Source: a virus (lineage: Duplodnaviria > Heunggongvirae > Uroviricota > Caudoviricetes). From it: 49,442 nt of DNA. Location of the stretch: IMG/VR virus record IMGVR_UViG_2537561691_000009; one strand, written 5' to 3'. The notes beneath the pieces were generated by a model. That model was not told the origin of the DNA, searched no databases, and saw only the letters and a program-made list of their open reading frames with translations. Shown in pieces: positions 1 to 49,442 of this stretch (positions are counted from its first letter, which is position 1; every line of letters begins with the position of its first letter). Both the position numbers and the translations under genes were made by a program.

Positions 1-28
1 CAGTGTGGTACATGGATATCGATACCAC
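1..28. repeat. attL: attL core: 28-bp direct repeat identical to 49415..49442
   Basis: Exact 28-nt identity between the first and last 28 nt of the window (cagtgtggtacatggatatcgataccac); integrase gene lies immediately inside. Confidence 0.8.
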
Positions 29-119
29 GGCTAAGTACAAATCTGGTGTTACTACCGTAAAAGACTCGGTACGACTGGATCCGTGGGTGTTTATGTTCTC
101 CGCAGGATATCGTTTTTAA
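3..119 (+). CDS. ompW: 3' end of ompW-like outer membrane protein gene (C-terminal 38 codons, 5' part lies upstream of window); phage-supplied replacement 3' end
   Basis: Frame 3 translates to VWYMDIDTTAKYKSGVTTVKDSVRLDPWVFMFSAGYRF-stop, which resembles the OmpW C-terminus as I recall it; overlaps the att core. Confidence 0.65.
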   Translation: MWYMDIDTTAKYKSGVTTVKDSVRLDPWVFMFSAGYRF

Positions 120-164
120 TTTTCTCTGCAAAACCTCTGCAAAACCCCTCTGCAAAACTGGTCA

Positions 165-1295
165 TCAAATGACCAGTTTTTTCCATTCCTTACCGCGTGC
201 GTCGTTGTAAATATCGGTCATTTTTTGATTCGAATGGCCTAGCAAAATTTTGGTATCAACCCCCTGCTCTCTGAACAATCGCTCTGATAAAGATCTCTGC
301 TCATGGAAAGAGGGTGGGGTGCCATTAGCACGCCAGTTGTAATCCACAGAATCCCGGGCTTTTTTAAATGCAACGGTTAATGTTGCTGGCTTAACCATCC
401 CGCCGCGCTTAGCTGTCCCTTTCGCGTGATGGTGGTGCAATAGCCACGGACTAAGAACGCAATCGCGGCAGGATGACACTACATCATCCAGGGTGAGATT
501 TAATTTATCGCAACGCAGAGCCAGAGGGATGGCAATCCGGGTTCCTGTTTTTTGCTGTTCGACATGAAGATAACCATCCCGGATATCCGAAAATTGCATT
601 TTGCAAATATCTGAAAGGCGCTGGCCTGTCATCAGTGCCAGCAGCATACCGCGCTGTAAAAAGTAACCATCCTTTTCCGCTGCGTTATAAATCATCATCC
701 ACTCATCAAAAGTCAGTCGCTGTCTTGATATCCGCACCTGCGGTTTTTTTGCCGATTCTGCAGGGTTAAAGCCTGGCGGGACATCGCCCGTTTGCTGAGC
801 TTCCCGGAAAACATCGATCAGTACTTTCCTGAAAATTTGTCCCATTCTGTTATGTCCTCTGGCCTTGTACTCTTCCAGTACTGATACCACATCTTTTACG
901 GTTATGGCATCTAACGGTCTGGTGCCAAAACGTTCATCAAATACCCTGAGAGGGGCCGCTTTCTGTTTCAGCGTGTTGAGTTTGATCTCGCCGTTTTCAT
1001 ATCTTTCCTGTTGAATTTTTCTGTAATTATTCAGAAAAATGGTAACGGTTGATGAACCGCCGGTATCACTAATAATTTTCTCCTGCAGACTGAGCATTTG
1101 TTCCATTTGCTGCCGGGCAAGACGGCTGTTCGCTTCTGCTGCAATAGTTTCTGCCAGTTTCTGGTCAATACTGCCGAGACCGTGATTTTTGCCTGTTATG
1201 GGATGCCTGTAACGCCAGTAAACTTTGTTATTTCTTTTGTCAAAATACGGAGATAATCCCGGAACATCGGTTTTATATTTTCGCGGGCGCGCCAT
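165..1295 (-). CDS. int: Tyrosine site-specific integrase
   Basis: 376-aa ORF next to attL; C-terminal LGHS...MT..Y tyrosine-recombinase motif; phage-integrase-like N-terminus. Confidence 0.92.
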   Translation of the reverse strand: MARPRKYKTDVPGLSPYFDKRNNKVYWRYRHPITGKNHGLGSIDQKLAETIAAEANSRLARQQMEQMLSLQEKIISDTGGSSTVTIFLNNYRKIQQERYENGEIKLNTLKQKAAPLRVFDERFGTRPLDAITVKDVVSVLEEYKARGHNRMGQIFRKVLIDVFREAQQTGDVPPGFNPAESAKKPQVRISRQRLTFDEWMMIYNAAEKDGYFLQRGMLLALMTGQRLSDICKMQFSDIRDGYLHVEQQKTGTRIAIPLALRCDKLNLTLDDVVSSCRDCVLSPWLLHHHHAKGTAKRGGMVKPATLTVAFKKARDSVDYNWRANGTPPSFHEQRSLSERLFREQGVDTKILLGHSNQKMTDIYNDARGKEWKKLVI

Positions 1296-1521
1296 CTTCC
1301 AGTATCCTCTTCAAAGCAGGGTGATCTGTGGCGATCACCTCCGGCTTGTTTACCATTCCGACAAAGCGAGCTTGCGGATCCACTCGCCAGCGTCTCCCAA
1401 CTTTTTTGGGGAGAGGAAATATCATTCCGGCTTTAGCGTATTTACTTAACGTACTCGGAGTAGGGACCGGTTCACTGAATTCCTCTTTTGCCCACTCAGT
1501 GAGCAGAATAAGTCTTGCCAT
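1273..1521 (-). CDS. xis: Excisionase (Xis/AlpA-like)
   Basis: 82-aa ORF overlapping the int start by 23 nt; small basic DNA-binding protein in the canonical position upstream of int. Confidence 0.7.
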   Translation of the reverse strand: MARLILLTEWAKEEFSEPVPTPSTLSKYAKAGMIFPLPKKVGRRWRVDPQARFVGMVNKPEVIATDHPALKRILEDGAPAKI

Positions 1522-1585
1522 GAGCGTCGTTCGCTAATCATGGTCGCCGCCACTATAGCTGGTGGGCAACGACCGGGGTTGAACA

Positions 1586-4057
1586 TTAAAAATCAGCCTG
1601 ATTCGGGATCAGTTTTTGCCAGATAACTGAAACGTATTTTGCCTGGTAACGGGCGTCATCAAGTGCATTATGGCGCTCACCTTCGAATGGAATAGCCGTT
1701 CTGGCATCGAAGTCTATGGCTTTCCCCAGCTCAACGATTGTGCGTACATCGCGATCGTTGTAGTAACGCCATGGGCAGGGGATCCCCTGCCGTTCGTATG
1801 AACGGCGCAAAATCGTGTTGTCGAAGTTGGCTCCATTTCCCCAGACCTGAACAAAAAATTCGCCGGAGTTTTCGTCGATAAATTCCCGCAATTGCAGCAG
1901 TGCATCATCTAACGGGATTTCATCGGTCAGAATGGCAGATTGCGCCTCCCGTGATTGCTTAAGCCACCATTTAATGGTGCCACGATCAATGACTCCGCCA
2001 GCAGTATCCATATCGATGGTCTTACTAAATTCCGGCCCCATATCTCCGGTTTGCGGATCGAAAAATATTGCACCTATTGAGATAAGCGGGGCATCGGGAT
2101 TTTTTCCCATGGTTTCAAGGTTGATCATCATGTGGTGCCACATTCTGCTGGTGGATGTGATAACGGGATGACCGTTCATCGCAATTAAGGGATCTGCCGT
2201 CTCGCCAGTTTCACTATCGCTGGCGTGATCCTGAGCGCTACCAGCATTCTCCTTGTGTGGATGTTCAGCGCCTTCCATTTCCTTCGGATCATTTTCCTGA
2301 ACTTCAACCTGATTCTCTTCATCGAATGTTTCCTGGTATGTTGCGTCGCCCATTACCGCGCCACAATCAGGGCAGTTGCCACCACCGCTTTGACCGCAGG
2401 CGGTGCAGACTTTTTCCGGTTCCTGTTGCGCTACTGGCTCAGGTTGTTTCGTTTCTGGCTCGTTTTGTAACGCATTTGGGCTGTTTTGTTCCGCTTTCTG
2501 GCCGTTCTGTTCCGTTTCTTGTTGGTTCTGATTCACTGAATCGCGGGTTTCAATCCCCTTCACCCATTTCGGATCATTCGGGTCGCTAATCCCTGCAACA
2601 AATTCACCACGTGATACAGCAAGCAACTTATTGGCGTCAGGCTGGCTGATATTGGCTGCCTGCATAATTTTGTTTACTTCGTCAGCGGTAACTTTTACCG
2701 GCTCTGGTTGTGCGATCGTGTCAGATGCACCAGTATTTTGTTGTGAACCTGAGTATGTACTGTTTTTGCGGGCGAAATATTCTTCTTTCGTGATTTCAGT
2801 AGCCCCGGCAGCCAGCGCCTTATCCAGACCAGAAAGTTTGTTTGCGCGACCGTATTTTTCGCCATCCTTGTCGGTGAAGAGGAAGTAGAACGGCCCTTCA
2901 CGCTCTACAGATGGTTCGACTTCCACTTTGCATTCGGTTTTTTCGTTGTCCGGAATTGCCGTTTCCACTGCATCAGTTTCTGGTACTGGCGACGAGAGAG
3001 TATCAGTTGCGCTCTGATTTCTTCCTTCATCTTCAAACACGCCCTTTGTAGTCAGGTATTCAGTAATGTATTTGTTCAGTGCCACAGGGTCTTTGTGAAT
3101 GTCGATCGGACGTTCACGGACAAGGCCAAAAATAGTCTGGCGGTCGTAGCGAAGGGCATCAGGCTGTTTGCGCATTGATGCCGAGATACGCTTCCAGTCT
3201 TCGCGGTCGTTGTCGATAACTTCATTTTTTGCCCAGCGATGGATGCTGCCGTCAATGTTTCCGGCATCCACATCACCAGGCCAGAGAGCGTAGGCCAGTT
3301 CGTCATCCAGTGTTTTCCATGTCTGCTTGTATTCGCGATGAATGGCAGCAATGACCGGGCTGATTTTTCCTGTTGAATTTTCACTGTGCTGTTGATTGGT
3401 TCTGGCGCGGGCGAGATCAACAACAGACGTGTATTTTCCGGTTTCCTTGCGTTCACCTTCGCGACGTTTTTTCCAGATGCGCATCTCTGCCTGAATTTCG
3501 GGCCATTTGGCACCAGGCTTACATTTATGCTTAACCCACCCGATGGCATGCAGCTTAAGCTCCGGATACATGGCGTTAACTTCTGGCATTTTCATCAACG
3601 CTTCAACGATATGTCCGTCGAATGTTGCCATGTCTTCCTGCAACAATTCCTGTGCGCTAATAACCATATCAACGGTGATGTTTTCACATGTGTCGAACTT
3701 AACCATGACAGCGTTCTGTACTTCAGGGGACAGCTTGTCAAAATTGACGTTCATCGGATCGGATTCTGGTTCGACCGGAATAAAGGAAGCGGATTCCTCA
3801 TCCCAGCGGTTTTCCTGCATATATTCAGCATCCCAGGAATCGAGGGCAGGGCGGGGTATACCGGGTTTATCCTCGCAGACAAGAAATTTATAAGCGCAGT
3901 CCTGAGCAGCCGGATAATGTTCCAGGAATTGCCAGTGAAATTTTGCGCGGGCGCGACGTTCATCACCGGCTTCAATGGCAGTGGCTACAGCGACGGCACC
4001 TTCTTCCTTTATTGCCTGTTCGTCCGGAATGGCGGCGCAAATAAAGACTTTACTCAT
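1586..4057 (-). CDS. Prophage exonuclease (exodeoxyribonuclease VIII-like) with C-terminal DnaQ/DEDD-type 3'-5' exonuclease domain and internal Cys4 zinc ribbon
   Basis: 823-aa ORF; C-terminal HNALDDA-type exonuclease motif; CTACG...CPDCG zinc-ribbon; early-left operon position. Confidence 0.75.
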   Translation of the reverse strand: MSKVFICAAIPDEQAIKEEGAVAVATAIEAGDERRARAKFHWQFLEHYPAAQDCAYKFLVCEDKPGIPRPALDSWDAEYMQENRWDEESASFIPVEPESDPMNVNFDKLSPEVQNAVMVKFDTCENITVDMVISAQELLQEDMATFDGHIVEALMKMPEVNAMYPELKLHAIGWVKHKCKPGAKWPEIQAEMRIWKKRREGERKETGKYTSVVDLARARTNQQHSENSTGKISPVIAAIHREYKQTWKTLDDELAYALWPGDVDAGNIDGSIHRWAKNEVIDNDREDWKRISASMRKQPDALRYDRQTIFGLVRERPIDIHKDPVALNKYITEYLTTKGVFEDEGRNQSATDTLSSPVPETDAVETAIPDNEKTECKVEVEPSVEREGPFYFLFTDKDGEKYGRANKLSGLDKALAAGATEITKEEYFARKNSTYSGSQQNTGASDTIAQPEPVKVTADEVNKIMQAANISQPDANKLLAVSRGEFVAGISDPNDPKWVKGIETRDSVNQNQQETEQNGQKAEQNSPNALQNEPETKQPEPVAQQEPEKVCTACGQSGGGNCPDCGAVMGDATYQETFDEENQVEVQENDPKEMEGAEHPHKENAGSAQDHASDSETGETADPLIAMNGHPVITSTSRMWHHMMINLETMGKNPDAPLISIGAIFFDPQTGDMGPEFSKTIDMDTAGGVIDRGTIKWWLKQSREAQSAILTDEIPLDDALLQLREFIDENSGEFFVQVWGNGANFDNTILRRSYERQGIPCPWRYYNDRDVRTIVELGKAIDFDARTAIPFEGERHNALDDARYQAKYVSVIWQKLIPNQADF

Positions 4058-4152
4058 TTTGTTTTAACCTCATTACAGATTTCAGGGTGAACGAATCCCT
4101 GCCATTGCTGGCATTTTTAATCCGTTGGTATGGCGTTAATATGGCTGGGGGG

Positions 4153-4341
4153 TTATCCAGCCGGGATTTCGTTATTCAGGTTCAGCGATACTTTTTTTAA
4201 CGGGAGGCATTCACCGGGGATTTTTTGTTCGTCCCTTACCTGAATGCAGGATGACTTACTGTCATAAATTCCGGTAATCACATTTTGTGGCTCACCCGTT
4301 ATAAGAAAAACGGTCATCACCAGTGCAAATGCTGAAGTCAC
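4153..4341 (-). CDS. Hypothetical small protein with hydrophobic N-terminus
   Basis: 62-aa ORF; ATGA overlap with upstream ORF suggests coupling. Confidence 0.4.
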   Translation of the reverse strand: MTSAFALVMTVFLITGEPQNVITGIYDSKSSCIQVRDEQKIPGECLPLKKVSLNLNNEIPAG

Positions 4342-4631
4342 TGCTGTTCTCCGATAATACCAAGTTCAAGAAGGGCAATTCTGGAAAGTATGGAATTATC
4401 ATTGAGAAGATAAGGTTCATATTTTCTCATCTTAATGGCATCTTCCGTAAACTCCCGGTTACTGAGCAGAACACCAATATCAAAACAACCTTCAGACGTA
4501 TTAACGTTTGGTAATAACGTTTCCATTATCGCGTCCTCAACAATGAATTTTGTGATGCGGTGCCTGGTGCCTCCAGGTGACGTTAACCAGTTAACAATTA
4601 ACGCCGGATACAGAGAATCCACCCATAACAC
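4338..4631 (-). CDS. Hypothetical early protein
   Basis: 97-aa ORF in early-left operon; start could be the internal Met. Confidence 0.4.
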   Translation of the reverse strand: MLWVDSLYPALIVNWLTSPGGTRHRITKFIVEDAIMETLLPNVNTSEGCFDIGVLLSNREFTEDAIKMRKYEPYLLNDNSILSRIALLELGIIGEQQ

Positions 4632-4888
4632 TGTTTTTGGTTTTAACTGTTCCGCGTGCGCTCAGCCGCATTCACCACATCACAAAATTCACTTTAAAAA
4701 GGGCGGCAGAGCAGTCACGGAGTAAAACTGATACCGCCAAACGTCACCAGAAAATTGATAACAGAGGGCGTTGCAGCGGAGTTGTCACTTAAGCGTATGG
4801 TCAACCTGACAACCCGGTGTCCTCAACGGAGGAAGAAATAACCCCGCCATACTTACCGCCGCGCCATTTCGCGGAGTGCCACAACCGG

Positions 4889-4950
4889 AAGCGCACGGTC
4901 GAACTAAATTTAACGACACCGTACAGAGAGACCAATTTCGCCGTGCGCTT
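4889..4950. other. Long hairpin (10-bp perfect stem aagcgcacgg/ccgtgcgctt, about 42-nt loop) within a 450-bp ORF-free gap
   Basis: Perfect inverted repeat read directly; no ORF of 60 aa or more in 4632..5091. Confidence 0.4.
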
Positions 4951-5091
4951 TCGCTTTATGCCCTGACTTTTCAGGGACATATCCTTTCAGTAAACTGTCA
5001 GTGCCGGATGTTCACCCGTGTCCGGCGCACGCACTCCACCTGACCCGTGGAGAACTCCTTAATTACCAACCTTAGCTTCGTTGGTTAGCTA

Positions 5092-5310
5092 TTAACGCGG
5101 GTATGTAACCATTCTGGCAATGCTTAATGCCGCTGCTTTTTCCAGCCTGGTGATATCCTGCTCCAGAGCGGACAGATTTTCAGCCTGCTTAGTCCTGGCT
5201 TCATTGGCCCATTTCAGATCCTGCGCTGCATTAATTTTCTGGCGCATCCACTCATAAAGTTCATCATCGGTATAGTCTGGCGCGATGATGACGGGTTCTC
5301 GTTTCTGCAT
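5092..5310 (-). CDS. Hypothetical early protein
   Basis: 72-aa ORF, coiled-coil-like composition. Confidence 0.5.
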   Translation of the reverse strand: MQKREPVIIAPDYTDDELYEWMRQKINAAQDLKWANEARTKQAENLSALEQDITRLEKAAALSIARMVTYPR

Positions 5311-5339
5311 ACTGATTCCTCGCGGTGCTGCTTCGCTTA

Positions 5340-5468
5340 TCAGCCGTTAGATTTTGCCGAGCTGGAAAGCGCCTGTTTAAACTCACTGAAGCTGAGAGCT
5401 TCTTCGCCTTCGGCAAGGCCTTCGAAGTATTCTTCGTAAGCCTTTTCCATGATTGTGTCGAAATCCAT
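5340..5468 (-). CDS. Small acidic protein, 42 aa (MDFDTIMEKAYEEYFEGLAEGEEALSFSEFKQALSSSAKSNG)
   Basis: Below the 60-aa track threshold; found by hand translation; AGGTGA-like SD upstream; tightly packed between flanking minus-strand ORFs. Confidence 0.4.
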   Translation of the reverse strand: MDFDTIMEKAYEEYFEGLAEGEEALSFSEFKQALSSSAKSNG

Positions 5469-5469
5469 A

Positions 5470-5706
5470 TCACTCACCTGAGTTTCTTTCCAGCCAGCGA
5501 CGGGCACCATTTTCGGTTTTAAACGTTTTGCTTTTGGTATACGTCATTGCGGTGAACGTGCCGTCCTGGTTGGGGAACACGCCACATACCAGAGATTCGC
5601 TGTTGCCAAGATCGATAGTATCCATGCTGACCTCATTTCCCCTTAACGCCGGGGGAGCGGAACAAAAACCTGCTGCATAGTTATTAAAGTTGAACCCTGC
5701 CGTCAT
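5470..5706 (-). CDS. Hypothetical small early protein (possibly starts at internal Met)
   Basis: 78-aa ORF; stop abuts the start of the 42-aa ORF. Confidence 0.4.
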   Translation of the reverse strand: MTAGFNFNNYAAGFCSAPPALRGNEVSMDTIDLGNSESLVCGVFPNQDGTFTAMTYTKSKTFKTENGARRWLERNSGE

Positions 5707-5828
5707 GTTCTTACGCCTCGGGCTGGCTACTTAACCCCTGACCACTGCCTGGTAACTCGAGGTATTGCCCTGTATTGTGTGGGACGGGATGGGTTGGTAT
5801 GGGAAAACTATAGGAAATGCCTAATTAC

Positions 5829-5850
5829 TTGTCAATAGGCTATGCCTAAT
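5829..5850. promoter_or_regulatory. Putative operator, left copy of 22-bp inverted repeat (ttgtcaataggctatgcctaat)
   Basis: Exact reverse complement of 6473..6494; extra gcctaat half-site-like copies nearby; flanks repressor gene. Confidence 0.55.
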
Positions 5851-5943
5851 AATTTGGGCGCGACCTAATAGGTGATGGTTTGTGGGAGAGGTAGTAGGAG
5901 TTAACTAACGGGAACTAGGAATTTCCCGTCGGACCATATAAGT

Positions 5944-6420
5944 TTAAGTTCCTGTCTTGGTGATGTTCTGGCTTTTCCGTTTTGATTCTTGATTTTTCAG
6001 ATAGTTAGCTACCTTCATTTCCATTGCGGCAATGTAGGCGCGAACGTCATGATCAACCCAACTAGGCTCCGTAGCATTTCCAGATAAGAGGAAAGCCACA
6101 ATTGCTCTTTTTTCATCAGAGGCGGCTTGATAAAGGCTGTTTATGTCTAAAAGTTCACTTTTTGTATCTGAAGTGGATGGGGTTGGTATGGGGGATTCGT
6201 TAAGCCCCCAATGCTCTGGACCAACCACATCAGAAAAGAAACGCCATAGTTCTGGAAGTTTGTCTTTACTTATCGAACCTTTCTTAATCCAGTCATGGAT
6301 TGATGGTGGTTGGACTTTGAAATGACGTGCGATTTCCGCCTTTGATTTGACGGCTCCTGATGCAATTTTTTTGTTAATGGCCTGCTCAATCGCTCGGCCT
6401 AAGTCTTTACCACTAAGCAT
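5944..6420 (-). CDS. Prophage repressor (RacR-like)
   Basis: 158-aa ORF divergent from a cro/ydaS-like gene; HTH-like region; flanked by operator-like inverted repeats. Confidence 0.8.
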   Translation of the reverse strand: MLSGKDLGRAIEQAINKKIASGAVKSKAEIARHFKVQPPSIHDWIKKGSISKDKLPELWRFFSDVVGPEHWGLNESPIPTPSTSDTKSELLDINSLYQAASDEKRAIVAFLLSGNATEPSWVDHDVRAYIAAMEMKVANYLKNQESKRKSQNITKTGT

Positions 6421-6472
6421 TGCTTAATAGTCTCCTATGCGCATCGCGTTAGGCAATCCCTACTCTCGATGT

Positions 6473-6494
6473 ATTAGGCATAGCCTATTGACAA
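6473..6494. promoter_or_regulatory. Putative operator, right copy of 22-bp inverted repeat (attaggcatagcctattgacaa) in divergent promoter region
   Basis: Exact reverse complement of 5829..5850; contains TTGACA; lies between the divergent repressor and cro-like genes. Confidence 0.55.
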
Positions 6495-6544
6495 TTGCAT
6501 TAGGCTAAGCCTAATATTGTTGCGTGTTTTTTGGAGTTCATTCG

Positions 6545-6868
6545 ATGAAAAAAGATAACTATTCATTCAAACGAGCTTGTGCTGTTGTCGGTGGGCAATC
6601 AGCAATGGCTAGGCTTTTAGGTGTATCTCCTCCAAGCGTAAATCAATGGATCAAAGGTGTACGTCAGTTGCCTGCTGAGAGATGTCCTGCGATTGAACGA
6701 GCAACAAAAGGTGGTGTCCTGTGTGAAGAACTTCGTCCTGATGTTGATTGGACATACTTACGACGCTCGTCATGTTATTCGCAGAATATGTCGATGAAGC
6801 AACCAAATGACGAAAACGATCATACCCGAAGCATCAAGAGGCAAATGATTCATGAAAATCAAACATGA
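6545..6868 (+). CDS. Cro-like HTH protein (YdaS-like)
   Basis: ORF divergent from repressor; HTH segment SAMARLLGVSPPSVNQWIKG; start taken at MKKDNY. Confidence 0.7.
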   Translation: MKKDNYSFKRACAVVGGQSAMARLLGVSPPSVNQWIKGVRQLPAERCPAIERATKGGVLCEELRPDVDWTYLRRSSCYSQNMSMKQPNDENDHTRSIKRQMIHENQT

Positions 6869-7277
6869 GCACATCCGCATGGCGATGAATGCTTGGGCAT
6901 ACCCTGATGGTGAGAAAGTTCCTGCAGCTGAAATAGCCCGGACTTATTTCGAACTGGGGATGACGTTCCCTGAACTGTACGACGACAGCCATCCGGAAGC
7001 CCTGGCCCGTAATACACAGAAAATTTTCCGTTGGCTGGATAAAGACACCCCTGATGCTGTTGAAAAAATTCAGGCTCTGTTACCGGCGATCGAAAAGGCA
7101 ATGCCGCCTCTGCTGGTGGCCCGTATGCGCAGTCACAGCTCTGAGTATTACCGGGAGATTGTCGAACGGCGGGATCGGCTGGTGAAGGATGTCGACGATT
7201 TTGTTGCGTCAGCGGTTGTTTTGTATGACCAGATGAATCGCGGCGGCCCGGCAGGGAATGCTGTGGTGATGCACTAA
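6852..7277 (+). CDS. YdaT-like protein (toxin-like partner of the Cro/YdaS-like gene)
   Basis: 141-aa ORF overlapping the upstream gene end; position and size match the Rac-type ydaS-ydaT pair. Confidence 0.65.
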   Translation: MKIKHEHIRMAMNAWAYPDGEKVPAAEIARTYFELGMTFPELYDDSHPEALARNTQKIFRWLDKDTPDAVEKIQALLPAIEKAMPPLLVARMRSHSSEYYREIVERRDRLVKDVDDFVASAVVLYDQMNRGGPAGNAVVMH

Positions 7278-7284
7278 AAGCACG

Positions 7285-8262
7285 GTGTTCGGGGGTTTTA
7301 TGAGCAGCAAGCTTCATGGTCTTGTCTGGGAAGGGTGCGCCTTCACCGGCATGATCTTATCCAGGGTGGCGGTTATGGCCCGTCTTGCAGACTACAGCAA
7401 TGACGAGGGCGTGTCATGGCCTGCCATTGAAACTATCCGGCGTCAGATCGGTGCAAGAAGTGAATCCACAGTGAAATCGGCTATTGCAGAACTGGCGAAA
7501 GAGGGCTGGCTGACGAAGGAAGAGCGTAAGGTCGGTGGGCGTAATGTAAGCAATATCTATCGACTTAATGTGGAAAAACTCGAAGCAGCTGCGGCGGCGG
7601 CGCGTGAGTCATATAAACCGAAAAGAAAAATTAGCCCGGCAAAAAATGACCCGTTAACAGTTGACCCGTCAAATATTGACCCCTCAACGGTTGACCCGTC
7701 AAATTTTGATGGATCAACTGTTGATAAAAAACTGCCGATTAGGGGGGCGATGATTGACCCCGATCCGTCAGTATTAAAACCTGATCCGTCAGATAAAAGA
7801 TCTTCTTGTCCGGACGCTTCGCAACCGGACCCGCAGACGGCTGAACAGGATTTTTTAACCCGACACCCTGACGCGGTTGTGTTCAGTGCGAAAAAACGCC
7901 AGTGGGGAAGTCAGGAAGATTTGGTGTGCGCACAGTGGATCTGGGGACGAATCGTGAGTCTTTACGAGCAGGCGGCCAGCTATGATGGCGAGATCACTAG
8001 ACCGAAAGAACCCAACTGGACAGCATGGGCCAATGACGTTCGCACAATGCGGATGCTGGATGGCAGAACTCACAGACAAATTTGTGAAATGTTTGGGCGT
8101 CTCCAGCGGGATTCGTTCTGGGTAAAAAACATCATGAGTCCGGCAAAACTCCGGGAAAAATGGGATGAACTGGTTATCCGCCTGGGGCGTTCGCCTGCGC
8201 AGCGTTGCGTGAATCACATTTCTGAACCGGACACTGAAATTCCGCCGGGCTTCAGGGGGTAA
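7285..8262 (+). CDS. Putative replication initiation protein (N-terminal HTH, Asp/Pro-rich repeat linker)
   Basis: 325-aa ORF after the immunity region; N-terminal wHTH-like segment; DPSxxDPS repeats. Confidence 0.5.
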   Translation: MFGGFMSSKLHGLVWEGCAFTGMILSRVAVMARLADYSNDEGVSWPAIETIRRQIGARSESTVKSAIAELAKEGWLTKEERKVGGRNVSNIYRLNVEKLEAAAAAARESYKPKRKISPAKNDPLTVDPSNIDPSTVDPSNFDGSTVDKKLPIRGAMIDPDPSVLKPDPSDKRSSCPDASQPDPQTAEQDFLTRHPDAVVFSAKKRQWGSQEDLVCAQWIWGRIVSLYEQAASYDGEITRPKEPNWTAWANDVRTMRMLDGRTHRQICEMFGRLQRDSFWVKNIMSPAKLREKWDELVIRLGRSPAQRCVNHISEPDTEIPPGFRG

Positions 8263-8302
8263 GTGTTAATTTCTGGTCATGAGGTAATTTTCAGGAGGGC
8301 TT

Positions 8303-8725
8303 GTGGCAAAAGTTTTTACACAAGAAGAGCGGGAAAAAATTAAAGGGCAGGTTGTTGAACTCGTACGCCAGAGTGGGCGCGAGACGTTACGACAACTGGA
8401 AACTAAAACTGGGGCAACAAGATATCTGATGAGCGTTCTGGCCAGAGAGCTGGTTGCCAGCGGCGATGTATACAACTCCGGCTACGGGTTATTCCCCTCT
8501 GAACAGGCGCGTAAGGACTGGCAAAACGCCCGCAAAAAACTCTCGAGGGCAAAGGTGAAGAAACCTGCTGTGGTTGATCCGGACCTTATCTGGTCATCAC
8601 CTGACGGAGAAATACGTCGCTACGACAGTCGCCTAAACATAATCTGTCGCGAGTGCCGGAAGAGTGAAGCTATGCAGCGTGTACTGGCTTTCTATCAGGG
8701 TAATTTTCAGGAGGCGGTACTGTGA
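8303..8725 (+). CDS. Hypothetical protein
   Basis: 140-aa ORF in replication/nin region. Confidence 0.5.
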   Translation: MAKVFTQEEREKIKGQVVELVRQSGRETLRQLETKTGATRYLMSVLARELVASGDVYNSGYGLFPSEQARKDWQNARKKLSRAKVKKPAVVDPDLIWSSPDGEIRRYDSRLNIICRECRKSEAMQRVLAFYQGNFQEAVL

Positions 8726-8782
8726 GTGAAATTAGCTATCAGGCTTCAATTACCGCTGGCATTCGCATCAAAGGAGAGGAGC

Positions 8783-9139
8783 ATGGAAATAAAACCAGAG
8801 GATGAGTTAAGCAATATCGTTTTATTTCCGGTAAAAGAGGATGACCCTCGTAATCAGGTTAATTTTCTTTATGAGCCATCGGAAAGACCATATTGTCATC
8901 ACGCCTCTGTCCGGGTTGACGAAAAAGAGCGTCAGGTCCGCTGTAAAATCTGCGGTGCAGTTGTGGAGCCATTTGACTGGATGCTCTCTGTGGCGAAAAG
9001 AGAAACCAGACTGGCAGATGATGTAAGGCTCTTGCGTCAAGAGGAGCGGGAAAGGCGAAAAAATATAGAAAAGCTAATTCAGATTGAGCGTAACGCGAAA
9101 GCGCGGATACGCAGGGCGACAAAATCCAGAACTGAATAA
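8783..9139 (+). CDS. Hypothetical protein with CxxC...CxxC zinc-ribbon-like motif
   Basis: Start placed at MEIKPEDE behind aaaggagaggagc SD; CHH...CKICG cysteines. Confidence 0.5.
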   Translation: MEIKPEDELSNIVLFPVKEDDPRNQVNFLYEPSERPYCHHASVRVDEKERQVRCKICGAVVEPFDWMLSVAKRETRLADDVRLLRQEERERRKNIEKLIQIERNAKARIRRATKSRTE

Positions 9140-9232
9140 TTAAATTTAGCTCTGTTAAAAATTTAATCCTTAACCGGAGGGATTTCTGCACCCTCAGAAC
9201 ATCAGGAGGCCGCCCGAAAGGGCGGTAGTTAA

Positions 9233-9415
9233 ATGCGAAAGTTTAAAATAATTATTGAAACGGGAATAGCCGGTGGAGATTTCGAGGATGAATTCGAAGT
9301 GGATGATGATGCGACGCCTGATGAAATACATGACGAAGCAAAAGATATTTTCTTTAACTACTGCAATTACTCATATCACGAAATAAAAGACGAAGAGGAA
9401 GAACAAAATGGCTGA
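9233..9415 (+). CDS. Small highly acidic protein, 60 aa
   Basis: About one third D/E residues; overlapping start with next ORF (ATGGCTGA). Confidence 0.5.
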   Translation: MRKFKIIIETGIAGGDFEDEFEVDDDATPDEIHDEAKDIFFNYCNYSYHEIKDEEEEQNG

Positions 9416-9584
9416 TTTTGGTTCAACTAAATACAACGTCAGTTTTGAAGAATGGCATGAACTGTTAATGGACTATGCAGAGTTACGTGGTGGCAGTGCT
9501 GCTGATGCTGAAGCATGGCGGGATGATTATGAAGCAGGAAAAACTCCGGTCGAAGCATATTGTGATGAGTGGGGCGATGAATGA
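9408..9584 (+). CDS. Small acidic protein, 58 aa (MADFGSTKYNVSFEEWHELLMDYAELRGG...)
   Basis: Hand-translated, below track threshold; translationally coupled to flanking ORFs via ATGA-type overlaps. Confidence 0.45.
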   Translation: MADFGSTKYNVSFEEWHELLMDYAELRGGSAADAEAWRDDYEAGKTPVEAYCDEWGDE

Positions 9585-9838
9585 GCGAGGTTAATTATCA
9601 GGAAGGGCATGAAACGGCGGGGCAAGCAAAAACAGTGGCATGGCGATATCGCTACGTGAAAAAAAAGGCGTTACGGACTTTCAGGGGAAGTAGTGGTCTG
9701 GTGACTGGAAATATGTACCGAAAAAAGAGGATTGTAACGACAGGCCGAACTATGAAATTCAGGCCTTATTCACTGCCCCGCCAGTCCCGGTTACATCAGA
9801 AGAACTGGTTAAAGCTGTGCACTTTTATGAACAACTAA
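9581..9838 (+). CDS. Hypothetical basic protein
   Basis: 85-aa ORF with start overlapping the previous stop. Confidence 0.35.
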   Translation: MSEVNYQEGHETAGQAKTVAWRYRYVKKKALRTFRGSSGLVTGNMYRKKRIVTTGRTMKFRPYSLPRQSRLHQKNWLKLCTFMNN

Positions 9839-10067
9839 AACGCGAAAATCCACCAGCATCCGGAAACCTGATTACAGATTCCCAGATAAGGCAATGAGCT
9901 ACCTGGCGCAGAACGGGCTGATAAGTATGGGGAATGTTTTACGATGAATATTTAGACTAAAGAGTTTGTAACGCTATGTAAGTGATTTTTTCTGGTTTAG
10001 ATATTTATATATCCGGCCAAATTGAGGTGTGTTTAAATGTAATTGCACATTGATTGTAGGAGGAATA

Positions 10068-10247
10068 ATGAAAAACGCATTGCAGTTTTTGTTTGTTGCG
10101 TTCTGGTTGTTCGTATCATGTATGCCCATCATCTTCACAGCAAGGTATATGGAAAAAGTTGATGTTTTGATATTAATATTTGGATATATAAATGCCCTTT
10201 TTTTAGGGGTGTTCATGGCGGTCATGTGCATTGAATACTGGCGGTAA
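10068..10247 (+). CDS. Small hydrophobic membrane protein, 59 aa, two predicted TM segments
   Basis: Strong SD (taggagga) 5 nt upstream of ATG; hydrophobic sequence; AT-rich upstream region. Confidence 0.5.
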   Translation: MKNALQFLFVAFWLFVSCMPIIFTARYMEKVDVLILIFGYINALFLGVFMAVMCIEYWR

Positions 10248-10379
10248 ATACAGCGAACGCCATTGGTTTAGTTGGATATTTACTGTGCCGGACAAAAACG
10301 GTTTGCGGGGAAATCTTAGTTAAGTAGAATGACTGCGGGTGCTTGAGGCTATCTGTCTCAGGCATGAACACCAAAAGGC

Positions 10380-10460
10380 AGATAGAGAAAAGCCCCAGTT
10401 AACATTACGCGTCCTGCAAGACGCTTAACATTAATCTGAGGCCATATCTATGCTCTACAC
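10380..10460 (-). ncRNA. sok: Putative Sok-like antisense RNA region (approximate)
   Basis: Inferred from hok/sok locus architecture (antisense RNA overlapping mok start); boundaries not determinable from sequence alone. Confidence 0.3.
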
Positions 10461-10662
10461 ACGTAGGTTAGCCTCTTACGTGCCGAAAGGCAAGGAGAAG
10501 CAGGCTATGAAGCAGCAAAAGGCGATGCTAATCGCCCTGATCGTCATCTGTTTAACCGTCATAGTGACGGCACTGGTAACGAGGAAAGACCTCTGCGAGG
10601 TACGAATCCGAACCGGCCAGACGGAGGTCGCTGTCTTCACAGCTTACGAACCTGAGGAGTAA
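10450..10662 (+). CDS. mok: Mok (modulator of killing) overlapping reading frame
   Basis: 70-aa ORF in frame with and extending upstream of hok. Confidence 0.55.
   Translation: MLYTRRLASYVPKGKEKQAMKQQKAMLIALIVICLTVIVTALVTRKDLCEVRIRTGQTEVAVFTAYEPEE
10507..10662 (+). CDS. hok: Hok/Gef family type I toxin, 51 aa
   Basis: MKQQKAMLIALIVICLTVIVTALVTRKDLCEVRIRTGQTEVAVFTAYEPEE has Hok-family TM helix and conserved C-terminal motif; 5' leader resembles hok mRNA leaders. Confidence 0.85.
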   Translation: MKQQKAMLIALIVICLTVIVTALVTRKDLCEVRIRTGQTEVAVFTAYEPEE

Positions 10663-10730
10663 GAGACCAGGCGGGGGAGAATCCCTCGCCACCTCTGATG
10701 TGTCAGGCATCCTCAACGCACCCGCACTTA

Positions 10731-10756
10731 ACCCGCTTCGGCGGGTTTTGTTTTTT
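10731..10756 (+). terminator. Rho-independent terminator after hok (cccgc-ttcg-gcggg + T-run)
   Basis: GC hairpin followed by ttttgtttttt. Confidence 0.55.
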
Positions 10757-10828
10757 CCTGGCATTCTGGTTTACAATTCGCACGTCAGCCTGAACACCTG
10801 ACACCTGCTGCGCCAGCAGAGAAAACAG

Positions 10829-11101
10829 ATGGCGCACAAAACCAAATTTCACAATTCTGATACCGACCTTGCCATCCGGCATGAGCGGCGTTCACACGCA
10901 TTTAAAACCGACTGGTACCAACACCCACCATGTACTGAAGAACAGGCCGAATGGCTGATTCATAACTACCGCAGACGTGGATATGAGTTTAGGAAAGCCC
11001 TCACCCTCGATTATCGTCACTGGATAATCTACGTCAGACTCCCTTATTCCGAACGCCCACCGCGTCCGTCCCGCACATTCCAGCAACGGATCTGGAGGTA
11101 A
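10829..11101 (+). CDS. Hypothetical protein
   Basis: 90-aa ORF upstream of DUF968-like gene. Confidence 0.45.
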   Translation: MAHKTKFHNSDTDLAIRHERRSHAFKTDWYQHPPCTEEQAEWLIHNYRRRGYEFRKALTLDYRHWIIYVRLPYSERPPRPSRTFQQRIWR

Positions 11102-11102
11102 C

Positions 11103-12161
11103 GTGCGGGTATTACTTCGATCTGTTCCGGTACCGGAACTTGGGCTGGTGGTCCTTAAGCCTGGTCGTGAATCCATGCAGGTATTCCGCAGCGGTCGTGT
11201 ACTGGTGGAGCCGGAACCGAAAAGCATGCGCGGTCTGCCGTCCGGAGTCGTTCCTGCCGTTCGCCAGCCATTGGCGGAGGATAAATCACTACTGCCATTT
11301 TTCAGCGATGAGCGGGTGATTCGTGCTGCTGGCGGTGCTGGTGCGCTGTCTGACTGGCTGTTACGCCACGTTAAATCCTGCCAGTGGCCTCATGGTGACT
11401 ATCATCACAGTGAAATCGTCATACATCGTTACGGTACCGGCGCGATGGTGTTGTGCTGGCACTGCGACAACCAGCTGCGTGACCAGACCTCCGAATCACT
11501 CGGGCAACTTGCTCATCAAAACCTGTCAGCATGGATGATTGACGTCATACGCCATGCAGTGAATGGCACGCAGGAGCGGGAATTATCGCTGGCTGAATTG
11601 TGCTGCTGGGCTTCTGTAAATGATGTAGTGGATGCCATGACCGAAAATATGGCGCGTCGAATCCTGAAGCTTCCGGGTGAAAAAATCCGCTCAGTATACC
11701 GCGAGAGCGACATCGTACCGGGAGAGCAGACCGCCATCAGCATACTGAAGCAGCGCACAAAAAATATTGCGCCGTTGCCTCACGCCCACCAGCAACAGAA
11801 TCCACCACAGGAAAAGACGGTGGTCAGCATTGCCGTTGATCCGGAGTCACCGGCTCAGTATCTCCAGCGCCAGAAACCACAACGGGAAGAGATGCCTGTA
11901 TACACGCGCTGGGTAAAAACGCAGAAATGCATGACGTGTGGCAATCAGGCAGATGATCCGCATCACATCATTGGTCATGGACTGGGAGGGATGGGAACAA
12001 AGGCTGATGATTTGTTTGTTATTCCGCTGTGCCGTAAATGCCATAGCGAACTACACGCCGGGGTAAAAGATTTTGAAGAAAAACACGGCAGCCAGCTGTT
12101 GTTGCTGATTCGTTTTTTAATGCACGCGAGAAATTCGGGTGTCCTGAAGTGGAAAGCATGA
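11103..12161 (+). CDS. DUF968/YdfU-like protein with C-terminal Cys/His-rich motif
   Basis: 352-aa ORF; C-terminal CMTCG...HHIIGHG...CRKCH motif; directly upstream of rusA. Confidence 0.65.
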   Translation: MRVLLRSVPVPELGLVVLKPGRESMQVFRSGRVLVEPEPKSMRGLPSGVVPAVRQPLAEDKSLLPFFSDERVIRAAGGAGALSDWLLRHVKSCQWPHGDYHHSEIVIHRYGTGAMVLCWHCDNQLRDQTSESLGQLAHQNLSAWMIDVIRHAVNGTQERELSLAELCCWASVNDVVDAMTENMARRILKLPGEKIRSVYRESDIVPGEQTAISILKQRTKNIAPLPHAHQQQNPPQEKTVVSIAVDPESPAQYLQRQKPQREEMPVYTRWVKTQKCMTCGNQADDPHHIIGHGLGGMGTKADDLFVIPLCRKCHSELHAGVKDFEEKHGSQLLLLIRFLMHARNSGVLKWKA

Positions 12162-12527
12162 ATGACTGAACGCATAGAATTTGTTTTGCCTTACCCGCCA
12201 ACGGTGAACACTTACTGGCGACGTCGTGGCAGCACATATTTTGTATCAAAAGCCGGTGAGCGTTATCGCCGTGATGTGGCGCTTATTGTTCGCCAGCAGC
12301 GGCTGAAATTAAACCTGTCCGGAAGGCTGGCGATAAAGATTATTGCAGAGCCACCGGATAAACGTCGTCGTGACCTGGACAATATCCTGAAAGCACCACT
12401 GGATGCGCTGACGCATGCCGGACTTCTCATAGACGACGAGCAGTTTGATGAAATCAATATTGTGCGCGGTCAGCGCGTTCCTGGGGGGCGGCTGGGCGTG
12501 AAGATTTACAAAATTGAGAGTGAGTGA
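12162..12527 (+). CDS. rusA: Holliday junction resolvase RusA
   Basis: 121-aa ORF with RusA-like sequence (LPYPPTVNTYWR..., acidic catalytic residues); nin-region position. Confidence 0.85.
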   Translation: MTERIEFVLPYPPTVNTYWRRRGSTYFVSKAGERYRRDVALIVRQQRLKLNLSGRLAIKIIAEPPDKRRRDLDNILKAPLDALTHAGLLIDDEQFDEINIVRGQRVPGGRLGVKIYKIESE

Positions 12528-12535
12528 TCGTAAAT

Positions 12536-13081
12536 ATGATATATCCGGAAATTACAGGCAAAAGCGGCGAGCATTTACGTCTAAAAACGCTGGAAGCCGT
12601 CTGGATCCAGGGGAAATTACGGATGTGGGGGCGTTGGTCGTACATAGGTGGTGGCAAACCAGGAAATATGTTCAATCAGTTGCTGGCATCCAAAACACTT
12701 ACAAAAACTGCGATCAATGAAGCTCTGCGCAGAATAAAAAAATCAGGGATTGATAAAACTGAGCTGGAAGCGTTTTTGCGTGAGATGATCAACAGCAAGC
12801 AAAAGAGCGGGCTGGCTTATTGTACTGATGCCGAGGCGTTATGTATCGATCGGGTAATTAGTAAAGTGTTGGCAGAGCATCCGGGATTGATTTGTATCCT
12901 CCGACAAAGATATGAAGGGCTGGGAATGAGCAAGCTGAAAATGGCAGAACAGTTAAAAAAGAATCACCCTGACTGGAGCCTGAAAACTTGTAGAAATCGC
13001 ATTGATGTTTGGTTGGCGATGGCTGAAACCATGCTTTTCCTTCCAATGTGCGTGGCACTTCGGTGCTTTTCTGATAACTGA
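12536..13081 (+). CDS. Putative late-gene antiterminator Q
   Basis: About 181 aa directly after rusA; RMWGRWSY motif reminiscent of Q-family antiterminators; position before late/lysis region. Confidence 0.6.
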   Translation: MIYPEITGKSGEHLRLKTLEAVWIQGKLRMWGRWSYIGGGKPGNMFNQLLASKTLTKTAINEALRRIKKSGIDKTELEAFLREMINSKQKSGLAYCTDAEALCIDRVISKVLAEHPGLICILRQRYEGLGMSKLKMAEQLKKNHPDWSLKTCRNRIDVWLAMAETMLFLPMCVALRCFSDN

Positions 13082-13109
13082 TGATAGAAGTGCATCAGCT
13101 ATCAATCTT

Positions 13110-13138
13110 GTTGACGTTCATCAAGGTCTGGACAATAC
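13110..13138 (+). promoter_or_regulatory. Candidate sigma70 promoter downstream of Q (ttgacg-17 nt-aatact), possible pR'-like late promoter
   Basis: -35/-10-like hexamers read by eye with 17-bp spacing; untested. Confidence 0.25.
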
Positions 13139-13170
13139 TTACGTTAAGTTCCAACATATGGAAGATAAGA

Positions 13171-14361
13171 ATGATATTTACACGATTGAGATTTATCAAT
13201 TTGTACGCTTTTGAGGATGCAGAGCTTAACCTGTCCTATCCAAGGAAACCTGTAAACATGCCTCTTGATGGGGAGTTTTTGGCTGGACGGCCTAAATTTT
13301 ACTATAAAAAAGTCTGTATCATAACGGGGGGAAATGCTTCAGGCAAGACGTCACTAGGGCGAATTCTTTGTGGAATTCAGGTGTTTCTAAGAACCAAAGA
13401 GTTGCGGAGTAATCTGCGAGTGAATAATAAAAATAATGATGCTTCGTTTGAAGTAGACTTTGCTACGGAGGAACATTTTCATCATCGTTTGTATGTACGC
13501 TTTGCTACCAGTGAAGGCGGAGCGCACATAATCAAAGAAATTAAATATGGTTTTGTTCAAATAGCATTAAATGATTCTTGCTATAAAACCACAGAAAAAC
13601 TGAATCAACTCTTTTCTGGAAGGGCCCCAGGAGATACAGAATATTTTTTTCAGGAACTAGCTACTGATAGCGAACCAGTTGTATTGGAGTTTTTCAAGCA
13701 ACTTAAGTTTTTTGGTGGATGGTACTATTTGTTGTCTGAAACTAAAGAAAGTACCACTGCAATTTCAGGAATGAATAAAAATATTCTTGAAAGGATAATT
13801 CGCACTTTCGATTCAAGTATTATAGGAGTTACCGAGATGCTGGAGTCTGAAAGTGACGGGGATGAAAATAAATCATCTGCGGTTTATCTGATTAAATTTA
13901 AAAACTCTGATTCTCTTGTCGTTACCAGTAAAGGTGAAATAATTAACTCAGACCGTCTTTCTCGAGGAACATACGAGGCAGTGACGGTAGCGCATTTTAT
14001 AAGCGCTATTATCTCTGATTGTGAAAGACTAGGTAAGCAATCTCTAATACCATCAATGACTTATTTTCTTGACGAGAAATTGGCTTATACACATTCAGAG
14101 TTAGAGCGTATGATTGTGGCGCTGATTATATCTAATTTGAAAGAAAATACTCAGTTTTTCTATACAACGCATAACATGGATATTTTTGAGTTGGATCTGC
14201 CTGTTCACTCGTTCATTTTTATTAAAAAAACGAAAGACTATTCGGAGTTTGTTGAAGCAAATTCAGTTGTTAAAAAAAATGACCGTAGCATGCGAAACGC
14301 TGTTGAGAGAGATGTCTTTGGTGTCTTACCTGACACATCATTAGTATCGGAGCTACTCTGA
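13171..14361 (+). CDS. P-loop ABC-type ATPase (AAA_21/AAA_15-like; AbiLi/RloA/AriA-like)
   Basis: Walker A GGNASGKTS near N-terminus; later YFLDE (Walker B-like) and TTHN (H-loop-like); start placed at MIFTRLRFINLY; AT-rich codon usage. Confidence 0.75.
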   Translation: MIFTRLRFINLYAFEDAELNLSYPRKPVNMPLDGEFLAGRPKFYYKKVCIITGGNASGKTSLGRILCGIQVFLRTKELRSNLRVNNKNNDASFEVDFATEEHFHHRLYVRFATSEGGAHIIKEIKYGFVQIALNDSCYKTTEKLNQLFSGRAPGDTEYFFQELATDSEPVVLEFFKQLKFFGGWYYLLSETKESTTAISGMNKNILERIIRTFDSSIIGVTEMLESESDGDENKSSAVYLIKFKNSDSLVVTSKGEIINSDRLSRGTYEAVTVAHFISAIISDCERLGKQSLIPSMTYFLDEKLAYTHSELERMIVALIISNLKENTQFFYTTHNMDIFELDLPVHSFIFIKKTKDYSEFVEANSVVKKNDRSMRNAVERDVFGVLPDTSLVSELL

Positions 14362-14894
14362 TGGCGGGGTTGTCTAAAATAAGAATAATTTTTGTCGAAG
14401 GTGAAACAGAAAACTCTCTTTTTCAGAAGATGAAACAACAGAGAGTTATTGATGCCAAATCAATTGTAAAAAGAAACTTTTGGCAAGAGAGCATAAGAAA
14501 TTATGCGATTACTATTCCGAAGGGAAGTGATATACTAATTGTCTTTGATAGTGATGAAGTGGAGCAATCTGCAAGATTCATTGAAAATGTAAAGTTCCTT
14601 AAAAACAGAGGGCATAAAGTTTATCTTTTGCAGCAGAAAAGAAATTTTGAGGAGGAGTTGGCCTGGTGTTGCGGAATTCCTGTAAAAAAACTAATTGCTG
14701 GGTTCTGTGCAAAAAAAACATCGGGTATAAATGATTTCAAGAGAGATTTTATTGCTTGTAACAATCAACTTTCAAAGTTACTGAAAATGGGCATGCAGGA
14801 AACTAAGTGGTTTACAAGAGATTTACATACTGTATTGGAGCCTGTTGCAAGTTTTAAGTCATCTTTTTCTAAACATTTCAGGTTAACAAGATGA
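14361..14894 (+). CDS. Small Toprim-like protein (RloB/AbiLii/OLD-Toprim-like), 177 aa
   Basis: N-terminal IIFVEGETE plus downstream VFDSDE (acidic E...DxD Toprim-like pattern); start ATG overlaps ATPase stop (TGATG). Confidence 0.65.
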   Translation: MAGLSKIRIIFVEGETENSLFQKMKQQRVIDAKSIVKRNFWQESIRNYAITIPKGSDILIVFDSDEVEQSARFIENVKFLKNRGHKVYLLQQKRNFEEELAWCCGIPVKKLIAGFCAKKTSGINDFKRDFIACNNQLSKLLKMGMQETKWFTRDLHTVLEPVASFKSSFSKHFRLTR

Positions 14895-15027
14895 TTTATT
14901 TTCTTTTTTGTTCAGTTGATTGTTTTTGTTTGTAAAATGTCTTGATTTTTTGCCAATAAACTGTTTCAATCCAGCTACGCTTCGCAAAGCTATACCGCGA
15001 GGCGAATAGCAGACATGGACACCTGAA

Positions 15028-15054
15028 AGAACCCGCTTTATGCGGGTTTTTTTA
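15028..15054 (+). terminator. Rho-independent terminator after the ATPase/Toprim cassette
   Basis: aacccgc-ttta-tgcgggtttttttat hairpin with T-run. Confidence 0.7.
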
Positions 15055-15176
15055 TGCCTGAAAAACGGCACAGAACATTAAACGCGCTGGTAGTTGTGAA
15101 TACTGGTCTTTCAGCTTGCTGGCTTTTTCGACAAGAGGTATTGGTATGTCACGTTAACCGGAAAAGGGAAAAAGGC

Positions 15177-15374
15177 ATGCTAAAACAGCAGGATATGACC
15201 GAAACCGCCAGAGTGGTGTTTAATGAATTAAGCGTCACCGAACCGGCGACCGTCGGGGAAATTGCGCAGAATACTTACCTTTCACGCGAACGCTGCCAGT
15301 TAATACTGACTCAGCTTGTTATGGCGGGTCTGGCAGATTATCAGTTCGGTTGTTACAGACGCCTTCCGCAGTGA
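15177..15374 (+). CDS. Small putative wHTH protein, 65 aa
   Basis: Start at MLKQQD with aaggga SD; upstream of methyltransferase. Confidence 0.45.
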   Translation: MLKQQDMTETARVVFNELSVTEPATVGEIAQNTYLSRERCQLILTQLVMAGLADYQFGCYRRLPQ

Positions 15375-15524
15375 AGGCTTTTTAATTTGTGGTAATGGGC
15401 GGCTGGTGGGGGTTAGCGGCACCTGCCAGCCATCTGCTCATGCGTTGGGGTCACAAGCAAACCTCAGGCCCATCTGCTTTGCGCAAAAGCGGTATGAGCC
15501 TATCAGAGAAGTGCTTATTGATCT

Positions 15525-16574
15525 ATGGCTAATACTGTAAAAATATCCAGTTGTGAGTTAATCAACGCTGATTGCCTGGAATTTATCCAGACCTTACCGG
15601 AAAACTCTGTCGATCTTATAGTCACAGACCCGCCATACTTTAAAGTGAAACCCGAGGGCTGGGATAACCAGTGGAAGGGCGACGATGATTACCTGAAGTG
15701 GCTGGACCAGTGTCTGGCGCAGTTCTGGCGGGTGCTGAAACCTGTCGGAAGTCTTTACCTGTTCTGTGGTCATCGCCTGGCATCTGATATCGAAATCATG
15801 ATGCGTGAACGCTTCAGTGTGCTGAACCATATTATCTGGGCGAAGCCGTCCGGACGCTGGAACGGATGCAACAAGGAAAGCCTGCGGGCGTATTCCCCCG
15901 CCACAGAGCGCATTCTGTTCGCGGAACATTATCAGGGGCCGTATCGTCCGAAAGATGCCGGGTATGCGGCGAAGGGCAGTGCACTGAAACAGCATGTGAT
16001 GGCCCCGCTGATTTCTTACTTTCGTGATGCGCGCGCGGCCCTGGGGATAACGGCAAAACAGATTGCAGATGCCACAGGAAAGAAAAACATGGTGTCGCAC
16101 TGGTTCAGTGCCAGTCAGTGGCAGCTACCGAACGAAAGCGATTATCTGAAATTACAGTCGCTGTTTGCCCGGGTGGCAGAAGAGAAACATCAGCGCGGTG
16201 AACTGGAAAAGCCCCACCACCAGCTGGTGGATACGTATACGTCACTGAACCGGCAGTATGTGGAGCTGCAGAGTGAATATAAGCATCTGCGGCGGTATTT
16301 TGGTGTGACGGCGCAGGTGCCGTACACGGATGTGTGGACACATAAACCGGTGCAGTTCTATCCCGGGAAACATCCGTGCGAAAAACCGGCAGAAATGCTG
16401 CAGCAGATAATCAGCGCAAGCAGTCGTCCGGGAGACCTGGTTGCAGATTTTTTTATGGGCTCAGGTTCAACGGTAAAAGCTGCACTGGCGCTCGGGCGTC
16501 GTGCGATTGGCGTTGAACTGGAGACCGGACGTTTTGAGCAGACAGTCAGGGAAGTTCAGGATTTAATCGTTTGA
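15525..16574 (+). CDS. DNA N6-adenine methyltransferase (DPPY motif)
   Basis: 349-aa ORF with VTDPPYF catalytic motif near N-terminus and SAM-binding-like region near C-terminus; no adjacent restriction endonuclease evident. Confidence 0.85.
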   Translation: MANTVKISSCELINADCLEFIQTLPENSVDLIVTDPPYFKVKPEGWDNQWKGDDDYLKWLDQCLAQFWRVLKPVGSLYLFCGHRLASDIEIMMRERFSVLNHIIWAKPSGRWNGCNKESLRAYSPATERILFAEHYQGPYRPKDAGYAAKGSALKQHVMAPLISYFRDARAALGITAKQIADATGKKNMVSHWFSASQWQLPNESDYLKLQSLFARVAEEKHQRGELEKPHHQLVDTYTSLNRQYVELQSEYKHLRRYFGVTAQVPYTDVWTHKPVQFYPGKHPCEKPAEMLQQIISASSRPGDLVADFFMGSGSTVKAALALGRRAIGVELETGRFEQTVREVQDLIV

Positions 16575-16623
16575 AACGGATGAGATTGCAGAATTAATTA
16601 CGCACCATTATTATTCTGCTCCC

Positions 16624-16699
16624 GGCCCTTTAGCTCAGTGGTGAGAGCGAGCGACTCATAATCGCCAGGTCGCTGGTTCAAATCCAGCAAGGGCCACCA
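16624..16699 (+). tRNA. tRNA with CAU anticodon (Ile2/ileZ-like, or Met)
   Basis: Cloverleaf parsed by hand: acceptor ggccctt/aagggcc, anticodon loop ctCATaa, T-loop ttcaaat, 3' CCA. Confidence 0.8.
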
Positions 16700-16706
16700 T
16701 CACATA

Positions 16707-16783
16707 CCGCCATTAGCTCATCAGGAAAGAGCGCCAGCCTTCGAAGCTGGTTGCGCGGGGTTCAAGTCCCCGATGGCGGTCCA
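16707..16783 (+). tRNA. tRNA-Arg (anticodon UCG)
   Basis: Acceptor ccgccat/atggcgg, anticodon loop ctTCGaa, T-loop ttcaagt, 3' CCA. Confidence 0.8.
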
Positions 16784-16796
16784 TTATCTGCATCAT

Positions 16797-16873
16797 GCGT
16801 TGTTAGCTCAGCCGGACAGAGCAATTGCCTTCTAAGCAATCGGTCACTGGTTCGAATCCAGTACAACGCGCCA
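16797..16873 (+). tRNA. tRNA-Arg (anticodon UCU)
   Basis: Acceptor gcgttgt/acaacgc, anticodon stem attgc/gcaat, loop ctTCTaa, T-loop ttcgaat, 3' CCA. Confidence 0.8.
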
Positions 16874-17111
16874 CACTTATTTTCCCTGGCTCGCTTTTGT
16901 GGGCCTTTTTTTTAAATGTCTCACAATTTAGGCGGTTGACTGTTGTCTGGTTTGCGGGGAGTTTGTTAAAAGAAACTGGCATGGTGAATCCCCCTGTGCG
17001 GAGGGGCAATCAGCGAGTAGGTATATGGGATAATCGCGGATTCAGGTGCTGGTACTGAATTCACCGGGAGGCACCCGGCACCATGCAATGGCACATAGCG
17101 CCACTCTCCAG

Positions 17112-17133
17112 CCCCTCTCCGGAGGGGCTGTTT
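17112..17133 (+). terminator. Possible terminator hairpin (cccctc-tccg-gagggg + T-rich tail)
   Basis: GC stem-loop followed by ctgtttat. Confidence 0.35.
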
Positions 17134-17164
17134 ATATTGATTTTGTCAGATGTGAGTAAACTGC

Positions 17165-17500
17165 TTATGGACTTTGTTGTTTTAGCCCATAAGGACATAT
17201 TTGCAGAGTGCAACGGTTATTAAAGCATTCATTCAATACGTTATCTGTATTTGTAGGGCATTCCTGGCTGTTTTTGATTAAATTCCAGAATGTTTTATTG
17301 AATGGTACTACGTTGTAAATGGTTACAGGTAGCACTTTGTTATTGAGCATGATGCCTGTGTGAGTCAGTGTAAATATACTTTCAGGAGGTAAGAAAGCAT
17401 CCGATTGATACCAGATTATTAATTTTATTTTACTCCATATGACTGAAAAAGATATTCCGCATGATGGCTGGATAACTGTATCAATCACAATCCACTTCAT
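17165..17500 (-). CDS. Hypothetical Cys-containing protein in AT-rich island (occupies the position stx genes take in Stx phages)
   Basis: 111-aa ORF with aagga SD 6 nt upstream of ATG; AT-rich; opposite strand to late operon. Confidence 0.5.
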
Positions 17501-17745
17501 TTAGTTTCCTTGTTTATGCCTTGCTGGTGATGTTCTGAAAAGTATAAATGATATTTTTGATTGTAAACCATAGAGCAGAATTATTTTTCTGATGTTGTTT
17601 ATTGTTTATTTAAATGCAGGGTGGTTTATATCTCGTCTTGTAGTTTATCCATGCATATCTGCTTGATGATGAGGTTTTTATTTAAGGTATGGTTTTGTGT
17701 TTTTTCTGTATTACATGTCAGGTATTTTAAAGAATCATTTTTCAG

Positions 17746-19614
17746 ATGGTGGAAAGAACCATGGCATTTAAACACTATGATGTTGTCAGGGCGGCGTCGC
17801 CGTCAGATCTTGCGGAAAAGCTGACACATAAACTGAAAGAGGGCTGGCAGCCGTTTGGTAGTCCGGTGGCCATAACCCCTTATACCCTGATGCAGGCGAT
17901 TGCAGCAGAAGGTGATGTGGTCGTCAGTGGTGCAACTGAGCCGGAGTGGTACTACGTCATCGTACTGGCCGGGCAATCCAATGCCATGGCTTACGGTGAA
18001 GGGCTTCCGCTTCCGGATTCTTACGATGCGCCCCACCCACGCATTAAGCAACTGGCCCGTCGCAACACAGTGACTCCCGGTGGTAAAGCATGCGCATTTA
18101 ACGACATCATTCCGGCAGACCACTGCCTGCATGATGTTCAGGATATGAGCGCACTGAATCATCCGAAGGCAGACCTGAGCAAAGGGCAGTACGGCTGTGT
18201 CGGCCAGGGCTTACATATTGCCAAAAAACTGCTTCCGTATATCCCGAATAACGCGGGGATCCTGCTGGTACCATGCTGTCGTGGTGGTTCGGCATTCACC
18301 CAGGGCGCGGAGGGGACATTCAGTGCGGACACGGGGGCCAGCCAGGATTCGGCACGCTGGGGTGTGGGTAAACCGTTATATCAGGACCTGATCGCACGCA
18401 CCAAAGCGGCATTACAGAAGAACCCGAAAAATGTGTTGCTGGCGGTGTGCTGGATGCAGGGCGAATTTGACATGAGCGCTGCCACCTACGCACAGCAACC
18501 GGACCTGTTCACGGCCATGCTGAAGCAGTTCCGTACTGACCTTTCCGGATTTAACGCGCAGTGCCATGGCGGCAGTGCTGCAGTTGTACCGTGGATTTGT
18601 GGCGACACGACGTATTACTGGAAAAACACATACGGCACACAGTATGACTCCGTCTACGGCGCATACAAAAACAGGGAGAGCGACAACGTTTTCTTTGTGC
18701 CGTTCATGACCGACGGTAACGGCAACAACACGCCCACCAACTTACCGGCAGAAGACCCGGATATTGCTGATGCAGGTTATTACGGCGCGCAATCCCGTAG
18801 TAATGGTAATTGGGTATCGTCAAACCGCCCGACACATTTCAGTTCATGGGCGCGCAGGAGCATTATTCCGGATCGTATGGCAACCGCTATTCTGAACGCA
18901 GCCGGGCGCACCTCAGCCTTCATCAGTGGTAAGGCACCGGAAATCAAACCCTCGCCCGGCGTCGACACGCCATCGGGGCCGTCTGAAGATGCATCCGTAC
19001 GCACAATCTCCCTGTTGCCGACAGCCGGAGAGGCTGCTGCGCAGGGCTGGACCATTAAGGACGGCGGAATTCAGTTGTCGGGTGGTGTATTTAAGATCAC
19101 CAAGCAGAGCAATAAAACTTGGTCCCTGATGCATCCGGTGGATGACGCAGTCTCCCTGCTGACACGGGGTGGCAGACTGAGCTGTAAGTTTCGACTGTCA
19201 GGCGCACTGACCAACAACCAGTTCGGTCTGGGAATTTATCTGTATACCGATGTAGCGTTACCTGACGTCGTGGCGATGACCGGGACTGGTAACCCGTTCC
19301 TGATGTCGTTCTTCACCCAGACCACAGACGGCAAACTGAATCTGATGCATCACAGGAAAGCAGGAAACACAAAGTTGGGCGAGTTCGGGAATTACAGTAA
19401 CGACTGGCAGACGCTGGAGCTGGTGTTCACCGCCGGCAGTGCCACGGTTACTCCGAAACTGAATGGAGTGGCTGGCCCGGCATTCCAGGTCATAAAAGAC
19501 AGTCTGACACTGGGGCTGAATGCGCTGACGCTGACGGATATTACCAAAAATGCAGCGTATGGCGTTGAGATAGAAAGTCTGGTGCTGGAGATAAATGCAC
19601 CAGCATCATCATAA
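17746..19614 (+). CDS. nanS-p: Prophage sialate O-acetylesterase-like protein (NanS-p-like; SGNH/DUF303-type with GQSN motif)
   Basis: 622-aa ORF with GQSNA esterase motif; same position downstream of the tRNA genes as nanS-p in Stx-type lambdoid phages. Confidence 0.75.
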   Translation: MVERTMAFKHYDVVRAASPSDLAEKLTHKLKEGWQPFGSPVAITPYTLMQAIAAEGDVVVSGATEPEWYYVIVLAGQSNAMAYGEGLPLPDSYDAPHPRIKQLARRNTVTPGGKACAFNDIIPADHCLHDVQDMSALNHPKADLSKGQYGCVGQGLHIAKKLLPYIPNNAGILLVPCCRGGSAFTQGAEGTFSADTGASQDSARWGVGKPLYQDLIARTKAALQKNPKNVLLAVCWMQGEFDMSAATYAQQPDLFTAMLKQFRTDLSGFNAQCHGGSAAVVPWICGDTTYYWKNTYGTQYDSVYGAYKNRESDNVFFVPFMTDGNGNNTPTNLPAEDPDIADAGYYGAQSRSNGNWVSSNRPTHFSSWARRSIIPDRMATAILNAAGRTSAFISGKAPEIKPSPGVDTPSGPSEDASVRTISLLPTAGEAAAQGWTIKDGGIQLSGGVFKITKQSNKTWSLMHPVDDAVSLLTRGGRLSCKFRLSGALTNNQFGLGIYLYTDVALPDVVAMTGTGNPFLMSFFTQTTDGKLNLMHHRKAGNTKLGEFGNYSNDWQTLELVFTAGSATVTPKLNGVAGPAFQVIKDSLTLGLNALTLTDITKNAAYGVEIESLVLEINAPASS

Positions 19615-19699
19615 AAAGTGAGCCAGTCAAATGGAAGGTATCGTTAAACTCACCGGTAGTGTCAGTGGGTCGTCTGAGATGCCTGCATGAGTTATCAGA

Positions 19700-19729
19700 G
19701 CCATCAGTACTTAACTGGTGGCTTTTTTT
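19700..19729 (+). terminator. Rho-independent terminator-like hairpin after nanS-p (gccatcag-loop-ctggtggc + T7)
   Basis: Stem with one G-U pair followed by ttttttt. Confidence 0.5.
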
Positions 19730-19764
19730 ATTGTTGTCAGCTTCCGGATAACGGGAGACGGGGT

Positions 19765-19980
19765 ATGTACCAGATGGAAAAAATCACAACAGGTGTGTCA
19801 TACACCACGTCAGCGGTGGGAACGGGCTACTGGTTCCTGCAGTTGCTGGACAGGGTTTCCCCGTCTCAGTGGGCGGCAATAGGCGTGCTGGGGAGTCTGC
19901 TGTTTGGGCTGCTGACATATCTGACTAACCTGTATTTCAAAATCAGAGAGGACCGTCGTAAGGCTGCACGGGGAGAGTAA
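19765..19980 (+). CDS. S: Holin (S-like, dual-start MYQMEK motif)
   Basis: 71 aa with two closely spaced Met starts, TM segments, charged C-terminus; SD gggagacgggg; first gene of lysis cassette. Confidence 0.85.
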
Positions 19981-19984
19981 TTCA

Positions 19985-20329
19985 ATGACTCAAAACTATG
20001 AACTGATTGTGAAAGGGATCCGCAATTTTGAGAATAAAGTTACGGTAACTTTAGCGTTACGGGACAAAAAACGCTTTGACGGTGAAATTTTTGACCTGGA
20101 CATCTCGCTGGACCGTGTTGAAGGTGCCGCGCTGGAGTTTTATGAGGCAGCAGCCAGAAGGAGCATCAGACAGGTCTTCCTGGATGTTGCTGCCGGGTTA
20201 TGTGAAGGGGATGAGCAGTCGCCGGAAAAGCGCCCCGTAATTTTAGAGGCGCAGGATGTGTTGATAACCTACAGAGGAAAACTACCGGGAATAATTACGG
20301 GTTCTCTGAAGAGTCCGCCGAAATGGTAA
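19985..20329 (+). CDS. Hypothetical protein between holin and endolysin
   Basis: 114-aa ORF starting 5 nt after holin stop. Confidence 0.5.
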   Translation: MTQNYELIVKGIRNFENKVTVTLALRDKKRFDGEIFDLDISLDRVEGAALEFYEAAARRSIRQVFLDVAAGLCEGDEQSPEKRPVILEAQDVLITYRGKLPGIITGSLKSPPKW

Positions 20330-20567
20330 TTTTACCAGCATATTTTTCATCCAGTAATACAGCAAGCCGCCTGAAAGAGTCTTGTTGTTCCTGAGACCAT
20401 TTGGGATTGCATGATTCAAACTGGATTGATGCCAGCGTTGATTGCATCTGTTCCCTTGGAATTGAGAATGCCAGATATGAGAAGGCGACGGTAAGGGTAT
20501 TCACGTCTTCCCGAAGCCTGGAAATGCTGTCGAGCAACTCCTGTAGAGAAATGGTGTTATTGTCCAT
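20295..20567 (-). CDS. Hypothetical protein (convergent with preceding ORF)
   Basis: 90-aa ORF; plausible protein-like composition. Confidence 0.4.
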   Translation of the reverse strand: MDNNTISLQELLDSISRLREDVNTLTVAFSYLAFSIPREQMQSTLASIQFESCNPKWSQEQQDSFRRLAVLLDEKYAGKITISADSSENP

Positions 20568-20672
20568 AAATAATCCTCATGATTGTATTTACCTGTTAGC
20601 AGCCTGAGGCAACAGGCTGGAACTGATAAACATATCCAGGGCTCAGAAACCGATAAATCCTGATAAATATCC

Positions 20673-21206
20673 ATGAACGCAAAAATCAGATACGGCCTGT
20701 CGGCTGCCGTTCTGGCGCTGATTGCCGCTGGTGCGCCTGCGCCTGACATTCTCGACCAGTTTCTGGATGAAAAGGAAGGTAACCACACCACGGCATACCG
20801 TGATGGCGCGGGTATCTGGACCATCTGCCGCGGTGCCATCCTGGTGGATGGCAAACCTGTCGTTCCGGGCATGAAGTTGTCGAAGGAAAAATGCGACCGG
20901 GTTAACGCCATTGAGCGTGATAAGGCGCTGGCATGGGTGGAGAAAAACATCAAAGTGCCATTGAGCGAACCCCAGAAAGCGGGGATCGCGTCATTCTGTC
21001 CGTACAACATTGGTCCCGGTAAGTGTTTCCCGTCGACGTTTTATAAACGAATTAATGCAGGTGATCGCAGGGGAGCGTGTGAGGCGATTCGCTGGTGGAT
21101 TAAGGACGGTGGCAGAGACTGCCGTATTCGTTCAAACAACTGCTACGGTCAGGTATCCCGTCGTGACCAGGAGAGCGCGCTGGCGTGCTGGGGTATCGAC
21201 AGATAA
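20673..21206 (+). CDS. R: SAR endolysin (T4-lysozyme-like muramidase with N-terminal signal-anchor-release domain)
   Basis: 177 aa; hydrophobic Gly/Ala-rich N-terminal segment then lysozyme-like core; position after holin. Confidence 0.88.
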   Translation: MNAKIRYGLSAAVLALIAAGAPAPDILDQFLDEKEGNHTTAYRDGAGIWTICRGAILVDGKPVVPGMKLSKEKCDRVNAIERDKALAWVEKNIKVPLSEPQKAGIASFCPYNIGPGKCFPSTFYKRINAGDRRGACEAIRWWIKDGGRDCRIRSNNCYGQVSRRDQESALACWGIDR

Positions 21207-21295
21207 GCAGAATATTTTGCTGAAAAATGCGGTTTGCTTACACGGACGGATAACACGAAATCCTGCGAACTGACAAAAACTAAGTGAATAAAAGT

Positions 21296-21329
21296 AAAAA
21301 CCCCGTTTGTTGGCTGCAAGCGGGGTTTT
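21296..21329. terminator. Bidirectional terminator-like hairpin between R and Rz (aaaaaccccg...cggggtttt)
   Basis: Inverted repeat flanked by A-run and T-run. Confidence 0.4.
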
Positions 21330-21404
21330 GTGTTTCCTGACTCTGGAAAAGTCAAAGGAGAAAGTGTGTTTGATTTTAGCAAACTGATTCGGGAGATTCG
21401 AGTG

Positions 21405-21503
21405 ATGGCTGAAAAATTATCCACCTGGAAGTTCATTCTTATCTGGCTGGTGTTTGTGATTATGGCCTCCGGTTATTTCATCGGTCAGATACGCTGGTGG
21501 TGA
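21405..21503 (+). CDS. Possible small membrane peptide, 32 aa, immediately upstream of Rz
   Basis: MAEKLSTWKFILIWLVFVIMASGYFIGQIRWW; stop 1 nt before Rz start; hand-translated. Confidence 0.3.
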   Translation: MAEKLSTWKFILIWLVFVIMASGYFIGQIRWW

Positions 21504-21504
21504 A

Positions 21505-21972
21505 ATGAACCGCGTACTGTGCGTGGTCATCATTGCCCTGCTGGTGGCCTGTGGTGCGCTTAGTCTGGGGCTGAATCATTACCGTGATAACGCCATAACC
21601 TACAAAGAGCAGCGCGATAAAAAAGTCAGTGAGCTGGAGCAGGCAAATGCAACCATTACTGATATGCAGCAGCGCCAGCGTGATGTTGCTGCACTTGATG
21701 CCAGATACTCGAGGGAATTAGCCGATGCGAGAGCTGAAAATGAAACTCTGCGCGCTGACGTTGCCGCTGGTCGTAAGCGCCTGCGGATCAACGCCACCTG
21801 CCCCGGTACCGTGCGTGAAGCCCCCACCACCTCCGGCGTGGATAATGCAACCGGCCCCCGACTGGCAGACACCGCTGAACGGGATTATTTCACTCTCAGA
21901 GAGCGGTTGATGCTGATGCAGAAGCAGCTGGAAGTGGCGCAGGAATATATCCGCACTCAGTGCCTGAAATAA
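21505..21972 (+). CDS. Rz: Spanin inner-membrane subunit Rz
   Basis: 155 aa; N-terminal TM then coiled-coil; follows endolysin. Confidence 0.85.
   Translation: MNRVLCVVIIALLVACGALSLGLNHYRDNAITYKEQRDKKVSELEQANATITDMQQRQRDVAALDARYSRELADARAENETLRADVAAGRKRLRINATCPGTVREAPTTSGVDNATGPRLADTAERDYFTLRERLMLMQKQLEVAQEYIRTQCLK
21740..21910 (+). CDS. Rz1: Spanin outer-membrane lipoprotein Rz1 (embedded in Rz, +1 frame)
   Basis: MKLCALTLPLVVSAC lipobox then Pro-rich sequence; fully nested inside Rz. Confidence 0.8.
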   Translation: MKLCALTLPLVVSACGSTPPAPVPCVKPPPPPAWIMQPAPDWQTPLNGIISLSESG

Positions 21973-22225
21973 GTTTTGCTGATGCGCGGTATTGTCGCCG
22001 TATCCCCGCATTAACAGAGACCGCAGCCCGACCGGGAGACTCCTCTGCGCGAGTGTGCGGGGATAATCAAAAACGATACACACCGGGGTTTACCGCGTTA
22101 ACGGAGCGCGGCGTTGTCCCCTCATAGTCGCCTGTCCGGTGCGATGGTGGAAGAAACTGGACTACATTGAAAATGATAACCATTATCATTTTTGCGGGTC
22201 CTTTCCGGCGATCCGGGCCGTTACG

Positions 22226-22237
22226 GGGCGGCGACCT
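22226..22237. other. cos: cosN cohesive-end site (gggcggcgacct) within lambda-type cos region (about 22180..22400)
   Basis: Matches the lambda cosN 12-nt sequence as I recall it and lies about 188 bp upstream of the Nu1 start, as in lambda. Confidence 0.8.
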
Positions 22238-22413
22238 CGCGGTTTTTCACTATTTATGAAAATTTTTCAGGGAAAATCGTGTCGGTACTTCTCGAATATA
22301 ACTTTTTGTTTTTTTTTATATTGCATCCGTAAAGGTCCGACATGAAAGTGTCCGAAAATGCCTTTTTCTGGCGTTTTCATGTCGGGCCTTGTATTTGATA
22401 ATGGGTTGTTTTC

Positions 22414-22962
22414 ATGAAGGTTAATAAAAAGAGGCTTGCCGAAATTTTCAACGTGGACCCGCGGACGATTGAACGCTGGCAGTCTCAGGGACTCCCTTGC
22501 GCCTCCAAAGGTAGTAAGGGCATTGAATCTGTATTTGATACTGCCATGGCAATTCAGTGGTATGCGCAGAGGGAAACTGATATCGAAAACGAAAAGCTCC
22601 GCAAAGAACTGGACGATTTGCGTGCGGCAGCGGAGTCAGATTTACAACCCGGCACCATTGACTATGAACGCTACCGGCTCACAAAAGCGCAGGCAGATGC
22701 GCAGGAACTGAAAAATGCCCGTGAAGACGGAGTAGTGCTGGAAACTGAACTGTTTACCTTCATTCTGCAACGTGTGGCACAGGAGATTTCGGGGATACTT
22801 GTGCGTGTGCCGTTGACATTACAGCGTAAATATCCGGACATTTCACCATCACACCTTGATGTGGTGAAAACTGAAATCGCGAAAGCCTCCAATGTTTCAG
22901 CTAAGGCCGGTGAAAACGTGGGCGGGTGGATCGATGATTTCAGACGCGCAGAAGGCAGCTAA
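22414..22962 (+). CDS. nu1: Terminase small subunit Nu1
   Basis: 182 aa; lambda Nu1-like N-terminus ([12 protein letters not shown]...[10 protein letters not shown]). Confidence 0.93.
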
Positions 22963-24862
22963 TGCAGCCGGTGCGATAGCAACAGGGCTTTTATCTCTCA
23001 TTATTCCTGTTCCACTGACGACAGTTCAGTGGGCCAATAAACATTATTACCTTCCTAAAGAGTCGTCTTATACCCCGGGGCGGTGGGAAACACTGCCGTT
23101 TCAGGTTGGCATCATGAACTGTATGGGCAACGATTTGATTCGCACTGTTAACCTGATTAAATCTGCCCGTGTTGGTTATACAAAGATGTTGCTGGGAGTG
23201 GAGGCTTATTTTATTGAGCATAAATCACGCAACAGCCTTCTTTTTCAGCCCACGGACTCAGCTGCTGAAGATTTTATGAAATCTCATGTTGAGCCAACGA
23301 TAAGGGAGGTTCCTGCGTTGCTGGAGCTGGCTCCATGGTTCGGAAGAAAACACCGCGATAATACGCTCACCCTGAAGCGTTTTTCCTCCGGTGTGGGTTT
23401 CTGGTGTCTGGGGGGAGCGGCAGCAAAAAACTACCGTGAAAAATCCGTGGATGTGGTCTGTTATGACGAGCTTTCCTCGTTCGAACCGGATGTTGAAAAA
23501 GAGGGTTCGCCAACCCTGCTGGGGGATAAACGTATTGAGGGCTCTGTATGGCCCAAATCCATTCGCGGCTCGACTCCTAAAATCAAAGGCTCCTGCCAGA
23601 TCGAAAAAGCCGCTAACGAGTCGGCACACTTCATGCGTTTTTATGTGCCCTGTCCGCACTGTGGGGAGGAGCAGTATCTGAAATTTGGCGATGAGTCCAC
23701 GCCTTTTGGGCTTAAATGGGAGAAGGACAGCCCCGAAAGCGTTTTCTACCTCTGTGAGCATCATGGCTGCGTGATCCATCAGTCTGAACTGGACCAGAGT
23801 AACGGGCGGTGGATCTGTGAAAACACGGGCATGTGGACCCGTGACGGCCTGACGTTTTTCAGCGCTGCGGGTAATGAAATTCCGCCGCCGCGCTCCATCA
23901 CTTTCCATATCTGGACGGCGTACAGTCCGTTCACCACCTGGGTACAGATTGTCTATGACTGGCTGGATGCACTGAAAGATCCCAACGGCCTGAAAACCTT
24001 TGTGAACACCACGCTGGGCGAGACCTGGGAAGAGGCTGTGGGCGAAAAAATCGATCACCAGGTACTGATGGATAAGGTTGTGCGTTACACGGCGGCGGTG
24101 CCTGCCCGGGTGGTTTATCTGACGGCGGGCATTGACTCGCAGCGAAACCGTTTTGAGATGTATGTCTGGGGATGGGCTCCGGGAGAGGAAGCCTTTCTGG
24201 TGGATAAAATCATCATTATGGGGCGTCCCGATGAGGAAGAGACGCTGTTACGTGTGGATGCGGCGATCAACAAAAAATACCGCCATGCAGACGGAACCGA
24301 AATGACTATTTCCCGTGTCTGCTGGGACATCGGGGGGATCGATGGCGAAATCGTTTATCAGAGGTCAAAAAAACACGGTGTTTTCCGGGTGCTGCCGGTA
24401 AAAGGCGCATCTGTCTATGGCAAGCCGGTGATCACCATGCCAAAAACCCGCAATCAGCGGGGCGTGTATCTGTGTGAAGTGGGGACGGACACCGCAAAAG
24501 AAATTCTCTATGCCCGTATGAAAGCCGATCCCACGCCTGTGGATGAAGCCACGTCGTATGCCATCCGTTTTCCTGATGATCCGGAGATTTTTTCGCAGAC
24601 AGAGGCGCAGCAACTGGTCGCGGAAGAGCTTGTGGAGAAGTGGGAAAAAGGAAAGATGCGTCTGCTGTGGGATAACAAAAAGCGGCGTAACGAAGCGCTG
24701 GACTGCCTGGTGTATGCCTACGCGGCATTACGTGTGTCCGTGCAACGCTGGCAGCTTGATCTGGCTGTACTGGCAAAATCCCGGGAAGAAGAGACGACCC
24801 GGCCAACCCTTAAAGAACTGGCAGCGAAGCTGTCCGGAGGAGTGAATGGTTACAGTCGCTGA
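22934..24862 (+). CDS. A: Terminase large subunit A
   Basis: 642 aa from MISDAQ start; lambda gpA-like throughout including [14 protein letters not shown]. Confidence 0.93.
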
Positions 24863-25052
24863 ACTGCAGGCGCTGCGTCAGGCGCGCCTTGATTTATTAA
24901 CCGGTAAACGGGTGGTGTCTGTCCAGAAAGATGGTCGCAGAATTGAATATACGGCGGCTTCTCTGGATGAGCTTAACCGGGCGATCAATGATGCGGAGTC
25001 GGTACTGGGGACAACCCGGCGTCGCCGTCGTCCGCTGGGAGTGAGGTTATGA
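24846..25052 (+). CDS. W: Head-tail joining protein W
   Basis: 68 aa, lambda gpW-like; conserved order. Confidence 0.85.
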   Translation: MVTVAELQALRQARLDLLTGKRVVSVQKDGRRIEYTAASLDELNRAINDAESVLGTTRRRRRPLGVRL

Positions 25053-26641
25053 AACGAACGCCTGTCCTGATTGATGTGAACGGCGTTCCGCTTCGTGAGA
25101 GTCTCAGCTACAACGGGGGCGGTGCAGGATTTGGCGGGCAAATGGCTGAGTGGTTGCCACCGGCGCAGAGTGCCGATGCGGCCCTGCTACCCGCGTTGCG
25201 TCTGGGGAATGCCCGGGCAGATGATCTGGTGCGCAATAACGGAATAGCGGCTAATGCGGTGGCTCTGCATAAGGATCACATTGTCGGGCATATGTTTCTG
25301 ATCAGCTACCGTCCGAACTGGCGCTGGCTGGGGATGCGGGAGACCGCAGCAAAAAGCTTTGTCGATGAGGTGGAGGCGGCCTGGTCGGAATACGCCGAAG
25401 GGATGTTTGGCGAGATCGACGTGGAAGGAAAACGCACGTTCACGGAATTTATCCGTGAAGGTGTGGGCGTTCATGCGTTTAACGGCGAAATCTTTGTGCA
25501 GCCGGTCTGGGATACGGAAACCACGCAGTTATTCCGTACGCGTTTTAAAGCCGTGAGTCCGAAACGGGTGGACACGCCTGGACACGGTATGGGGAACCGT
25601 TTTCTGCGGGCCGGTGTGGAGGTCGATCGATATGGCCGTGCCGTCGCGTACCATATTTGTGAGGACGATTTTCCGTTCTCTGGTAGTGGACGATGGGAAC
25701 GGATCCCGCGTGAACTTCCCACCGGGCGTCCGGCCATGCTGCATATTTTCGAGCCGGTGGAGGACGGGCAGACCCGTGGGGCTAATCAGTTTTACAGCGT
25801 CATGGAACGGCTGAAGATGCTCGATTACCTGCAGGCAACACAGCTTCAGTCGGCCATAGTGAAGGCGATGTATGCAGCGACGATTGAAAGTGAACTTGAT
25901 ACCGAAAAGGCCTTTGAATATATCGCCGGTGCGCCGCAGGGGCAGAAGGATAATCCGCTTATTAATATTCTGGATAAGTTCTCCACCTGGTATGACACGA
26001 ATAGCGTGACGCTGGGCGGTGTCAAAATTCCGCACCTTTTCCCCGGTGATGATCTGAAACTTCAGACCGCGCAGGATTCAGACAATGGATTTTCGGCGCT
26101 TGAACAGGCGCTGCTGCGGTATATCGCCGCCGGTCTTGGCGTTTCCTACGAACAGTTGTCCCGTGATTACTCGAAGGTCAGTTATTCAAGTGCCCGCGCA
26201 TCCGCCAATGAGTCGTGGCGCTATTTTATGGGGCGGCGAAAATTTATTGCGTCCCGGCTGGCCACGCAGATGTTTTCCTGCTGGCTGGAAGAGGCACTTC
26301 TTCGGGGGATTATTCGTCCGCCACGGGCACGTTTTGATTTTTATCAGGCGCGATCAGCCTGGTCACGGGCTGAGTGGATTGGAGCCGGAAGAATGGCCAT
26401 TGACGGGCTCAAGGAGGTTCAGGAATCAGTGATGCGCATTGAGGCCGGACTGAGCACGTATGAGAAAGAGCTGGCGCTGATGGGCGAGGATTATCAGGAC
26501 ATTTTCCGCCAGCAGGTCAGGGAATCTGCAGAGCGGGAAAAAGTCGGACTCTCACGTCCGGTGTGGATAGCGCAGGCGTATCAGCAGCAGATAGCGGAGA
26601 GTCGCAGGCCGGAAGAGGAGACAACACCACGTGAGACGTAA
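25049..26641 (+). CDS. B: Portal protein B
   Basis: 530 aa, lambda gpB-like size and position. Confidence 0.9.
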   Translation: MKRTPVLIDVNGVPLRESLSYNGGGAGFGGQMAEWLPPAQSADAALLPALRLGNARADDLVRNNGIAANAVALHKDHIVGHMFLISYRPNWRWLGMRETAAKSFVDEVEAAWSEYAEGMFGEIDVEGKRTFTEFIREGVGVHAFNGEIFVQPVWDTETTQLFRTRFKAVSPKRVDTPGHGMGNRFLRAGVEVDRYGRAVAYHICEDDFPFSGSGRWERIPRELPTGRPAMLHIFEPVEDGQTRGANQFYSVMERLKMLDYLQATQLQSAIVKAMYAATIESELDTEKAFEYIAGAPQGQKDNPLINILDKFSTWYDTNSVTLGGVKIPHLFPGDDLKLQTAQDSDNGFSALEQALLRYIAAGLGVSYEQLSRDYSKVSYSSARASANESWRYFMGRRKFIASRLATQMFSCWLEEALLRGIIRPPRARFDFYQARSAWSRAEWIGAGRMAIDGLKEVQESVMRIEAGLSTYEKELALMGEDYQDIFRQQVRESAEREKVGLSRPVWIAQAYQQQIAESRRPEEETTPRET

Positions 26642-28136
26642 TCTTTCACACATTATTGCCGCAGCATTCAATGAACCGCTGCTTCTGGAGCCCGCCTATG
26701 CGCGGGTTTTCTTTTGCGCGCTCGGGCGCGAGATGGGGGCAGCAAGTCTTTCGGTACCACAACAGCAGGTACAGCTTGATGCTCCCGGAATGCTGGCTGA
26801 AACGGACGAGTACATGGCCGGAGGTAAACGACCGGCCCGTGTTTACCGGGGGGTGAACGGTATTGCGGTACTGCCGGTGAGCGGCACGCTGGTGCACCGG
26901 CTGGGGGGGATGCGGCCATTTTCCGGAATGACTGGCTATGACGGCATTGTCGCCTGTCTTCAGCAGGCAATGGCAGATAGCCAGGTGCGGGGCATACTGC
27001 TGGACATTGACAGTCCGGGCGGGCAGGCCGCCGGCGCGTTTGACTGCGCTGACATGATTTACCGCCTCCGGCAGCAGAAGCCGGTCTGGGCACTGTGTAA
27101 TGACACGGCCTGTTCTGCGGCCATGCTGCTGGCGTCGGCCTGCTCCCGACGGCTGGTTACCCAGACATCCCGTATCGGTTCCATTGGCGTGATGATGAGC
27201 CATGTCAGCTATGCCGGTCATCTGGCGCAGGCCGGTGTGGATATCACGCTGATTTACTCAGGGGCGCACAAGGTGGATGGCAATCAGTTTGAAGCGTTGC
27301 CGGCAGAGGTTCGCCAGGACATGCAGCAGCGGATTGATGCGGCGCGCCGGATGTTTGCCGAAAAAGTGGCGATGTTTACCGGTCTGTCTGTTGATGCAGT
27401 CACGGGAACAGAGGCCGCTGTTTTTGAAGGTCAGTCCGGCATTGAGGCCGGGCTGGCGGATGAATTAATCAATGCGTCGGATGCCATCAGTGTGATGGCC
27501 ACGGCGCTGAACAGTAATGTCAGAGGAGGCACTATGCCGCAATTAACTGCAACGGAAGCCGCCGTGCAGGAGAACCAGCGAGTGATGGGGATCCTGACAT
27601 GCCAGGAAGCGAAAGGACGTGAACAGCTTGCCACGATGCTGGCAGGGCAACAGGGCATGAGCGTTGAACAGGCCCGGGCGATTCTGGCCGCGGCGGCACC
27701 GCAGCAGCCGGTGGCATCCGCGCAGAGTGAAGCCGATCGCATTATGGCGTGTGAAGAAGCGAACGGGCGTGAACAACTGGCGGCAACGCTGGCGGCGATG
27801 CCGGAGATGACGGTGGAAAAAGCCCGCCCGATCCTGGCGGCTGCACCACTGGCGGATGCCGGGCCCTCGCTTCGTGATCAGATCATGGCCCTGGATGAGG
27901 CAAAAGGGGCAGAAGCGCAGGCTGAAAAACTGGCGGCCTGCCCGGGAATGACCGTGGAGAACGCCCGGGCTGTGCTGGCTGCGGGATCAGGTAAGGCCGA
28001 ACCGGTCTCTGCATCCACAACAGCCCTGTTTGAACATTTCATGGCGAATCATTCACCGGCAGCGGTGCGGGGGGGCGTGTCACAGACGTCAGCAGACGGT
28101 GATGCGGACGTGAAAATGCTCATGGCCATGCCATGA
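26631..28136 (+). CDS. C: Head protease/scaffold C (S49 peptidase) with Nu3-like scaffold region containing three tandem repeats
   Basis: 501 aa; S49-type region; C-terminal repeats (EAKGREQLA...MSVEQARAILAAA pattern, three copies). Confidence 0.88.
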   Translation: MRRNLSHIIAAAFNEPLLLEPAYARVFFCALGREMGAASLSVPQQQVQLDAPGMLAETDEYMAGGKRPARVYRGVNGIAVLPVSGTLVHRLGGMRPFSGMTGYDGIVACLQQAMADSQVRGILLDIDSPGGQAAGAFDCADMIYRLRQQKPVWALCNDTACSAAMLLASACSRRLVTQTSRIGSIGVMMSHVSYAGHLAQAGVDITLIYSGAHKVDGNQFEALPAEVRQDMQQRIDAARRMFAEKVAMFTGLSVDAVTGTEAAVFEGQSGIEAGLADELINASDAISVMATALNSNVRGGTMPQLTATEAAVQENQRVMGILTCQEAKGREQLATMLAGQQGMSVEQARAILAAAAPQQPVASAQSEADRIMACEEANGREQLAATLAAMPEMTVEKARPILAAAPLADAGPSLRDQIMALDEAKGAEAQAEKLAACPGMTVENARAVLAAGSGKAEPVSASTTALFEHFMANHSPAAVRGGVSQTSADGDADVKMLMAMP

Positions 28137-28172
28137 AGTCAGTGCTGACCATCAATATGAGGTTTTAACAAA

Positions 28173-28520
28173 ATGGTGACGAAAACCATCACTGAACAGC
28201 GTGCGGAAGTACGTATTTTTGCCGGTAATGATCCGGCTCATACCGCCACAGGCAGCAGCGGGATTTCTTCTGCAACACCGGCTCTGACGCCCCTGATGCT
28301 GGATGAAGCCACCGGGAAACTGGTGGTCTGGGATGGACAGAAAGCCGGTAGTGCGGTTGGCATACTGGTACTGCCGCTTGAAGGCACAGAGACGGTGCTG
28401 ACCTATTACAAGTCGGGGACCTTTGCGACGGAGGCAATCCGCTGGCCTGACAGTGTGGATGAACACAAAAAGGCAAATGCCTTTGCCGGCACAGCCCTGA
28501 GTCACGCGGCTCTGCCGTAA
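28173..28520 (+). CDS. D: Head decoration protein D
   Basis: 115 aa, lambda gpD-like (DPAHTAT..., TFAGTA...). Confidence 0.9.
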   Translation: MVTKTITEQRAEVRIFAGNDPAHTATGSSGISSATPALTPLMLDEATGKLVVWDGQKAGSAVGILVLPLEGTETVLTYYKSGTFATEAIRWPDSVDEHKKANAFAGTALSHAALP

Positions 28521-28577
28521 CACGTTATCAGGCCACCATGGTGACCTGACTGATTTCTGAATGAAAGGAACTGATTT

Positions 28578-29606
28578 ATGGGATTGTTTACGACCCGCCA
28601 GTTACTCGGTTATACCGAACAAAAAGTGAAATTCCGTGCGCTGTTTCTGGAGCTGTTTTTCCGCCGTACGGTGAATTTCCACACCGAAGAGGTGATGCTG
28701 GACAAAATTACCGGAAAAACGCCGGTGGCGGCCTATGTCTCCCCGATCGTTGAAGGAAAAGTGCTTCGCCATCGCGGTGGTGAAACCCGCGTGTTACGTC
28801 CGGGCTACGTCAAGCCGAAACACGAATTTAATTACCAGCAGGCGGTTGAGCGCCTTCCTGGTGAAGATCCGGCTCAGCTGAACGACCCGGCCTACCGTCG
28901 TCTGCGTATCATTACCGATAACCTCAAACAGGAAGAGCACGCCATTGTCCAGGTGGAAGAAATGCAGGCGGTGAATGCCGTGCTGTATGGCAAATACACC
29001 ATGGAAGGGGATCAGTTTGATACTGTCGAGGTGGATTTCGGGCGCTCTGAAGGAAATAACATTGAGCAGGCTGACGGTAAAAAATGGTCTGAGCAGGACC
29101 GTGATACGTTTGATCCGACGCATGATATTGACCTCTACTGCGATCAGGCCAGCGGCCTTGTGAATATCGCCATTATGGACGGTACGGTCTGGCGTCTGCT
29201 GAATGGCTTTAAGCTGTTCCGCGAAAAACTGGATACCCGTCGCGGCTCAAATTCACAACTCGAAACGGCAGTGAAAGATCTGGGCGCAGTGGTGTCCTTC
29301 AAGGGGTATTACGGCGATCTGGCCATTGTGGTGGCGAAAACGTCTTATGTGGCAGAGGACGGTACCGAAAAACGTTATCTGCCGGAGGGCATGCTGGTGT
29401 TGGGGAATACGGCGGCAGAGGGGATTCGTTGCTATGGTGCCATTAAGGATGCACAGGCGTTGTCTGAAGGAGTGGTGGCTTCTTCCCGTTACCCGAAACA
29501 CTGGCTGACCGTGGGCGATCCGTCCTGTGAATTCACCATGACGCAGTCCGCTCCGCTGATGGTGCTGCCGGATCCGGATGAGTTTGTGGTGGTACAGGTG
29601 AAATAA
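28578..29606 (+). CDS. E: Major capsid protein E
   Basis: 342 aa; size and position of lambda gpE. Confidence 0.9.
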   Translation: MGLFTTRQLLGYTEQKVKFRALFLELFFRRTVNFHTEEVMLDKITGKTPVAAYVSPIVEGKVLRHRGGETRVLRPGYVKPKHEFNYQQAVERLPGEDPAQLNDPAYRRLRIITDNLKQEEHAIVQVEEMQAVNAVLYGKYTMEGDQFDTVEVDFGRSEGNNIEQADGKKWSEQDRDTFDPTHDIDLYCDQASGLVNIAIMDGTVWRLLNGFKLFREKLDTRRGSNSQLETAVKDLGAVVSFKGYYGDLAIVVAKTSYVAEDGTEKRYLPEGMLVLGNTAAEGIRCYGAIKDAQALSEGVVASSRYPKHWLTVGDPSCEFTMTQSAPLMVLPDPDEFVVVQVK

Positions 29607-29657
29607 TCCGTGAGCGGGGGCGAAATGCCCCCGTGTCTTTTTTCACAGGAGGCTGAG

Positions 29658-30041
29658 ATGGCAACAAAAGAAGAAAATCTGAATCGTCTTCGTCAACTGG
29701 CTGACCTGCTGGGGCGCGAGGCGGATATGTCGGGGAGTGCTGCGGATATTGCTCAACGTGTGTCTGAGTGGGAAGAGGAGCTTGCTGTTTCCCCGGAGGG
29801 CATTATGCACTCTGATGAGAGCGGGGCTGATCAAAATCACACAGACGATGGTGAGCAGTTGAACAACACGGATGCTCCGGATGATGTTAAAGCCGTCCGG
29901 GTACGGAAGTGCCTGCAAGTAATGGGGTATTGCCCGGAGACAGGTCGTCCCGTTGAGCTGGCGTTACGGGGTATGCGTGTTCTGGTGCCATCATCACTGG
30001 CAACGGCCATGATACAGCACGGAACGGCTGAATATGCGTGA
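29658..30041 (+). CDS. FI: DNA packaging protein FI
   Basis: About 127 aa from MATKEEN with aggagg SD; position of lambda FI. Confidence 0.75.
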   Translation: MATKEENLNRLRQLADLLGREADMSGSAADIAQRVSEWEEELAVSPEGIMHSDESGADQNHTDDGEQLNNTDAPDDVKAVRVRKCLQVMGYCPETGRPVELALRGMRVLVPSSLATAMIQHGTAEYA

Positions 30042-30387
30042 TTTTCAGAATGCCTTTGATGCTGCCCTCGCCGGGGTAGACAGTACGATCGTTGAAGTGA
30101 TGGGGCTCTGTGCGCAGTTCACCTCGGGGGCACAGTGTGGCAGCGAAGTTCAGGGGGTTTTTGATGATCCGGAGTCGCTGGGGTTTGCCGGTGGCGGGGT
30201 CCGTATTGAAGGAAGCAGCCCGTCATTATTTGTGCGGACGGATACGGTTCGTGCCGTGCGGCGTGGTGACACGCTGACCATTAATGGTGAGATATTCTGG
30301 GTGGATCGTGTTTCTCCGGATGACGGGGGCAGCTGTTATCTCTGGCTCAACCGTGGTCAACCACCCGCAGTTAACCGGCGACGATAA
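30034..30387 (+). CDS. FII: Head-tail connector FII
   Basis: 117 aa as in lambda. Confidence 0.85.
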   Translation: MRDFQNAFDAALAGVDSTIVEVMGLCAQFTSGAQCGSEVQGVFDDPESLGFAGGGVRIEGSSPSLFVRTDTVRAVRRGDTLTINGEIFWVDRVSPDDGGSCYLWLNRGQPPAVNRRR

Positions 30388-30402
30388 ACGCAGGGTGAAA
30401 TT

Positions 30403-30936
30403 ATGGCGATAAAAGGGCTTGATCAGGCGATTGACAATCTGAGCCGGGTTCGTAAAAACGCCATTCCGGCGGCTTCAGCAATGGCCATTAACCGCGTGGC
30501 CACAACGGCGATTAATCAGTCTTCATCACAGGTTGCCCGGGAGACAAAGATTCGCCGGAAACTGGTTAAGGAACGGTCCAGACTGAAACGGGCGACGGTC
30601 AGAAATCCGAATGCCAGAATTATCGTTAACCGCGGTGATCTCCCTGTGATTAAGCTGGGGATCAGGATGCTGGGGCGTCGCCCGAACAGCATACTTAAAG
30701 CCGGTCAGCATCGGTATCAGCGGGCATTTATTCAGCGATTAAAAAATGGTCGCTGGCATGTCATGCAGCGTGTGGCCGGGAAAAACCGTTACCCCATTGA
30801 TGTGGTGAAAATCCCGATGGCGGCCCCACTGAAACAGGCATTTGATGAGAATGTTGACCGTATCCGGCGTGAACGCCTGCCTAAAGAACTGGCATACGCG
30901 CTGAAACAACAACTGAGGATTGCAATAAAACGATGA
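30403..30936 (+). CDS. Z: Tail completion protein Z
   Basis: 177 aa; conserved order. Confidence 0.8.
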   Translation: MAIKGLDQAIDNLSRVRKNAIPAASAMAINRVATTAINQSSSQVARETKIRRKLVKERSRLKRATVRNPNARIIVNRGDLPVIKLGIRMLGRRPNSILKAGQHRYQRAFIQRLKNGRWHVMQRVAGKNRYPIDVVKIPMAAPLKQAFDENVDRIRRERLPKELAYALKQQLRIAIKR

Positions 30937-31328
30937 AACACACTGACATTCGTGCCGCAGTGCTGGATGCACTCGAGCAGCATGAACACGGGGCGACGCT
31001 GTTTGATGGTCGCCCCGTTGTTTTTGACGAAGAGGATTTTCCTGCGATCGCGGTTTATCTGACGGATGCAGAGTATACCGGTGAAGAGCTGGATGCAGAT
31101 ACCTGGCGGGCCACGCTGCATATTGAGGTGTTTTTACCGGCACAGGTACCGGATTCAGAGCTTGATCAGTGGATGGAAAGCCGGATTTACCCGGCGATGA
31201 CCGCGATCCCGGCACTGGCAGGACTGATTACCACGATGGTTACGCAGGGCTATGAGTATCGTCGTGATGACGATATGGCGTTATGGAGTTCTGCAGATCT
31301 GACTTATTCCATTACATACGAGATGTGA
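30933..31328 (+). CDS. U: Tail terminator protein U
   Basis: 131 aa as in lambda; ATGA overlap with Z. Confidence 0.85.
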
Positions 31329-31335
31329 GGACGAT

Positions 31336-32088
31336 ATGGCAACACCAAATCCCCTTGAGCCGGTAAAAGGTGCCGGTACCACTCTGTGGGTTTACAACGG
31401 CAAGGGTGATGCTTATGCAAACCCGTTGTCAGACGATGACTGGCAGCGACTGGCTAAGGTGAAGGATCTGACGCCGGGCGAGATGACGGCAGAATCCTAC
31501 GATGATAACTACCTGGATGATGAAGACGCGGACTGGACCGCGACCGGGCAGGGGCAGAAATCTGCAGGTGATACCAGTTTTACGCTGGCCTGGAAACCGG
31601 GAGAGGAAGGCCAGAAAGGGCTTATAGGCTGGTTTGAAAGCGGCGATGTCCGGGCCTATAAAATCCGTTTTCCGAATGGCACGGTGGATGTGTTTCGTGG
31701 CTGGGTCAGCAGTATCGGTAAGGCCGTGACGGCGAAAGAAGTGATCACCCGCACGGTGAAAGTCACTAACGTGGGTAAACCTTCTGTAGCGGAAGAACGC
31801 AGCAAAATTACGCCGGTCAGTGCGATTAAGGTGACGCCGACATCCGGTACGGTGGCAAAAGGGAAAACAACCACCCTGACGGTTTCTTTTGAGCCGGAAA
31901 GTGCAACCGACAAGACGTTCAGAGCGGTTTCCGCCGATCCGTCGAAAGCCACCATTAGTGTGAAAGATATGACAATTACGGTAAACGGCGTGGCGACAGG
32001 TAAGGTGCAGATCCCTGTGGTGAGCGGAAATGGTCAGTTCGCCGCAGTGGCTGAAGTCACCGTTACTGAAGCGGGCGCTGCAGGGTAA
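31336..32088 (+). CDS. V: Major tail tube protein V (with C-terminal Ig-like domain)
   Basis: 250 aa; lambda gpV-like; C-terminal beta-rich Ig-like region. Confidence 0.9.
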
Positions 32089-32101
32089 ACGGAGGTAATA
32101 C

Positions 32102-32533
32102 ATGTTTCTGAAAACAGAACAATTTGAATATAACGGTGTGTCTGTCACGCTTTCCGAATTGTCTGCGCTGCAGCGTATCGAGCATCTTGCCCTCCTGAAA
32201 CGGCGTGCAGAACAGGCAGAATCCTGCGGCAACCTGCAGGTAAGCGTGGAAGATCTCGTCAGAACCGGCGCGTTTCTGGTGGCGATGTCCCTGTGGCATA
32301 ACCATCCACAGAAAACGCAGTCACCGTCAATGAATGAGGCCGTGATGAAGATAGAGCAGGAAGTGCTCACCACCTGGCCTGCCGATGCCATTGCCCGGGC
32401 GGAAGACGTGGTGTTGTGCCTGTCCGGGATGATCGAAGCTGTTCGTCCGGATACTGATATTACTGAAGTGGCGAAAAATAACACGCTGACTGATGATGAT
32501 TTTTCTGCGGGAAAGTCTTCGACGGCGAGCTGA
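32102..32533 (+). CDS. G: Tail assembly chaperone G
   Basis: 143 aa; slippery GGGAAAG near 3' end. Confidence 0.88.
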   Translation: MFLKTEQFEYNGVSVTLSELSALQRIEHLALLKRRAEQAESCGNLQVSVEDLVRTGAFLVAMSLWHNHPQKTQSPSMNEAVMKIEQEVLTTWPADAIARAEDVVLCLSGMIEAVRPDTDITEVAKNNTLTDDDFSAGKSSTAS

Positions 32534-32973
32534 ACTTTGCCCTCAGACTGGCGCGTGAGATGGGGAGACCCGACTGGCGCGCCATGCTTGCCGGGATGAC
32601 ATCCACCGAATATGCCGACTGGCACCGTTTTTACCGCACGCATTATTTTCAGGATACCCAGCTGGATATGCATTTTTCCGGGCTGACGTACGCTGTACTC
32701 AGCCTGTTTTTTTGCGATCCGGATATGCATCCCTCTGATTTCAGTCTGCTTGTCCCCCGGCATGAGGAAGAGCAGGTGGAGAGGCCGGATGAGGACAAAA
32801 TGCTGATGCAGAAAGCGGCAGGACTTGCCGGAGGCGTCCGGTTCGGTGGGGACGGAGGGCGCGATATTTTATCGTCTGCGGATGTGGCGGATGTCATGGT
32901 GGATGATGCCGCATTAATGATGGCTTCAGCGGGGATTCCGGGAGGGGTGAGATATGTCCCAGCCGGTTGGTGA
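32102..32973 (+). CDS. T: Tail assembly chaperone G-T fusion (via -1 frameshift at 32509..32515)
   Basis: -1 frame after slippery site hand-translated as open to 32973 and matches track ORF 32560..32973. Confidence 0.75.
32509..32515 (+). promoter_or_regulatory. Programmed -1 ribosomal frameshift slippery site G_GGA_AAG (G to G-T)
   Basis: Heptamer in G frame; the -1 frame stays open through 32973 (T), as in lambda. Confidence 0.8.
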
Positions 32974-35527
32974 TCTTGTTATTGACCTGAGTCTGGATGC
33001 TGTCCGTTTCGATGAGCAGATGAGCCGGGTAAGGCGTCATTTTTCAGGTCTGGATACCGACGCCAGAAAAACCGCCAGTGCTGTTGAACAGGGCCTGAGC
33101 CGCCAGGCGCTGGCTGCACAAAAAGCCGGGATTTCCGTCGGGCAGTATAAAGCGGCCATGCGAACCCTGCCCGCACAGTTTACGGATATCGCCACGCAGC
33201 TTGCCGGTGGTCAGAATCCCTGGTTGATCCTGCTGCAACAGGGCGGTCAGGTGAAGGACTCCTTCGGCGGGATGATCCCCATGTTCAGGGGGCTTGCCGG
33301 TGCGATCACCCTGCCGATGGTCGGGGTCACCTCGCTGGCGGTGGCGACAGGTGCGCTGGCGTACGCCTGGTACCAGGGCGACGCCACGCTTTCAGAATTT
33401 AATAAAACGCTGGTCCTTTCCGGCAATCAGGCCGGACTGACTGCCGATCGTATGCTGACGCTCTCAAGAGCCGGGCAGGCAGCAGGGCTGACGTTTAACC
33501 AGGCGAGAGAGTCACTGGCAGCCCTGGTGAATGCCGGTGTGCGTGGTGGTGAACAGTTTGATGCCATCAACCAGAGTGTCGCGCGTTTTGCGTCTGCATC
33601 CGGTGTGGAGGTGGATAAAGTCGCTGAAGCCTTCGGGAAGCTGACCACTGACCCGACGTCGGGACTGATGGCGATGGCGCGCCAGTTCCGTAACGTGACG
33701 GCAGAGCAGATTGCGTATGTTGCACAGCTGCAGCGTTCCGGAGACGAGGCCGGGGCATTGCAGGCGGCGAACGATATCGCCACGAAAGGCTTTGATGAGC
33801 AGACCCGTCGCCTGAAAGAAAACATGGGAACACTGGAGACCTGGGCGGATAAAACAGGGAAGGCATTCAAATCGATGTGGGATGCCATTCTGGATATCGG
33901 TCGTCCGGAATCCTCAGCGGATATGCTCGCCAGTGCGCAGAAGGCATTTGATGAGGCGGATAAAAAATGGCAGTGGTACCAGAGCCGGAGCCAGCGCCGG
34001 GGAAAGACCTCCTCTTTTCGTGCGAACCTTCAGGGGGCATGGGATGACCGGGAAAATGCCCGTCTGGGTCTGGCAGCGGCCACGCTGCAGTCGGATATGG
34101 AAAAAGCCGGTGAACTGGCGGCAAGGGACAGGGCTGAGCGTGAGTCGTCACAGCTGAAGTATACCGGAGAGGCGCAGAAGGCGTATGAGCGCCTGCAGAC
34201 GCCGCTGGATAAATATACCGCCCGTCAGAAAGAGCTGAATAAGGCCCTGAAAGACGGAAAAATCCTGCAGGCGGATTACAACACGCTGATGGCGTCGGCA
34301 AAAAAGGATTATGAATCGACGCTGAAAAAGCCGTCAGGTGTGAAGGTGTCTGCCGGTGAGCGCCAGGAAGACCGGGCGCATGCAGCCCTGCTGGCGCTTG
34401 AAACCGAGCTCAGGACGCTGGAAAAACACAGCGGTGTGAATGAGAAAATCAGCCAGCAGCGCCGGGATTTATGGGAAGCGGAAAGTCAGTATGTGGTCCT
34501 GAAAGAGGCCGCCACGAAACGGCAGTTATCTGAGCAGGAAAAATCCCTGCTGGCTCATGAGAAAGAGACGCTGGAGTACAAACGCCAGCTGGCTGAGCTG
34601 GGAGACAAGATTGAACACCAGAAGCGGCTGAATGAGCTGGCACAGCAGGCGGCGCGGTTTGAACAGCAGCAAAGCGCGAAGCAGGCGGCAATCAGCGCAA
34701 AAGCCCGCGGCCTCACCGACCGTCAGGCGCAGCGGGAGTCGGAAGAGCAGCGCCTTCGTGAGGTGTACGGTGATAATCCGGCTGCGCTGGCGAAGGCCAC
34801 ATCGGCACTGAAGAACACCTGGTCTGCGGAGGAGCAGCTTCGTGGAAGCTGGATGGCCGGGATGAAGTCCGGCTGGGGAGAGTGGGCGGAAAGTGCGACG
34901 GACAGTTTTTCGCAGGTTAAAAGTGTGGCCACGCAGACCTTTGACGGTATTGCACAGAATATGGCAGCGATGCTGACCGGCAGCGAACAGAACTGGCGTG
35001 GTTTCACCCGTTCTGTGCTGTCCATGCTGACAGAGATTTTTCTGAAGCAGGCGATGGTGGGGATAGTCGGGAGTATCGGCAGCGCCATTGGCGGGGCTGT
35101 TGGTGGCGGCGCATCCGCGTCAGGCGGTACAGCCATTCAGGCTGCGGCGGCGAACTTCCATTTCGCGACCGGGGGATTTACGGGGACGGGGGGTAAATAT
35201 GAACCTGCGGGGATTGTTCATCGCGGGGAGTTTGTCTTCACGAAGGAGGCGACCAGCCGGATTGGTGTCGGCAATCTGTACCGCCTGATGCGGGGCTATG
35301 CGGAAGGTGGTTATGTCGGCGGTGCCGGAAGTCCGGCGCAGATGCGGCGGGCGGAAGGCATTAATTTTAATCAGAACAATCACGTGGTGATTCAGAACGA
35401 CGGCCCCAACGGGCGGGCAGGGCCGCAGCTGATGAAAGCGGTGTATGAGATGGCCCGCAAGGGGGCACAGGATGAACTCCGGCTGCAGTTGCGTGATGGC
35501 GGTATGTTATCAGGGAGCGGTGGATGA
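32954..35527 (+). CDS. H: Tail tape measure protein H
   Basis: 857 aa; lambda gpH-like from MSQPVGDLVIDLSLDA onward. Confidence 0.93.
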   Translation: MSQPVGDLVIDLSLDAVRFDEQMSRVRRHFSGLDTDARKTASAVEQGLSRQALAAQKAGISVGQYKAAMRTLPAQFTDIATQLAGGQNPWLILLQQGGQVKDSFGGMIPMFRGLAGAITLPMVGVTSLAVATGALAYAWYQGDATLSEFNKTLVLSGNQAGLTADRMLTLSRAGQAAGLTFNQARESLAALVNAGVRGGEQFDAINQSVARFASASGVEVDKVAEAFGKLTTDPTSGLMAMARQFRNVTAEQIAYVAQLQRSGDEAGALQAANDIATKGFDEQTRRLKENMGTLETWADKTGKAFKSMWDAILDIGRPESSADMLASAQKAFDEADKKWQWYQSRSQRRGKTSSFRANLQGAWDDRENARLGLAAATLQSDMEKAGELAARDRAERESSQLKYTGEAQKAYERLQTPLDKYTARQKELNKALKDGKILQADYNTLMASAKKDYESTLKKPSGVKVSAGERQEDRAHAALLALETELRTLEKHSGVNEKISQQRRDLWEAESQYVVLKEAATKRQLSEQEKSLLAHEKETLEYKRQLAELGDKIEHQKRLNELAQQAARFEQQQSAKQAAISAKARGLTDRQAQRESEEQRLREVYGDNPAALAKATSALKNTWSAEEQLRGSWMAGMKSGWGEWAESATDSFSQVKSVATQTFDGIAQNMAAMLTGSEQNWRGFTRSVLSMLTEIFLKQAMVGIVGSIGSAIGGAVGGGASASGGTAIQAAAANFHFATGGFTGTGGKYEPAGIVHRGEFVFTKEATSRIGVGNLYRLMRGYAEGGYVGGAGSPAQMRRAEGINFNQNNHVVIQNDGPNGRAGPQLMKAVYEMARKGAQDELRLQLRDGGMLSGSGG

Positions 35528-35853
35528 AAACCTTTCGCTGGAAAGTGAAGCCGGATATGGAGGTGAACTCGCAGCCATCGGTGCGTGAAGTGCGTTTTGG
35601 TGACGGGTACTCACAGCGTATGGCGGCAGGGCTGAATGCTGACCTGAAAACATACAGGGTGACGCTTTCCGTGACCCGGGAGGAGGCCCGGCATCTGGAA
35701 GCGTTCCTGGCAGAGCACGGTGGCTGGAAGGCATTTTTGTGGAAGCCACCCTATGCATACCGGCAGATAAAGGTGACCTGTGCCGGGTGGTCTGCGCGGG
35801 TCGGGATGTTGCGCGTTGAGTTCAGCGCGGAGTTTAAGCAGGTGGTGAACTGA
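35524..35853 (+). CDS. M: Tail tip protein M
   Basis: 109 aa as in lambda. Confidence 0.88.
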   Translation: MKTFRWKVKPDMEVNSQPSVREVRFGDGYSQRMAAGLNADLKTYRVTLSVTREEARHLEAFLAEHGGWKAFLWKPPYAYRQIKVTCAGWSARVGMLRVEFSAEFKQVVN

Positions 35854-36551
35854 TGCAGGATATTCGCGAAGAAAGTCTGAACGAGTCGGTTAAGTCAGAG
35901 CAGTCACCGCGGGTGGTACTCTGGGAAATCGACCTGACGGTACAGGGTGGTGAGCGGTATTTTTTCTGTAATGAGCTGAATGAAAAAGGGGAGCCGGTCA
36001 CCTGGCAGGGGCGTAAGTATGAGGCGTACCCGATTGATGGCAGCGGCTTTGAAATGAACGGGAAAGGCAGCAGTGCCAGACCGTCGCTGACGGTGTCCAA
36101 TCTGTTCGGCCTTGTCACCGGGATGGCGGAAGACCTGCAGAGTCTGGTGGGGGCCACGGTGGTCCGCCGCCGGGTGTATGCCCGTTTTCTGGATGCGGTG
36201 AATTTTGTGGCGGGCAATCCGGAAGCGGACCCGGAGCAGGAGCTGAGCGACCGCTGGGTGGTGGAGCAGATGTCGCAGCTGACAGCCATGACGGCCTCGT
36301 TTGTGCTGGCCACACCGACCGAGACGGACGGAGCGCAGTTTCCCGGTCGTATCATGCTGGCGAACACCTGTATGTGGACCTACCGCTCTGATGAGTGTGG
36401 TTACACGGGCGGGGCTGTGGCGGATGAGTTCGATAAACCCACCACGGATATCCGTAAGGACAGATGCAGCAAGTGCATGCGCGGGTGTGAACTGCGCAGG
36501 AATGTCGGCAATTTTGGCGGTTTCCTTTCCATTAATAAACTTTCGCAGTAA
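35853..36551 (+). CDS. L: Tail tip protein L
   Basis: 232 aa as in lambda. Confidence 0.88.
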   Translation: MQDIREESLNESVKSEQSPRVVLWEIDLTVQGGERYFFCNELNEKGEPVTWQGRKYEAYPIDGSGFEMNGKGSSARPSLTVSNLFGLVTGMAEDLQSLVGATVVRRRVYARFLDAVNFVAGNPEADPEQELSDRWVVEQMSQLTAMTASFVLATPTETDGAQFPGRIMLANTCMWTYRSDECGYTGGAVADEFDKPTTDIRKDRCSKCMRGCELRRNVGNFGGFLSINKLSQ

Positions 36552-36561
36552 ATCCCGGTTT

Positions 36562-37305
36562 ATGACACAGACTGAATCAGCGATTCTGGCGCATGCCCGG
36601 CGGTGTGCGCCTGCGGAGTCGTGCGGCTTCGTGATAAGCACGCCGGAGGGGGAGCGGTATATCCCTTGTGTGAATATTTCCGCAGAGCCGGAGGCGTATT
36701 TTCGTATCGCACCGGAAGACTGGCTGCGGGCAGAGATACAGGGGGAGATTGTGGCACTGGTCCACAGTCATCCCGGTGAGCTGCCCTGGCTGAGCGAGGC
36801 TGACCGGCGGCTGCAGATAAAAAGCGCACTGCCCTGGTGGCTGGTCTGCCGGGGGGAAATTCATAAATTCTGCTGTGTGCCACATCTGACAGGACGGCGC
36901 TTTGAGCACGGGGTGACGGACTGTTACACGCTGTTCCGGGATGCATACCATCTGGCGGGAATTGATATGCCGGATTTTCATCGCGAGGATGACTGGTGGC
37001 GCAACGGCCAGAACCTGTACCTGGACAATATGGCAGTCACCGGCTTTTACCGGGTGCCCCTGTCCTCTGCACAGCCGGGCGATATCCTGCTGTGCTGCTT
37101 CGGCGCATCGGTGGCTAATCATGCCGCCATTTACTGCGGCAACGGTGAACTGCTTCACCATATTCCTGAACAACTGAGTAAACGGGAGAGGTATTCCGAA
37201 AAATGGCAACGACGAACGCATTCTGTCTGGCGTCACCGCCACTGGCACACATCTGCCTTCACGGGGATTTACAACGATTTGGCCGCCGCCTCAGCCTGTA
37301 TGTGA
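36562..37305 (+). CDS. K: Tail tip assembly protein K (JAB/MPN plus NlpC/P60-like)
   Basis: Start at MTQTESAILAHARR; lambda gpK-like. Confidence 0.85.
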   Translation: MTQTESAILAHARRCAPAESCGFVISTPEGERYIPCVNISAEPEAYFRIAPEDWLRAEIQGEIVALVHSHPGELPWLSEADRRLQIKSALPWWLVCRGEIHKFCCVPHLTGRRFEHGVTDCYTLFRDAYHLAGIDMPDFHREDDWWRNGQNLYLDNMAVTGFYRVPLSSAQPGDILLCCFGASVANHAAIYCGNGELLHHIPEQLSKRERYSEKWQRRTHSVWRHRHWHTSAFTGIYNDLAAASACM

Positions 37306-37883
37306 ACACGGCAGCGGAAGCCATTCGCGCCCTGTCGATGCAGATGCCGGGCTTTCGCCTTCAGATGAACGAAGGCTGGTACCAGATACGTATTGCCGGT
37401 GAAGACACGGCACCGGAGGTGGTGTACGCCCGCCTTCACGAACAGCTGGGTGAGGGAACGGTCATCCACATTGTGCCGCGACTGGCCGGGGCCGGAAAGG
37501 GTGGACTGCAGATTGTGTTGGGGGCGGCAGCCATCGTGGGCTCTTTCTTCACTGCCGGGGCATCAATGGCGTTATGGGGTTCAGCCCTGGCAGCCGGTGG
37601 TTTTTCTGCCACCACGATGCTGTTTTCACTTGGAGCCAGCATGATTCTGGGCGGTGTGGCCCAGATGCTGGCCCCGAAGGCAAAAACACCGGATTACCGC
37701 GCAACGGATAACGGCAGACAGAACACGTACTTTTCCTCGCTGGATAACATGATTGCCCAGGGGAACTCGATGCCGGTGCCTTACGGGGAAATGCTGGTTG
37801 GCTCCCGCCGTATATCCCAGGACATCAGCACCCGTGATGAAGGCGGGGGCGGAAAGGTCGTGGTTATCGGGCGACAGGGATAA
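37203..37883 (+). CDS. I: Tail tip assembly protein I
   Basis: 226 aa; lambda gpI-like (ICLHGDLQRFGRR...). Confidence 0.88.
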   Translation: MATTNAFCLASPPLAHICLHGDLQRFGRRLSLYVNTAAEAIRALSMQMPGFRLQMNEGWYQIRIAGEDTAPEVVYARLHEQLGEGTVIHIVPRLAGAGKGGLQIVLGAAAIVGSFFTAGASMALWGSALAAGGFSATTMLFSLGASMILGGVAQMLAPKAKTPDYRATDNGRQNTYFSSLDNMIAQGNSMPVPYGEMLVGSRRISQDISTRDEGGGGKVVVIGRQG

Positions 37884-37930
37884 AACATAAAAAAATCCCG
37901 CAGTGATCGCGGAGCTGCGGGGACAGACAA

Positions 37931-38056
37931 ATGAAGATCAATGTGAAGGAGTTGTTTTTGTTACTCGGGCAAAAAAACACTAACGCAGTGAAATTATACG
38001 CGCCACAGTCAGTGTGTGAAAATGTGAAGATATTCAGAAATTTTATTCCGTCATGA
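37931..38056 (+). CDS. Possible small ORF (41 aa) in 240-bp I-J intergenic insertion
   Basis: Hand-translated MKINVKELFLLLGQKNTNAVKLYAPQSVCENVKIFRNFIPS; no clear SD. Confidence 0.2.
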   Translation: MKINVKELFLLLGQKNTNAVKLYAPQSVCENVKIFRNFIPS

Positions 38057-38123
38057 CGCAGGCACCCGGTGAGGTGCCTGTTGTTTTTGTGAGTGAACAA
38101 TTATCACGGTAAGAGGTGATGTA

Positions 38124-41100
38124 ATGGGCAAAGGTGGCGGCAAGGCGCACACACCGCGTGAGGCGAAAGACAATCTCAAATCCACGCAGATGATGAGCGT
38201 GATTGATGCGATTGGTGAGGGGCCGATAGATGGCCCGGTGAAAGGCCTGCAGAGTATTCTGGTGAACAAAACCCCGCTGACGGACACGGACGGTAATCCC
38301 GTGATACACGGTGTGACCGCGGTCTGGCGTGCCGGGGAGCAGGAGCAGACACCACCGGAAGGCTTTGAGTCCTCCGGCTCTGAAACTGTACTGGGTGTCG
38401 AAGTGACCAGGGCAAAACCGGTAACACGCACCATTACGTCAGCGAACATTGACCGCCTGCGGGTGACCTTCGGGGTGCAGTCACTGGTGGAGACCACGTC
38501 AAAGGGTGACCGTAATCCGTCCTCTGTCCGTCTGCTGATTCAGTTACAGCGTAACGGTAACTGGGTGACAGAAAAGGATGTCACCATTAACGGCAAGACC
38601 ACCTCACAGTTCCTGGCCTCGGTGATTCTGGATAATCTGCCTCCCCGCCCCTTTAACATCCGGATGGTCAGGGAGACGGCGGACAGCACCACGGACCAGC
38701 TGCAGAACAGAACGCTGTGGTCGTCATACACCGAAATCATCGATGTGAAACAGTGCTACCCGAACACGGCCATTGTGGGGATGCAGGTGGATGCGGAGCA
38801 GTTTGGTGGTCAGCAGATGACGGTGAACTACCATATCCGCGGTCGCATCATCCAGGTGCCGTCAAACTATGACCCGGAAAAACGCACGTACAGTGGTATC
38901 TGGGACGGCAGTCTGAAACCGGCATACAGCAACAATCCGGCTTGGTGTCTGTGGGACATGCTGACTCACCCGCGCTACGGCATGGGAAAACGTCTGGGGG
39001 CGGCGGATGTGGACAAGTGGGCGCTGTATGCCATCGGGCAGTACTGCGACCAGATGGTGCCGGATGGCTTCGGGGGCACCGAGCCGCGGATGACCTTCAA
39101 TGCGTACCTGGCACAACAGCGTAAGGCGTGGGATGTTCTCAGTGATTTCTGCTCGGCGATGCGCTGTATGCCGGTATGGAACGGCCAGATGCTGACGTTT
39201 GTTCAGGACCGCCTGTCGGATGTGGTGTGGCCGTACACCAACAGCGATGTGGTGGTGGATGATAACGGCGTGGGGTTCCGCTACAGCTTCAGTGCCCTGA
39301 AGGACCGGCACACGGCGGTGGAGGTGAATTACACCGACCCGCAGAACGGCTGGCAGACCTCCACGGAGCTGGTGGAAGACCCGGAAGCCATACTGCGCTA
39401 CGGGCGCAATCTGCTGAAGATGGACGCGTTCGGCTGTACCAGCCGCGGTCAGGCCCACCGTGCCGGACTGTGGGTGATAAAGACCGAACTGCTGGAAACG
39501 CAGACGGTGGATTTCACGCTCGGGTCTCAGGGGCTGCGGCACACACCCGGTGACATTATTGAAATCTGTGATAATGACTATGCCGGGACCCTGACCGGCG
39601 GACGTGTCCTGTCCATTGATGCTGCCACCCGCACCCTGACGCTGGACCGTGAGGTTACCCTGCCGGAGACCGGTGCCGCCACGGTGAACCTGATTAACGG
39701 CAGCGGTAAGCCGGTGAGTGTGGACATCACCGAACACCCCGCGCCGGACCGGATACAGGTCAGTACCCTGCCTGATGGTGTGGAGACATACGGGGTGTGG
39801 GGACTCTCCCTGCCGTCACTGCGCCGTCGCCTGTTCCGCTGTGTCTCCATCCGGGAAAACACGGACGGCACCTTTGCCATCACGGCGGTGCAGCACGTAC
39901 CGGAAAAAGAAGCCATCGTGGATAACGGTGCCCGCTTTGAGCCGCAGTCAGGTTCCCTGAACAGCGTCATCCCACCGGCAGTGCAGCACCTGACGGTGGA
40001 GGTGAGCGCAGCTGACGGCCAGTATCTGGCGCAGGCGAAATGGGACACGCCGCGGGTGGTGAAGGGTGTGCGCTTCAGTCTGCGCCTGACCAGTGGTAAG
40101 GGAACGGATGCCAGACTGGTGACCACCGCCATCACCGCAGACACGGAGCACCGTTTCAGCGGCCTGCCGCTCGGGGAATACACCCTGACGGTGCGGGCGA
40201 TAAACAGCTATGGCCAGCAGGGTGAACCTGCCACCACCACCTTCCGGATTACCGCACCGGCAGCACCGTCGCGGATTGAGCTGACGCCGGGCTATTTTCA
40301 GATAACCGCAACGCCACATCTTGCCGTTTATGACCCGACGGTACAGTTTGAGTTCTGGTTCTCGGAAAAGCGGATTGCGGATATCAGGCAGGTTGAAACC
40401 GCAGCCCGCTATCTTGGCTCGGCGCTGTACTGGATAGCTGCCAGTATCAATATCAAACCGGGCCATGATTATTATTTTTATATCCGCAGTGTGAATACTG
40501 TTGGCAAATCGGCATTCGTGGAGGCTGTCGGTCGGGCGAGCGATGATGCGGAAGGTTACCTGGATTTTTTCAAAGGAGAAATCGGGAAAACACATCTGGC
40601 CCAGGAGCTGTGGACGCAGATTGATAACGGTCAGCTTGCGCCGGACCTGGCTGAAATCAGGACGTCCATTACGAATGTCAGCAATGAAATCACGCAGACC
40701 GTCAATAAAAAACTGGAAAATCAGAGTGCGGCAATCCAGCAGATACAGAAAGTTCAGGTTGATACAAATAATAACCTGAACAGCATGTGGGCCGTGAAAC
40801 TGCAGCAGATGCAGGACGGACGCCTTTATATTGCGGGTATCGGTGCCGGTATTGAGAATACGCCAGCAGGAATGCAGAGTCAGGTGCTGCTGGCGGCAGA
40901 CAGGATTGCGATGATTAATCCTGCGAATGGCAACACAAAGCCGATGTTTGTTGGTCAGGGCGATCAGATATTTATGAATGAAGTGTTCCTGAAATATCTG
41001 ACGGCTCCCACCATTACCAGCGGCGGGAATCCTCCGGCATTTTCCCTGACACCGGACGGGCGGCTGACGGCGAAAAATGCCGATATCAGCGGTAACGTGA

Positions 41101-41597
41101 ATGCGAACTCCGGGACGCTCAACAACGTCACGATTAACGAGAACTGTCGGGTTCTGGGAAAATTGTCCGCGAACCAGATTGAAGGCGATCTCGTTAAAAC
41201 AGTGGGCAAAGCTTTCCCCCGGGACTCCCGTGCACCGGAGCGGTGGCCATCAGGAACCATTACCGTCAGGGTTTATGACGATCAGCCGTTTGACCGGCAG
41301 ATTGTTATTCCGGCGGTGGCATTCAGCGGCGCTAAACATGAGAAAGAGCATACTGATATTTACTCCTCATGCCGTCTGATAGTGCGGAAAAACGGTGCTG
41401 AAATTTATAACCGTACCGCGCTGGATAATACGCTGATTTACAGTGGTGTTATTGATATGCCTGCCGGTCACGGTCACATGACACTGGAGTTTTCGGTGTC
41501 AGCATGGCTGGTAAATAACTGGTATCCCACAGCAAGTATCAGCGATTTGCTGGTTGTGGTGATGAAGAAAGCCACTGCAGGCATCACGATTAGCTGA
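38124..41597 (+). CDS. J: Central tail fibre / host specificity protein J
   Basis: 1157 aa; size and position of lambda gpJ. Confidence 0.92.
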
Positions 41598-41616
41598 ATT
41601 TTATAACCCAGATACG

Positions 41617-41641
41617 GGCGCCAGAAATGGCGCCTTTTTTA
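41617..41641 (+). terminator. Rho-independent terminator after J (ggcgcc-agaaat-ggcgcc + T7)
   Basis: Perfect 6-bp GC stem plus T-run. Confidence 0.7.
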
Positions 41642-41664
41642 TTGCAGAAAAGCGAGAGGTAATT

Positions 41665-42264
41665 ATGCGTAAATTATGTGCTGTTATTTTGTCCGCAGTA
41701 GTCTGGCAGGTCGCCGCTGCTACGCCAGCGAGTGCAGCAGAACATCAGTCCACGCTGAGCGCGGGGTATCTCCATGCCTCGACGAACGTTCCCGGTAGTG
41801 ATGATCTGAACGGGATTAACGTGAAATACCGTTATGAGTTTACGGACACGCTGGGGCTGGTGACGTCATTCAGTTATGCCAATGCCAAAGATGAGCAAAA
41901 AACGCATTACAGCGATACCCGCTGGCATGAAGATTCCGTGCGTAACCGCTGGTTCAGCGTGATGGCGGGGCCGTCTGTGCGCGTGAATGAATGGTTCAGC
42001 GCGTATGCGATGGCGGGTGTGGCTTACAGCCGTGTGTCGACTTTCTCCGGGGATTATCTCCGCGTAACTGACAACAAGGGGAAAACGCACGATGTGCTGA
42101 CCGGAAGTGATGACGGTCGCCACAGCAACACGTCTCTGGCGTGGGGGGCTGGCGTGCAGTTTAACCCGACCGAATCCGTGACCATTGACCTTGCTTATGA
42201 AGGTTCCGGTAGTGGCGACTGGCGAACGGATGCATTTATTGTTGGTATCGGATACCGTTTCTGA
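41665..42264 (+). CDS. lom: Lom-like outer membrane beta-barrel protein (Ail/Lom/OmpX family)
   Basis: 199 aa with signal peptide and C-terminal GIGYRF; follows J as in lambda. Confidence 0.88.
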   Translation: MRKLCAVILSAVVWQVAAATPASAAEHQSTLSAGYLHASTNVPGSDDLNGINVKYRYEFTDTLGLVTSFSYANAKDEQKTHYSDTRWHEDSVRNRWFSVMAGPSVRVNEWFSAYAMAGVAYSRVSTFSGDYLRVTDNKGKTHDVLTGSDDGRHSNTSLAWGAGVQFNPTESVTIDLAYEGSGSGDWRTDAFIVGIGYRF

Positions 42265-42368
42265 CAACAGACGCCGATTTATCTTCTGTAAATATTGTTA
42301 TGATACGCAGGTTCATCCACCTTATGGGGTGAACTGCGTTTGAGGAAACGTAAAGTTACACTGTCCTG

Positions 42369-42401
42369 AAGCCCGTGGCGTCACTGCTGCGGGCTTTTTT
42401 T
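42369..42401 (+). terminator. Rho-independent terminator after lom
   Basis: aagcccg...cgggctt hairpin followed by T7. Confidence 0.65.
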
Positions 42402-42415
42402 ATTGGTGGAAAAGT

Positions 42416-45322
42416 ATGACAGTAAAAATTTCTGGCGTGCTTAAAGATGGCACAGGAAAACCAGTACAGAACTGCACCATTGTGCTGAAGGCCAGACGAA
42501 CCAGCAGCACGGTGGTGGTGAACACGGTGGCCTCTGAAAATCCGGATGAAGCCGGACGTTACAGCATGGATGTTGAGCATGGTCAGTACAGCGTCACCCT
42601 GCTGGTTGAAGGTTTTCCGCCTTCACATGCCGGGACCATTACCGTCTATGAAGGTTCCAGACCAGGTACGCTGAATGATTTTCTCGGTGCCATGACGGAG
42701 GATGATGTCCGACCGGAGGCACTGCGCCGCTTTGAGCAGATGGTGGAAGAGGTGTCACGTAACGCCTCCGCGGTTGCACAGAATACGGCAGCCGCGAAAA
42801 AATCAGCCAGCGATGCCAGTGCATCAGCCAGCGAGGCGGCAACTCATGCAACCGATGCTGCAGCCTCAGCACGTGCCGCCAGCACGTCAGCCGGACAGGC
42901 CGCGTCGTCGGCTCAGTCAGCGTCTTCCAGCGCAGGAACGGCATCGACAAAGGCCCGTGAAGCAGCAAAAAGTGCTGCTGCTGCAGAGTCATCAAAAAGC
43001 GCGGCAGCTACCAGCGCCAGTGCCGCGAAAACGTCAGAAACGAATGCCGCAGCATCACAAAAATCGGCAGCCACTTCTGCATCCACAGCGACCACGAAGG
43101 CGTCAGAAGCTGCCACCTCGGCACGGGGTGCGGCGGCCTCAAAAGAGGCAGCGAAATCATCAGAAACGAACGCATCATCAAGCGCCAGTAGTGCCGCTTC
43201 CTCGGCAACGGCGGCAGGCAATTCCGCGAAGGCGGCAAAGACGTCTGAGACAAACGCCAGGTCTTCTGAAACGGCAGCGGGACAGAGCGCCTCGGCTGCG
43301 GCAGGCTCAAAAACAGCGGCTGCGTCGTCTGCCAGTGCCGCGTCAACAAGTGCCGGGCAGGCCTCAGCCAGTGCCACCGCCGCCGGAAAATCGGCAGAAA
43401 GCGCCGCATCATCCGCTTCAACAGCCACAACGAAGGCTGGCAAAGCCACTGAGCAAGCCACTGCAGCAGCGAGGTCTGCTTCTGCAGCAAAAACCTCTGA
43501 AACAAATGCAAAGACTTCAGCAGACAATGCTGCTTCCTCTAAGGCGGCAGCCGCATCGTCAGCCAGTTCAGCGGCGTCATCGGCATCATCTGCGTCTGCT
43601 TCAAAAGATGAGGCGACCAGACAAGCGTCAGCAGCGAAAGGTAGTGCCACGACAGCAACAATGAAAGCATCAGAGGCAGCTGGTAGTGTGACGGCGGCAG
43701 CTCAGAGCAAAAGTACGGCGGAATCCGCGGCAACGCGCGCCGAGACAGCAGCAAAACGGGCAGAGGATATTGCATCCGCCGTGGCGCTGGAGGATGCGAG
43801 CACGACGAAAAAGGGGATAGTACAGCTCAGCAGTGCGACCAACAGCACTTCCGAGTCACTGGCGGCAACGCCAAAAGCGGTTAAGGCGGTAATGGGTGAA
43901 ACGAACAAGAAAGCGCCCTTAAATAGTCCTGCACTGACCGGAACGCCAACAACACCAACTGCGCGACAGGGAACGAATAATACCCAAATCGCAAGCACGG
44001 CTTATGTTATGGCTGCGATCGCTGCCCTCGTGGACTCGTCGCCTGACGCACTGAATACGCTGAACGAGCTGGCTGCGGCGTTGGGCAACGACCCGAATTT
44101 TGCGACCACCATGACTAACGCGCTTGCGGGTAAGCAACCGAAAGATGCCACCCTGACGGCGCTGGCCGGGCTTGCTACTGCGGCAGACAGGTTTCCGTAT
44201 TTTACGGGGAATGATGTTGCCAGTCTGGCAACCCTGACAAAAGTTGGGCGGGATATTCTTGCGAAATCGACCGTTGCCGCCGTTATCGAATACCTCGGTT
44301 TACAGGAAACGGTAAACAAGGCTGGTAACGCCGTTCAGCGTTCCGGCGATAAAATGACCGGAGAACTGAAAATTGGCACGGTGAATGCGCTGCGAATTTT
44401 CAATGATGCCTTCGGTCTTATTTTCCGTCGTTCAGAAGATTTTCTTCATTTCATTCCGACGGCTGAAGGACAAGGCGAAAACGGTGATATAGGCCCATTA
44501 AGGCCATTCGCTATAAATCTGAGAACAGGTGCTATATCTGTCAGCCACGGGGCCAAAATTGATGGTGGGCTGGCGCTTGGTACAGATAACGCACTGGGCG
44601 GTAATTCCATTACTCTCGGAGATAACGACACTGGTATTAAACAGGGCGGCGACGGTGTCCTTTTATTCTATTCAAATGGACAACTGGCATTTGGACTTCA
44701 ACCCGCATCTGCTGATTTTTATAAGCGGGTTGCATATATTCATCAGGGAATAATTCCTGATGGAAGTGGCGCATTTGCAGACCAGTTGAATAATGCCACC
44801 GCGCCTTTTGTTCAGACGCAGTTTGCCTGGAATCCCACTCCTGGTGGTCATTACGTGCCGATAGTTAAGGGCTTGTCCATTCGCAATGGACAGGGCTATC
44901 CCGGCGCGGTCAGCTTTGGGTATTTACTGACAGAACAGTATGGATTTCCGGTTCCATGTATTCATATGCGTGGCGATGGCGGTAATGATGCTTTATGGCA
45001 GTTTAACCCGAACGATAAATCCTTTATTTCACCGGGTGCTCTTATTGCGGGTGGCGTCCGTTATAACACCGATGGAAATATATTTGGTGGGTGCTGGGGT
45101 TCAAACTTAAATGATTACCTGAATAGTTCTTTTATCAGAAATGTGCGTCTGGGAGGCAGACGTTCTGACACATTATATCGCGGAGGACTTTGCGAACCAG
45201 GTAATGGTCATGTGACAACAGGATTGCAAATTATTGGTGAGGTTGATGGAGATGACTGGATGGTGTCACGACCACTACAAAAATACATTTCTGGTAACTG
45301 GTATAACGTTGAACAGGCATAG
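42416..45322 (+). CDS. stf: Side tail fibre protein Stf (constant N-terminal part, Ala/Ser-rich repeat region, variable C-terminus inside invertible segment)
   Basis: 968 aa; long A/S/T-rich low-complexity core; gix-like crossover site inside at 44283..44310. Confidence 0.88.
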   Translation: MTVKISGVLKDGTGKPVQNCTIVLKARRTSSTVVVNTVASENPDEAGRYSMDVEHGQYSVTLLVEGFPPSHAGTITVYEGSRPGTLNDFLGAMTEDDVRPEALRRFEQMVEEVSRNASAVAQNTAAAKKSASDASASASEAATHATDAAASARAASTSAGQAASSAQSASSSAGTASTKAREAAKSAAAAESSKSAAATSASAAKTSETNAAASQKSAATSASTATTKASEAATSARGAAASKEAAKSSETNASSSASSAASSATAAGNSAKAAKTSETNARSSETAAGQSASAAAGSKTAAASSASAASTSAGQASASATAAGKSAESAASSASTATTKAGKATEQATAAARSASAAKTSETNAKTSADNAASSKAAAASSASSAASSASSASASKDEATRQASAAKGSATTATMKASEAAGSVTAAAQSKSTAESAATRAETAAKRAEDIASAVALEDASTTKKGIVQLSSATNSTSESLAATPKAVKAVMGETNKKAPLNSPALTGTPTTPTARQGTNNTQIASTAYVMAAIAALVDSSPDALNTLNELAAALGNDPNFATTMTNALAGKQPKDATLTALAGLATAADRFPYFTGNDVASLATLTKVGRDILAKSTVAAVIEYLGLQETVNKAGNAVQRSGDKMTGELKIGTVNALRIFNDAFGLIFRRSEDFLHFIPTAEGQGENGDIGPLRPFAINLRTGAISVSHGAKIDGGLALGTDNALGGNSITLGDNDTGIKQGGDGVLLFYSNGQLAFGLQPASADFYKRVAYIHQGIIPDGSGAFADQLNNATAPFVQTQFAWNPTPGGHYVPIVKGLSIRNGQGYPGAVSFGYLLTEQYGFPVPCIHMRGDGGNDALWQFNPNDKSFISPGALIAGGVRYNTDGNIFGGCWGSNLNDYLNSSFIRNVRLGGRRSDTLYRGGLCEPGNGHVTTGLQIIGEVDGDDWMVSRPLQKYISGNWYNVEQA
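44283..44310. promoter_or_regulatory. Left crossover site (gix/hix-like) of invertible tail-fibre segment
   Basis: ttatcgaatacctcggtttacaggaaac; inverted copy at 47364..47389 (22 of 26 positions match). Confidence 0.7.
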
Positions 45323-45337
45323 CCATCAGGAGAATAT

Positions 45338-45865
45338 ATGCAACATCTGAAAAATATTACCGCCGGAAACCCCAAAACCATTGAGCAGTATCAGCTTACG
45401 AAAAAAGCTGGCGTTATCTGGCTATATACAGAAGACGGTAAAAACTGGTATGACGAATTAAAAAACTTTCAGGATGATACTTTAAAAATAGCTTATGACC
45501 AGAAGGGGATTATTCGTTGTATTGAGAAAGACGTATCAACACTTAACCCTGACGGGTTAAGTGTTGTTGAGTTACCGAATATAACAGCCAACCGTCGCGC
45601 CGATATCTCGGGAAACTGGAAGTTTCTGGATGGTAAAGTAGTAAAGCGGGAATATACAAAACAGGAACTGCAACAGCAGGCAGAGTTACAAAAAGCCGCT
45701 TTGCTTTCCGAAGCGGAGTCTGTGATTCAACCGCTGGAACGTGCTGTCAGACTGAATATGGCAACTGATGAGGAACGCACACGACTGGAATCATGGGAAC
45801 GCTACAGCGTTATGGTCAGCCGTGTGGATACTGCAAAGCCTGAATGGCCACAGAAACCAGAATAA
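45338..45865 (+). CDS. tfa: Tail fibre assembly protein Tfa
   Basis: 175 aa directly after stf. Confidence 0.85.
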
Positions 45866-45874
45866 CAACAAATT

Positions 45875-45894
45875 AAGGCCCGTACGGGCCTTTT
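45875..45894. terminator. Bidirectional terminator hairpin between convergent tfa genes
   Basis: aaggcccgtacgggcctttt. Confidence 0.6.
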
Positions 45895-45895
45895 C

Positions 45896-46429
45896 TTATT
45901 CTGGTGGTTCCGGGAATGTTACAGGAAGAACCGAGGTATCAGTTGTCTCAACCTGTTGCACGTATCGCATCCAGTTCATCAGTTGCTGTCTGTCTGAATC
46001 AGTGATAATCCCCAAAGTAAGCTGTGTTTGCCAGAACTGCGTTTTTTCTCTGGCCTGCTGTAATAATATTTTTTTCTGGTTTTCCGTCTGTAGGCGCAAC
46101 TCTTCTTCGGTATATACACGTTTAATGACTGCGCCATCTTTAAACATCCATTTACCTGAGTCGTCAGCACGCCGGTTGGCGGTAATATCAGGAATCTCAA
46201 CGACGCTATAACCTTCAGGGTTAAGTGTGGAGGCATCTTTGGTTATGGCAACAATAATATTATTTTCATCGTAAACAATCTTTATGGTGTCTGGCTGAAA
46301 GTTTTTCACTTCCTCATACCAGTTTTTTTCGTCCTCAGAGTAAAGCCAGATAACTCCGTGTTTCTTTGTTAACTCATACTGTTCCAGTGTTTTAGCATTA
46401 CCCGCTTTTATGTTCTTTAAGTGCATCAT
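45896..46429 (-). CDS. Alternative tail fibre assembly protein Tfa'
   Basis: 177-aa ORF resembling tfa at 45338..45865 in reading and layout, inverse orientation. Confidence 0.8.
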
Positions 46430-46430
46430 A

Positions 46431-47381
46431 TTAAACGCTCGCTACATTATACCAGGTGCCATTTATATACTTTTGAACGGGTCTGTAATAAACGCCCGCT
46501 ATATTATCGGCAGAGTTAGACCCTGTATCCTGAACATTAATACCAGACAATACATGACCTGAAGGGCACCGGAAATACCATGTTTGCCAGTTGTTCACTC
46601 CATAATATTGCTGTGAACCAAGTCGAACATCTTTCACATAACGGGAATCAAAGTTACCGTAATCCGAGGGGTTAACACGCCCTGTAATATTTATGGTTTT
46701 ATTACTTTGAATGCTTCCGGAGACAAAGCGCATAACATGGACGTTATTAGCATAAACATCCAGATTACCATCGCCATTTTGTTTAAAGCCCGTGTCATTA
46801 TCACCCAATACAATCGAATTACCGCCAAGAGCACTGGATGTTCCGATACCCAGTGTACCATTCAGTTGACCACCAGATAACGGCAGTGCACCAACATCTC
46901 CTGCTGAAGGTTTTCTGGTGGTGGTGTAAAATTCGGACCAGTCGGCTTCAAAACCATAACCATCACGGGCTGAACGATAAAAAACACCGCCATTTTTATA
47001 ATTAATCCGAAACTGAGCTGCAGGACAACTTCCTTCTCCCATATAAAAATGAATAATTAACGTTGATGCACCACTAATAGTTGCGTTATAGGCTCCGCTA
47101 CTCCAGTTCCATCCAACTGCTTTATCATTCGCAACGGTGCTTCCTGTTTTCCCTAAGGCAAACGCACCAACATGACTTGCTTTTAATGTGATATCGGAGG
47201 AACCATCAAAAGCCACATTGCTTATTTTCCTGGCAGTTTTTAATTTTGCAGCTGTAGAAGCATTGCCGGATAGTTCACCAGAAAGGCCACCGCTGAATGT
47301 TTGTCGATTAGTCCAGGTATTCGCTGTACTGAGTAACGGTATTTTCTCCCCGCTTGTGCCGAGTTCTCGTAAACCGAGGTT
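46431..47381 (-). CDS. Alternative Stf C-terminal segment (no independent start; joined to stf constant part upon inversion)
   Basis: Minus-strand frame open from the right crossover site to 46431; shares LGGNSI.LGDNDTG.KQ and RP.QKYI.G.WYNV motifs with the stf C-terminus. Confidence 0.75.
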
Positions 47382-47389
47382 TTAGATAA
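47364..47389. promoter_or_regulatory. Right crossover site (gix/hix-like, inverted)
   Basis: ttctcgtaaaccgaggttttagataa, inverted copy of the site at 44283..44310. Confidence 0.7.
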
Positions 47390-47443
47390 TGGCGGTTTCT
47401 GGCCTGTATGGCATGATTTGTGCTTTTGGACGGGAGATTCAGC

Positions 47444-47680
47444 GTGCTGATTGGCTATGTAAGGGTATCAACAAATGACCAGAATACAGATCTGCAACGA
47501 AACGCTCTTGTTTGTGCAGGATATGAACAAATATTTGAAGATAAATTAAGCGGAACAAGGACAGGCCGACCTGGATTAAAACGTGCTTTAAAGCGCCTTC
47601 AAAAAGGTGACGCACTGGTTGTCTGAAAACTGGACTGACTGGTTCACTGTATGCGGCATCTTGTCGTGCTGGTGGTGGAA
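47444..47680 (+). pseudogene. pin: Decayed Pin/Gin/Hin-family serine DNA invertase (nonsense codons and 3' truncation)
   Basis: N-terminus MLIGYVRVSTNDQNTDLQRNALVCAG... is invertase-like but an in-frame TGA follows GDALVV, a second stop follows in the KLD...L.VHCMRHL remnant, and the gene ends at a tfa 3' repeat. Confidence 0.75.
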
Positions 47681-47819
47681 GCCTGGAAAAAGTATCGGGT
47701 GTTGCTGAACCGTGTTGATACATCAACTGCACCTGATATTGAGTGGCCTACGAACCCTGTCAGGGAGTAATCATTGGGATTATGCCGCAGCACGTCTTAA
47801 GCAAGAACGTGCTGCGGTT
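47678..47819. repeat. Direct repeat copy 1 (tfa 3' end fragment plus terminator hairpin)
   Basis: About 142 bp with only scattered mismatches relative to 48727..48869, including an identical 39-bp core. Confidence 0.8.
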
Positions 47820-47824
47820 GGATG

Positions 47825-48493
47825 CTATTTTTTCCCTGAAGCGGAAAACATTACTACAGTACCTTGAACCTTGGTTTTAACATTCTCGAAATGCTCTGAG
47901 AGTATATGTGTTAAGCCTTCTTCGGAATCTTTTGTGTTTGAAAAGATGCCTTTCTGATTGTAAATGCGCATCAGTTTTTGACCGAAGCTATTGTGCACAA
48001 CTCCATCGCCAAGAATTGTGGCTCCGTATAGAGTTCCATCGTCAGTTAAGGCCTGCGCCGCATTGCGTATTACACAGCTTTTTGTAGATATATTTCCAGG
48101 CAGGCAGTGAAGAAGGTAAAACATGGAAATGGAATCAAATTGACCATGTAACGCCGCGGGATAAGGTTCAAAAACATCATGGCTAATTTTATGTTTAATT
48201 TTTGATTCCCCAGCCCTTGTAGATGCCGCGTTCAGGCTAGCTTCGTTCAAATCCATTAAAGATATCAGACTACTCTCAGGTACGTGAGTAAGGTAAAACC
48301 CAGTTCCAACACCAATATCCAGATGGTTGTTACCTACATGTTCCAGAAAGTGTGGAAGAAGGTGTTCCTTTGTAGGACATCCCCATGCAAGCCGATTTGA
48401 TACTCCCAAAACCCACCAGTCATAAAGCTTTAGGGTAAGTGGTGTGTAAATTTTAGCACCATCATCTGTGTTTTTTTTCATTGATTTCACCAT
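47825..48493 (-). CDS. Class I SAM-dependent methyltransferase-like protein (cargo/moron)
   Basis: 222 aa with LDIGVGTG SAM-binding motif; AT-rich; bracketed by tfa 3' direct repeats. Confidence 0.7.
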   Translation of the reverse strand: MVKSMKKNTDDGAKIYTPLTLKLYDWWVLGVSNRLAWGCPTKEHLLPHFLEHVGNNHLDIGVGTGFYLTHVPESSLISLMDLNEASLNAASTRAGESKIKHKISHDVFEPYPAALHGQFDSISMFYLLHCLPGNISTKSCVIRNAAQALTDDGTLYGATILGDGVVHNSFGQKLMRIYNQKGIFSNTKDSEEGLTHILSEHFENVKTKVQGTVVMFSASGKK

Positions 48494-48549
48494 GTTATAG
48501 TTTTATTTGTGAATTAAATCAATTATGGCGATGAATTACAAGGGGTTAA

Positions 48550-48819
48550 ATGCTGCCGCAGCATAGCGATATTGAAATAGCCTGGTATGCTTCGATACAG
48601 CAGGAGCCGAATGGCTGGAAGACCGTCACCACACAGTTCTACATCCAGGAATTCAGTGAGTATATTGCGCCACTGCAGGATGCTGTAGATCTGGAAATCG
48701 CAACGGAGGAAGAAAGATCGTTGCTGGAGGCATGGAATAAATATCGGGTATTGTTGAATCGTGTTGATACATCAACTGCACCTGATATTGAGTGGCCTGC
48801 AAATCCTGTCAGGGAGTAA
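48550..48819 (+). CDS. Tfa-like C-terminal domain protein, 89 aa (short tail fibre assembly homolog)
   Basis: C-terminus resembles the tfa C-terminus (EER..LE.W..Y...RVDT...EWP); ends in repeat copy 2. Confidence 0.55.
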
Positions 48820-48869
48820 TCATTGGGATTATGCCGCAGACACGTCGTATGCAGGAACGTGCTGCGGTT
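48727..48869. repeat. Direct repeat copy 2 (tfa-like 3' end plus hairpin)
   Basis: Matches 47678..47819. Confidence 0.8.
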
Positions 48870-49104
48870 AGTTTGTGAGCTTTCGATAGTGGTTGTTATT
48901 TTTGCCCTTATTTGTTCCGGAGGCCATGGTTCAATGGTCCGTCTGCCCCCTGTGGTGATGTCAGCAAAATCAGCCACTGCGCGAACCACAATAGCCCGGG
49001 AAGATGCTGAAGATCACCAGGTAAAGCTATCAGCGCAGAAACTGGAAGAACTGCTCGCATCAATGGTTAAGGATGAGGTTGATCGCAATGATGGGATTTA
49101 TTGA
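48823..49104 (+). CDS. Hypothetical protein (start uncertain)
   Basis: 93-aa ORF; hydrophobic then charged segment. Confidence 0.3.
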   Translation: MGLCRRHVVCRNVLRLVCELSIVVVIFALICSGGHGSMVRLPPVVMSAKSATARTTIAREDAEDHQVKLSAQKLEELLASMVKDEVDRNDGIY

Positions 49105-49414
49105 CGTCAGCGAGAGCAGAAGGAAGAACTGAATAACCTGAATGATTTACGCTCAATCAGAGCGATGATGATTGGCAGTAATTAGCGGTCAATTTCGGTT
49201 TTTTTGGCTGTGCGCTCCCCGCCCAGCATTGCGCGTCAATTAGCCCCAAAAAAACGAAAAAGTTACAATCAAGTAAAAAATTCCTTCTGCAAAACTAAAA
49301 AAGATTTCAATAAAATCAGACAGTTAAAAACATAAAAAAAAGGTACAAAAAAACATCTCAAAGTCTTGTTTTTTGCTTCAAATACAATTGGTTATTGTGT
49401 TTTTTGAAACCTAC

Positions 49415-49442
49415 CAGTGTGGTACATGGATATCGATACCAC
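49415..49442. repeat. attR: attR core: 28-bp direct repeat identical to 1..28
   Basis: Exact identity with 1..28; preceded by AT-rich arm-like region 49105..49414. Confidence 0.8.

What the first reader, a model, noticed from the sequence alone, without database searches (positions are those of the whole stretch)
5829..6494. Repressor gene flanked on both sides by a perfect 22-bp inverted operator-like repeat
Seen in sequence: ttgtcaataggctatgcctaat (5829..5850) is the exact reverse complement of attaggcatagcctattgacaa (6473..6494). The two copies bracket the repressor gene (5944..6420), with extra gcctaat half-site-like copies nearby and a TTGACA -35-like element embedded in each. Inference: left and right operator/promoter regions arranged symmetrically around the repressor, consistent with a RacR/YdaS/YdaT-type switch in which the repressor holds down a toxic cro-like/ydaT pair.
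Basis: partly seen in the sequence, partly recalled or inferred. Interest (0 to 1): 0.45.

Follow-up and report, generated by a model that had tools for sequence, protein, structure and literature searches.

The report
Rac prophage left and right operators
The inverted repeat is real: each copy is a RacR repressor binding site joined to the -35 box of one of two outward-facing early promoters of a Rac-type E. coli prophage, which is the ordinary lambda-like layout, though the left-hand copy is not described in the RacR papers I could search.

Summary
The perfect inverted repeat is 23 nt long (5829-5851 / 6472-6494) and brackets a 158-aa repressor that is 91% identical to K-12 RacR.

Each arm is a 15-bp RacR operator (TTAGGC-N3-GCCTA[A/T]) sharing one base with a TTGACA -35 hexamer.
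- The right arm is OR2 plus the -35 of PR (PydaST). This promoter was mapped and footprinted in K-12 (PMC9638921).
- The left arm is OL2 plus the -35 of a leftward promoter, TTGACA-17-TATAGT. It faces the DUF1391-ydfB-ydfC-dicF-dicB-exonuclease-xis-int genes.

All six matches to the operator consensus in the 49-kb window fall in these two clusters.

The module "operator, TTGACA, operator, TAATAT-like -10" flanks RacR-type repressor genes on both sides in 20 of 32 loci, from Enterobacterales to Betaproteobacteria.

Across E. coli alleles the two arms differ only in the operator's central 3 bases and the 2 outermost bases. The perfect match here is therefore an allele accident on top of functional constraint.

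No inverted cassette was found in 3,701 genomes.

It is a lambda-like OL/OR arrangement and a new member of a known kind, of low to moderate interest. The left operator and promoter of Rac is not described in the literature I could search.

The parts
5807..5812 (-). -10 hexamer TATAGT of the predicted leftward early promoter PL (predicted start near 5800, minus strand)
   Evidence: Promoter scan: TTGACA-17-TATAGT, 11 of 12 matches, one of only two hits in 5300-7000. It overlaps OL1. Invariant in four E. coli-group sequences.
5810..5824 (.). OL1, RacR operator (ATAGGAAATGCCTAA; 2 mismatches to TTAGGCNNNGCCTAA), lying between the -35 and -10 of PL
   Evidence: The same position is occupied in K-12 and in other genera.
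5829..5851 (.). Left arm of the perfect 23-nt inverted repeat, made of OL2 plus the PL -35
5830..5835 (-). -35 hexamer TTGACA of PL
   Evidence: TTGAC follows the operator in the downstream module of 22 of 32 loci.
5835..5849 (.). OL2, RacR operator (minus strand TTAGGCATAGCCTAT; 1 mismatch), sharing one base with the -35
   Evidence: The sequence TTAGGCATAGCCTA-TTGAC also occurs at this position in Morganella, Proteus and a Pseudomonadota MAG.
5854..5868 (.). Candidate weak third left site, OL3 (minus strand TTAGGTCGCGCCCAA; 2 mismatches; centre 19 bp from OL2 rather than 25)
   Evidence: The ATTAGGT half-site is invariant in four E. coli-group sequences. Function is inferred only.
5908..5929 (-). 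Hairpin just after the racR stop codon (7-8 bp stem, 8-nt loop), a candidate 3'-end or terminator element separating racR from OL/PL
   Evidence: Minimum free energy -10.9 kcal/mol, z -1.1; the K-12 counterpart gives -11.0 kcal/mol, z -1.9. One compensatory G:C to A:T change relative to K-12. Weak evidence.
5944..6420 (-). racR, 158-aa repressor (functional analogue of CI, no S24 peptidase domain)
6413..6427 (.). OR4 (CTAAGCATTGCTTAA; 3 mismatches), overlapping the racR start codon; this is 'operator 3' of PMC9638921
   Evidence: A site at -7 is present in most loci.
6449..6463 (.). OR3 (TTAGGCAATCCCTAC; 2 mismatches)
   Evidence: It corresponds to the TTAGGCAATTCCTA site of other genera.
6472..6494 (.). 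Right arm of the perfect 23-nt inverted repeat, made of OR2 plus the PR -35
6474..6488 (.). OR2, RacR operator (TTAGGCATAGCCTAT; 1 mismatch)
   Evidence: The RacR footprint in the K-12 racR-ydaS intergenic region covers the equivalent site.
6488..6517 (+). PR (PydaST): TTGACA (6488-6493), 18-nt spacer, TAATAT (6512-6517)
   Evidence: The same hexamers were mapped by primer extension and -10 mutagenesis in K-12 (PMC9638921).
6500..6514 (.). OR1, perfect RacR operator (TTAGGCTAAGCCTAA) between the -35 and -10 of PR
   Evidence: In K-12 this promoter region is the first protected at the lowest RacR concentration.
6545..6868 (+). ydaS (Cro analogue)
   Evidence: PF15943 at 3.8e-30 and P22_Cro at 1e-8; 85% identical to K-12 YdaS.
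6845..6862 (.). Candidate YdaT box ATGATTCATGAAAATCAA (1 mismatch to TTGATTN6AATCAA) at the ydaS/ydaT junction
   Evidence: The only match in the window. Its position corresponds to the footprinted OM site of CP-933P (PMC9986795). The count alone is not significant, since 3.2 matches are expected at 2 or fewer mismatches.
6852..7277 (+). ydaT (CII analogue), CP-933P allele
   Evidence: PF06254; E 1.2e-88 and near-identity to PDB 8bt1; only 31% identical to K-12 YdaT.

Best explanation
The two arms are the promoter-proximal parts of the left (OL/PL) and right (OR/PR) operator-promoter modules of a Rac-immunity lambdoid prophage. Each module reads, in the direction of transcription: operator O2 (TTAGGC-N3-GCCTAT), a TTGACA -35 sharing one base with O2, 4-5 bp, operator O1, and a -10 (TAATAT or TATAGT) overlapping the outer half of O1. 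RacR dimers on O1 and O2 occlude RNA polymerase at both promoters. On the right this silences ydaS (Cro-like), ydaT (CII-like) and the replication genes. On the left it silences the DUF1391-ydfB-ydfC-dicF-dicB-exonuclease-xis-int operon. The modules face outward from racR, so their shared 21-bp functional core (operator plus -35) appears as an inverted repeat. The extra 1-2 matching bases and the matching N3 spacer are an accident of this allele. What is shown experimentally in K-12, by others: the RacR footprint, the motif and the PR promoter on the right side, and the RacR octamer. What is shown here from sequence: an identical site and a near-consensus promoter on the left, and conservation of the two-sided layout across genera. 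What is inferred: RacR occupancy and repression at PL, and cooperative OL-OR looping by the RacR octamer across the 639 bp between the centres of OL2 and OR2.
For: (1) The repeat is real and far beyond chance. (2) All six operator-consensus matches in 49 kb lie in two clusters with 25-26 bp spacing. (3) The only two sigma-70-like promoters in 5300-7000 are the outward-facing pair, each with its -35 inside an arm. (4) The repressor is RacR. The RacR motif, DNase I footprint and PydaST (TTGACA/TAATAT) were determined on the homologous K-12 region, which differs from the right arm by one spacer base. (5) K-12 Rac has the same left module. Lowering RacR derepresses the leftward genes ydaG, ydaF, kilR, ydaE and racC 40-70 fold and xisR/intR about 100 fold. 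(6) A strict regex for the module finds it upstream on the opposite strand in 22 of 32 loci, downstream on the repressor's strand in 22 of 32, and on both sides in 20. It finds none in 640 shuffled loci. The only hit outside those two expected positions is the reverse-strand reading of the same palindromic downstream site in L016. The loci include two isolated phages and genera from Escherichia to Achromobacter and Herbaspirillum. Where cargo genes follow the repressor, the downstream module sits 0.7-2.5 kb away (L014 is intermediate at 266 bp). (7) In six E. coli alleles the arms vary only in the N3 spacer and the two outer bases, while the half-sites and TTGACA are invariant. (8) RacR is an octamer in solution, as CI is when it bridges OL and OR. 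The related prophage CP-933P has an experimentally regulated PL/OL downstream of its repressor operon.
Against: No binding or transcription data exist for the left module, in this strain or, as far as I could find, in K-12. OL1 here has two mismatches, including one in a half-site (AGGAA rather than AGGC). The published model places the RacR octamer on the four adjacent sites of the intergenic region, not on a loop. Published work attributes kilR silencing partly to Rho/NusG termination, so some leftward derepression could be indirect. The OL2-OR2 distance is not helically phased across genera (591-641 bp).
Confidence: 0.87

Rival explanations
1. The operators on each side act independently, with no OL-OR loop. 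The RacR octamer sits on the four adjacent OR sites, as the published model proposes, and a separate tetramer occupies OL1-OL2. This rival concerns only the looping step of the best explanation.
For: This is the published interpretation of the octamer. E. coli OR has four sites. The OL-OR distance is not phased across genera.
Against: Other genera have only three OR sites yet keep the two-site OL module. Lambda CI and PaaR2 octamers are linked to OL-OR bridging.
Confidence: 0.4
2. The perfect identity is kept up by DNA exchange between the arms. Either gene conversion acts between them, or the repeat is a substrate for inverting the racR cassette.
For: The E. coli OR2 unit resembles the OL2 of all genera (spacer CATAG) more than it resembles the OR2 of other genera. 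E. coli OR also carries one extra 26-bp unit, consistent with a past copying of an OL2-type unit into OR.
Against: A synthetic inverted-junction query found no place covering 80% or more of the query in any of 3,701 matching genomes, whereas the normal cassette occurs in 1,086. In other E. coli alleles the arms differ in the spacer and outer bases. That pattern fits selection on contact bases and does not fit ongoing homogenisation. At 23 bp the repeat is at or below the usual minimum for RecA-dependent exchange (general knowledge).
Confidence: 0.05
3. The arms are terminal inverted repeats of a small mobile element or cassette that carries the repressor gene.
For: The inverted repeats bracket a single gene, and immunity regions are mosaic.
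Against: There is no transposase and no target-site duplication. The arms coincide exactly with an operator plus a -35 box. The distance between modules varies from 60 bp to about 2.5 kb after the repressor's stop codon, with unrelated cargo in between. The left promoter leader is shared with many prophages of other immunity types.
Confidence: 0.02
4. The repeat is a chance coincidence.
For: None.
Against: The repeat is 23 nt against a simulated mean of 11 and maximum of 18. It is conserved across genera.
Confidence: 0.005

Closest known systems
Immunity region of the E. coli K-12 cryptic prophage Rac (racR-ydaS-ydaT; RacR operators and PydaST, PMC9638921, PMC5700373, PMC11014345)
   Same: RacR is 91% identical and YdaS 85% identical. 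The operator consensus is the same, OR has the same four sites, PR has the same TTGACA/TAATAT hexamers, and the left module is the same.
   Different: In K-12 the two arms differ by one spacer base, 21 of 22. The ydaT allele is unrelated in detail (31% identity). The left-arm genes differ: a Qin-like DUF1391-ydfB-ydfC-dicF-dicB set here, against ydaG-ydaF-sieB-kilR in K-12. The integration site is next to ompW. The published work describes only the right side.
Bacteriophage lambda OL/PL and OR/PR with CI, Cro and CII
   Same: The repressor gene lies between two outward-facing early promoters. Each promoter is overlapped by tandem dimer operators about 24-26 bp apart. The promoter-proximal sites on the two sides are near-identical. 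cro and cII analogues are transcribed divergently from the repressor. The repressor forms an octamer (lambda facts from general knowledge and as summarised in PMC8630535).
   Different: RacR has no S24 self-cleavage domain and its C-terminal fold is unrelated. There are four OR sites and two, possibly three, OL sites. OL lies only about 95-135 bp past the repressor stop codon, so any loop would span about 640 bp and enclose only racR, against 2.3-2.4 kb in lambda. YdaS is reported not to repress racR. No N-like gene is evident immediately left of PL.
CP-933P (E. coli O157:H7) switch: PaaR2, YdaS, YdaT with PR933P, PRM933P and PL933P (PMC8630535, PMC9986795)
   Same: The layout is the same, including an experimentally regulated PL/OL downstream of the repressor operon. 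The YdaT here is nearly identical to CP-933P YdaT (PDB 8bt1), and a YdaT-box-like site lies at the ydaS/ydaT junction.
   Different: The operator sequences differ (consensus GTTTAGTAA in CP-933P). The repressor is PaaR2, not RacR, and is followed by the paaA2-parE2 toxin-antitoxin pair before PL.

Membership tests
RacR repressor family (NCBIfam NF049929, equivalog) | Whole-protein score above the curated cut-off of 200 bits | tested here: met
   244.5 bits, E 4.5e-73; 91% identical to K-12 RacR.
RacR regulon / Rac-type immunity region | Operators matching (T/A)TAGGC-n3-GCCTA(T/A) in the racR-ydaS intergenic region, overlapping PydaST (TTGACA...TAATAT) | tested here: met
   OR1-OR4 at 6500, 6474, 6449 and 6413; PR at 6488-6517. 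Motif and promoter as published.
RacR regulon / Rac-type immunity region | Divergent ydaS-ydaT (Cro and CII analogues) | tested here: met
   PF15943 at 3.8e-30 and PF06254 at 8.2e-11. However, the ydaT allele is the CP-933P type.
RacR regulon / Rac-type immunity region | RacR physically binds these sites | not testable with these tools
   Binding was shown only for the K-12 intergenic region, by EMSA, ChIP-qPCR and DNase I. The left module has never been tested in the papers I could search.
Lambda-type two-operator (OL/OR) immunity architecture | Repressor gene flanked by two outward-facing early promoters, each overlapped by tandem repressor sites | tested here: met
   The arrangement is conserved on both sides in 20 of 32 loci.
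Lambda-type two-operator (OL/OR) immunity architecture | Long-range OL-OR cooperativity through a repressor octamer (DNA loop) | not testable with these tools
   The RacR octamer was shown by size-exclusion chromatography. Looping has not been tested.
LexA/CI-type self-cleaving repressors (Peptidase S24, PF00717) | C-terminal S24 peptidase domain | tested here: not met
   No Pfam family at E 0.01 or below for the 158-aa protein. Homologues of its N-terminal domain in other lineages do carry PF00717. This RacR therefore works like CI at its operators but is not a member of the self-cleaving family.
Type II toxin-antitoxin module (the Pfam names 'YdaS_toxin' and 'YdaT_toxin') | A toxin neutralised by a cognate antitoxin protein encoded in the same operon | not tested
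   The literature argues against this reading: YdaS and YdaT are Cro and CII analogues. Nothing in this window bears on toxicity.

The most novel reading that the evidence does not exclude
RacR-type repressors use a compact lambda-like loop. The RacR octamer bridges OL1-OL2 and OR1-OR2 across only about 640 bp and encloses nothing but its own gene and promoters, coupling repression of both early operons to autoregulation. The same DNA-binding domain and promoter-operator module has been carried from Enterobacterales to Betaproteobacteria while the C-terminal domain was swapped between a RecA-cleavable S24 type and the non-cleavable RacR type. The left operator and promoter would also be the undescribed direct route by which RacR controls kilR, recET and xis-int in K-12.
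Probability: 0.45. Interest if true: 0.4.

Novelty: new member of a known kind. Interest (0 to 1): 0.27.

Why it matters
This finding gives a simple, testable, direct mechanism for something the RacR literature reports without explaining. When RacR falls, the leftward Rac genes (ydaG, ydaF, kilR, racC, xisR, intR) rise 40-100 fold, although they lie "far away" from the studied intergenic region.

It also suggests that the published "octamer on four adjacent sites" model should be tested against an OL-OR bridging model.

Beyond that, it is the expected architecture of a lambdoid immunity region. It does not open a new kind of biology.

Tried and rejected
1. Inversion of the racR cassette through the repeat. 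A synthetic inverted-junction query found no place covering 80% or more of the query in any of the 3,701 E. coli genomes that matched parts of it. Rejected.

2. Ongoing homogenisation of the arms. Six alleles show the arms differing in spacer and outer bases. Rejected as the cause of the perfect match. A single ancient copying of an OL2-type unit into the E. coli OR remains possible.

3. A structured RNA in the 174-nt leader downstream of PL (5626-5799, minus strand). The fold is no better than shuffles (z = +1.67), and there is no Rfam hit there.

4. The hairpin after the racR stop as a clear intrinsic terminator. Stability is only modest (z -1.1 and -1.9), it lacks a good T tract, and the terminator scan did not call it. 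Kept only as a candidate.

5. Solved structures for RacR. None found.

6. Helical phasing of the OL-OR distance across genera. Distances range from 591 to 641 bp with no common phase. Uninformative.

7. The first Python run timed out and was repeated.

Full report
**1. Observation**

The two 22-mers are exact reverse complements, and the perfect repeat is in fact 23 nt long: 5829-5851 and 6472-6494. In 200 Markov simulations of 5400-7000 the longest perfect inverted repeat averaged 11 nt, with a maximum of 18. It is the only perfect inverted repeat of 16 nt or more with separated arms in the 49-kb window. The arms bracket the ORF 5944-6420 on the minus strand.

**2. What the genes are**

The window is an E. 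coli lambdoid prophage integrated next to ompW.

- The bracketed protein is 91% identical to K-12 RacR. It passes the NCBIfam RacR equivalog at 244.5 bits against a cut-off of 200.
- It has no Pfam domain, and in particular no S24 peptidase domain.
- Divergently transcribed are YdaS (PF15943, 85% identical to K-12 YdaS) and a YdaT (PF06254).
- That YdaT is only 31% identical to K-12 YdaT but nearly identical to the CP-933P YdaT of PDB 8bt1.
- To the left, all on the minus strand, lie DUF1391, ydfB, ydfC, DicF RNA, dicB, DUF1482, an 823-aa exonuclease, xis and int.

**3. Anatomy of the repeats**

The pattern TTAGGCNNNGCCTAA with 2 or fewer mismatches occurs six times in the window, against 1.3 expected. 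All six start at 5810, 5835, 5854 (left) or 6449, 6474, 6500 (right). A seventh, weaker site at 6413-6427 overlaps the racR start codon.

Centre-to-centre spacings are 25 bp (OL1-OL2), then 26, 25 and 36 bp (OR1-OR2-OR3-OR4).

The promoter scan finds only two sigma-70-like promoters in 5300-7000:
- a leftward one, TTGACA (5835 to 5830), 17-nt spacer, TATAGT (5812 to 5807), 11 of 12 matches;
- a rightward one, TTGACA (6488-6493), 18-nt spacer, TAATAT (6512-6517), 10 of 12 matches.

Each arm is therefore a 15-bp operator (O2) sharing one base with a -35 hexamer. That is 20 bp of functional sequence. O1 sits between the -35 and -10, and its outer half overlaps the -10.

**4. Link to experiment**

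Experiments on K-12 Rac have established the following.
- RacR shifts the 123-bp racR-ydaS intergenic region into three complexes and is enriched there in vivo (PMC5700373).
- DNase I footprinting gives the monomer motif ATTAGGC and the operator (T/A)TAGGC-n3-GCCTA(T/A). At the lowest RacR concentration, protection falls on the ydaST promoter (PMC9638921).
- PydaST was mapped as TTGACA/TAATAT and confirmed by mutating the -10 (same paper).
- RacR is an octamer by size-exclusion chromatography (PMC11014345).

The K-12 sequence equivalent to the right arm differs from this window by one base, in the operator's central spacer. The right arm is therefore an experimentally characterised element: OR2 plus the PR -35.

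**5. The left arm**

K-12 carries the same left module...ATAGGTAATGCCTAA TTGAT TGTCAA TAGGCTATGCCTAAT....

None of the RacR papers I could search describes sites or a promoter downstream of racR. They do report that lowering RacR raises ydaG, ydaF, kilR, ydaE and racC 40-70 fold and xisR/intR about 100 fold. They describe these genes as far from the repressor.

A RacR-controlled PL immediately left of racR explains this directly. The DNA of the left arm is identical to the right arm, so RacR must recognise OL2 as well as it recognises OR2. Occupancy and repression at PL are nevertheless inferred, not shown.

**6. Comparative test**

I collected 29 genomic loci encoding relatives of RacR and two isolated phages: Escherichia phage vB_EcoS-683R6 and Klebsiella phage KpF5. 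I searched these and the window with a strict regular expression for "operator, TTGAC, 3-9 bp, operator".

| Position of the module | Loci (of 32) |
|---|---|
| Upstream of the repressor, opposite strand (PR type) | 22 |
| Downstream of the repressor, same strand (PL type) | 22 |
| Both | 20 |
| Other position or orientation | 1, the reverse reading of the same palindromic site |
| In 640 shuffled loci | 0 |

The loci with both modules span Escherichia, Mixta, Morganella, Proteus, Erwinia, a Klebsiella phage, Achromobacter, Burkholderia, Pigmentiphaga, Sphaerotilus, Comamonas and Herbaspirillum.

In 12 of the 22 loci with a downstream module, the window included, the module lies 61-109 bp past the stop codon. 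These comprise all the Enterobacterales loci with 158-162-aa repressors except phage KpF5, plus the S24-type loci L016 and L025. In eight others (L015, L017, L018, L020, L024, L028, L031 and phage KpF5) it lies 0.7-2.5 kb away, and where annotation exists (KpF5) other genes intervene. This parallels rexAB in lambda and paaA2-parE2 in CP-933P. In L014 it lies 266 bp away and in L010 105 bp.

The two-sided arrangement is therefore a property of this repressor and operator family, not of this strain.

**7. Why the repeat is perfect here**

In six E. coli alleles the two arms differ only at the operator's central N3 spacer (CATAG, CACAG or CGTAG) and at the two outermost bases. The half-sites and TTGACA never vary. 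That is the signature of selection on contact bases plus a -35 box. The 23-nt perfection in this window is an allele accident.

E. coli OR has four operators (starting at -94, -68, -43 and -7 relative to the racR start), whereas other genera have three (-67, -42, -7). The extra 26-bp unit is the OL2-like ATTAGGCATAGCCTA next to TTGACA. This is consistent with a past copying of an OL2-type unit into OR, but that is an inference.

An inversion of the cassette through the repeat was tested and not found. No place covering 80% or more of the inverted-junction query turned up in any of 3,701 matching genomes, whereas the normal cassette occurs in 1,086 of 5,426 complete genomes.

**8. Mechanism**

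Most likely, RacR dimers bind cooperatively to O1 and O2 on both sides and exclude RNA polymerase from PR and PL. Weaker sites (OR3, OR4 over the racR start codon, and perhaps OL3) would serve autoregulation.

YdaS (Cro analogue) probably competes at the same sites. YdaT (CII analogue) would act at its own box at the ydaS/ydaT junction, 6845-6862.

The octameric state of RacR and the lambda and CP-933P precedents make an OL-OR bridge across 639 bp plausible. I rate this at about even odds against the published model of an octamer on four adjacent OR sites.

RacR lacks an S24 domain, so induction cannot work by RecA-stimulated self-cleavage. The signal remains unknown.

**9. Comparison and novelty**

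This is the K-12 Rac immunity region in a mosaic prophage and a lambda-type OL/OR architecture. It meets every sequence-testable criterion for the RacR family and for the two-operator layout. It fails the S24 criterion of the CI/LexA family, so it works like CI without being a member of that family.

The right half is already known. The left half is, to my knowledge and within the searchable literature, undescribed for RacR. It is expected by analogy and has been shown experimentally for the sister prophage CP-933P.

Noticed in passing
window 6545-7277: There is a mosaic joint inside the switch. RacR and YdaS are Rac type (91% and 85% identical to K-12), but YdaT is the CP-933P allele: near-identical to PDB 8bt1 and only 31% identical to K-12 YdaT. 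A YdaT-box-like site, ATGATTCATGAAAATCAA, lies at 6845-6862, in the position footprinted in CP-933P.
   Followed up: partly
proteins P0098, P0104, P0119; loci L015:3001-4101, L016:3001-4098, L025:3001-3744: The RacR-type N-terminal DNA-binding domain is fused to a Peptidase S24 (LexA/CI-like) C-terminal domain in other lineages (Pectobacterium, Achromobacter, Comamonas). In the three genomic loci (L015, L016, L025) these repressors keep the same operator sequence and the two-sided promoter-operator layout; the context of P0098, P0104 and P0119 was not examined. The E. coli RacR has a different, non-cleavable C-terminal domain.
   Followed up: partly
window 6413-6514 compared with L007-L012, L033: E. 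coli-group OR regions carry four operators (starting at -94, -68, -43 and -7 from the racR start) and other genera three (-67, -42, -7). The extra 26-bp unit is an OL2-like operator placed next to the -35.
   Followed up: partly
window 5626-5800 (minus strand): A leader of about 175 nt lies between the predicted PL start and the first gene. It is highly conserved with K-12 Rac although the first downstream genes differ (DUF1391 here, ydaG in K-12). The 302-nt inverted-junction query containing this leader (5700-5851 plus racR-proximal sequence) matched about 3,700 E. coli genomes, far more than the 1,086 that carry racR, but which half accounts for the excess was not checked. The leader is not predicted to be structured (z +1.67) and has no Rfam hit. 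Its function is unknown.
   Followed up: partly
window 5908-5929: A hairpin lies directly after the racR stop codon, with one compensatory G:C to A:T change relative to K-12. The motif TATGGTC(Y)(R)A(N)GG immediately after the stop codon recurs in Morganella, Proteus, the Klebsiella phage and a MAG. It could be a 3'-end or terminator element. The evidence is weak.
   Followed up: partly
window 4701-4752(-), 10337-10512(+), 16624-16870(+), 16950-17139(+): Rfam gathering-threshold hits: DicF sRNA in the leftward operon, sok antisense RNA (beside hokD), three tRNA genes, and the sRNA STnc100.
   Followed up: no
window 5791-5803 and 6180-6192: A perfect 13-nt direct repeat, GGGTTGGTATGGG. One copy is at the predicted PL start and the other is inside racR. 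The left copy is not conserved in K-12, so it is probably chance.
   Followed up: partly
L005 (JARKOR010000130.1) and L019 (JAMPER010000001.1): A contig labelled 'Candidatus Nanosynbacter' MAG carries an E. coli-type Rac immunity region, with RacR 91% identical and operators identical to K-12. An 'Alistipes senegalensis' MAG scaffold encodes a homologue of the RacR N-terminal domain. Both look like mis-binned or contaminant sequence.
   Followed up: no
L002 6584-7021 (strain EC24, 99.8% identical to the window): racR is annotated there as 438 nt (145 aa), against the 158-aa ORF in this window. Either the 3' end differs or the annotation does.
   Followed up: no

What the first reader, a model, noticed from the sequence alone, without database searches (positions are those of the whole stretch)
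9233..9584. Two translationally coupled, highly acidic small proteins: possible DNA-mimic anti-defence candidates
Seen in sequence: ORF 9233..9415 (60 aa) is about one third Asp/Glu, and the overlapping ORF 9408..9584 (58 aa, missed by the 60-aa cut-off) is also strongly acidic; they are coupled by overlapping stop/start codons. Established knowledge: small very acidic phage proteins often act as DNA mimics that inhibit restriction or other nucleic-acid-targeting defences (Ocr/ArdA-like logic). The function here is pure inference.
Basis: inference. Interest (0 to 1): 0.4.

Follow-up and report, generated by a model that had tools for sequence, protein, structure and literature searches.

The report
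Two small acidic prophage accessory proteins
Two real, overlapping genes in a common Rac-like E. coli prophage encode tiny, strongly acidic, well-folded proteins from two phage/plasmid families of unknown function; they are unrelated to any known DNA mimic, so an anti-defence role remains a reasonable but untested guess.

Summary
ORF1 (9233-9415, 60 aa, 33% D/E, net -15) and ORF2 (9408-9584, 58 aa, 28% D/E, net -12) overlap by 8 nt (ATGGCTGA). They are the two most acidic ORFs in the window. Both are genuine genes: dN/dS is 0.00-0.13, both have diverse homologues, and both give confident AlphaFold models.

ORF1 belongs to Pfam DUF7167 and folds as a beta-hairpin plus helix with an acidic tail. 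ORF2 belongs to phrog_519, has no Pfam family, and folds as a three-helix bundle.

They lie in the early rightward operon of a Rac-like lambdoid prophage, after the replication genes. The intact pair is present in 1750 of 5426 complete E. coli genomes.

Outside E. coli lambdoid phages the two families occur separately. DUF7167 is found in early regions of unrelated phages. ORF2's family is found in Ackermannviridae, Autographiviridae and more than 500 mostly conjugative plasmids. They are therefore independent cassettes, not an obligate pair.

Negative charge is conserved across both families. No sequence or fold relation to Ocr, ArdA, Gp2, p56 or any solved protein was found.

The most likely role is stoichiometric binding of a host nucleic-acid-binding protein. 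An anti-defence role is possible but unproven.

The parts
9233..9415 (+). ORF1: 60-aa acidic protein of family DUF7167 / phrog_1997. Predicted beta-hairpin (residues 2-9, 16-23), helix (29-43) and a floppy acidic tail.
   Evidence: sequence and composition. PF23768 at 55.1 bits against a cut-off of 24.4; phrog_1997, E 9e-31. (family). AF2 model, pLDDT 84; dN/dS 0.04-0.13.
9408..9584 (+). ORF2: 58-aa acidic protein of phrog_519 with no Pfam family. Predicted three-helix bundle (helices 13-26, 34-42, 47-55) with conserved F13, W16, L20, A24, D33, W37, Y41, G44 and G56.
   Evidence: phrog_519, E 4.5e-23. (family). AF2 model, pLDDT 89; dN/dS 0.00-0.08 against copies carrying enough substitutions to measure; no Pfam hit for any of 62 members.
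9204..9226 (+). Translation-initiation region of ORF1. The SD AGGAGG (9204-9209) is followed directly by a 7-bp GC-rich hairpin with a GAAA loop (arms 9209-9215 and 9220-9226). Six further nt then lead to the ATG at 9233.
   Evidence: sequence.: -15.5 kcal/mol centroid, z -2.5; one compensatory double change in L019, and homology with phage ArgO145 starts at this element.
9395..9399 (+). SD (GAGGA) of ORF2, lying inside the Glu codons of ORF1's acidic tail, 8 nt before the ATG at 9408.
   Evidence: Read directly from the sequence.
9581..9838 (+). ORF3: basic 85-aa remnant whose ATG overlaps ORF2's stop (ATGA). It is a pseudogene here. The intact form is 171 aa in other strains, and an Ead/Ea22-like gene occupies the same slot in phage ArgO145.
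   Evidence: RefSeq 'frameshifted; internal stop'; intact 171-aa form. Ead_Ea22 in ArgO145.
8783..9139 (+). Upstream 118-aa basic protein with a weak zinc-ribbon match and a charged C-terminal region (phrog_1621). It accompanies the pair in some prophages and in ArgO145 but is replaced by other genes elsewhere, so it is context and not a fixed partner.
   Evidence: present in L001, L002, L003 and L019; absent in L004, L017, L018 and L020.
6488..6517 (+). PR-like sigma-70 promoter match (TTGACA-18-TAATAT) at the head of the rightward early operon that contains the pair. No terminator-like site on the + strand occurs before 10730.
   Evidence: consensus scan only. One search gives the gene order racR / HTH / YdaT / replication / DUF977 / hypothetical / ORF1 / ORF2.

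Best explanation
ORF1 and ORF2 are two separate, gene-sized accessory cassettes that happen to be linked in E. coli lambdoid prophages. They are transcribed early from the PR-type rightward operon, or from the PL exo-xis/Ea22 region in Stx phages.

Each encodes a stably folded single-domain mini-protein of about 60 aa whose exposed surface is densely and conservedly negative. Neither has a catalytic motif, a membrane segment or any capacity to bind DNA.

The most likely mode of action, which is inferred and not shown, is stoichiometric binding. The anionic surface would occupy a basic nucleic-acid-binding surface on a host or rival-element protein and so inhibit or redirect it during the first minutes of infection, induction or plasmid entry. 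ORF1 may act as a dimer.

The target is unknown. A defence nuclease is one candidate class. Host RNA polymerase, nucleoid proteins and RecBCD-type nucleases are equally plausible.

Shown here: the genes are real and under purifying selection, they belong to these families, their folds are predicted with confidence, their charge is conserved, they are restricted to mobile elements, and the two families are independent of each other. Inferred: that they bind and inhibit a target protein.
For: - Real coding genes: dN/dS 0.00-0.13, RefSeq CDS, family HMM hits.
- Confident compact folds.
- Charge is a family trait. DUF7167 has mean net charge -11.5 (range -18 to -7) over 57 diverse members. The ORF2 family has mean -9.7 (range -15 to -4) over 62 members. 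Many columns are over 75% acidic while D and E interchange.
- Distribution limited to mobile elements. ORF2's family occurs in 198 phage records (Kuttervirus, Taipeivirus, Koutsourovirus, lambdoids) and 554 plasmids, of which 516 are conjugative. DUF7167 occurs in early or DNA-metabolism regions of Enterococcus Herelleviridae, a Klebsiella Guernseyvirinae phage and metagenomic phages.
- Gene-precise cassette exchange: homology with an IncI2 plasmid spans exactly 9408-9580.
- Early operon position with no intervening terminator. The same pair sits in the PL exo-xis/Ea22 region of ArgO145.
- Copies in cryptic prophages carry stop codons, so the genes appear to serve the phage rather than the lysogen.
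- Natural tandem two-domain DUF7167 proteins hint at a dimer.
Against: - No target, partner or phenotype is known for either family. Literature searches for the family names and accessions found nothing relevant.
- I could not obtain model coordinates, so I could not test whether the carboxylates follow a DNA-like geometry.
- Strong acidity alone is not specific.
- The conserved E22 and K5 of ORF1 probably sit on neighbouring strands of the hairpin, so part of the charge conservation may be structural.
Confidence: 0.5

Rival explanations
1. One reading: one or both proteins are DNA mimics that block restriction-modification or other DNA-targeting defences. This would be functionally Ocr/ArdA-like, although not homologous.
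For: - Conserved high negative charge.
- Early expression context.
- ORF2's family is shared between virulent phages, temperate phages and conjugative plasmids, a distribution typical of entry or anti-defence genes.
- In the IncI2 plasmid the homologue lies about 15 kb from the mobC/relaxase end, on the side opposite the relaxase.
- Known small DNA mimics of similar size exist (own knowledge; EVADES lists 11 DNA-mimic anti-defence proteins).
- A possible DUF7167 dimer.
Against: - No similarity to Ocr, ArdA or any solved mimic by profile or fold.
- Absent from the supplements of three anti-defence studies searched by peptide and accession and from the EVADES supplements.
- Not clearly within a plasmid leading region.
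- In Kuttervirus the homologue sits just downstream of the major capsid gene, not in an obvious early anti-defence locus.
Confidence: 0.13
2. They modulate the phage developmental decision or host physiology, like the other small exo-xis/early-region proteins of lambdoid phages (Orf60a, Orf61, Orf63, Orf73, Orf55). One possible route is binding RNA polymerase or a host regulator.
For: - In Stx phage ArgO145 the pair lies in the exo-xis/Ea22 region, whose small genes shift the lysis-lysogeny balance (PMC8614690).
- ORF1's predicted order of elements (two strands, a helix, and possibly a third strand that DSSP did not call) and its size resemble what that paper describes for lambda Orf55 and T7 Gp2 (lambda Orf55 sequence read).
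Against: - hhalign finds no relation to T7 Gp2 (probability 0.14; Gp2 sequence verified against 2WNM) or to lambda Orf55 (probability 0.25).
- Both families also occur in strictly virulent phages, and ORF2's in plasmids, which have no lysis-lysogeny decision.
Confidence: 0.2
3. They are acidic partners, chaperones or neutralisers for a basic protein of the same element. Candidates are the neighbouring 118-aa zinc-ribbon protein, the Ead/Ea22-like ORF3 product, or adjacent exonuclease or replication proteins. In this reading ORF1 and ORF2 might work together as a complex.
For: - Tight overlap of ORF1, ORF2 and ORF3.
- Both flanking products are basic, with pI 9.4 and 11.1.
- The 118-aa gene, ORF1 and ORF2 travel together into ArgO145.
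- DUF7167 genes abut 'exonuclease' genes in two unrelated phage groups.
Against: - Neighbours are not conserved. The upstream gene is replaced in L004, L017, L018 and L020.
- ORF3 is a pseudogene in this window while ORF1 and ORF2 are intact.
- Distant homologues have entirely different neighbours.
- Two proteins with net charges of -15 and -12 are unlikely to form a stable heterodimer (inference).
Confidence: 0.1
4. The ORFs are non-functional or are gene-calling artefacts.
For: They are very short, and some copies are pseudogenised.
Against: dN/dS is far below 1. Homologues at 35-60% identity occur across distant phages with conserved hydrophobic cores. The AF2 models are confident.
Confidence: 0.02

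Closest known systems
Pfam DUF7167 (PF23768) / phrog_1997
   Same: ORF1 scores 55.1 bits against a gathering cut-off of 24.4, over its full length, and hits phrog_1997 at E 9e-31. It shares the family consensus MxKxxVxxETxxxG...EVxDDATxEEIEExA..FN.
   Different: Nothing distinguishes ORF1 from the family. It is an ordinary member, and the family has no assigned function.
phrog_519 (uncharacterised phage/plasmid family; includes Det7 gp16, phiKDA1 gp26, and ORFs on IncI2 and an IncT plasmid)
   Same: ORF2 matches over its full length at E 4.5e-23. 61 of 62 aligned relatives hit the same PHROG.
   Different: The PHROG profile is 143 positions long and ORF2 covers only positions 76-137. No Pfam model exists for the family.
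T7 Ocr (gp0.3) and ArdA, the classical DNA-mimic anti-restriction proteins
   Same: Strongly acidic, encoded on mobile elements, expressed early. A competitive decoy mechanism is conceivable.
Small acidic phage inhibitors with a strands-plus-one-helix fold: T7 Gp2 (RNAP), phi29 p56 (UDG), lambda Orf55 (modelled)
   Same: Similar length (55-64 aa), acidic, and a similar general mix of strands and one helix, as described in PMC8614690 and from own knowledge.
Lambdoid exo-xis region small proteins (Orf60a, Orf61, Orf63, Orf73, Ea22)
   Same: Same genomic niche in Stx phages: small, overlapping, early genes.
   Different: No homology. tblastn of ORF1 against 50,697 phage records does not list lambda among its 35 matching records. 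ORF2's 198 matching records were only partly listed, so lambda was not checked for it. The characterised exo-xis proteins are modelled as DNA-binding or RNAP-binding and are not polyanionic.

Membership tests
Pfam DUF7167 (PF23768) | Score above the curated gathering threshold over the whole domain | tested here: met
   55.1 bits against 24.4, residues 2-53 aligned to profile positions 1-60/60. RefSeq names it 'DUF7167 family protein'.
phrog_519 (ORF2) | Significant match to the PHROG profile | tested here: met
   E 4.5e-23; 61 of 62 relatives match the same PHROG.
Ocr (T7 gp0.3) family | Sequence or profile similarity to Ocr | tested here: not met
   No Pfam hit other than DUF7167 and a sub-threshold AnkX_ins match. 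Profile searches of PDB sequences return no Ocr chain at E up to 10.
Ocr (T7 gp0.3) family | Elongated all-helical dimer mimicking bent B-DNA | tested here: not met
ArdA family | Sequence or profile similarity and the roughly 165-aa three-domain architecture | tested here: not met
   Searches give no hit. The proteins are 58-60 aa and single-domain.
DNA-mimic proteins (functional class, not a homology family) | Dense negative surface charge conserved across the family | tested here: met
   net charge -15 and -12; family means -11.5 and -9.7; many columns over 75% acidic with D/E interchange.
DNA-mimic proteins (functional class, not a homology family) | Carboxylate array that superposes on the phosphate backbone of B-DNA | not testable with these tools
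   Model coordinates are not exposed. Only secondary structure and pLDDT were returned.
DNA-mimic proteins (functional class, not a homology family) | Binds the DNA-binding site of a target protein and competes with DNA | not testable with these tools
   Needs co-folding or biochemistry.
T7 Gp2-like RNAP inhibitors | Detectable homology to Gp2 | tested here: not met
Lambda Orf55 | Detectable homology | tested here: not met
   hhalign probability 0.25.
Known anti-phage defence system components (PADLOC) | Match to any PADLOC model | tested here: not met
   no hit for ORF1, ORF2 or ORF3.
Obligate two-gene module (ORF1 + ORF2) | Co-occurrence of the two families wherever either is found | tested here: not met
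   The genes are linked in E. coli lambdoid prophages: the intact pair is in 1750 of the 1909 genomes with any match. Elsewhere they are separate. ORF2's family is in 198 phage and 554 plasmid records, against 35 and 15 for ORF1's. Distant members have unrelated neighbours.

The most novel reading that the evidence does not exclude
ORF2's family (phrog_519, no Pfam entry) could be a previously unrecognised broad-host anti-defence or host-takeover decoy. It is shared by virulent Ackermannviridae and Autographiviridae, temperate lambdoid phages and more than 500 mostly conjugative plasmids, including the mcr-1-associated IncI2 backbone (that association is my own knowledge). DUF7167 could be a second, independent family that acts as a dimeric polyanionic mimic. 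If so, a third of complete E. coli genomes would carry a linked pair of new inhibitor families.
Probability: 0.15. Interest if true: 0.6.

Novelty: new member of a known kind. Interest (0 to 1): 0.3.

Why it matters
If either protein proves to inhibit a defence system or a core host DNA- or RNA-binding protein, it would add a new and very widespread inhibitor family. The pair is present in about 32% of complete E. coli genomes. ORF2's relatives are on IncI2 and other conjugative resistance plasmids and in virulent phages of genera used in phage-therapy work (own knowledge). That would bear on phage host range, plasmid spread and tool development.

As things stand, the result mainly tidies the annotation. 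It establishes two real, independent, conserved accessory cassettes of unknown function, not a coupled Ocr-like system.

Tried and rejected
- **Homology to known families.** Pfam, NCBIfam, PHROGs and PADLOC scans gave only DUF7167, phrog_1997 and phrog_519, all of unknown function.
- **Solved relatives.** Single-sequence and profile searches of all PDB sequences found nothing meaningful. The designed armadillo-repeat hits to A1 have no matched stretch that passes on its own, and I attribute them to composition.
- **T7 Gp2 and lambda Orf55.** I tested the remembered resemblance with hhalign and rejected it as homology.
- **Obligate pair or heterodimer.** Rejected on distribution and on like charges.
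- **Fixed three-gene module with the upstream 118-aa gene.** Rejected.
- **Toxin-antitoxin reading.** Considered and rejected. There is no conserved toxin neighbour, and ORF3 is a pseudogene while ORF1 and ORF2 stay intact.
- **Consistent exonuclease neighbour for DUF7167.** Seen in two lineages but not in six other contexts.
- **Plasmid leading region.** The IncI2 homologue lies about 15 kb from the presumed oriT, on the side away from the relaxase, beyond repA. This is inconclusive.
- **Literature.** No paper mentions DUF7167, PF23768 or the two WP accessions. The two hits were word-start matches to 'phrog519' that I did not open. Peptide and accession searches in the supplements of Silas et al. 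2023 and 2025, Samuel & Burstein 2024 and EVADES found nothing.
- **Paralogues.** None in the window.

Full report
**1. Observation**

The sequence and the mechanical ORF list confirm ORF1 at 9233-9415 (+, 60 aa) and ORF2 at 9408-9584 (+, 58 aa). ORF2's ATG precedes ORF1's TGA, giving an 8-nt overlap (ATGGCTGA). ORF2's TGA overlaps the ATG of a third ORF (ATGA, 9581).

ORF1 has 20/60 D+E and net charge -15. ORF2 has 16/58 D+E and net charge -12. They are the two most acidic of the 174 ATG-started ORFs of at least 50 aa in the window. ORF2 has its own SD (GAGGA, 9395-9399), which lies inside the Glu codons of ORF1's tail.

**2. Are they genes?**

Yes.
- RefSeq annotates both, as WP_001224662.1 'DUF7167 family protein' and WP_000753060.1 'hypothetical protein'.
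- ORF1 passes the Pfam DUF7167 threshold at 55.1 bits against 24.4 and matches phrog_1997. ORF2 matches phrog_519.
- Against intact E. coli copies and an IncI2 plasmid copy, substitutions are overwhelmingly synonymous, with dN/dS 0.00-0.13. The only exception is the nearly identical ArgO145 copy of ORF2, which has four changes in total and is therefore uninformative.
- An exhaustive search found 99 cluster representatives for ORF1, most of them 50-60 aa. A profile search found 137 proteins for ORF2.
- AlphaFold2 with these alignments gives confident models. ORF1 has pLDDT 84, with a beta-hairpin (2-9, 16-23), a helix (29-43) and a floppy acidic tail. ORF2 has pLDDT 89 and three helices (13-26, 34-42, 47-55).

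**3. Context**

The window is a Rac-like lambdoid prophage. In strain WS3294A, which is 99.9% identical over this stretch, the prophage lies next to ompW. The gene order is: integrase, excisionase, exonuclease, dicB/DicF, racR, then rightward HTH (cro-like), YdaT, an HTH_36 replication protein, DUF977, a 118-aa zinc-ribbon protein, ORF1, ORF2, the ORF3 pseudogene, hokD/sok, DUF968, rusA and Q.

A PR-like promoter match lies at 6488-6517. No terminator-like site occurs on the + strand before 10730. The pair is therefore most simply read as part of the early rightward transcript.

The intact pair is found in 1750 of 5426 complete E. coli genomes, with up to four places per genome. It is a very common cassette.

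**4. Modularity**

In the Stx2a phage ArgO145 the same 118-aa gene, ORF1 and ORF2 sit in the leftward exo-xis/Ea22 region. An extra 70-aa gene is inserted there, and an Ead/Ea22-like gene follows ORF2. Homology with the window begins at ORF1's SD and hairpin.

The upstream neighbour is replaced by other genes in several prophages.

Homology with an IncI2 plasmid covers exactly 9408-9580, that is ORF2 from its ATG to its last sense codon. On that plasmid the gene follows a DUF1187 gene with the same 8-nt overlap, downstream of a CaiF/GrlA-type regulator and upstream of SPFH/NfeD and the T4SS genes.

Outside E. coli lambdoid phages the two families are not linked.
- ORF2's family is in 198 phage records. 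These include Kuttervirus and Taipeivirus, where it sits just after the major capsid gene, and Koutsourovirus phiKDA1, where it sits between the DNA polymerase and the exonuclease.
- ORF2's family is also in 554 plasmids, 516 of them conjugative. About 412 are at 80-90% identity; the copies I listed and inspected are about 60-kb records, one of them typed IncI2. Others are on an IncT and an IncFIB/IncU plasmid.
- DUF7167 is in only 35 phage and 15 plasmid records. It is always found in same-strand arrays of small early or DNA-metabolism genes with varying neighbours.

The pair is therefore a historical linkage of two independent single-gene cassettes.

Copies at about 89% identity in decayed prophages carry stop codons. 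This suggests the genes benefit the phage rather than the lysogen.

**5. What the proteins look like**

Both families are uniformly acidic. DUF7167 has mean net charge -11.5 (range -18 to -7). The ORF2 family has mean -9.7 (range -15 to -4). Many columns are over 75% acidic while D and E interchange, which points to selection on charge itself.

Hydrophobic and aromatic positions are conserved as expected for a core. In ORF1 these are I/V6, I8, F21, V23, I32, A36 and F40-41. In ORF2 they are F13, W16, L20, A24, W37, Y41 and W55.

Two natural proteins carry two complete DUF7167 domains in tandem, which hints that the domain works as a dimer. Nothing suggests catalysis, membrane association or DNA binding.

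**6. Comparison with known systems**

There is no relation to any characterised protein.
- PDB sequence and profile searches were empty.
- BFVD returned only uncharacterised phage proteins.
- PADLOC was empty.
- The resemblance I recalled between ORF1 and T7 Gp2 or lambda Orf55 is not supported as homology. Lambda Orf55 is itself modelled as Gp2-like or p56-like in PMC8614690.
- Neither family appears in the literature or in the anti-defence supplements I could search.

ORF1 is a plain member of DUF7167 and ORF2 a plain member of phrog_519. Neither is a member of the Ocr or ArdA family.

**7. Mechanism**

The best-supported reading has confidence of about 0.5. Each protein is a stand-alone anionic mini-domain made early, and it acts by binding a basic, nucleic-acid-binding surface of a host or competitor protein. 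The steps shown and the steps inferred are separated in the best-explanation section.

The anti-defence DNA-mimic version has a probability of about 0.13-0.15. It is compatible with the data, especially for ORF2 because of its distribution across phages and conjugative plasmids, but it has no direct support.

The other rivals are:
- a developmental or host-physiology modulator like the exo-xis proteins (about 0.2);
- an acidic partner for a basic protein of the same element (about 0.1);
- an artefact (about 0.02).

**8. Verdict**

The feature is ordinary in the sense that these are widespread, already catalogued hypothetical-protein families.

What is added here:
- The two genes are independent cassettes rather than a functional pair.
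- Their charge is a conserved family trait.
- Their folds are unrelated to known mimics.
- ORF2's family is shared with conjugative plasmids and virulent phages.

Interest is modest, at 0.3.

Noticed in passing
window 9204-9235: ORF1 has a split ribosome-binding site. The SD AGGAGG (9204-9209) is followed at once by a 7-bp GC hairpin with a GAAA loop (arms 9209-9215 and 9220-9226; -15.5 kcal/mol). Six further nt then lead to the ATG. The SD is 23-24 nt from the ATG in linear sequence but about 6 nt away if the hairpin folds, as described for T4 genes 38 and 25 (own knowledge). One relative (L019) has CCACCC...GGGTGG instead of CCGCCC...GGGCGG, a compensatory double change. The element moves with ORF1 into phage ArgO145. 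More distant DUF7167 genes have ordinary SD spacing.
   Followed up: partly
window 9408-9580 vs L009 12001-12173 (IncI2 plasmid NZ_CP011294.1): Nucleotide homology (86%) between the prophage and IncI2 plasmids starts at ORF2's ATG and ends at its last sense codon. This is a gene-precise exchange. On the plasmid the upstream gene is DUF1187 instead of DUF7167, with the same 8-nt start/stop overlap.
   Followed up: partly
window 9581-9838: ORF3 is very basic (pI 11.1) and RefSeq calls it a frameshifted pseudogene. It is the remnant of a 171-aa protein that is intact in strain Ecol_881 (L019 1849-2364). In ArgO145 an Ead/Ea22-like gene occupies this slot, starting at ORF2's stop.
   Followed up: partly
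L017, L020, L004 (E. coli cryptic prophages and phage PhiR42_1): Copies of the pair at about 89% identity carry internal stop codons and a GTG start. They sit next to a degraded SAM-methyltransferase gene and, in L017 and L020, IS remnants. The cassette decays once the prophage is defective.
   Followed up: partly
proteins P0152 (105 aa) and P0160 (129 aa): These natural proteins consist of two complete DUF7167 domains in tandem, which suggests the single-domain proteins may act as dimers.
   Followed up: no
protein P0076 (E. coli, 72 aa): An ORF2 variant with an internal 14-residue tandem duplication (DDYEAGKTPVEAYC twice).
   Followed up: no
window 9140-9227 vs L003 5666-5748 (ArgO145): The intergenic sequence upstream of ORF1 (92% identity over 88 nt) recurs in ArgO145 downstream of the Ead/Ea22-like gene, not upstream of ORF1. 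It may be a conserved boundary sequence used in mosaic recombination.
   Followed up: no
window 8783-9139: The 118-aa basic protein (phrog_1621) has a weak TFIIB-type zinc-ribbon match, a C..HH...CxxC pattern and a highly charged C-terminal region. Its function is unknown, and it co-travels with the pair in some phages.
   Followed up: partly
window 4701-4752 (-), 10337-10512 (+), 16624-16873 (+), 16950-17139 (+): Rfam and ARAGORN find DicF sRNA, the sok antitoxin RNA of the hokD locus, a cluster of three tRNAs (Met-CAT, Arg-TCG, Arg-TCT) and the STnc100 sRNA. All are typical lambdoid prophage cargo.
   Followed up: no
L005 4001-4171 and L006 4001-4171: DUF7167 genes directly abut, and overlap, genes annotated 'exonuclease' in a Klebsiella Guernseyvirinae phage and in Enterococcus Herelleviridae. 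This was not seen in six other contexts, so it may be coincidence.
   Followed up: partly

Follow-up and report, generated by a model that had tools for sequence, protein, structure and literature searches.

Does the short reading frame that lies immediately upstream of a hok/sok locus in a lambdoid prophage of Escherichia coli encode a protein and, if so, what kind of protein would it be? The window, that is, the whole stretch of 49,442 nt that was analysed, is an entire E. coli prophage of the lambdoid type, and positions 9900-10700 were 100% identical to many chromosomes (e.g. strain ST648). The initial annotation, made from the letters alone, had described a 59-aa hydrophobic ORF with a near-consensus Shine-Dalgarno (SD) sequence, placed in an AT-rich stretch beside GC-normal genes, in a prophage accessory position just upstream of hok. 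Each element of this description was borne out by the features of the locus:

9581..9947, plus strand: upstream neighbour, a frameshifted pseudogene, outside the cassette
9948..10067, no strand assigned: AT-rich leader/intergenic stretch, co-inherited with the small ORF (locus survey)
10058-10063, plus strand: SD sequence AGGAGG, within TAGGAGGA (10057-10064), 4-nt spacer to the ATG
10068..10247, plus strand: small gene of 59 aa, ATG to TAA (ORF list; MKNALQFLFVAFWLFVSCMPIIFTARYMEKVDVLILIFGYINALFLGVFMAVMCIEYWR)
10248..10336, plus strand: spacer separating the small gene from the hok transcript (sequence)
10337..10512, plus strand: 5' part of the hok mRNA, sok antisense region (Rfam RF01794, 117 bits, E = 2e-27)
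10450..10662, plus strand: mok-like overlapping frame, 70 aa (ORF list)
10507..10662, plus strand: hok toxin gene, 51 aa (Pfam HOK_GEF, 1.2e-23 at 10507-10659; annotated as hokD by PGAP in identical loci)
10730..10747, plus strand: intrinsic-terminator-like hairpin with T run, end of the hok transcript (terminator scan)

Prophage setting and translation signals

The prophage genes run in the order integrase, early genes, YdaT-like, O-like, DUF977, small genes and the 59-aa ORF, followed by hok/sok, a 90-aa phrog_1212 protein, DUF968 (YdfU-like), RusA, Q, and the lysis and structural genes. This order places the ORF among the nin-type accessory genes of the early-right operon, all of them on the plus strand, with the replication genes on one side and DUF968/RusA/Q on the other. 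The upstream neighbour (9581..9947) carries the PGAP remark 'frameshifted; internal stop' in matching RefSeq loci and is a pseudogene in most matching genomes, while an intact 204-aa form was found in strain EBJ003 (WP_369759143.1; L005). In some relatives a rem gene is located between hok and the 90-aa phrog_1212 gene (L005 3967..4218; L007 3980..4231); rem is absent from the window, where position 10760 runs straight to 10829.

The reading frame opens with ATG at 10068, ends with TAA at 10247 and encodes a protein with a GRAVY of 1.31. The duplex between its SD sequence and the 3' end of 16S rRNA had an energy of -10.2 kcal/mol, which falls in the top 1% of random window positions, compared with a median of -5.7 kcal/mol for the 22 long-ORF starts of the prophage. 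A common variant with G at 10061 (AGGGGG) gave -9.3 kcal/mol, and a strong SD site is retained in both major haplotypes. Between 9900 and 10299 the GC content was 0.33-0.385, lower than in the two flanks, where it was 0.45-0.56 (about 0.5 on each side).

A second clade and evidence of coding constraint

Homologues obtained with a word-index search, before HMMER was applied, were all either E. coli/Shigella sequences at least 90% identical to the ORF or broken versions of it. An exhaustive HMMER search recovered a second clade, clade B (P0043/P0037; MRKILMYLCISIWIVISCVPIILTSEYLTEASIMALMFGHANALCIGVFISIIYIECWR), at E = 3.7e-9, and the locus provides an example of an 'orphan' small ORF rescued by exhaustive profile searching. 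The clade B protein is exactly 59 aa long and aligned with the clade A protein from residue 1 to 59 in both, free of gaps, at 41% identity. The DNA of the two clades formed a gap-free 180-nt alignment with 59% identity, whereas alignment of the flanks required several indels. Identity at codon positions 1, 2 and 3 was 0.58, 0.73 and 0.47 (chi-square p = 0.018), and the comparison of clade A with clade B gave a pN of 0.33, a pS of 0.72 and a dN/dS of about 0.19. When the clade A ORF was mutated neutrally in simulation up to the A/B divergence, the probability that the frame stayed open was 0.026 and the probability that it stayed open with at least 24 identical residues was 3.5e-4. Because of the codon-position pattern, the dN/dS of about 0.19 and the simulation result (0.035%), we conclude, on this comparison of clades, that the plus-strand ORF codes for a protein, or did so through most of its history. 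A homologue of the same length, 41% identical and with constraint at the protein level, strengthens the original description of the locus as a small gene.

Clade B also bears on the position of the start codon. It has in-frame stops just 5' of the ATG, which argues that this start is conserved; for the same reason a 72-aa form beginning at GTG 10029, called in some GenBank records, was rejected. The GC content of clade B was also about 0.32. No third clade was detected by word-index profile search, metagenome scan, GTDB genome scan or tblastn of phages and plasmids, and the searches taken together show a family of two clades that appears to be restricted to Escherichia and Shigella prophage DNA.

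Distribution and existing annotation

Of 5426 complete E. coli genomes, 1570 carried clade A, surveyed as a 396-bp module and never below 95% identity, and 1043 carried clade B; the exact 59-aa protein occurred on at least 1000 contigs. PGAP annotation of the 59-aa ORF was absent in all five RefSeq records inspected, and no annotation lay under the clade B match among the full-length matches listed. The labels attached to the sequence in GenBank and UniProt were only 'hypothetical', 'uncharacterized' or 'putative membrane protein', and a literature search with the peptide strings of both clades returned no paper, while broader queries yielded background on hokW only. If the ORF is translated, about 1/5 to 1/3 of complete E. 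coli genomes would carry a conserved small membrane protein that is left out of the inspected RefSeq records and is covered by no family database.

Association with hok/sok

The small gene is located 90 nt 5' of the hok/mok/sok locus, and the intervening spacer holds a likely hok promoter (TTTGCG at 10301-10306, a gap of 17 nt, then TAGAAT at 10324-10329), which the consensus scan did not list. In a survey of 162 clade A loci, the gene kept its leader, its spacer and the hok 5' region in all but one of the loci that extended far enough, and the genes farther upstream varied in about 15; the left recombination boundary of the cassette was at about 9912-9948. The hok coding sequence was missing or displaced in about 35 of the 162 loci; the small gene itself remained, as did the 5' (sok) part of hok. 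In phage PhiR42_1 and E. coli W (L003 and L004, about 3600-4730) a transposase gene is found at the hok start.

The clade B gene lies in about 2.3 kb of residual prophage DNA at ttcA, the Rac attachment site (L091 3984..6170); this DNA also contains an AT-rich stretch. The genes of the region are arranged as zntB, dbpA, ttcA, an integrase fragment, the small gene, ABC-3 gene fragments, uspF and ompN. About 55 nt 3' of the clade B stop codon, 66 nt from the 3' half of hok survive; that sequence matched hokD genes at about 80%, and did so in thousands of genomes. No other gene of the ttcA remnant appears to be intact, and copies of the locus sharing at least 99% identity were present in about 1000 genomes, among them that of the E. 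coli type strain. Since members of both clades lie directly 5' of a hok locus, gene order shows the small gene and hok/sok to be an old two-gene cassette of lambdoid prophages. The small gene, if functional, would act independently of Hok, because clade B keeps it intact even though hok is truncated.

Homology to hokW of phage 933W begins at about 10294. In prophage Sp5, hokW-sokW has been shown to work as a toxin-antitoxin pair and to promote the release of phage (PMC8621323), in a study that does not deal with the 59-aa ORF. As the match to the Sp5 hok locus begins only at about 10294, Sp5 would, by homology, be without the small ORF.

Scanning for signals of expression yielded no sigma-70 consensus promoter in 9948..10067, and consensus scans for promoters and terminators around the small gene in both clades gave nothing above chance; the only terminator-like site nearby is that at 10730-10747, after hok. 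The simplest route to transcription would be read-through within the early-right (nin) operon on prophage induction, and the strong SD site would then make the small gene well translated. By composition the gene resembles a moron, with its GC content of 0.33-0.385 against about 0.5 around it and a similarly low value in clade B; neither a promoter nor a terminator of its own was found around it in these scans. A structured RNA was also considered for this region and was dropped because the folds of 9990-10130 and 9948-10340 were no more stable than those of shuffled sequences (z = 0.12 and -1.0).

Predicted structure of the protein

The suggestion that the product is a two-helix membrane protein agreed with both of the predictions made. 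Kyte-Doolittle profiles with 19-residue windows peaked at 2.26 (residues ~4-25) and 2.39 (~31-55), with a trough at the loop RYMEKVD, and AlphaFold2 run on the single sequence placed helices at residues 3-24 and 31-58 with a mean pLDDT of 83.7. Both describe a hairpin, for which the predicted layout is TM1 at ~3-24, a loop at 25-30 and TM2 at ~31-58; the C-terminal tail is only four residues long (EYWR). The basic N-terminus (MK or MRK), the neutral-to-acidic loop and the IExWR tail lead us to predict an N-in/C-in topology with a periplasmic loop of 6-8 residues.

The motifs SCxPIIxT, FGxxNALxxGVF and IExWR are conserved between clades A and B. In the alignment of the two clades the 21 invariant residues were M1, L5, L8, W13, S17, C18, P20, I21, I22, T24, L36, F38, G39, N42, A43, L44, V48, F49, E56, W58 and R59, with G47 replaced by Val in one clade B sequence and otherwise kept. 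The family can be recognised in both clades by its length of 59 aa, its position directly 5' of the hok locus and the motifs W13, S17-C18-x-P20-I21-I22-x-T24, F38-G39-x-x-N42-A43-L44 and E56-x-W58-R59. One face of TM2 (G39, N42, A43, G47) combines a G-xxx-A-xxx-G pattern with a mid-membrane Asn and would form a helix-packing surface together with the small and polar residues S17, C18, P20 and T24 of TM1, where S17, P20 and T24 fall on one side of the helix. Small or polar helix faces of this kind mediate tight helix packing or oligomerisation. We therefore propose a hairpin that either oligomerises or binds to a different membrane protein in order to act, and its role may be an accessory one at the level of the membrane.

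Within-clade variation and the possibility of decay

We consider it probable that 10068..10247 is genuinely protein-coding, that its product is a membrane hairpin and that it forms a cassette with hok. The best reading of the gene itself is that it represents an orphan family, new and apparently taxonomically restricted, whose members are small membrane proteins of prophages and are inherited with hok/sok as one cassette.

Variation within the clades gave a different picture from the divergence between them, and it is here that the reading as a former gene has to be weighed, namely that the family was once selected and the window copy is now neutral DNA in mostly defective prophages. The 157 full-length copies of clade A had one synonymous and nine non-synonymous variable sites, and polymorphism within the clades came to one synonymous and 11 non-synonymous. 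By hand calculation the 1:11 ratio fits neutrality (P about 0.29) and rejects a dN/dS of 0.19 (P about 8e-4); an MK-like comparison of polymorphism with divergence did not reach significance (p = 0.09). The ORF was only marginally less variable than its flanks (7/180 sites versus 15/166), a similarity that also favours decay, as does the presence of pseudogenes next to it. On the other side, 156 of the 157 full-length copies of clade A and all 13 of clade B were intact, in a sample of loci that was gathered by peptide matches and is hence biased towards intact ORFs. Moreover, the clade B frame has been kept in a remnant in which the integrase and hok are truncated, and the SD site is strong in both major haplotypes. 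Divergence within the clades did not exceed 3.4%, which leaves little power for detecting purifying selection, and several of the variants were singletons.

Broken forms recur among the copies. A run of seven T within the ORF (10198..10204, plus strand) is a recurrent frameshift site, giving products that end in ...FFRGVHGGHVH; the frameshifted proteins (P0019, P0021, P0024, P0025 and P0028) occurred on at least three haplotype backgrounds and could reflect either real slippage or sequencing error. In further protein variants the ORF is fused to unrelated sequence, and these look like insertions or rearrangements. Such frameshifts and fusions are in keeping with decay, and so at first sight is one locus (L010, '53% identical'), which at the DNA level is a near-identical copy carrying three 1-nt deletions and a 3-nt insertion, with the SD sequence destroyed and the frame lost. 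Its state could be true decay or in part a homopolymer assembly error, and for this reason it was counted neither way. Singletons and homopolymer errors may have inflated the within-clade signal as a whole. Weighing both sides, we regard decay of a former gene as rather unlikely; in present-day, largely cryptic prophages the small gene seems to be under relaxed constraint or costly. The locus serves as an example of how long-term constraint and recent polymorphism may disagree in prophage genes.

Candidate functions and remaining alternatives

No match to the 59-aa protein was found in Pfam (E <= 1), PHROGs, NCBIfam or PADLOC, or in a profile search of PDB sequences, and Foldseek against the PDB returned only generic helical hairpins (E > 4). 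The functions first put forward (toxin, superinfection-exclusion factor or holin-like protein) were confirmed by none of the analyses: family and fold matches were lacking, the features of a holin were not seen, and an antisense RNA was not detected in the searches described below. For a functional hairpin in the hok cassette, a role as a membrane-perturbing toxin, in abortive infection or in exclusion is a tentative suggestion. Exclusion proteins such as T4 Imm and HK97 gp15 are likewise small inner-membrane proteins in accessory phage positions, and the AT-rich, moron-like composition is a further likeness, but the 59-aa protein matched no PHROG or PADLOC model, nor any defence or superinfection-exclusion model in PADLOC, PHROG or Pfam. 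Toxins of the GhoT/OrtT type in E. coli are small membrane proteins with two helices, and the resemblance extends to a length of about 57-59 aa, two predicted transmembrane helices and almost no soluble part; however, the 59-aa protein had no Pfam, NCBIfam or HMMER similarity to them, and no GhoS-like partner gene lies nearby.

It is doubtful that the gene is a second type I toxin beside hok, restrained by an antisense or structured RNA that escaped detection. Its small size, marked hydrophobicity (GRAVY 1.31), strong SD site and position adjoining a true type I locus would all suit such a toxin, and recurrent inactivating variants are expected of a costly gene. Like the Hok/Gef toxins (PF01848), it is small, hydrophobic and prophage-borne, and it is on the same strand as hok and linked to it in both clades. 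Members of the HOK_GEF type have one transmembrane helix and a periplasmic tail containing Cys, and known type I toxins mostly have one helix. The 59-aa protein, by contrast, has two helices, lacks sequence similarity to Hok/Gef and has no Pfam match (the neighbouring hok scores 1.2e-23), and in clade B it has outlasted the truncation of hok. Nor was a mok-like leader frame, a sok-like RNA or a fold-back structure detected for the small gene: in an Rfam scan of 9000-11500 sok was the sole match, leaving none in 9898-10336, and the mRNA folds did not differ from shuffles, as given above. The minus strand of clade A had no promoter-like site, in a consensus scan that can miss an RNA, and the minus-strand promoter-consensus matches of clade B were, by our own reading of the alignment, not conserved in clade A.

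The hairpin might instead be a third component of a hok/sok subfamily, either as a partner, modulator or immunity factor of Hok or as a second toxin co-regulated by read-through into the hok transcript, which we take to be a long shot. If true, it would explain the joint travel of both genes through at least two deeply diverged lineages. A de novo origin of the family within prophages of Escherichia is a comparably long shot. A function as partner or neighbour could change how hok/sok loci are read, given that hok/sok is a much-studied toxin-antitoxin system and that a prophage copy of it affects phage release (PMC8621323).

That the frame is a chance ORF in an AT- and T-rich spacer or regulatory DNA, in which T-rich DNA simply reads as hydrophobic codons, is very improbable. 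When positions 9948-10293 were shuffled 5000 times with dinucleotides preserved, 12.5% of the shuffles had an ATG-initiated ORF of 59 aa or longer on either strand (5.8% on the plus strand), and the lack of a PGAP call in the five inspected records and the empty promoter scan point the same way. Yet only 0.6% of the shuffles gave an ORF that reached 50 aa and had two hydrophobic peaks, a figure that does not count in the SD site, which is itself in the top 1% of positions. Together with the codon periodicity, the low dN/dS and the equal-length, gap-free frame that persists at 59% nucleotide identity (simulation p = 3.5e-4), the comparison of clades A and B largely refutes a chance origin.

A holin- or antiholin-like protein of class II or pinholin type, acting in lysis timing, has even less in its favour. 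Class II holins and pinholin S21 have two transmembrane helices and a predicted N-in/C-in topology, as does the 59-aa protein, and the small-residue face of its TM2 (G39xxxA43xxxG47), which is glycine-zipper-like, is a further likeness. The 59-aa protein nevertheless lacks a dual start and a charged cytoplasmic C-terminal tail, ending in EYWR only, and it matched no Pfam or PHROG holin family. The lysozyme (20673..21206) and Rz (21505..21972) genes are about 10 kb away, and clade B persists with no lysis genes nearby.

Lastly, an antisense ORF of 85 aa (9974..10231, minus strand), open in clade A and called by the annotators of phages vB_EcoS-640R1 and PhiR42_1, is almost certainly not the real gene and was rejected, as it has two in-frame stops in clade B, no family match and the low-complexity, N/K-rich composition expected opposite a hydrophobic gene. 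The phage records ON470612.1 and ON470619.1 label it 'hornerin', and PV340562.1 labels it hypothetical. Because of the two stops in clade B, the deposited antisense annotations are on the wrong strand, and two of the phage annotations provide an example of this error.

Other features of the prophage

Farther along the prophage, positions 13081..14894 encode a 426-aa AAA_15 ATPase (PADLOC AbiLi model, 9.6e-26) followed by an overlapping 177-aa ORF that had no family match. The two genes are flanked by the Q antiterminator (12524..13081) and a DNA methylase (15525..16574), and look like an AbiL-type two-gene defence insert of the prophage. Three tRNA genes (Met-CAT, Arg-TCG and Arg-TCT) occupy 16624..16873, 3' of the methylase and 5' of the lysis region, a placement that is the same as in Stx-type lambdoid phages.

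What the first reader, a model, noticed from the sequence alone, without database searches (positions are those of the whole stretch)
10260..10760. hok/mok/sok-type type I toxin-antitoxin locus inside the prophage
Seen in sequence: a 51-aa Hok/Gef-family toxin ORF (10507..10662) with an overlapping upstream mok frame (from 10450), a leader resembling hok mRNA leaders (gcttgaggct...), and a terminator (10731..10756). Established knowledge: hok/sok loci stabilise replicons and can exclude phages such as T4. The antisense Sok RNA is inferred from the architecture, not directly identified.
Basis: partly seen in the sequence, partly recalled or inferred. Interest (0 to 1): 0.45.

Follow-up and report, generated by a model that had tools for sequence, protein, structure and literature searches.

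The report
Intact hokD-type hok/mok/sok toxin-antitoxin cassette
This is an ordinary, already well-described small "host-killing" toxin gene kept silent by an antisense RNA. It sits intact inside a lambda-like prophage of E. coli, and near-identical copies occur in most E. coli genomes.

Summary
Window 10303..10756 holds a complete hok/mok/sok type I toxin-antitoxin cassette.

- **Toxin:** the 51-aa Hok ORF (10507..10662) matches Pfam HOK_GEF at 1.2e-23. It is 51/51 identical to E. coli K-12 HokD (RelF) and 48/51 identical to HokW of phage 933W/Sp5.
- **mok:** the ORF starts at 10450. Here it is in frame with hok, not frame-shifted as in plasmid R1.
- **Leader:** it matches Rfam RF01794 at 117 bits.
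- **mRNA switch:** the full-length mRNA is predicted to pair its 5' end (tac, 10337-10348) with fbi (10711-10723). The mok Shine-Dalgarno is then sequestered by ucb.
- **Sok:** By homology to annotated sokW it is 10458->10388 on the minus strand. This promoter is base-for-base identical to the sokW promoter whose -10 was mutated experimentally.

The K-12 hokD copy is truncated upstream of 10493, whereas this copy is intact. The host element is a complete lambdoid prophage integrated at ompW.

The one mildly new point is a 22-nt hypervariable patch (10443-10464) covering Sok's 5' recognition tail, with 23 alleles in 120 phage loci.

Verdict: already known; low interest.

The parts
10303..10330 (+). 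Putative hok/mok mRNA promoter: -35 TTGCGG (10303-10308), 16-nt spacer, -10 TAGAAT (10325-10330). The transcription start would be about 10337.
   Evidence: Read from the sequence. It places +1 at the first base of the Rfam leader match. It is too weak for the consensus scan, which requires at least 4 of 6 matches in each hexamer. The -10 is conserved in 933W and phage Rac 442/2. Inferred, not shown.
10337..10756 (+). Predicted full-length hok mRNA (mok-hok bicistron), from the tac 5' end to the intrinsic terminator.
   Evidence: Rfam RF01794 covers 10337-10512. The terminator is at 10730-10756. Fold energy is -169.6 kcal/mol with z = -5.97 against shuffles.
10337..10348 (+). tac (translational activator element), GGGUGCUUGAGG. 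It has three alternative partners: fbi (10711-10723), ucb (10390-10396) and a local metastable hairpin (10356-10365).
   Evidence: Pair tables of the predicted folds. The Rfam consensus pairs it with AAGCCCC.
10390..10398 (+). ucb (anti-Shine-Dalgarno box), AAGCCCCAG. It pairs with the mok SD in the full-length fold and with tac in the Rfam (active-type) structure.
10436..10442 (+). mok Shine-Dalgarno region, CUGAGGC (GAGG at 10439-10442).
   Evidence: Invariant in 120 related loci, where it served as the search anchor. Sequestered by ucb in the full-length fold. R1 has the same GAGG mok SD (PMC9841398).
10450..10662 (+). mok ORF, 70 aa, in frame with hok (an N-terminally extended Hok).
   Evidence: Equivalent to the annotated mokW of 933W. 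The distance between the two ATGs is 57 nt here, compared with 58 in the R1-type locus. Across relatives it is 56, 57 or 58.
10443..10464 (.). Hypervariable patch. It comprises the SD-to-ATG spacer, mok codons 2-5 (which together encode the 5' single-stranded tail of Sok), and 6 nt between the Sok -10 and +1.
   Evidence: Nucleotide diversity is 0.32-0.35, against 0.071 at hok third codon positions and 0.056 in the leader. There are 23 alleles in 120 IMG/VR loci.
10472..10476 (+). dcb (downstream complementary box), GCCUC. It pairs with GAGGC of the mok SD to form the Sok-target hairpin.
   Evidence: Rfam consensus structure. The hairpin is predicted in every allele, at -9.6 to -15.5 kcal/mol. 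91% of cells are paired, against 27-62% in slid controls, with no double compensatory change.
10388..10458 (-). Sok antisense RNA, about 71 nt. It has a 5' tail of about 15 nt, a long hairpin, and a 3' end of GGGGCUUUUCUC.
   Evidence: Placed by alignment to the annotated sokW of 933W (L001 1594-1664). Fold energy is -29.8 kcal/mol, z = -5.08. The sokW RNA was detected by Northern blot in Sp5 lysogens (PMC8621323). Its expression in this strain has not been tested.
10465..10493 (-). Sok promoter: -35 TTGCCT (10493..10488), 17-nt spacer, -10 TAACCT (10470..10465).
   Evidence: Read from the sequence. Identical to 933W across this stretch. Primer YO-421 of PMC8621323 replaces exactly this -10 in the 'pro-less' mutant that lost antitoxin activity. 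The R1-type locus has TTGCCT-17-TATCCT at the same place. The consensus scan did not report it because the -10 matches only 3 of 6.
10493..10497 (+). hok Shine-Dalgarno, AGGAG, 9 nt upstream of the hok ATG. It overlaps the Sok -35 on the other strand.
   Evidence: Sequence. Homology with K-12 hokD begins exactly here.
10507..10662 (+). hok toxin gene (HokD allele), 51 aa.
   Evidence: Pfam HOK_GEF 1.2e-23. PHROG 251. 51/51 identical to K-12 HokD and 48/51 to HokW.
10645..10648 (+). UACG motif at Tyr47 (codon UAC followed by G). It is a candidate TadA A-to-I editing site that would recode Tyr47 to Cys.
   Evidence: Sequence. The K-12 hokD mRNA, identical across this stretch, is reported about 6% edited (PMC12214031). 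Pseudocitrobacter Hok carries a DNA-encoded Cys at this position. Inferred for this locus.
10670..10690 (+). GC-rich hairpin (GGCGGGGGA-GAA-UCCCUCGCC). It is the predicted protective 3' hairpin of the processed (truncated) hok mRNA.
   Evidence: Present in all predicted folds. The equivalent R1 hairpin is needed for stability of the truncated mRNA (PMC9841398). The exact processing site has not been determined.
10711..10723 (+). fbi (fold-back inhibitory element), CCUCAACGCACCC. It is complementary to tac with one bulged C.
   Evidence: Compared with the R1-type pair GGCGCUU/AAGCGCC, both sides have changed.
10730..10756 (+). Intrinsic terminator of the hok transcript: stem-loop 10730-10747 followed by UUUUGUUUUUU.

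Best explanation
Window 10303..10756 is an intact hokD-type hok/mok/sok type I toxin-antitoxin cassette. It lies in the early-right (nin-like) region of a complete lambdoid prophage integrated at ompW.

Mechanism, by homology with plasmid R1 hok/sok and phage Sp5/933W hokW-sokW:
1. A weak promoter makes a stable, roughly 420-nt mok-hok mRNA.
2. The mRNA's 5' end (tac) pairs with fbi near its 3' end. The ucb box then sequesters the mok Shine-Dalgarno, so the full-length mRNA is neither translated nor bound by Sok.
3. Slow 3' trimming back to the GC-rich hairpin (10670-10690) removes fbi. tac then re-pairs with ucb, and the mok SD moves into the SD/dcb hairpin.
4. That form is either bound by Sok and destroyed, or translated. 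Sok is a roughly 71-nt unstable antisense RNA (10458->10388, promoter 10493..10465), and destruction of the duplex is partly RNase III-dependent.
5. Translation of mok is needed for hok translation. Here mok is in frame with hok, so ribosomes starting at mok would make a 70-aa extended Hok directly.
6. Hok inserts in the inner membrane and collapses the membrane potential.

What is shown here: the sequence features, the family matches and the predicted full-length fold. What is inferred: the transcripts, the processing, the toxicity in this strain and the biological role.

The most likely role is that toxin is released when Sok synthesis stops. That could happen on prophage induction, helping lysis and phage release as shown for hokW-sokW. 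It could also happen on transcription shut-off by a superinfecting phage, or after loss of the prophage.

The confidence given is for the identity and mechanism of the cassette, not for any one biological role.
For: - **Toxin:** Pfam HOK_GEF 1.2e-23; PHROG 251 2.8e-33; 51/51 identity to K-12 HokD and 48/51 to HokW.
- **Leader RNA:** Rfam RF01794 at 117 bits, E=4e-26, full model length.
- **Full-length fold:** tac 10337-48 pairs with fbi 10711-23, and ucb 10392-98 pairs with the mok SD 10436-42. This holds whether the mRNA ends at 10756 or 10729, with z = -5.97.
- **Sok:** placed by alignment to annotated sokW. It folds into a 5' tail plus long hairpin plus U-rich end, z = -5.08.
- **Sok promoter:** identical to that of sokW. 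The sokW -10 was mutated with loss of antitoxin function, and its RNA was detected by Northern blot (PMC8621323).
- **Same promoter architecture in an R1-type locus**.
- **Intact cassette:** it is not interrupted, and it is 92.5% identical to hokW/mokW/sokW over 440 nt.
- **K-12 comparison:** the K-12 copy shares only 10493-10755, so the window carries the regulatory half that K-12 lacks.
- **Prophage context:**
- **Reported experiments on relatives:** HokW toxicity, SokW antitoxicity and a two-fold effect on Sp5 release (PMC8621323). HokD is listed among control sequences previously shown to be toxic (bioRxiv 10.1101/2025.08.07.668861).
Against: - No expression data exist for this strain.
- Both promoters are weak matches to the sigma-70 consensus, and the generic scan missed them.
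- MFE prediction of the processed mRNA is ambiguous. Ending at 10700 gives tac-ucb, while ending at 10696 keeps ucb on the mok SD.
- The related-locus sets gave no double compensatory changes for the SD/dcb hairpin.
[quoted passage not shown] Activity of a chromosomal or prophage copy therefore cannot be assumed.
- NCBIfam Hok models score below their cut-offs (48.5 against 73). Pfam is well above its own.
Confidence: 0.9

Rival explanations
1. The cassette is a silent evolutionary relic. It looks intact, but like the K-12 chromosomal hok loci it never produces toxin and has no role for the prophage or the host.
For: [quoted passage not shown] Other hok loci are reported inactivated by IS elements or rearrangements (PMC12214031). 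K-12 hokD itself is a truncated relic. Both promoters deviate from consensus.
Against: - Here every regulatory element is present and uninterrupted.
- In 120 related phage loci the leader, Sok promoter and CDS are under strong conservation: diversity 0.04-0.07, against 0.32-0.35 in the patch and much higher still in the flanks.
- The 92.5%-identical hokW-sokW is experimentally active (PMC8621323).
Confidence: 0.12
2. The cassette's main role is post-segregational stabilisation of the prophage, killing cells that lose or excise it, exactly as hok/sok stabilises plasmid R1.
For: The mechanism and architecture are the same as in R1. The 933W record annotates hokW/mokW as 'prophage maintenance'.
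Against: - This has not been tested for any prophage hok.
- In Sp5, deleting hokW-sokW did not affect growth under normal conditions. The measured phenotype appeared on induction, as earlier growth arrest and two-fold more released phage.
- A curing event is rare, and the cassette leaves with the excised phage DNA.
Confidence: 0.25
3. The cassette's main role is abortive-infection defence. A superinfecting lytic phage shuts off host transcription, unstable Sok decays, and Hok kills the cell before the invader completes its cycle.
For: R1 hok/sok on a high-copy plasmid reduced T4 efficiency of plating by 42% and plaque size by about 85% (Pecota and Wood 1996, as cited in PMC8621323 and PMC10305079). 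hok genes are about four-fold enriched in prophages.
Against: - The effect was shown only for a high-copy R1 construct.
- hok is not enriched next to known defence systems.
- There are no data for hokD-type cassettes.
Confidence: 0.25

Closest known systems
hokW-mokW-sokW of Stx2 phage 933W / Sakai prophage Sp5 (AF125520; Takada et al. 2021, PMC8621323)
   Same: - 92.5% nucleotide identity over 440 nt, and toxin 48/51 identical.
- mok is in frame with hok, 70 aa.
- The tac sequence, Sok promoter (-35, spacer, -10) and Sok hairpin body are identical apart from one loop base.
- Both are carried by a lambdoid prophage.
   Different: - The Sok 5' tail and mok codons 2-5 differ: CCATATCTATGCTCTACACACG here against CTCAATCCATGCTGAACACATG. 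The two Sok RNAs may therefore not cross-protect.
- The HokW C-terminus is VDYESEK instead of TAYEPEE.
- The position in the phage genome differs. 933W carries the cassette near one end of the genome, after the tail genes. Here it lies between the replication genes and DUF968/RusA/Q.
- 933W lacks the terminator sequence found at 10730-10756.
hokD (relF) of E. coli K-12 cryptic prophage Qin
   Same: - The toxin is 51/51 identical.
- 98% nucleotide identity from the hok SD (10493) to the terminator (10755).
- The neighbourhood type is the same: hokD is followed by a DUF968 gene (ydfU) and a Q-like antiterminator (ydfT).
   Different: In K-12, everything upstream of 10493 is replaced by relBE: the hok promoter, tac, ucb, the mok start, the Sok gene and the Sok -10. 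The window carries the complete regulated form.
hok/mok/sok (parB) of plasmid R1 and IncF relatives, the paradigm system
   Same: - Same order of elements: tac, ucb, mok SD, mok ATG, dcb, the Sok -10 and -35 overlapping the hok SD, hok, a GC-rich 3' hairpin, fbi and the terminator.
- The Rfam leader family is shared, as is the Pfam toxin family.
- tac and fbi remain complementary, with changes on both sides relative to R1.
   Different: - Only about 80% nucleotide identity, over a 74-nt core. HokW is reported 44% identical to R1 Hok.
- In the R1 type, mok is 58 nt upstream and out of frame. Here it is 57 nt upstream and in frame.
- The replicon is a prophage, not a plasmid.

Membership tests
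Hok/Gef toxin family (Pfam PF01848) | A roughly 50-aa protein matching the HOK_GEF profile above its gathering score. | tested here: met
   82.9 bits against a cut-off of 22, E=1.2e-23, covering profile positions 1-42 of 42. PHROG 251 E=2.8e-33.
Hok/Gef toxin family (Pfam PF01848) | An N-terminal hydrophobic transmembrane helix, followed by a polar C-terminal part with the conserved Cys. | tested here: met
   Read from the sequence: residues 6-25 are AMLIALIVICLTVIVTALVT, followed by RKDLCEVR with Cys30. 51/51 identical to K-12 HokD.
Hok/Gef toxin family (Pfam PF01848) | Toxic to the cell when expressed. | not testable with these tools
   The identical protein HokD is listed among control sequences previously shown to be toxic. 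HokW (48/51 identical) arrested growth when induced.
hok/mok/sok type I toxin-antitoxin locus | A hok mRNA leader with the family's conserved sequence and secondary structure. | tested here: met
   Rfam RF01794 at 117.1 bits against a gathering score of 59, model positions 1-157 of 157, at 10337-10512 on the + strand. The Rfam family is named 'sok' but is modelled on the hok-leader strand; its last positions are the hok AUG.
hok/mok/sok type I toxin-antitoxin locus | An overlapping upstream mok reading frame with its own SD, starting about 57-58 nt before hok. | tested here: met
   ATG at 10450 with GAGG at 10439-42; a 70-aa ORF. The ATG is invariant across 23 flanking-sequence alleles. The frame relative to hok is not conserved (56, 57 or 58 nt). 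This fits the R1 finding that translation of mok, not its product, is what matters.
hok/mok/sok type I toxin-antitoxin locus | Long-range tac-fbi pairing of the mRNA 5' and 3' ends, with ucb sequestering the mok SD in the full-length mRNA. | tested here: met
   Predicted in the MFE and centroid structures: 12 pairs between 10337-48 and 10711-23, and ucb 10392-98 paired with 10436-42. This is a prediction only; no structure probing exists.
hok/mok/sok type I toxin-antitoxin locus | A switch to the tac-ucb and SD-dcb conformation after 3' processing. | tested here: inconclusive
   The sequence fits that conformation, which is the Rfam consensus. It is the MFE for a 3' end at 10700 but not at 10696. 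The processing site is unknown.
hok/mok/sok type I toxin-antitoxin locus | A short antisense Sok RNA with its own promoter, complementary to the mok translation-initiation region. | tested here: met
   The promoter TTGCCT-17-TAACCT at 10493..10465 is identical to the functionally tested sokW promoter. The RNA is 10458->10388 by homology and folds as a tail plus hairpin. Transcription in this strain has not been tested.
hok/mok/sok type I toxin-antitoxin locus | Sok represses Hok production; removing Sok is lethal or growth-arresting. | not testable with these tools
   Shown for hokW-sokW and for R1 hok/Sok in the chromosome, but not for this allele.

The most novel reading that the evidence does not exclude
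Sok's 5' recognition tail, and the mok start region it targets (10443-10464), may be under diversifying selection. Under this reading the many near-identical hokD-type cassettes carried by co-resident lambdoid prophages have mutually orthogonal antitoxins. Each prophage would then be 'addictive' or inducible on its own, much like incompatibility groups set by plasmid antisense RNAs.

The evidence so far is a five-fold excess of diversity over hok third codon positions, and 23 alleles in 120 loci around an invariant mok ATG, mok SD and Sok promoter. I did not find this described in the papers I searched, but the search was limited.
Probability: 0.4. Interest if true: 0.4.

Novelty: already known. 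Interest (0 to 1): 0.12.

Why it matters
Little is new for the locus itself. hok/sok is the textbook type I toxin-antitoxin system, and hokD is annotated in most E. coli genomes. A 92.5%-identical prophage copy, hokW-sokW, has been tested experimentally.

The practical value is in annotation:
- The window carries the complete regulated form of hokD, including mok and Sok. Standard pipelines annotate neither of these.
- K-12 has only the truncated form.

The allele series in Sok's 5' tail could be used to test whether prophage-borne hok/sok copies are insulated from each other.

Tried and rejected
- **Generic promoter scan.** It found neither the hok nor the Sok promoter, only a + strand hit at 10425-10454 that I regard as chance. 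Both promoters were placed by hand and by homology.
- **NCBIfam.** Only sub-threshold Hok models matched (48.5 against 73 bits; HokA 40.2 against 89), so no HokD-specific HMM assignment was possible. Identity to K-12 HokD was shown directly instead.
- **Covariation test of the SD/dcb target hairpin on 18 alleles.** Pairing is kept at 91%, against 27-62% in slid controls. There were no double compensatory changes, and the shuffle control was uninformative. It gives no independent covariation support.
- **Folding of the processed mRNA.** The result depends on the assumed 3' end, so it cannot confirm the activation switch.
- **Co-resident copies.** I asked whether copies in one genome avoid sharing a patch allele. 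10 of 11 co-resident pairs differ, but about 89% would differ by chance at the observed allele frequencies. The test is not discriminating.
- **The 72-aa hydrophobic ORF upstream (10029-10247).** It has no Pfam, PHROG or NCBIfam match, and its only tblastn hits are near-identical copies in three phage records. Whether it codes cannot be judged.
- **A chance ORF or degenerate relic.** I considered and rejected this for the cassette itself.
Full report
**Observation**

- A 51-aa ORF runs 10507..10662, and a 70-aa ORF runs from ATG 10450 to the same stop.
- The string gcttgaggct is at 10341-10350.
- A terminator-like hairpin at 10730-10747 is followed by a T-run to 10756.
- The short ORF matches Pfam HOK_GEF at E=1.2e-23, 82.9 bits against a cut-off of 22. 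It also matches PHROG 251 'MokW-like host killing' at 2.8e-33.
- The leader 10337-10512 matches Rfam RF01794 over the whole model at 117 bits, E=4e-26.

That Rfam family is called 'sok', but the match is on the + strand and ends at the hok AUG. It therefore models the hok-mRNA leader to which Sok is complementary. None of this is chance.

**How common it is**

The 601-nt region around the locus matches 4956 of 5426 complete E. coli genomes. The median is two places per genome and the maximum is ten. The best matches are 99.7% identical and annotated hokD. It also matches 102 phage records, among them 933W, where hokW, mokW and sokW are annotated.

**Context**

The window is 99.8% identical and collinear over its first 43 kb with a region of E. 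coli EC24. That region is annotated as follows:
- ompW, integrase, excisionase, exonuclease, dicB
- a RacR-type repressor, Cro-like and YdaT genes, replication genes
- hokD
- a PHROG-1212 gene, DUF968, RusA, a DUF1133 Q-like gene
- three tRNAs, then holin, lysozyme, terminase, head and tail genes

The element is therefore a complete lambdoid prophage. The cassette lies in the early-right operon and has the same orientation as that operon.

**Anatomy**

| Element | Coordinates | Basis |
|---|---|---|
| hok promoter, TTGCGG-16-TAGAAT | 10303-10330 (+) | By eye; puts +1 at 10337, the first base of the Rfam match |
| tac | 10337-10348 (+) | Pairs with fbi in the full-length fold |
| ucb | 10392-10398 (+) | Pairs with the mok SD in the full-length fold |
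| mok SD | 10436-10442 (+) | Sequestered by ucb |
| fbi | 10711-10723 (+) | 12 pairs with tac and one bulged C |
| Sok RNA | 10458->10388 (-) | Alignment to annotated sokW |
| Sok promoter, TTGCCT-17-TAACCT | 10493..10465 (-) | Sequence and homology |

- The full-length fold gives the same tac-fbi and ucb-SD pairings whether the RNA ends at the terminator or just after fbi. This is the inactive conformation described for R1 (PMC9841398).
- The Rfam consensus, which the sequence fits, is the other conformation. In it tac pairs with AAGCCCC (10390-96), and GAGGC (10439-43) pairs with GCCUC (10472-76, dcb).
- A third partner of tac, a local hairpin with 10356-65, appears in some folds. It corresponds to the metastable nascent structure described for R1.
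- Which fold the processed RNA adopts could not be settled, because the MFE depends on the assumed 3' end.
- A 9-bp GC-rich hairpin at 10670-10690 corresponds to the hairpin that protects the truncated R1 mRNA.

**Sok**

- Aligning the window with 933W transfers the annotated sokW to 10458->10388 on the minus strand.
- Upstream of it on that strand lies TTGCCT (10493..10488), then 17 nt, then TAACCT (10470..10465).
- This 29-nt stretch is identical in 933W.
- Primer YO-421 of Takada et al. changes exactly this -10 in the 'promoter-less' construct that lost antitoxin activity. Their probe YO-592 detected the RNA on Northern blots (PMC8621323).
- An R1-type locus has TTGCCT-17-TATCCT at the same place.
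- The predicted Sok folds into an unpaired 5' tail of about 15 nt, a long hairpin and a U-rich 3' end, at -29.8 kcal/mol and z = -5.08.

**Relation to known copies**

The toxin is 51/51 identical to K-12 HokD and 48/51 to HokW. K-12 hokD shares only 10493-10755 with the window. Upstream of that point K-12 has relE and relB. The K-12 copy therefore lacks the hok promoter, tac, ucb, the mok start, Sok and most of Sok's promoter. The window has the complete form.

Against the R1 type, one difference stands out: the mok ATG is 57 nt before the hok ATG, so mok is in frame. In the R1 type the distance is 58 nt.
- Among 120 related phage loci, 98 could be measured. The distance is 57 in 81, 56 in 11 and 58 in 6.
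- In Kluyvera, Pseudocitrobacter and other genera it is mostly 58.
- The frame is thus not conserved while the ATG is. This fits the R1 result that translation of mok, not its product, is required.

**Function**

Reported experiments on relatives:
- For hokW-sokW, HokW arrests growth and SokW counteracts it, partly through RNase III and Hfq.
- SokW disappears and HokW appears on RecA-dependent prophage induction.
- Deleting the locus delays growth arrest and halves phage release (PMC8621323).
- R1 hok/sok stabilises plasmids, and on a high-copy plasmid it partly excludes T4.
- Several chromosomal hok loci, in contrast, were reported inactive in killing assays.

I therefore take the mechanism as very likely and the biological role as open. 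Toxin release on loss of Sok synthesis is the common denominator.

**A side result**

I collected 80 IMG/VR loci encoding the identical toxin, and 120 loci by a pattern anchored on the mok SD, the mok ATG and dcb.
- The homologous block ends at about 10300-10320 on the left and 10750 on the right. The flanks differ between phages.
- Inside the block the conserved parts have low nucleotide diversity: leader 0.056, Sok promoter 0.041, hok third codon positions 0.071.
- A 22-nt patch at 10443-10464 reaches 0.32-0.35, with 23 alleles.
- Seven loci differ from the window at 6 of 395 other positions but at 6-10 of the 20 patch positions; binomial P was about 1e-5 to 1e-6 for the three tested.
- The patch is the SD-ATG spacer plus mok codons 2-5, which together encode the first 16 nt of Sok, plus the 6 nt between Sok's -10 and +1.
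- Every allele keeps a predicted SD/dcb hairpin. There are no double compensatory changes.

From established knowledge, Sok recognises its target through its single-stranded 5' end. The pattern would therefore fit selection for distinct antitoxin specificities among co-resident cassettes. Relaxed constraint on a region whose two partners are complementary by construction is the alternative.

Copies within one genome mostly carry different alleles, in 10 of 11 pairs. That is about what random assortment would give. I did not find this described in the papers searched. Lack of cross-talk between R1 Sok and the K-12 loci is reported.

**Verdict**

The finding is real and correctly interpreted, and it is already known. 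Interest is low. The allele series in Sok's tail is the only part that might repay further work.

Noticed in passing
window 10443-10464: Hypervariable patch inside an otherwise near-invariant cassette. It has 23 alleles in 120 IMG/VR loci. Nucleotide diversity is 0.32-0.35, against 0.04-0.07 in the leader, Sok promoter and hok third codon positions. It covers Sok's 5' tail and mok codons 2-5, while the mok ATG and SD stay invariant.
   Followed up: partly
window 10645-10648: Codon Tyr47 (UAC) followed by G forms the UACG motif used by TadA. K-12 hokD mRNA, identical across this stretch, is reported about 6% A-to-I edited to Cys at this position (PMC12214031). A Pseudocitrobacter homologue encodes Cys there in its DNA (L222).
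   Followed up: partly
window 10450 vs 10507; L003, L004, L008: mok is in frame with hok here (57 nt), giving a 70-aa extended Hok. Relatives have 56 or 58 nt, which is out of frame, through 1-2 nt indels around AAAGG(T)CAAGG and just after the mok ATG.
   Followed up: yes
window 9900-10293: An AT-rich segment (33-38% GC) with no gene annotated in the matching E. coli EC24 RefSeq record lies directly upstream of the cassette. It holds a 72-aa strongly hydrophobic ORF (10029-10247, GTG start). The ORF has no Pfam, PHROG or NCBIfam match and was found only in near-identical phage records, where it is annotated 'hornerin' or hypothetical.
   Followed up: partly
window 9581-9897: Two overlapping ORFs (9581-9838 and 9817-9897) correspond to a gene annotated as frameshifted with an internal stop in the matching E. 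coli EC24 record.
   Followed up: no
window 4701-4752 (-): DicF antisense sRNA, Rfam RF00039 at 76.7 bits, lying between the ydfC and dicB homologues of the prophage immunity region.
   Followed up: no
window 16624-17139 (+): Three prophage tRNA genes at 16624-16870, annotated Ile, Arg and Arg in EC24. They are followed by a full-length match to the sRNA STnc100 (RF02076, 132 bits) at 16950-17139.
   Followed up: no
window 10703-10882 (-): A 59-aa ORF antisense to the hok terminator and to the start of the next gene. RefSeq annotates it as a hypothetical protein (WP_001112736.1), but it is probably not a gene.
   Followed up: no
window 43174-47675: The window diverges from the otherwise collinear E. 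coli EC24 prophage in the tail-fibre end of the element. Identity is 99.8% up to 43173, then resumes at 47676, with only a 90%-identical 350-nt piece in between.
   Followed up: no
L213, L214, L220, L225 (genome contigs): Exact hokD-type cassette fragments occur on short contigs assigned to Collinsella, Xanthomonas pisi, 'Scatousia' and Haemophilus assemblies. These are most likely E. coli or phage contamination of those assemblies.
   Followed up: no
window 10434-10441 vs 10693-10700: AUCUGAGG (the mok SD region) is complementary, with one mismatch, to CCUCUGAU just 3' of the protective hairpin. In one truncated-mRNA fold the two pair. The 3' segment is invariant in 933W and phage Rac 442/2. 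Its significance is unknown.
   Followed up: no

What the first reader, a model, noticed from the sequence alone, without database searches (positions are those of the whole stretch)
13081..15054. AT-rich two-gene cassette downstream of Q: P-loop ATPase coupled to a mini-Toprim protein, a candidate anti-phage defence module
Seen in sequence: ORF1 (13171..14361, about 396 aa) has an N-terminal Walker A (GGNASGKTS), a later hydrophobic-DE (YFLDE) and a TTHN H-loop-like motif, the layout of ABC/SMC-type AAA_15/AAA_21 ATPases. ORF2 (14361..14894, 177 aa) starts with IIFVEGETE and has VFDSDE further on, the acidic E...DxD pattern of Toprim nucleases and close to the N-terminal motif I recall for RloB/AbiLii-type proteins. 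The ORF1 stop and ORF2 start overlap (TGATG), the cassette is visibly more AT-rich than the flanking phage genes, and it ends at a strong terminator (15028..15054). Established knowledge: ATPase plus Toprim pairs make up abortive-infection and defence systems (AbiL/RloAB, PARIS AriAB, OLD/Gabija families), and the Q-to-lysis interval of lambdoid prophages is a recognised moron and defence hotspot. Inference: a prophage-carried defence module, possibly a compact variant because the Toprim partner is only 177 aa.
Basis: partly seen in the sequence, partly recalled or inferred. Interest (0 to 1): 0.85.

Follow-up and report, generated by a model that had tools for sequence, protein, structure and literature searches.

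The report
Prophage ATPase plus mini-Toprim nuclease cassette
A rare, AT-rich two-gene insert just after the Q gene of an E. coli lambdoid prophage encodes an ABC-type ATPase and a small Toprim nuclease, a distant untested relative of the AbiL/PARIS/OLD anti-phage systems, so it is a good but unsurprising defence candidate.

Summary
ORF1 (13171..14361, 396 aa) and ORF2 (14361..14894, 177 aa) overlap by one base. They lie in a 36% GC segment, the most AT-rich stretch of a 51% GC window.

ORF1 is a complete ABC ATPase. Its best profile match is PADLOC AbiLi (E 9.6e-26), and its predicted fold matches PtuA, Rad50, SMC and OLD at E about 1e-9.

ORF2 belongs to a family of about 170-aa proteins (626 clusters at 50% identity). 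The family keeps E13/E17, D63xD65, E97/E99 and K127 almost without exception. ORF2's own profile matches are weak. A relative 38% identical to it passes Pfam's threshold for the OLD-like Toprim domain.

The two genes are adjacent in every locus examined. They move as a unit between known prophage variable sites, including the P2 tin/old hotspot.

Rousset et al. 2022 already listed this family as untested candidate "system 90" (AAA_15/AAA_21 | RloB). It is therefore a new member of a known kind. Defence activity, trigger and nuclease target remain inferred.

The terminator is real but belongs to the phage backbone.

The parts
12950..14933 (+). Mosaic segment that carries the cassette. It replaces 117 bp of a cassette-less relative and includes the 3' end of the Q-like gene. 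GC is 0.363.
   Evidence: blastn against E. coli 97-3250 (L002): homology stops at 12949 and resumes at 14934. GC.
12536..13081 (+). Q-like antiterminator gene (DUF1133 / Phage_antitermQ). It is the upstream neighbour, and its last ~44 codons belong to the swapped segment.
   Evidence: Pfam DUF1133 at 2e-98 and Phage_antitermQ at 1e-7; PHROG 753 'anti-termination protein Q-like'. RefSeq coordinates.
13111..13139 (+). Candidate sigma-70 promoter (TTGACG-17-AATACT) between the Q stop and the ORF1 start. Weak evidence only.
   Evidence: Consensus scan: 9 of 12 positions match. The number of such sites in the region is no higher than in shuffles (7 found, 7.7 expected).
13171..14361 (+). ORF1, 396 aa: AbiLi-like ABC (SMC/Rad50-type) ATPase, the proposed sensor and regulator. 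Motifs: Walker A G53-N55-S57-G58-K59-T60, signature R262-S264-G266-T267, Walker B D301-E302, H-loop H334.
   Evidence: AbiLi 9.6e-26; AAA_15 1.3e-6, SMC_N; invariant motifs in 25 sequences; AF2 pLDDT 84; Foldseek PtuA, Rad50, SMC, OLD at 1e-9 to 1e-7.
14361..14894 (+). ORF2, 177 aa: stand-alone OLD-like mini-Toprim, the proposed metal-dependent nuclease effector. Conserved residues: E13, G14, E17, D63, D65, N95, E97, E99, K127.
   Evidence: AF2 pLDDT 89.8, alternating beta/alpha; 626 clusters; invariant acidic residues; hhalign against the P2 Old Toprim region, P 2.6e-4; 38%-identical relative passes the Pfam threshold for OLD-like_TOPRIM.
15024..15054 (+). Intrinsic terminator: GC stem 15032-15036/15042-15046 followed by a U7 tract. 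It belongs to the phage backbone but would also end cassette transcripts.
   Evidence: strand folding gives -20.3 kcal/mol, z -6.85. It lies in DNA shared with cassette-less prophages.

Best explanation
The cassette is a horizontally acquired two-gene anti-phage (abortive-infection type) module carried by a lambdoid prophage. It consists of an ABC ATPase (ORF1) translationally coupled to a small OLD-like Toprim nuclease (ORF2).

Shown:
- ORF1 has every catalytic ABC motif and an SMC/Rad50/PtuA/OLD-like fold.
- ORF2 has the Toprim acidic set (Glu after strand 1, DxD after strand 3, a further ExE after strand 4) and an invariant Lys. These are conserved across hundreds of clusters.
- The two genes are always adjacent, diverge in parallel, and move as a unit between prophage variable sites.

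Inferred by analogy with PARIS (AriA/AriB), P2 Old, Gabija and the toxin-antitoxin-like ATPase/Toprim pairs:
- The ATPase oligomer binds the nuclease and keeps it inactive.
- A cue from an infecting phage is sensed through the variable insert of the ATPase (residues ~90-255). ATP binding or hydrolysis then releases or activates the nuclease.
- The nuclease uses two-metal catalysis to cut a nucleic acid, either tRNA (as AriB and P2 Old do) or DNA (as GajA does). This stops translation or replication and aborts the infection, protecting the lysogen population and the prophage.

The trigger and the substrate are unknown.
For: Molecular identity:
- ORF1: PADLOC AbiLi 9.6e-26, mad3 2.6e-11, AriA 1.8e-7.
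- ORF1: Walker A, signature, Walker B and H-loop are invariant in 25 homologues down to 35% identity.
- ORF1: Foldseek gives PtuA/Septu, retron PtuA, Rad50, SMC head and Ts OLD at E 2e-9 to 7e-8.
- ORF2: E13, G14, D65, E97 and K127 are invariant, and E17, D63, N95 and E99 are at least 90% conserved, in 74 representatives with a mean identity of 27%.
- ORF2: the AF2 model (pLDDT 89.8) places these residues directly after strands 1, 3 and 4.
- ORF2: the only recurrent profile matches are Toprim families. PADLOC AbiLii matches 39 of 74 members, and Pfam OLD-like_TOPRIM, RloB, Toprim, Toprim_2 and DUF3226 match a few each.
- ORF2: hhalign against the Toprim region of the P2 Old family gives P 2.6e-4 and aligns the EGxTE and DxD motifs. 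Controls gave 0.014-0.71.
- ORF2: a relative 38% identical to it (E 3e-38) scores 24.2 bits on Pfam OLD-like_TOPRIM, above the 23.2-bit cut-off.

Linkage:
- An ATPase gene lies directly upstream in all loci with upstream DNA, including Clostridiales and Acinetobacter members.
- Identity of the two proteins falls together: 100/100, 72/63, 54/53, 45/37, 36/34 %.

Defence context:
- The pair is the only cargo between the portal gene and gpA of P2-like prophages. That is the tin/old locus of P2, shown to be a defence hotspot in PMC9122126.
- Other alleles sit between the attachment site and the integrase, in the nin region, or between tail and regulatory genes.
- In this window the cassette is an insertion absent from most related prophages. 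It is present in 7 of 5426 complete E. coli genomes.

Literature:
- AbiL, PARIS, OLD, Gabija and MADS3-4 form one ATPase+Toprim defence group (PMC11464382, PMC12409363, PMC13064643).
- ATPase/TOPRIM_OLD pairs behave as toxin-antitoxin pairs (PMC10440598).
Against: - No experiment exists for this family. No paper cites its RefSeq accessions.
- Rousset et al. only listed the family as a candidate.
- ORF2's own scores are below every curated threshold: RloB 16.2 bits against 31.5, OLD-like_TOPRIM 14.6 against 23.2, and AbiLii E 1.7e-3 over 23 of 170 profile positions.
- A comparable ATPase+Toprim pair, HEC-01, gave no protection when tested (10.1101/2024.01.29.577857).
- Expression in the lysogen is unproven. 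The only promoter candidate is no better than chance.
Confidence: 0.75

Rival explanations
1. A toxin-antitoxin-like addiction module. The Toprim nuclease is a toxin, the ATPase neutralises it, and the pair mainly stabilises the prophage or mobile element rather than sensing phages.
For: - ATPase/TOPRIM_OLD pairs were validated as toxin-neutraliser pairs in PMC10440598.
- The genes overlap tightly, the pair occurs on many mobile elements, and one copy is on an Acinetobacter plasmid.
Against: - A fully conserved ATPase active site is costly for a mere antitoxin.
- The pair sits in the same loci as proven defence genes such as P2 old/tin.
- In PARIS, deleting either gene was non-toxic (PMC9122126).
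- The two readings are not exclusive.
Confidence: 0.1
2. A phage housekeeping pair for its own DNA or RNA metabolism. One possibility is a RecF/RecR-like recombination mediator (ABC ATPase plus Toprim protein). Another is an RNA-processing Toprim like RNase M5.
For: - ORF1 has weak RecF/SMC_N matches.
- The cassette lies next to RusA and other recombination or replication genes.
Against: - The cassette is dispensable. It is absent from most related prophages.
- It is found at unrelated positions in unrelated phages.
- ORF2 lacks RecR's helix-hairpin-helix and zinc-finger parts.
- The best profile matches are to defence ATPases, not to RecF.
- The low GC marks it as foreign cargo.
Confidence: 0.05
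3. An inert or decaying hitch-hiker with no current function.
For: - It is rare in E. coli: 7 genomes carry this allele and 17 carry any DNA-level relative, out of 5426.
- One database entry looks like a truncated copy (P0019).
Against: - Both reading frames are intact.
- Catalytic residues are invariant across hundreds of clusters and several phyla.
- The 7 E. coli copies are 99.5-100% identical.
Confidence: 0.03

Closest known systems
AbiL (AbiLi + AbiLii) of Lactococcus lactis, and PADLOC's AbiL models
   Same: - It is a two-gene operon with an ABC ATPase first and a small Toprim/RloB-like protein second.
- ORF1 matches the AbiLi model at 9.6e-26.
- AbiLii is the only defence model that the ORF2 family hits repeatedly, in 39 of 74 members.
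   Different: - ORF2's match to AbiLii is marginal: E 1.7e-3, covering only the N-terminal EGxxE stretch.
- The hosts are Proteobacteria and the carriers are prophages, not a lactococcal plasmid.
- I could not obtain the original AbiL sequences for a direct comparison.
- AbiL's own mechanism is unknown (PMC13064643).
Candidate 'system 90' (AAA_15/AAA_21/SMC_N | RloB) in the P2-hotspot table of Rousset et al. 2022 (PMC9122126, mmc6)
   Same: - It is the same two protein families: 40% identity to ORF1 (E 5e-103) and 38% to ORF2 (E 3e-38).
- It has the same gene order and sizes (399 + 172 aa).
   Different: - It is a different allele, in P2-like phages at the tin/old locus rather than after Q in a lambdoid prophage.
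- It was listed with 37 occurrences. It does not appear in the file that holds domain analyses of the tested systems.
PARIS (AriA + AriB; class 4 OLD)
   Same: - It is a split ABC ATPase plus Toprim nuclease, often phage- or satellite-borne.
- It is the likely model for the mechanism: the ATPase sequesters the nuclease, and a trigger releases a tRNA-cutting Toprim (PMC11464382, PMC12409363).
   Different: - ORF2 has no DUF4435 or AriB match and is about half AriB's size (177 aa against ~35 kDa).
- ORF1 matches AriA only weakly (1.8e-7, partial).
- ORF1's insert is predicted to be beta-rich rather than a coiled coil.
P2 Old and other class 1 OLD nucleases; Gabija GajA (class 2)
   Same: - They use the same two domains and the same acidic Toprim motif layout.
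- Relatives of the cassette occupy the very locus where P2 carries old.
- Ts OLD and GajA appear among the fold hits.
   Different: - Old and GajA are single polypeptides, and GajA needs the GajB helicase.
- Here the domains are on two proteins and no helicase gene is adjacent.
MADS Mad3-Mad4 (ATPase + DUF4276 Toprim) and HEC-01 (ATPase + Toprim pair)
   Same: - Each is an ABC ATPase paired with a small stand-alone Toprim of similar size.
- ORF1 matches mad3 at 2.6e-11.
   Different: - ORF2 does not match mad4 or DUF4276.
- The other MADS genes are absent.
- HEC-01 models are hit only weakly by a few family members, and HEC-01 showed no defence in tests.

Membership tests
ABC ATPase, SMC/Rad50-like defence clade (Pfam AAA_15 / AAA_21) | Walker A GxxxxGK[ST], ABC signature, Walker B hhhhDE and an H-loop histidine | tested here: met
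   GGNASGKTS, RLSRGT, YFLDE and YTTHN are present, and they are invariant in 25 homologues.
ABC ATPase, SMC/Rad50-like defence clade (Pfam AAA_15 / AAA_21) | Profile or fold match | tested here: met
   - Pfam AAA_15 scores 28.7 bits, below the 32.1 cut-off.
- PADLOC AbiLi gives 9.6e-26.
- Foldseek gives probability 1.00 and E about 1e-9 to PtuA, Rad50, SMC and OLD.
Toprim domain (OLD-like) | Conserved Glu after strand 1 and DxD after strand 3 (definition as in PMC12065111) | tested here: met
   - E13 is invariant, and D63 (at least 90%) and D65 (invariant) are conserved in 74 representatives.
- E17, E97, E99 and K127 are also conserved.
- The residues fall directly after strands 8-12, 57-63 and 86-92 of the model.
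Toprim domain (OLD-like) | Three-layer alpha/beta fold with sheet order 2-1-3-4 | tested here: inconclusive
   - The AF2 model has the alternating strand/helix order.
- Sheet order could not be read because no coordinates are available.
- Foldseek found nothing below 1e-3.
Toprim domain (OLD-like) | Match to Pfam OLD-like_TOPRIM at the curated cut-off | tested here: inconclusive
   - ORF2 itself scores 14.6 bits against the 23.2 cut-off.
- A relative 38% identical to it scores 24.2 bits over the whole profile.
- hhalign of the family against the P2 Old Toprim region gives P 2.6e-4.
AbiL | Adjacent AbiLi-type ATPase and AbiLii-type Toprim genes | tested here: inconclusive
   - The architecture is met, and AbiLi matches at 9.6e-26.
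- AbiLii gives only 1.7e-3, over 23 of 170 profile positions.
- 39 of 74 family members match AbiLii at 0.01 or better, the best at 2.6e-6.
AbiL | Abortive-infection phenotype against phages | not testable with these tools
   This needs plaque and infection-dynamics assays.
PARIS (AriAB) | AriB with a DUF4435 Toprim domain | tested here: not met
   No DUF4435 match and no AriB match for ORF2 at E up to 1.
Gabija / class 1 OLD | ATPase and Toprim fused in one protein; for Gabija, an adjacent UvrD-type helicase GajB | tested here: not met
   There are two separate ORFs and no adjacent helicase gene. The neighbours are Q, a small hypothetical gene and a methyltransferase.
RloAB | RloB (PF13707) protein within a type I restriction-modification locus | tested here: not met
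   RloB scores 16.2 bits against the 31.5 cut-off. No hsd genes are nearby.
MADS (Mad3/Mad4) | Mad4 (DUF4276) partner and the other MADS genes | tested here: not met
   ORF1 matches mad3 at 2.6e-11, but ORF2 has no mad4 or DUF4276 match and this is a two-gene unit only.

The most novel reading that the evidence does not exclude
The ~170-aa mini-Toprim proteins and their dedicated ATPases form a separate, uncharacterised branch of the split ATPase/Toprim ('OLD-like') defence systems. This branch would stand beside PARIS, AbiL proper and MADS3-4, with its own trigger and its own nucleic-acid target. No Pfam family covers the Toprim partner at threshold, and it may be the smallest self-contained Toprim effector that an ABC ATPase regulates.
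Probability: 0.3. Interest if true: 0.55.

Novelty: new member of a known kind. Interest (0 to 1): 0.35.

Why it matters
If the cassette is active, it adds a compact, easily cloned ATPase-plus-nuclease pair (1.7 kb) to the OLD/PARIS/AbiL group.

- The group's best-studied members cut tRNA or DNA, but the rules for their triggers are still poorly known.
- A 177-aa effector is a convenient minimal model for how an ABC ATPase restrains and releases a Toprim nuclease.
- The family is widespread (626 clusters at 50% identity) yet unannotated. RefSeq calls the partner 'hypothetical protein', so a functional assignment would improve the annotation of many prophages.
- It would also mark the site just after Q in lambdoid prophages as a cargo site for defence genes.

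Tried and rejected
Searches that gave nothing useful:
- Sequence searches of both proteins and both family profiles against PDB sequences gave nothing relevant. The only 'hits' for ORF2 were AI-designed TIM barrels, which I regard as spurious.
- Foldseek of the ORF2 model against PDB had no match below 1e-3.
- The AlphaFold-database library was not available.
- Megablast against phage genomes found no match. tblastn found only Acinetobacter phage Ab105-3phi and one Acinetobacter plasmid.
- I could not obtain the original lactococcal AbiL sequences, so I could not make a direct AbiLii comparison.

Scans of the region that gave nothing special:
- The promoter scan was no better than shuffled sequence.
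- The terminator scan missed the real hairpin, probably because its stem can extend into the U tract. Folding confirmed the hairpin.
- The repeat search found no flanking repeats that would indicate a transposon-like insertion.
- Rfam found no RNA family inside the cassette.

Readings considered and rejected:
- The longer ORF1 reading from 13081 is rejected because homologues start at the later Met.
- Membership of PARIS, Gabija, MADS and RloAB is rejected on defining features (see the membership table).
Full report
**What is there.**
- The region holds two same-strand ORFs.
  - ORF1 can be read from 13081, where its ATG overlaps the stop of the upstream Q-like gene, or from 13171. All 24 homologues I aligned begin at the MIFTRL-type N-terminus, and RefSeq also annotates 13171..14361 as 'ATPase AAA', WP_001547733.1. 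ORF1 is therefore 396 aa.
  - ORF2 runs 14361..14894 (177 aa; RefSeq 'hypothetical protein', WP_021538475.1). It starts on the last base of the ORF1 stop (TGATG).
- GC is 0.358 over 13082..14933, against 0.50-0.51 in the flanks and 0.51 for the window. This is the lowest value of any 1.85-kb window.
- The upstream gene is a Q-type antiterminator (DUF1133 at 2e-98; Phage_antitermQ at 1e-7).
- The hairpin with its U7 tract at 15024..15054 is a convincing intrinsic terminator (-20.3 kcal/mol, z -6.85).

**Where the cassette begins and ends.**
- The window is an almost complete lambdoid prophage inserted in ompW. It is 99.8% identical to E. coli EC24 over window 2..43173.
- Many related prophages lack the two genes.
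- Against one of them (strain 97-3250), homology stops at 12949 and resumes at 14934, and 117 bp take the place of 1984 bp.
- The exchanged block therefore includes the last ~44 codons of the Q gene and ends before the terminator. The terminator is backbone DNA.
- Only 7 of 5426 complete E. coli genomes carry this allele, at 99.5-100% identity. Seventeen carry any relative detectable at the DNA level.

**ORF1 is an ABC ATPase of the defence-associated SMC/Rad50-like kind.**
- Walker A (GGNASGKTS), the ABC signature (RLSRGT), Walker B (YFLDE) and the H-loop (YTTHN) are invariant in 25 sequences down to 35% identity.
- Pfam AAA_15 and SMC_N match below threshold.
- PADLOC gives AbiLi 9.6e-26, mad3 2.6e-11 and AriA 1.8e-7.
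- The AlphaFold model (pLDDT 84) matches PtuA of Septu and retrons, Rad50, SMC heads and Thermus OLD, with Foldseek E from 2e-9 to 7e-8.

**ORF2 is a small Toprim protein.** Its own profile scores are weak:
- RloB E 0.012
- OLD-like_TOPRIM E 0.048
- AbiLii E 1.7e-3

The family evidence is much stronger:
- A profile search of 1.84 billion representatives found 626 clusters (388 at E of 1e-10 or better). All but three of the 150 listed are 145-212 aa.
- Across 74 representatives averaging 27% identity, E13, G14, D65, E97 and K127 are invariant. E17, D63, N95 and E99 are at least 90% conserved.
- In the model (pLDDT 89.8) these residues sit directly after strands 1, 3 and 4 of an alternating strand/helix fold. 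That is the Toprim layout as defined in PMC12065111.
- The only profile families hit repeatedly by members are Toprim families.
- hhalign of the family against the Toprim region of the P2 Old family gives P 2.6e-4 and aligns EGxTE and DxD. Control comparisons gave 0.014-0.71.
- A member 38% identical to ORF2 passes Pfam's cut-off for OLD-like_TOPRIM over the whole profile.
- Fold searches were not decisive. Toprim proteins (2i5r, GajA, Bp OLD, RecR, DnaG) appear with the longest alignments and highest identities, but at the same Z as generic Rossmann-like folds.

**The two genes are one unit.**
- In every locus with upstream DNA, an ATPase gene directly precedes the Toprim gene. This includes distant Clostridiales and Acinetobacter members.
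- Identities of the two proteins fall in step.

**The unit sits at several distinct variable sites.**
- After Q, as in this window.
- As the sole cargo between the portal gene and gpA of P2-like prophages. This is the tin/old locus of P2.
- Between the attachment site and the integrase.
- In the nin region.
- Between tail genes and regulatory genes.

These are the places where prophages keep defence genes (PMC9122126).

**Comparison with what is known.**
- The architecture is that of the ATPase+Toprim defence group: P2 Old, Gabija, PARIS, AbiL and MADS3-4 (PMC11464382, PMC12409363, PMC13064643).
- The nearest named system is AbiL, but only the ATPase matches it well.
- PARIS, Gabija, MADS and RloAB each fail on a defining feature (see the membership table).
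- The family is not new to the literature. Rousset et al. 2022 list it as candidate 'system 90, AAA_15/AAA_21/SMC_N | RloB', with 37 occurrences in P2 hotspots. Its proteins are 40% and 38% identical to ORF1 and ORF2.
- I found no sign that it was tested.

**Mechanism.** By analogy, the ATPase holds the nuclease inactive and releases or activates it on sensing infection. The nuclease then cuts tRNA (as AriB and P2 Old do) or DNA (as GajA does), which aborts the infection. This is inference.
- A related ATPase+Toprim pair, HEC-01, gave no protection when tested.
- Expression in the lysogen is unproven.

**Verdict.** This is a credible, untested member of a well-known class, so interest is moderate rather than high.

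Noticed in passing
window 1-49442: The window is almost a whole lambdoid prophage inserted in ompW, running from integrase and excisionase through a RacR-like repressor to the lysis, head and tail genes. It is 99.8% identical to E. coli EC24 up to 43173. The tail-fibre end (about 43174-47675) differs between the two.
   Followed up: partly
window 16624-16873: There are three phage tRNA genes (anticodons CAT, which RefSeq calls Ile; Arg-TCG; Arg-TCT) 1.7 kb downstream of a putative nuclease cassette. Phage tRNAs are known to counter the tRNA-cutting Toprim of PARIS. A cassette-less relative also carries a tRNA cluster (Ile and one Arg) at this position, so the cluster is backbone rather than cassette-linked.
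   Followed up: partly
window 16950-17139: Strong Rfam match to the sRNA STnc100 (132 bits against a 47-bit threshold), just after the tRNA cluster.
   Followed up: no
window 15525-16574: An orphan N6/N4 DNA methyltransferase gene (Pfam 3.6e-45) with no adjacent restriction gene. It is present in cassette-less relatives too.
   Followed up: no
window 17165-17800: A second AT-rich patch (GC 0.33) holds an iraM-like anti-adapter gene on the minus strand. It looks like another piece of foreign cargo in the Q-to-lysis interval.
   Followed up: no
window 12950-13081: The last ~44 codons of the Q-like antiterminator gene travel with the cassette and differ from those of cassette-less relatives. The exchange probably arose by recombination inside Q with another phage. 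I did not assess whether this changes Q specificity.
   Followed up: partly
protein P0019: A 103-aa E. coli protein annotated 'transposase' is 100% identical to a quarter of ORF2. It may be a copy disrupted by an insertion sequence in some strain.
   Followed up: no
L030 1-4516 (Clostridiales metagenome contig): A distant member of the pair lies 2 kb from a Dcm-type cytosine methylase and a Vsr mismatch-repair endonuclease gene. This is a defence-island-like neighbourhood outside prophages.
   Followed up: no

Follow-up and report, generated by a model that had tools for sequence, protein, structure and literature searches.

What occupies the late accessory region of an stx-negative relative of the Stx phages, at the place where toxin genes might be expected? 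The question is raised by a 49,442-nucleotide stretch of caudoviricete DNA (IMG/VR record IMGVR_UViG_2537561691_000009; the window hereafter), in which a methyltransferase gene, three tRNA genes, a minus-strand open reading frame (ORF) of 111 aa, an AT-rich stretch and a nanS-p-like gene were all found where a sequence-only reading had placed them (Table 1). In that reading, the ORF was alternative cargo in the toxin slot, to be distinguished from a deletion scar by alignment with Stx-phage late regions. The analysis leads with high confidence to a different map. The segment is a lambdoid late-operon accessory ('moron') zone, in which the known sRNA STnc100 and the known gene iraL lie tail-to-tail and are probably transcribed independently, next to an stx insertion point that is unoccupied.

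Table 1. Features of the late accessory region, in coordinates of the window
Feature	Position	Strand	Basis
DNA N6/N4 methyltransferase, late accessory region	15525..16574	+	PF01555 N6_N4_Mtase, E 3.6e-45; PADLOC MTase_II, 546 bits
tRNA with CAU anticodon, ileZ-type tRNA-Ile2	16624..16699	+	ARAGORN calls Met; PGAP tRNA-Ile (EC931 locus); ileZ in 933W
tRNA-Arg (UCG), argN-type	16707..16783	+	ARAGORN, Rfam, 933W
tRNA-Arg (UCU), argO-type	16797..16873	+	ARAGORN, Rfam, 933W
Intrinsic terminator after the tRNA genes, 7-bp stem and eight-T run	16888..16913	+	homologous to the 933W 'terminator upstream of the stx genes'
Unoccupied stx insertion point	16914..16917		blastn breakpoints, junction alignment, no stx remnant
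STnc100 (RF02076), PasD-family prophage sRNA	16950..17139	+	Rfam; terminator hairpin 17109-17130
iraL, 111-aa RssB anti-adaptor of the IraM/IraL/RssC family	17165..17500	-	identity to CFT073 IraL, NCBIfam, PDB
iraL 5' UTR, 33 nt, Shine-Dalgarno AAGGA at 17507-17511	17501..17533	-	published CFT073 5' end
Putative iraL promoter: -10 TATACT 17541-17546, -35-like TTTACA 17562-17567, 15-nt spacer	17541..17567	-	read by eye
AT-rich region (GC ~0.30), upstream of iraL and ahead of nanS-p	17568..17760		base composition
NanS-p homologue, prophage sialate O-acetylesterase (DUF1737, SASA, DUF6645)	17761..19614	+	domains, 933Wp42

The minus-strand gene is identified by its sequence as iraL, a prophage gene that guards RpoS, the stress sigma factor, against degradation. 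Its product is identical to IraL of CFT073 over 111/111 aa (100%); WP_000871291.1 is one RefSeq protein for both CFT073 and the EC931 locus, the latter being 100% identical. At the DNA level, the block 16909-17980, which includes iraL, has 98.2% nucleotide identity to CFT073, and the gene counts as an iraL allele at the threshold of at least 95% identity to CFT073 iraL that was used in PMC4045071. The name was assigned through NCBIfam and direct comparison. Family NF007393 (anti-adapter protein IraM) matches the protein with 162 bits (curated cut-off 121) and over its full length (residues 1-110 on model positions 1-113 of 114); K-12 IraM shares 62% amino acid identity with it over 107 residues; and residues 1-78 match the solved structure of IraM in PDB 8twd (chain 8twd_A, E 9e-32). 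Pfam and PADLOC searches with the same protein gave no match. IraL was identified and characterised in CFT073 by Hryckowian et al. 2014 (PMC4045071), who reported its interaction with RssB by two-hybrid as well as RpoS stability assays. The half-life of RpoS in log phase was ~5 min in wild-type CFT073 versus ~2.5 min in an iraL deletion mutant, and transfer of iraL with its native promoter to K-12 led to higher log-phase RpoS (PMC4045071). By analogy with the identical CFT073 protein, the IraL of the window is predicted to bind RssB and to lengthen the half-life of RpoS. The gene, the activity of its product and its promoter were already published in 2014 and RefSeq carries a name for it; in this respect, there is little new here.

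The signals for iraL expression can be read by homology. The gene had been described as well initiated, and AAGGA is indeed found 6 nt ahead of the ATG. [quoted passage not shown] The -10 and -35-like hexamers were read by eye rather than called by a program. Both are unchanged versus CFT073, from which the region upstream of the coding sequence differs by one substitution each in the spacer, the discriminator and the 5' UTR; those in the spacer and discriminator could alter iraL expression. The consensus scanner requires a spacer of 16-18 nt and therefore did not list this promoter, and the short spacer of its -35-like hexamer means that promoter strength is not readable from the sequence. 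Conservation with CFT073 predicts that iraL, present with intact leader and promoter, is active in exponential phase. In the case of the 3' end, the terminator scan found no minus-strand intrinsic terminator for iraL; the STnc100 hairpin also folds on the minus-strand RNA, but there no U tract follows it. Further upstream, there is conservation with the Stx-phage allele in a block at ~17575-17615, which contains a PhoP-box-like repeat at 17596-17612. PhoP boxes were searched for because K-12 iraM is PhoP-dependent, and one-mismatch matches were obtained at 17596-17612 and at the equivalent position in phage 1717, with a window-wide total (13 found versus 10.5 expected) that is at chance level.

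The 870-bp segment downstream of the tRNA genes had been reported to contain no Stx-like ORF, which is borne out, but it is not otherwise empty, and STnc100 had been overlooked. Rfam matches the full-length STnc100 model (132.4 bits, E 5e-29; gathering score 47), and the hairpin and T-rich tail at 17109-17139 are the 3' terminator of this sRNA. A 2026 preprint (10.64898/2026.05.13.724894) relates STnc100, a prophage sRNA, to PasD and reports that it is associated with esterase genes. In Stx2 phages it lies 75 nt downstream of stx2B, and it has been seen by RT-qPCR in vesicles of STEC (PMC12370729); it is also present in 933W and phage 1717, downstream of stxB. In the window, STnc100 and iraL are arranged tail-to-tail, with 25 nt between the 3' end of the sRNA and the iraL stop codon. 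An Rfam search at a relaxed threshold (E <= 1) over 16850-19800, covering AsxR, AgvB and other prophage sRNAs, returned STnc100 alone. A minus-strand pseudo-CDS annotated by PGAP at 16969-17094, wholly within STnc100, was rejected as a probable artefact of annotation.

The position of the missing toxin genes can be located by comparison with phages that carry them. The homology of 933W, phage 1717 (Stx2c) and Stx2_EH2201 (Stx2a) to the window extends across the tRNA genes and their terminator, stops at 16914 and restarts at 16917, where the STnc100 region starts, and in all three phages the gap is filled by ~1332 bp with stxA and stxB. The junction alignment reveals a single, uninterrupted window sequence across 16914/16917. 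Searches of the whole window by tblastn and blastn with StxA2, StxB2 and the stx cassette of 933W yielded chance-level matches only. A short repeat, ATCTG, is found at both ends of the stxAB cassette in 933W and 1717. In CFT073 and many other genomes, the same junction is occupied by a different and unrelated insert of 642 bp, which carries a DUF3927 ORF, and in phage vB_EcoS-640R1 a second copy of STnc100 precedes the one adjacent to iraL on its upstream side; together these indicate that the junction is a general variable point. These alignments place the stx insertion point upstream of STnc100, with stxAB as a clean insertion, and iraL on the other side of the sRNA, ~250 bp beyond.

A tblastn search with IraL against the phage collection gave 46 records. 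The IraL allele itself (98% identity) occurs in four stx-negative phages, and in 41 records, mostly Stx2c phages and some Stx2a phages, a 107-aa allele is found beside stx2 in the same position and orientation. By tblastn, this allele is 60-80% identical to IraL (73.6% in most); by global alignment, the allele of phage 1717 and Stx2_EH2201 has 72% identity to IraL and 65% to IraM. The order is Q, tRNAs, stx2cA, stx2cB, STnc100, iraM-like (opposite strand) and SASA esterase in phage 1717, and Q, hypothetical, DNA methylase, three tRNAs, stx2A, stx2B, iraM (opposite strand) and yjhS in Stx2_EH2201; that of the window is the same minus the stxAB genes. The order Q, methyltransferase, tRNAs, stx and nanS-p, which had been given as typical of 933W-like phages, is seen in Stx2_EH2201; in 933W, Q and the tRNAs are not separated by a methyltransferase. 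In the slot between STnc100 and nanS-p, 933W carries the AsxR sRNA on the minus strand, with stx2 still in place; derivation of this slot from a decayed iraM-like cassette was ruled out, there being no similarity beyond STnc100. Because the stx point lies upstream of STnc100, and because iraM-like genes and stx2 coexist, iraL is no replacement for the toxin genes. The region has two variable points, and iraL adjoins the toxin site without occupying it. The point between the tRNA terminator and STnc100 holds stxAB, the DUF3927 insert, a second STnc100 copy or nothing, and the point between STnc100 and nanS-p holds iraL, an iraM-like allele or AsxR.

The resemblance to Stx phages extends to the flanks, where the methyltransferase, ileZ-argN-argO, STnc100, nanS-p, holin and lysozyme are collinear with Stx2_EH2201 and 1717. 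The description of the prophage as an stx-negative relative is sound for this late accessory region, which is collinear with that of Stx2_EH2201 bar a clean 1.33-kb stxAB indel. Elsewhere, the window is a long-tailed mosaic of the lambda/phage 21 kind, whose early region resembles that of PPompW phages and whose morphogenesis genes are closer to lambda/phage 21 than to 933W; the prophage is related to Stx phages in the mosaic lambdoid sense only. The NanS-p homologue (617/622 aa) has 53% amino acid identity to 933Wp42 over its full length. Its start, which had been set at 17746, is probably 17761: PGAP places it there in the identical EC931 locus, and the alignment with 933W opens at that Met. 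GC content is 0.35 in the iraL coding sequence and 0.30 upstream of it, and 0.33 for the cassette, while the methyltransferase, tRNAs and nanS-p have values of 0.53-0.56. The cassette is missing from 933W and from O157/O55 loci and present in others. A promoter assigned by homology, deviant GC and presence or absence among related phages are typical of a moron, and the iraL cassette appears moron-like in these respects.

The arrangement of tRNAs, STnc100, iraL and nanS-p is common in E. coli. It was detected in 1227/5426 complete genomes, nearly a quarter, with a 1227-bp query (tRNAs, STnc100, iraL and the start of nanS-p; coverage at least 80%) whose length equals the count by coincidence. 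Nine genomes among the matches listed are 100% identical to the query. A spread sample of the genome matches contained window-type loci, CFT073-type loci with the DUF3927 insert, and iraL without tRNAs, while the O157:H7 and O55:H7 loci in the sample have tRNAs, STnc100 and esterase without iraL. The label that PGAP gives to iraL in E. coli genomes is 'anti-adapter protein IraM'.

Comparison with known systems delineates what is shared. The CFT073 locus resembles that of the window in its order (Q, three tRNAs, STnc100, iraL on the opposite strand, nanS-p/DUF1737, holin, lysozyme) and differs from it by the 642-bp insert at the stx junction, by an IS200 at the place of the methyltransferase and by a truncated nanS-p. 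PMC4045071 refers to the iraL locus as the 'potB genomic island' and does not discuss where it lies with respect to the stx site. IraM (YcgW) of K-12, an RssB anti-adaptor induced by Mg2+ starvation, shares with IraL the NF007393 family and an N-terminal motif; the K-12 gene is, however, a different allele whose upstream DNA is unrelated to that of iraL, and it adjoins e14 instead of lying in a late operon. IraM also touches both RssB domains and acts under other conditions than IraL (PMC4045071). The iraM-like genes of phage 1717 (gp43), Stx2_EH2201 and phage 2851 share the slot of iraL, its opposite-strand orientation and its tail-to-tail position with STnc100, but encode 107 aa and coexist with stx2AB; literature searches found no functional study of the Stx-phage iraM-like gene. 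AsxR (RF02703; 933W/Sp5) is an anti-sRNA of 53 nt that occupies the same interval and strand as iraL, has no sequence similarity to the iraL cassette and gave no match in the Rfam search of 16850-19800. The stxAB moron, like iraL, is an accessory cassette of the late operon downstream of ileZ-argN-argO; unlike iraL, it has its own insertion point, is oriented with the late strand and shows no homology to it.

These results bear directly on the proposal that the 111-aa gene is alternative cargo housed in the toxin slot in place of stxAB. Its appeal lies in the low-GC, foreign-looking iraL DNA and in the location of iraL within the tRNA-to-nanS-p interval, which houses stxAB in Stx phages, yet the stx cassette maps upstream of STnc100 and iraL downstream, the 41 phage records combine stx2 with an iraL homologue in the same position and orientation, and 933W retains stx2 with AsxR in the slot of iraL. 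This makes the proposal extremely improbable, and the claim that the gene sits in the toxin slot is not supported.

A deletion scar would imply an ancestor of the Stx2c/Stx2a type with both stx2 and an iraM-like gene, from which stxAB was lost by precise deletion. Such a loss could have been mediated by the ATCTG repeat flanking the cassette in 933W and 1717, and the collinearity with Stx2_EH2201 except for the 1.33-kb cassette is in keeping with it. Against it, the protein and DNA queries for stx remnants gave nothing in the window, and identity to Stx2_EH2201 is 92.7% on the left (15042-16914, including the methyltransferase, which is annotated there as a DNA methylase) versus 68.5% on the right (16917-18894). 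Such unequal identity means that the flanks differ in history, indicating recombination at the junction rather than recent deletion. Moreover, the window encodes the IraL allele, which shares 72% identity with that of the Stx phages and is found in stx-negative phages and genomes, and the 642-bp insert of CFT073 and many genomes at the same junction marks it as a general variable point. A scar is very unlikely on this evidence. There remains the reading of the ORF as a chance or decayed frame in AT-rich intergenic DNA, in a segment that is purely regulatory (sRNA and terminator). AT-rich DNA does yield spurious ORFs on both strands, and neither Pfam nor PADLOC recognised the protein; but a full-length curated NCBIfam match with a PDB homologue, identity to a protein with demonstrated activity (PMC4045071) and an ORF kept intact across three alleles at 60-72% amino acid identity leave this reading a negligible probability. 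Given that the ORF is conserved and that in CFT073 it is both expressed and functional (PMC4045071), it is more than a remnant of stx flanks: it is real cargo, though known cargo.

Altogether, the favoured reading, that of an accessory zone with independently transcribed STnc100 and iraL, leads to a model for the function of iraL in this prophage. IraL would bind the N-terminal receiver domain of the adaptor RssB, and the IraL-bound RssB would stop delivering RpoS to ClpXP, so that RpoS would be stabilised in exponential growth. In the lysogen, iraL would be transcribed from its own sigma-70-type promoter, apart from late transcription (pR'), and its transcript would end at, or overlap, the STnc100 terminator hairpin. 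After induction, Q-antiterminated late transcripts would extend beyond both terminators (16888-16913 and 17109-17139) and across iraL in antisense, which would lower iraL expression.

A bolder proposal, which we consider rather unlikely, is that the conserved convergent pair of STnc100 and iraL (or its iraM-like counterpart) forms one regulatory unit tying host RpoS stability to prophage state, with the corollary, for related loci and not for the window, that the allele next to stx2 contributes to raised RpoS in STEC without iraL. According to this proposal, the lysogen may make iraL from its own promoter, with a 3' end overlapping the STnc100 terminator, and induction may lead to late read-through of both terminators, antisense to iraL, and turn iraL off. 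The third allele, which lies beside stx2 in Stx2c and some Stx2a phages (72% to IraL), may also be the cause of high log-phase RpoS in iraL-less STEC; high log-phase RpoS in some STEC without iraL is an unexplained puzzle in PMC4045071.

The useful outcome of the analysis is that the map of this part of the prophage is corrected: toxin genes and an RpoS stabiliser can sit side by side in one prophage. Since the level of RpoS affects the stress tolerance of STEC, the allele of Stx2c and Stx2a phages is the sole point that might merit experiment.

Nucleotide identity between the window and the Stx2a phage Stx2_EH2201 is 92.7% over 15042-16914 and 68.5% over 16917-18894. Because this drop falls exactly on the stx insertion point, the sequence comparison indicates that a recombination breakpoint is located at 16914/16917. 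In 933W and the Stx2c phage 1717, ATCTG is found at both edges of the stx cassette, whereas the window carries a single AAATG at this place.

The late region is headed by a two-gene insert located immediately 3′ of the Q gene. The first gene encodes a 426-aa AAA ATPase (PADLOC AbiLi, E 9.6e-26; Pfam AAA_15), while the product of the second (177 aa) gives a weak AbiLii match (E 1.7e-3), so that, judged by these matches, the two genes resemble an anti-phage defence pair of the AbiL type. Stx2_EH2201 and the E. coli genome EC931, which has an iraL locus identical to the window's, are without the insert, and the late-region homology that they share with the window begins at 15042. A strong intrinsic terminator coincides with this point, at which late regions from other phages start to match the window, and it may correspond to the tR′-type terminator of the late operon.

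Features of the window and of related phages
Feature	Location	Strand	Details
DicF sRNA	window 4701-4752	-	77 bits
sok antitoxin RNA	window 10337-10512	+	117 bits
Q antiterminator gene	window 12524-13081
Two-gene insert	window 13081-14894		AT-rich, GC 0.36
Intrinsic terminator	window 15030-15053		AACCCGC...GCGGGTT then T run
Structured stretch	window 19615-19767		gap between nanS-p stop and holin start (19768)
AsxR anti-sRNA	933W (L003) 4985-5037	-
Third IraM/IraL allele	phage 1717 (L005) 5001-5324
Third IraM/IraL allele	Stx2_EH2201 (L008) 4501-4824

The gap that follows nanS-p holds a structured stretch that closes with a 12-bp hairpin and then seven U (~19697-19731; fold z-score -2.45); this stretch has no Rfam match at E <= 1. 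Since PasA and PasC are reported to adjoin the holin-lysozyme operon, downstream of the esterase (Pas sRNA preprint, 10.64898/2026.05.13.724894), it may, by analogy of position, encode an sRNA of the PasA/PasC kind. The potB prophage of uropathogenic CFT073 carries the same accessory elements as the window, namely sok and DicF. At the sok position, hokD is annotated in the homologous prophage regions of EC931 and CFT073.

The partial "hypothetical protein" pseudogene that PGAP annotates in the identical loci of EC931 and CFT073 (window 16969-17094, minus strand) is contained entirely in STnc100, antisense to it, and probably represents an artefact of annotation. K-12 iraM (L002 2414-3004) is described as located on the cryptic prophage e14 (PMC4045071), whereas RefSeq annotation places it outside, 268 bp beyond the right end of e14.

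A third IraM/IraL allele adjoins stx2B and STnc100 in Stx2c phages and some Stx2a phages. Its 107-aa product shares 72% identity with IraL and 65% with IraM, and no functional work on this allele turned up in literature searches. STEC strains that lack iraL and show high log-phase RpoS have been reported (PMC4045071). PhoP-box-like direct repeats, TGTTTAttgttTATTTA in the window (17596-17612) and CGTTTAttcttTGTTTA in phage 1717 (L005 4889-4905), occupy homologous positions ~65-80 nt upstream of the iraL and iraM-like TSS, inside a block conserved between the iraL and iraM-like alleles, with the total number of such matches being at chance level.

In 933W, AsxR lies in exactly the STnc100-to-nanS-p interval that iraL fills in the window, and on the same strand, so that opposite-strand cargo has repeatedly used this interval as an insertion point.
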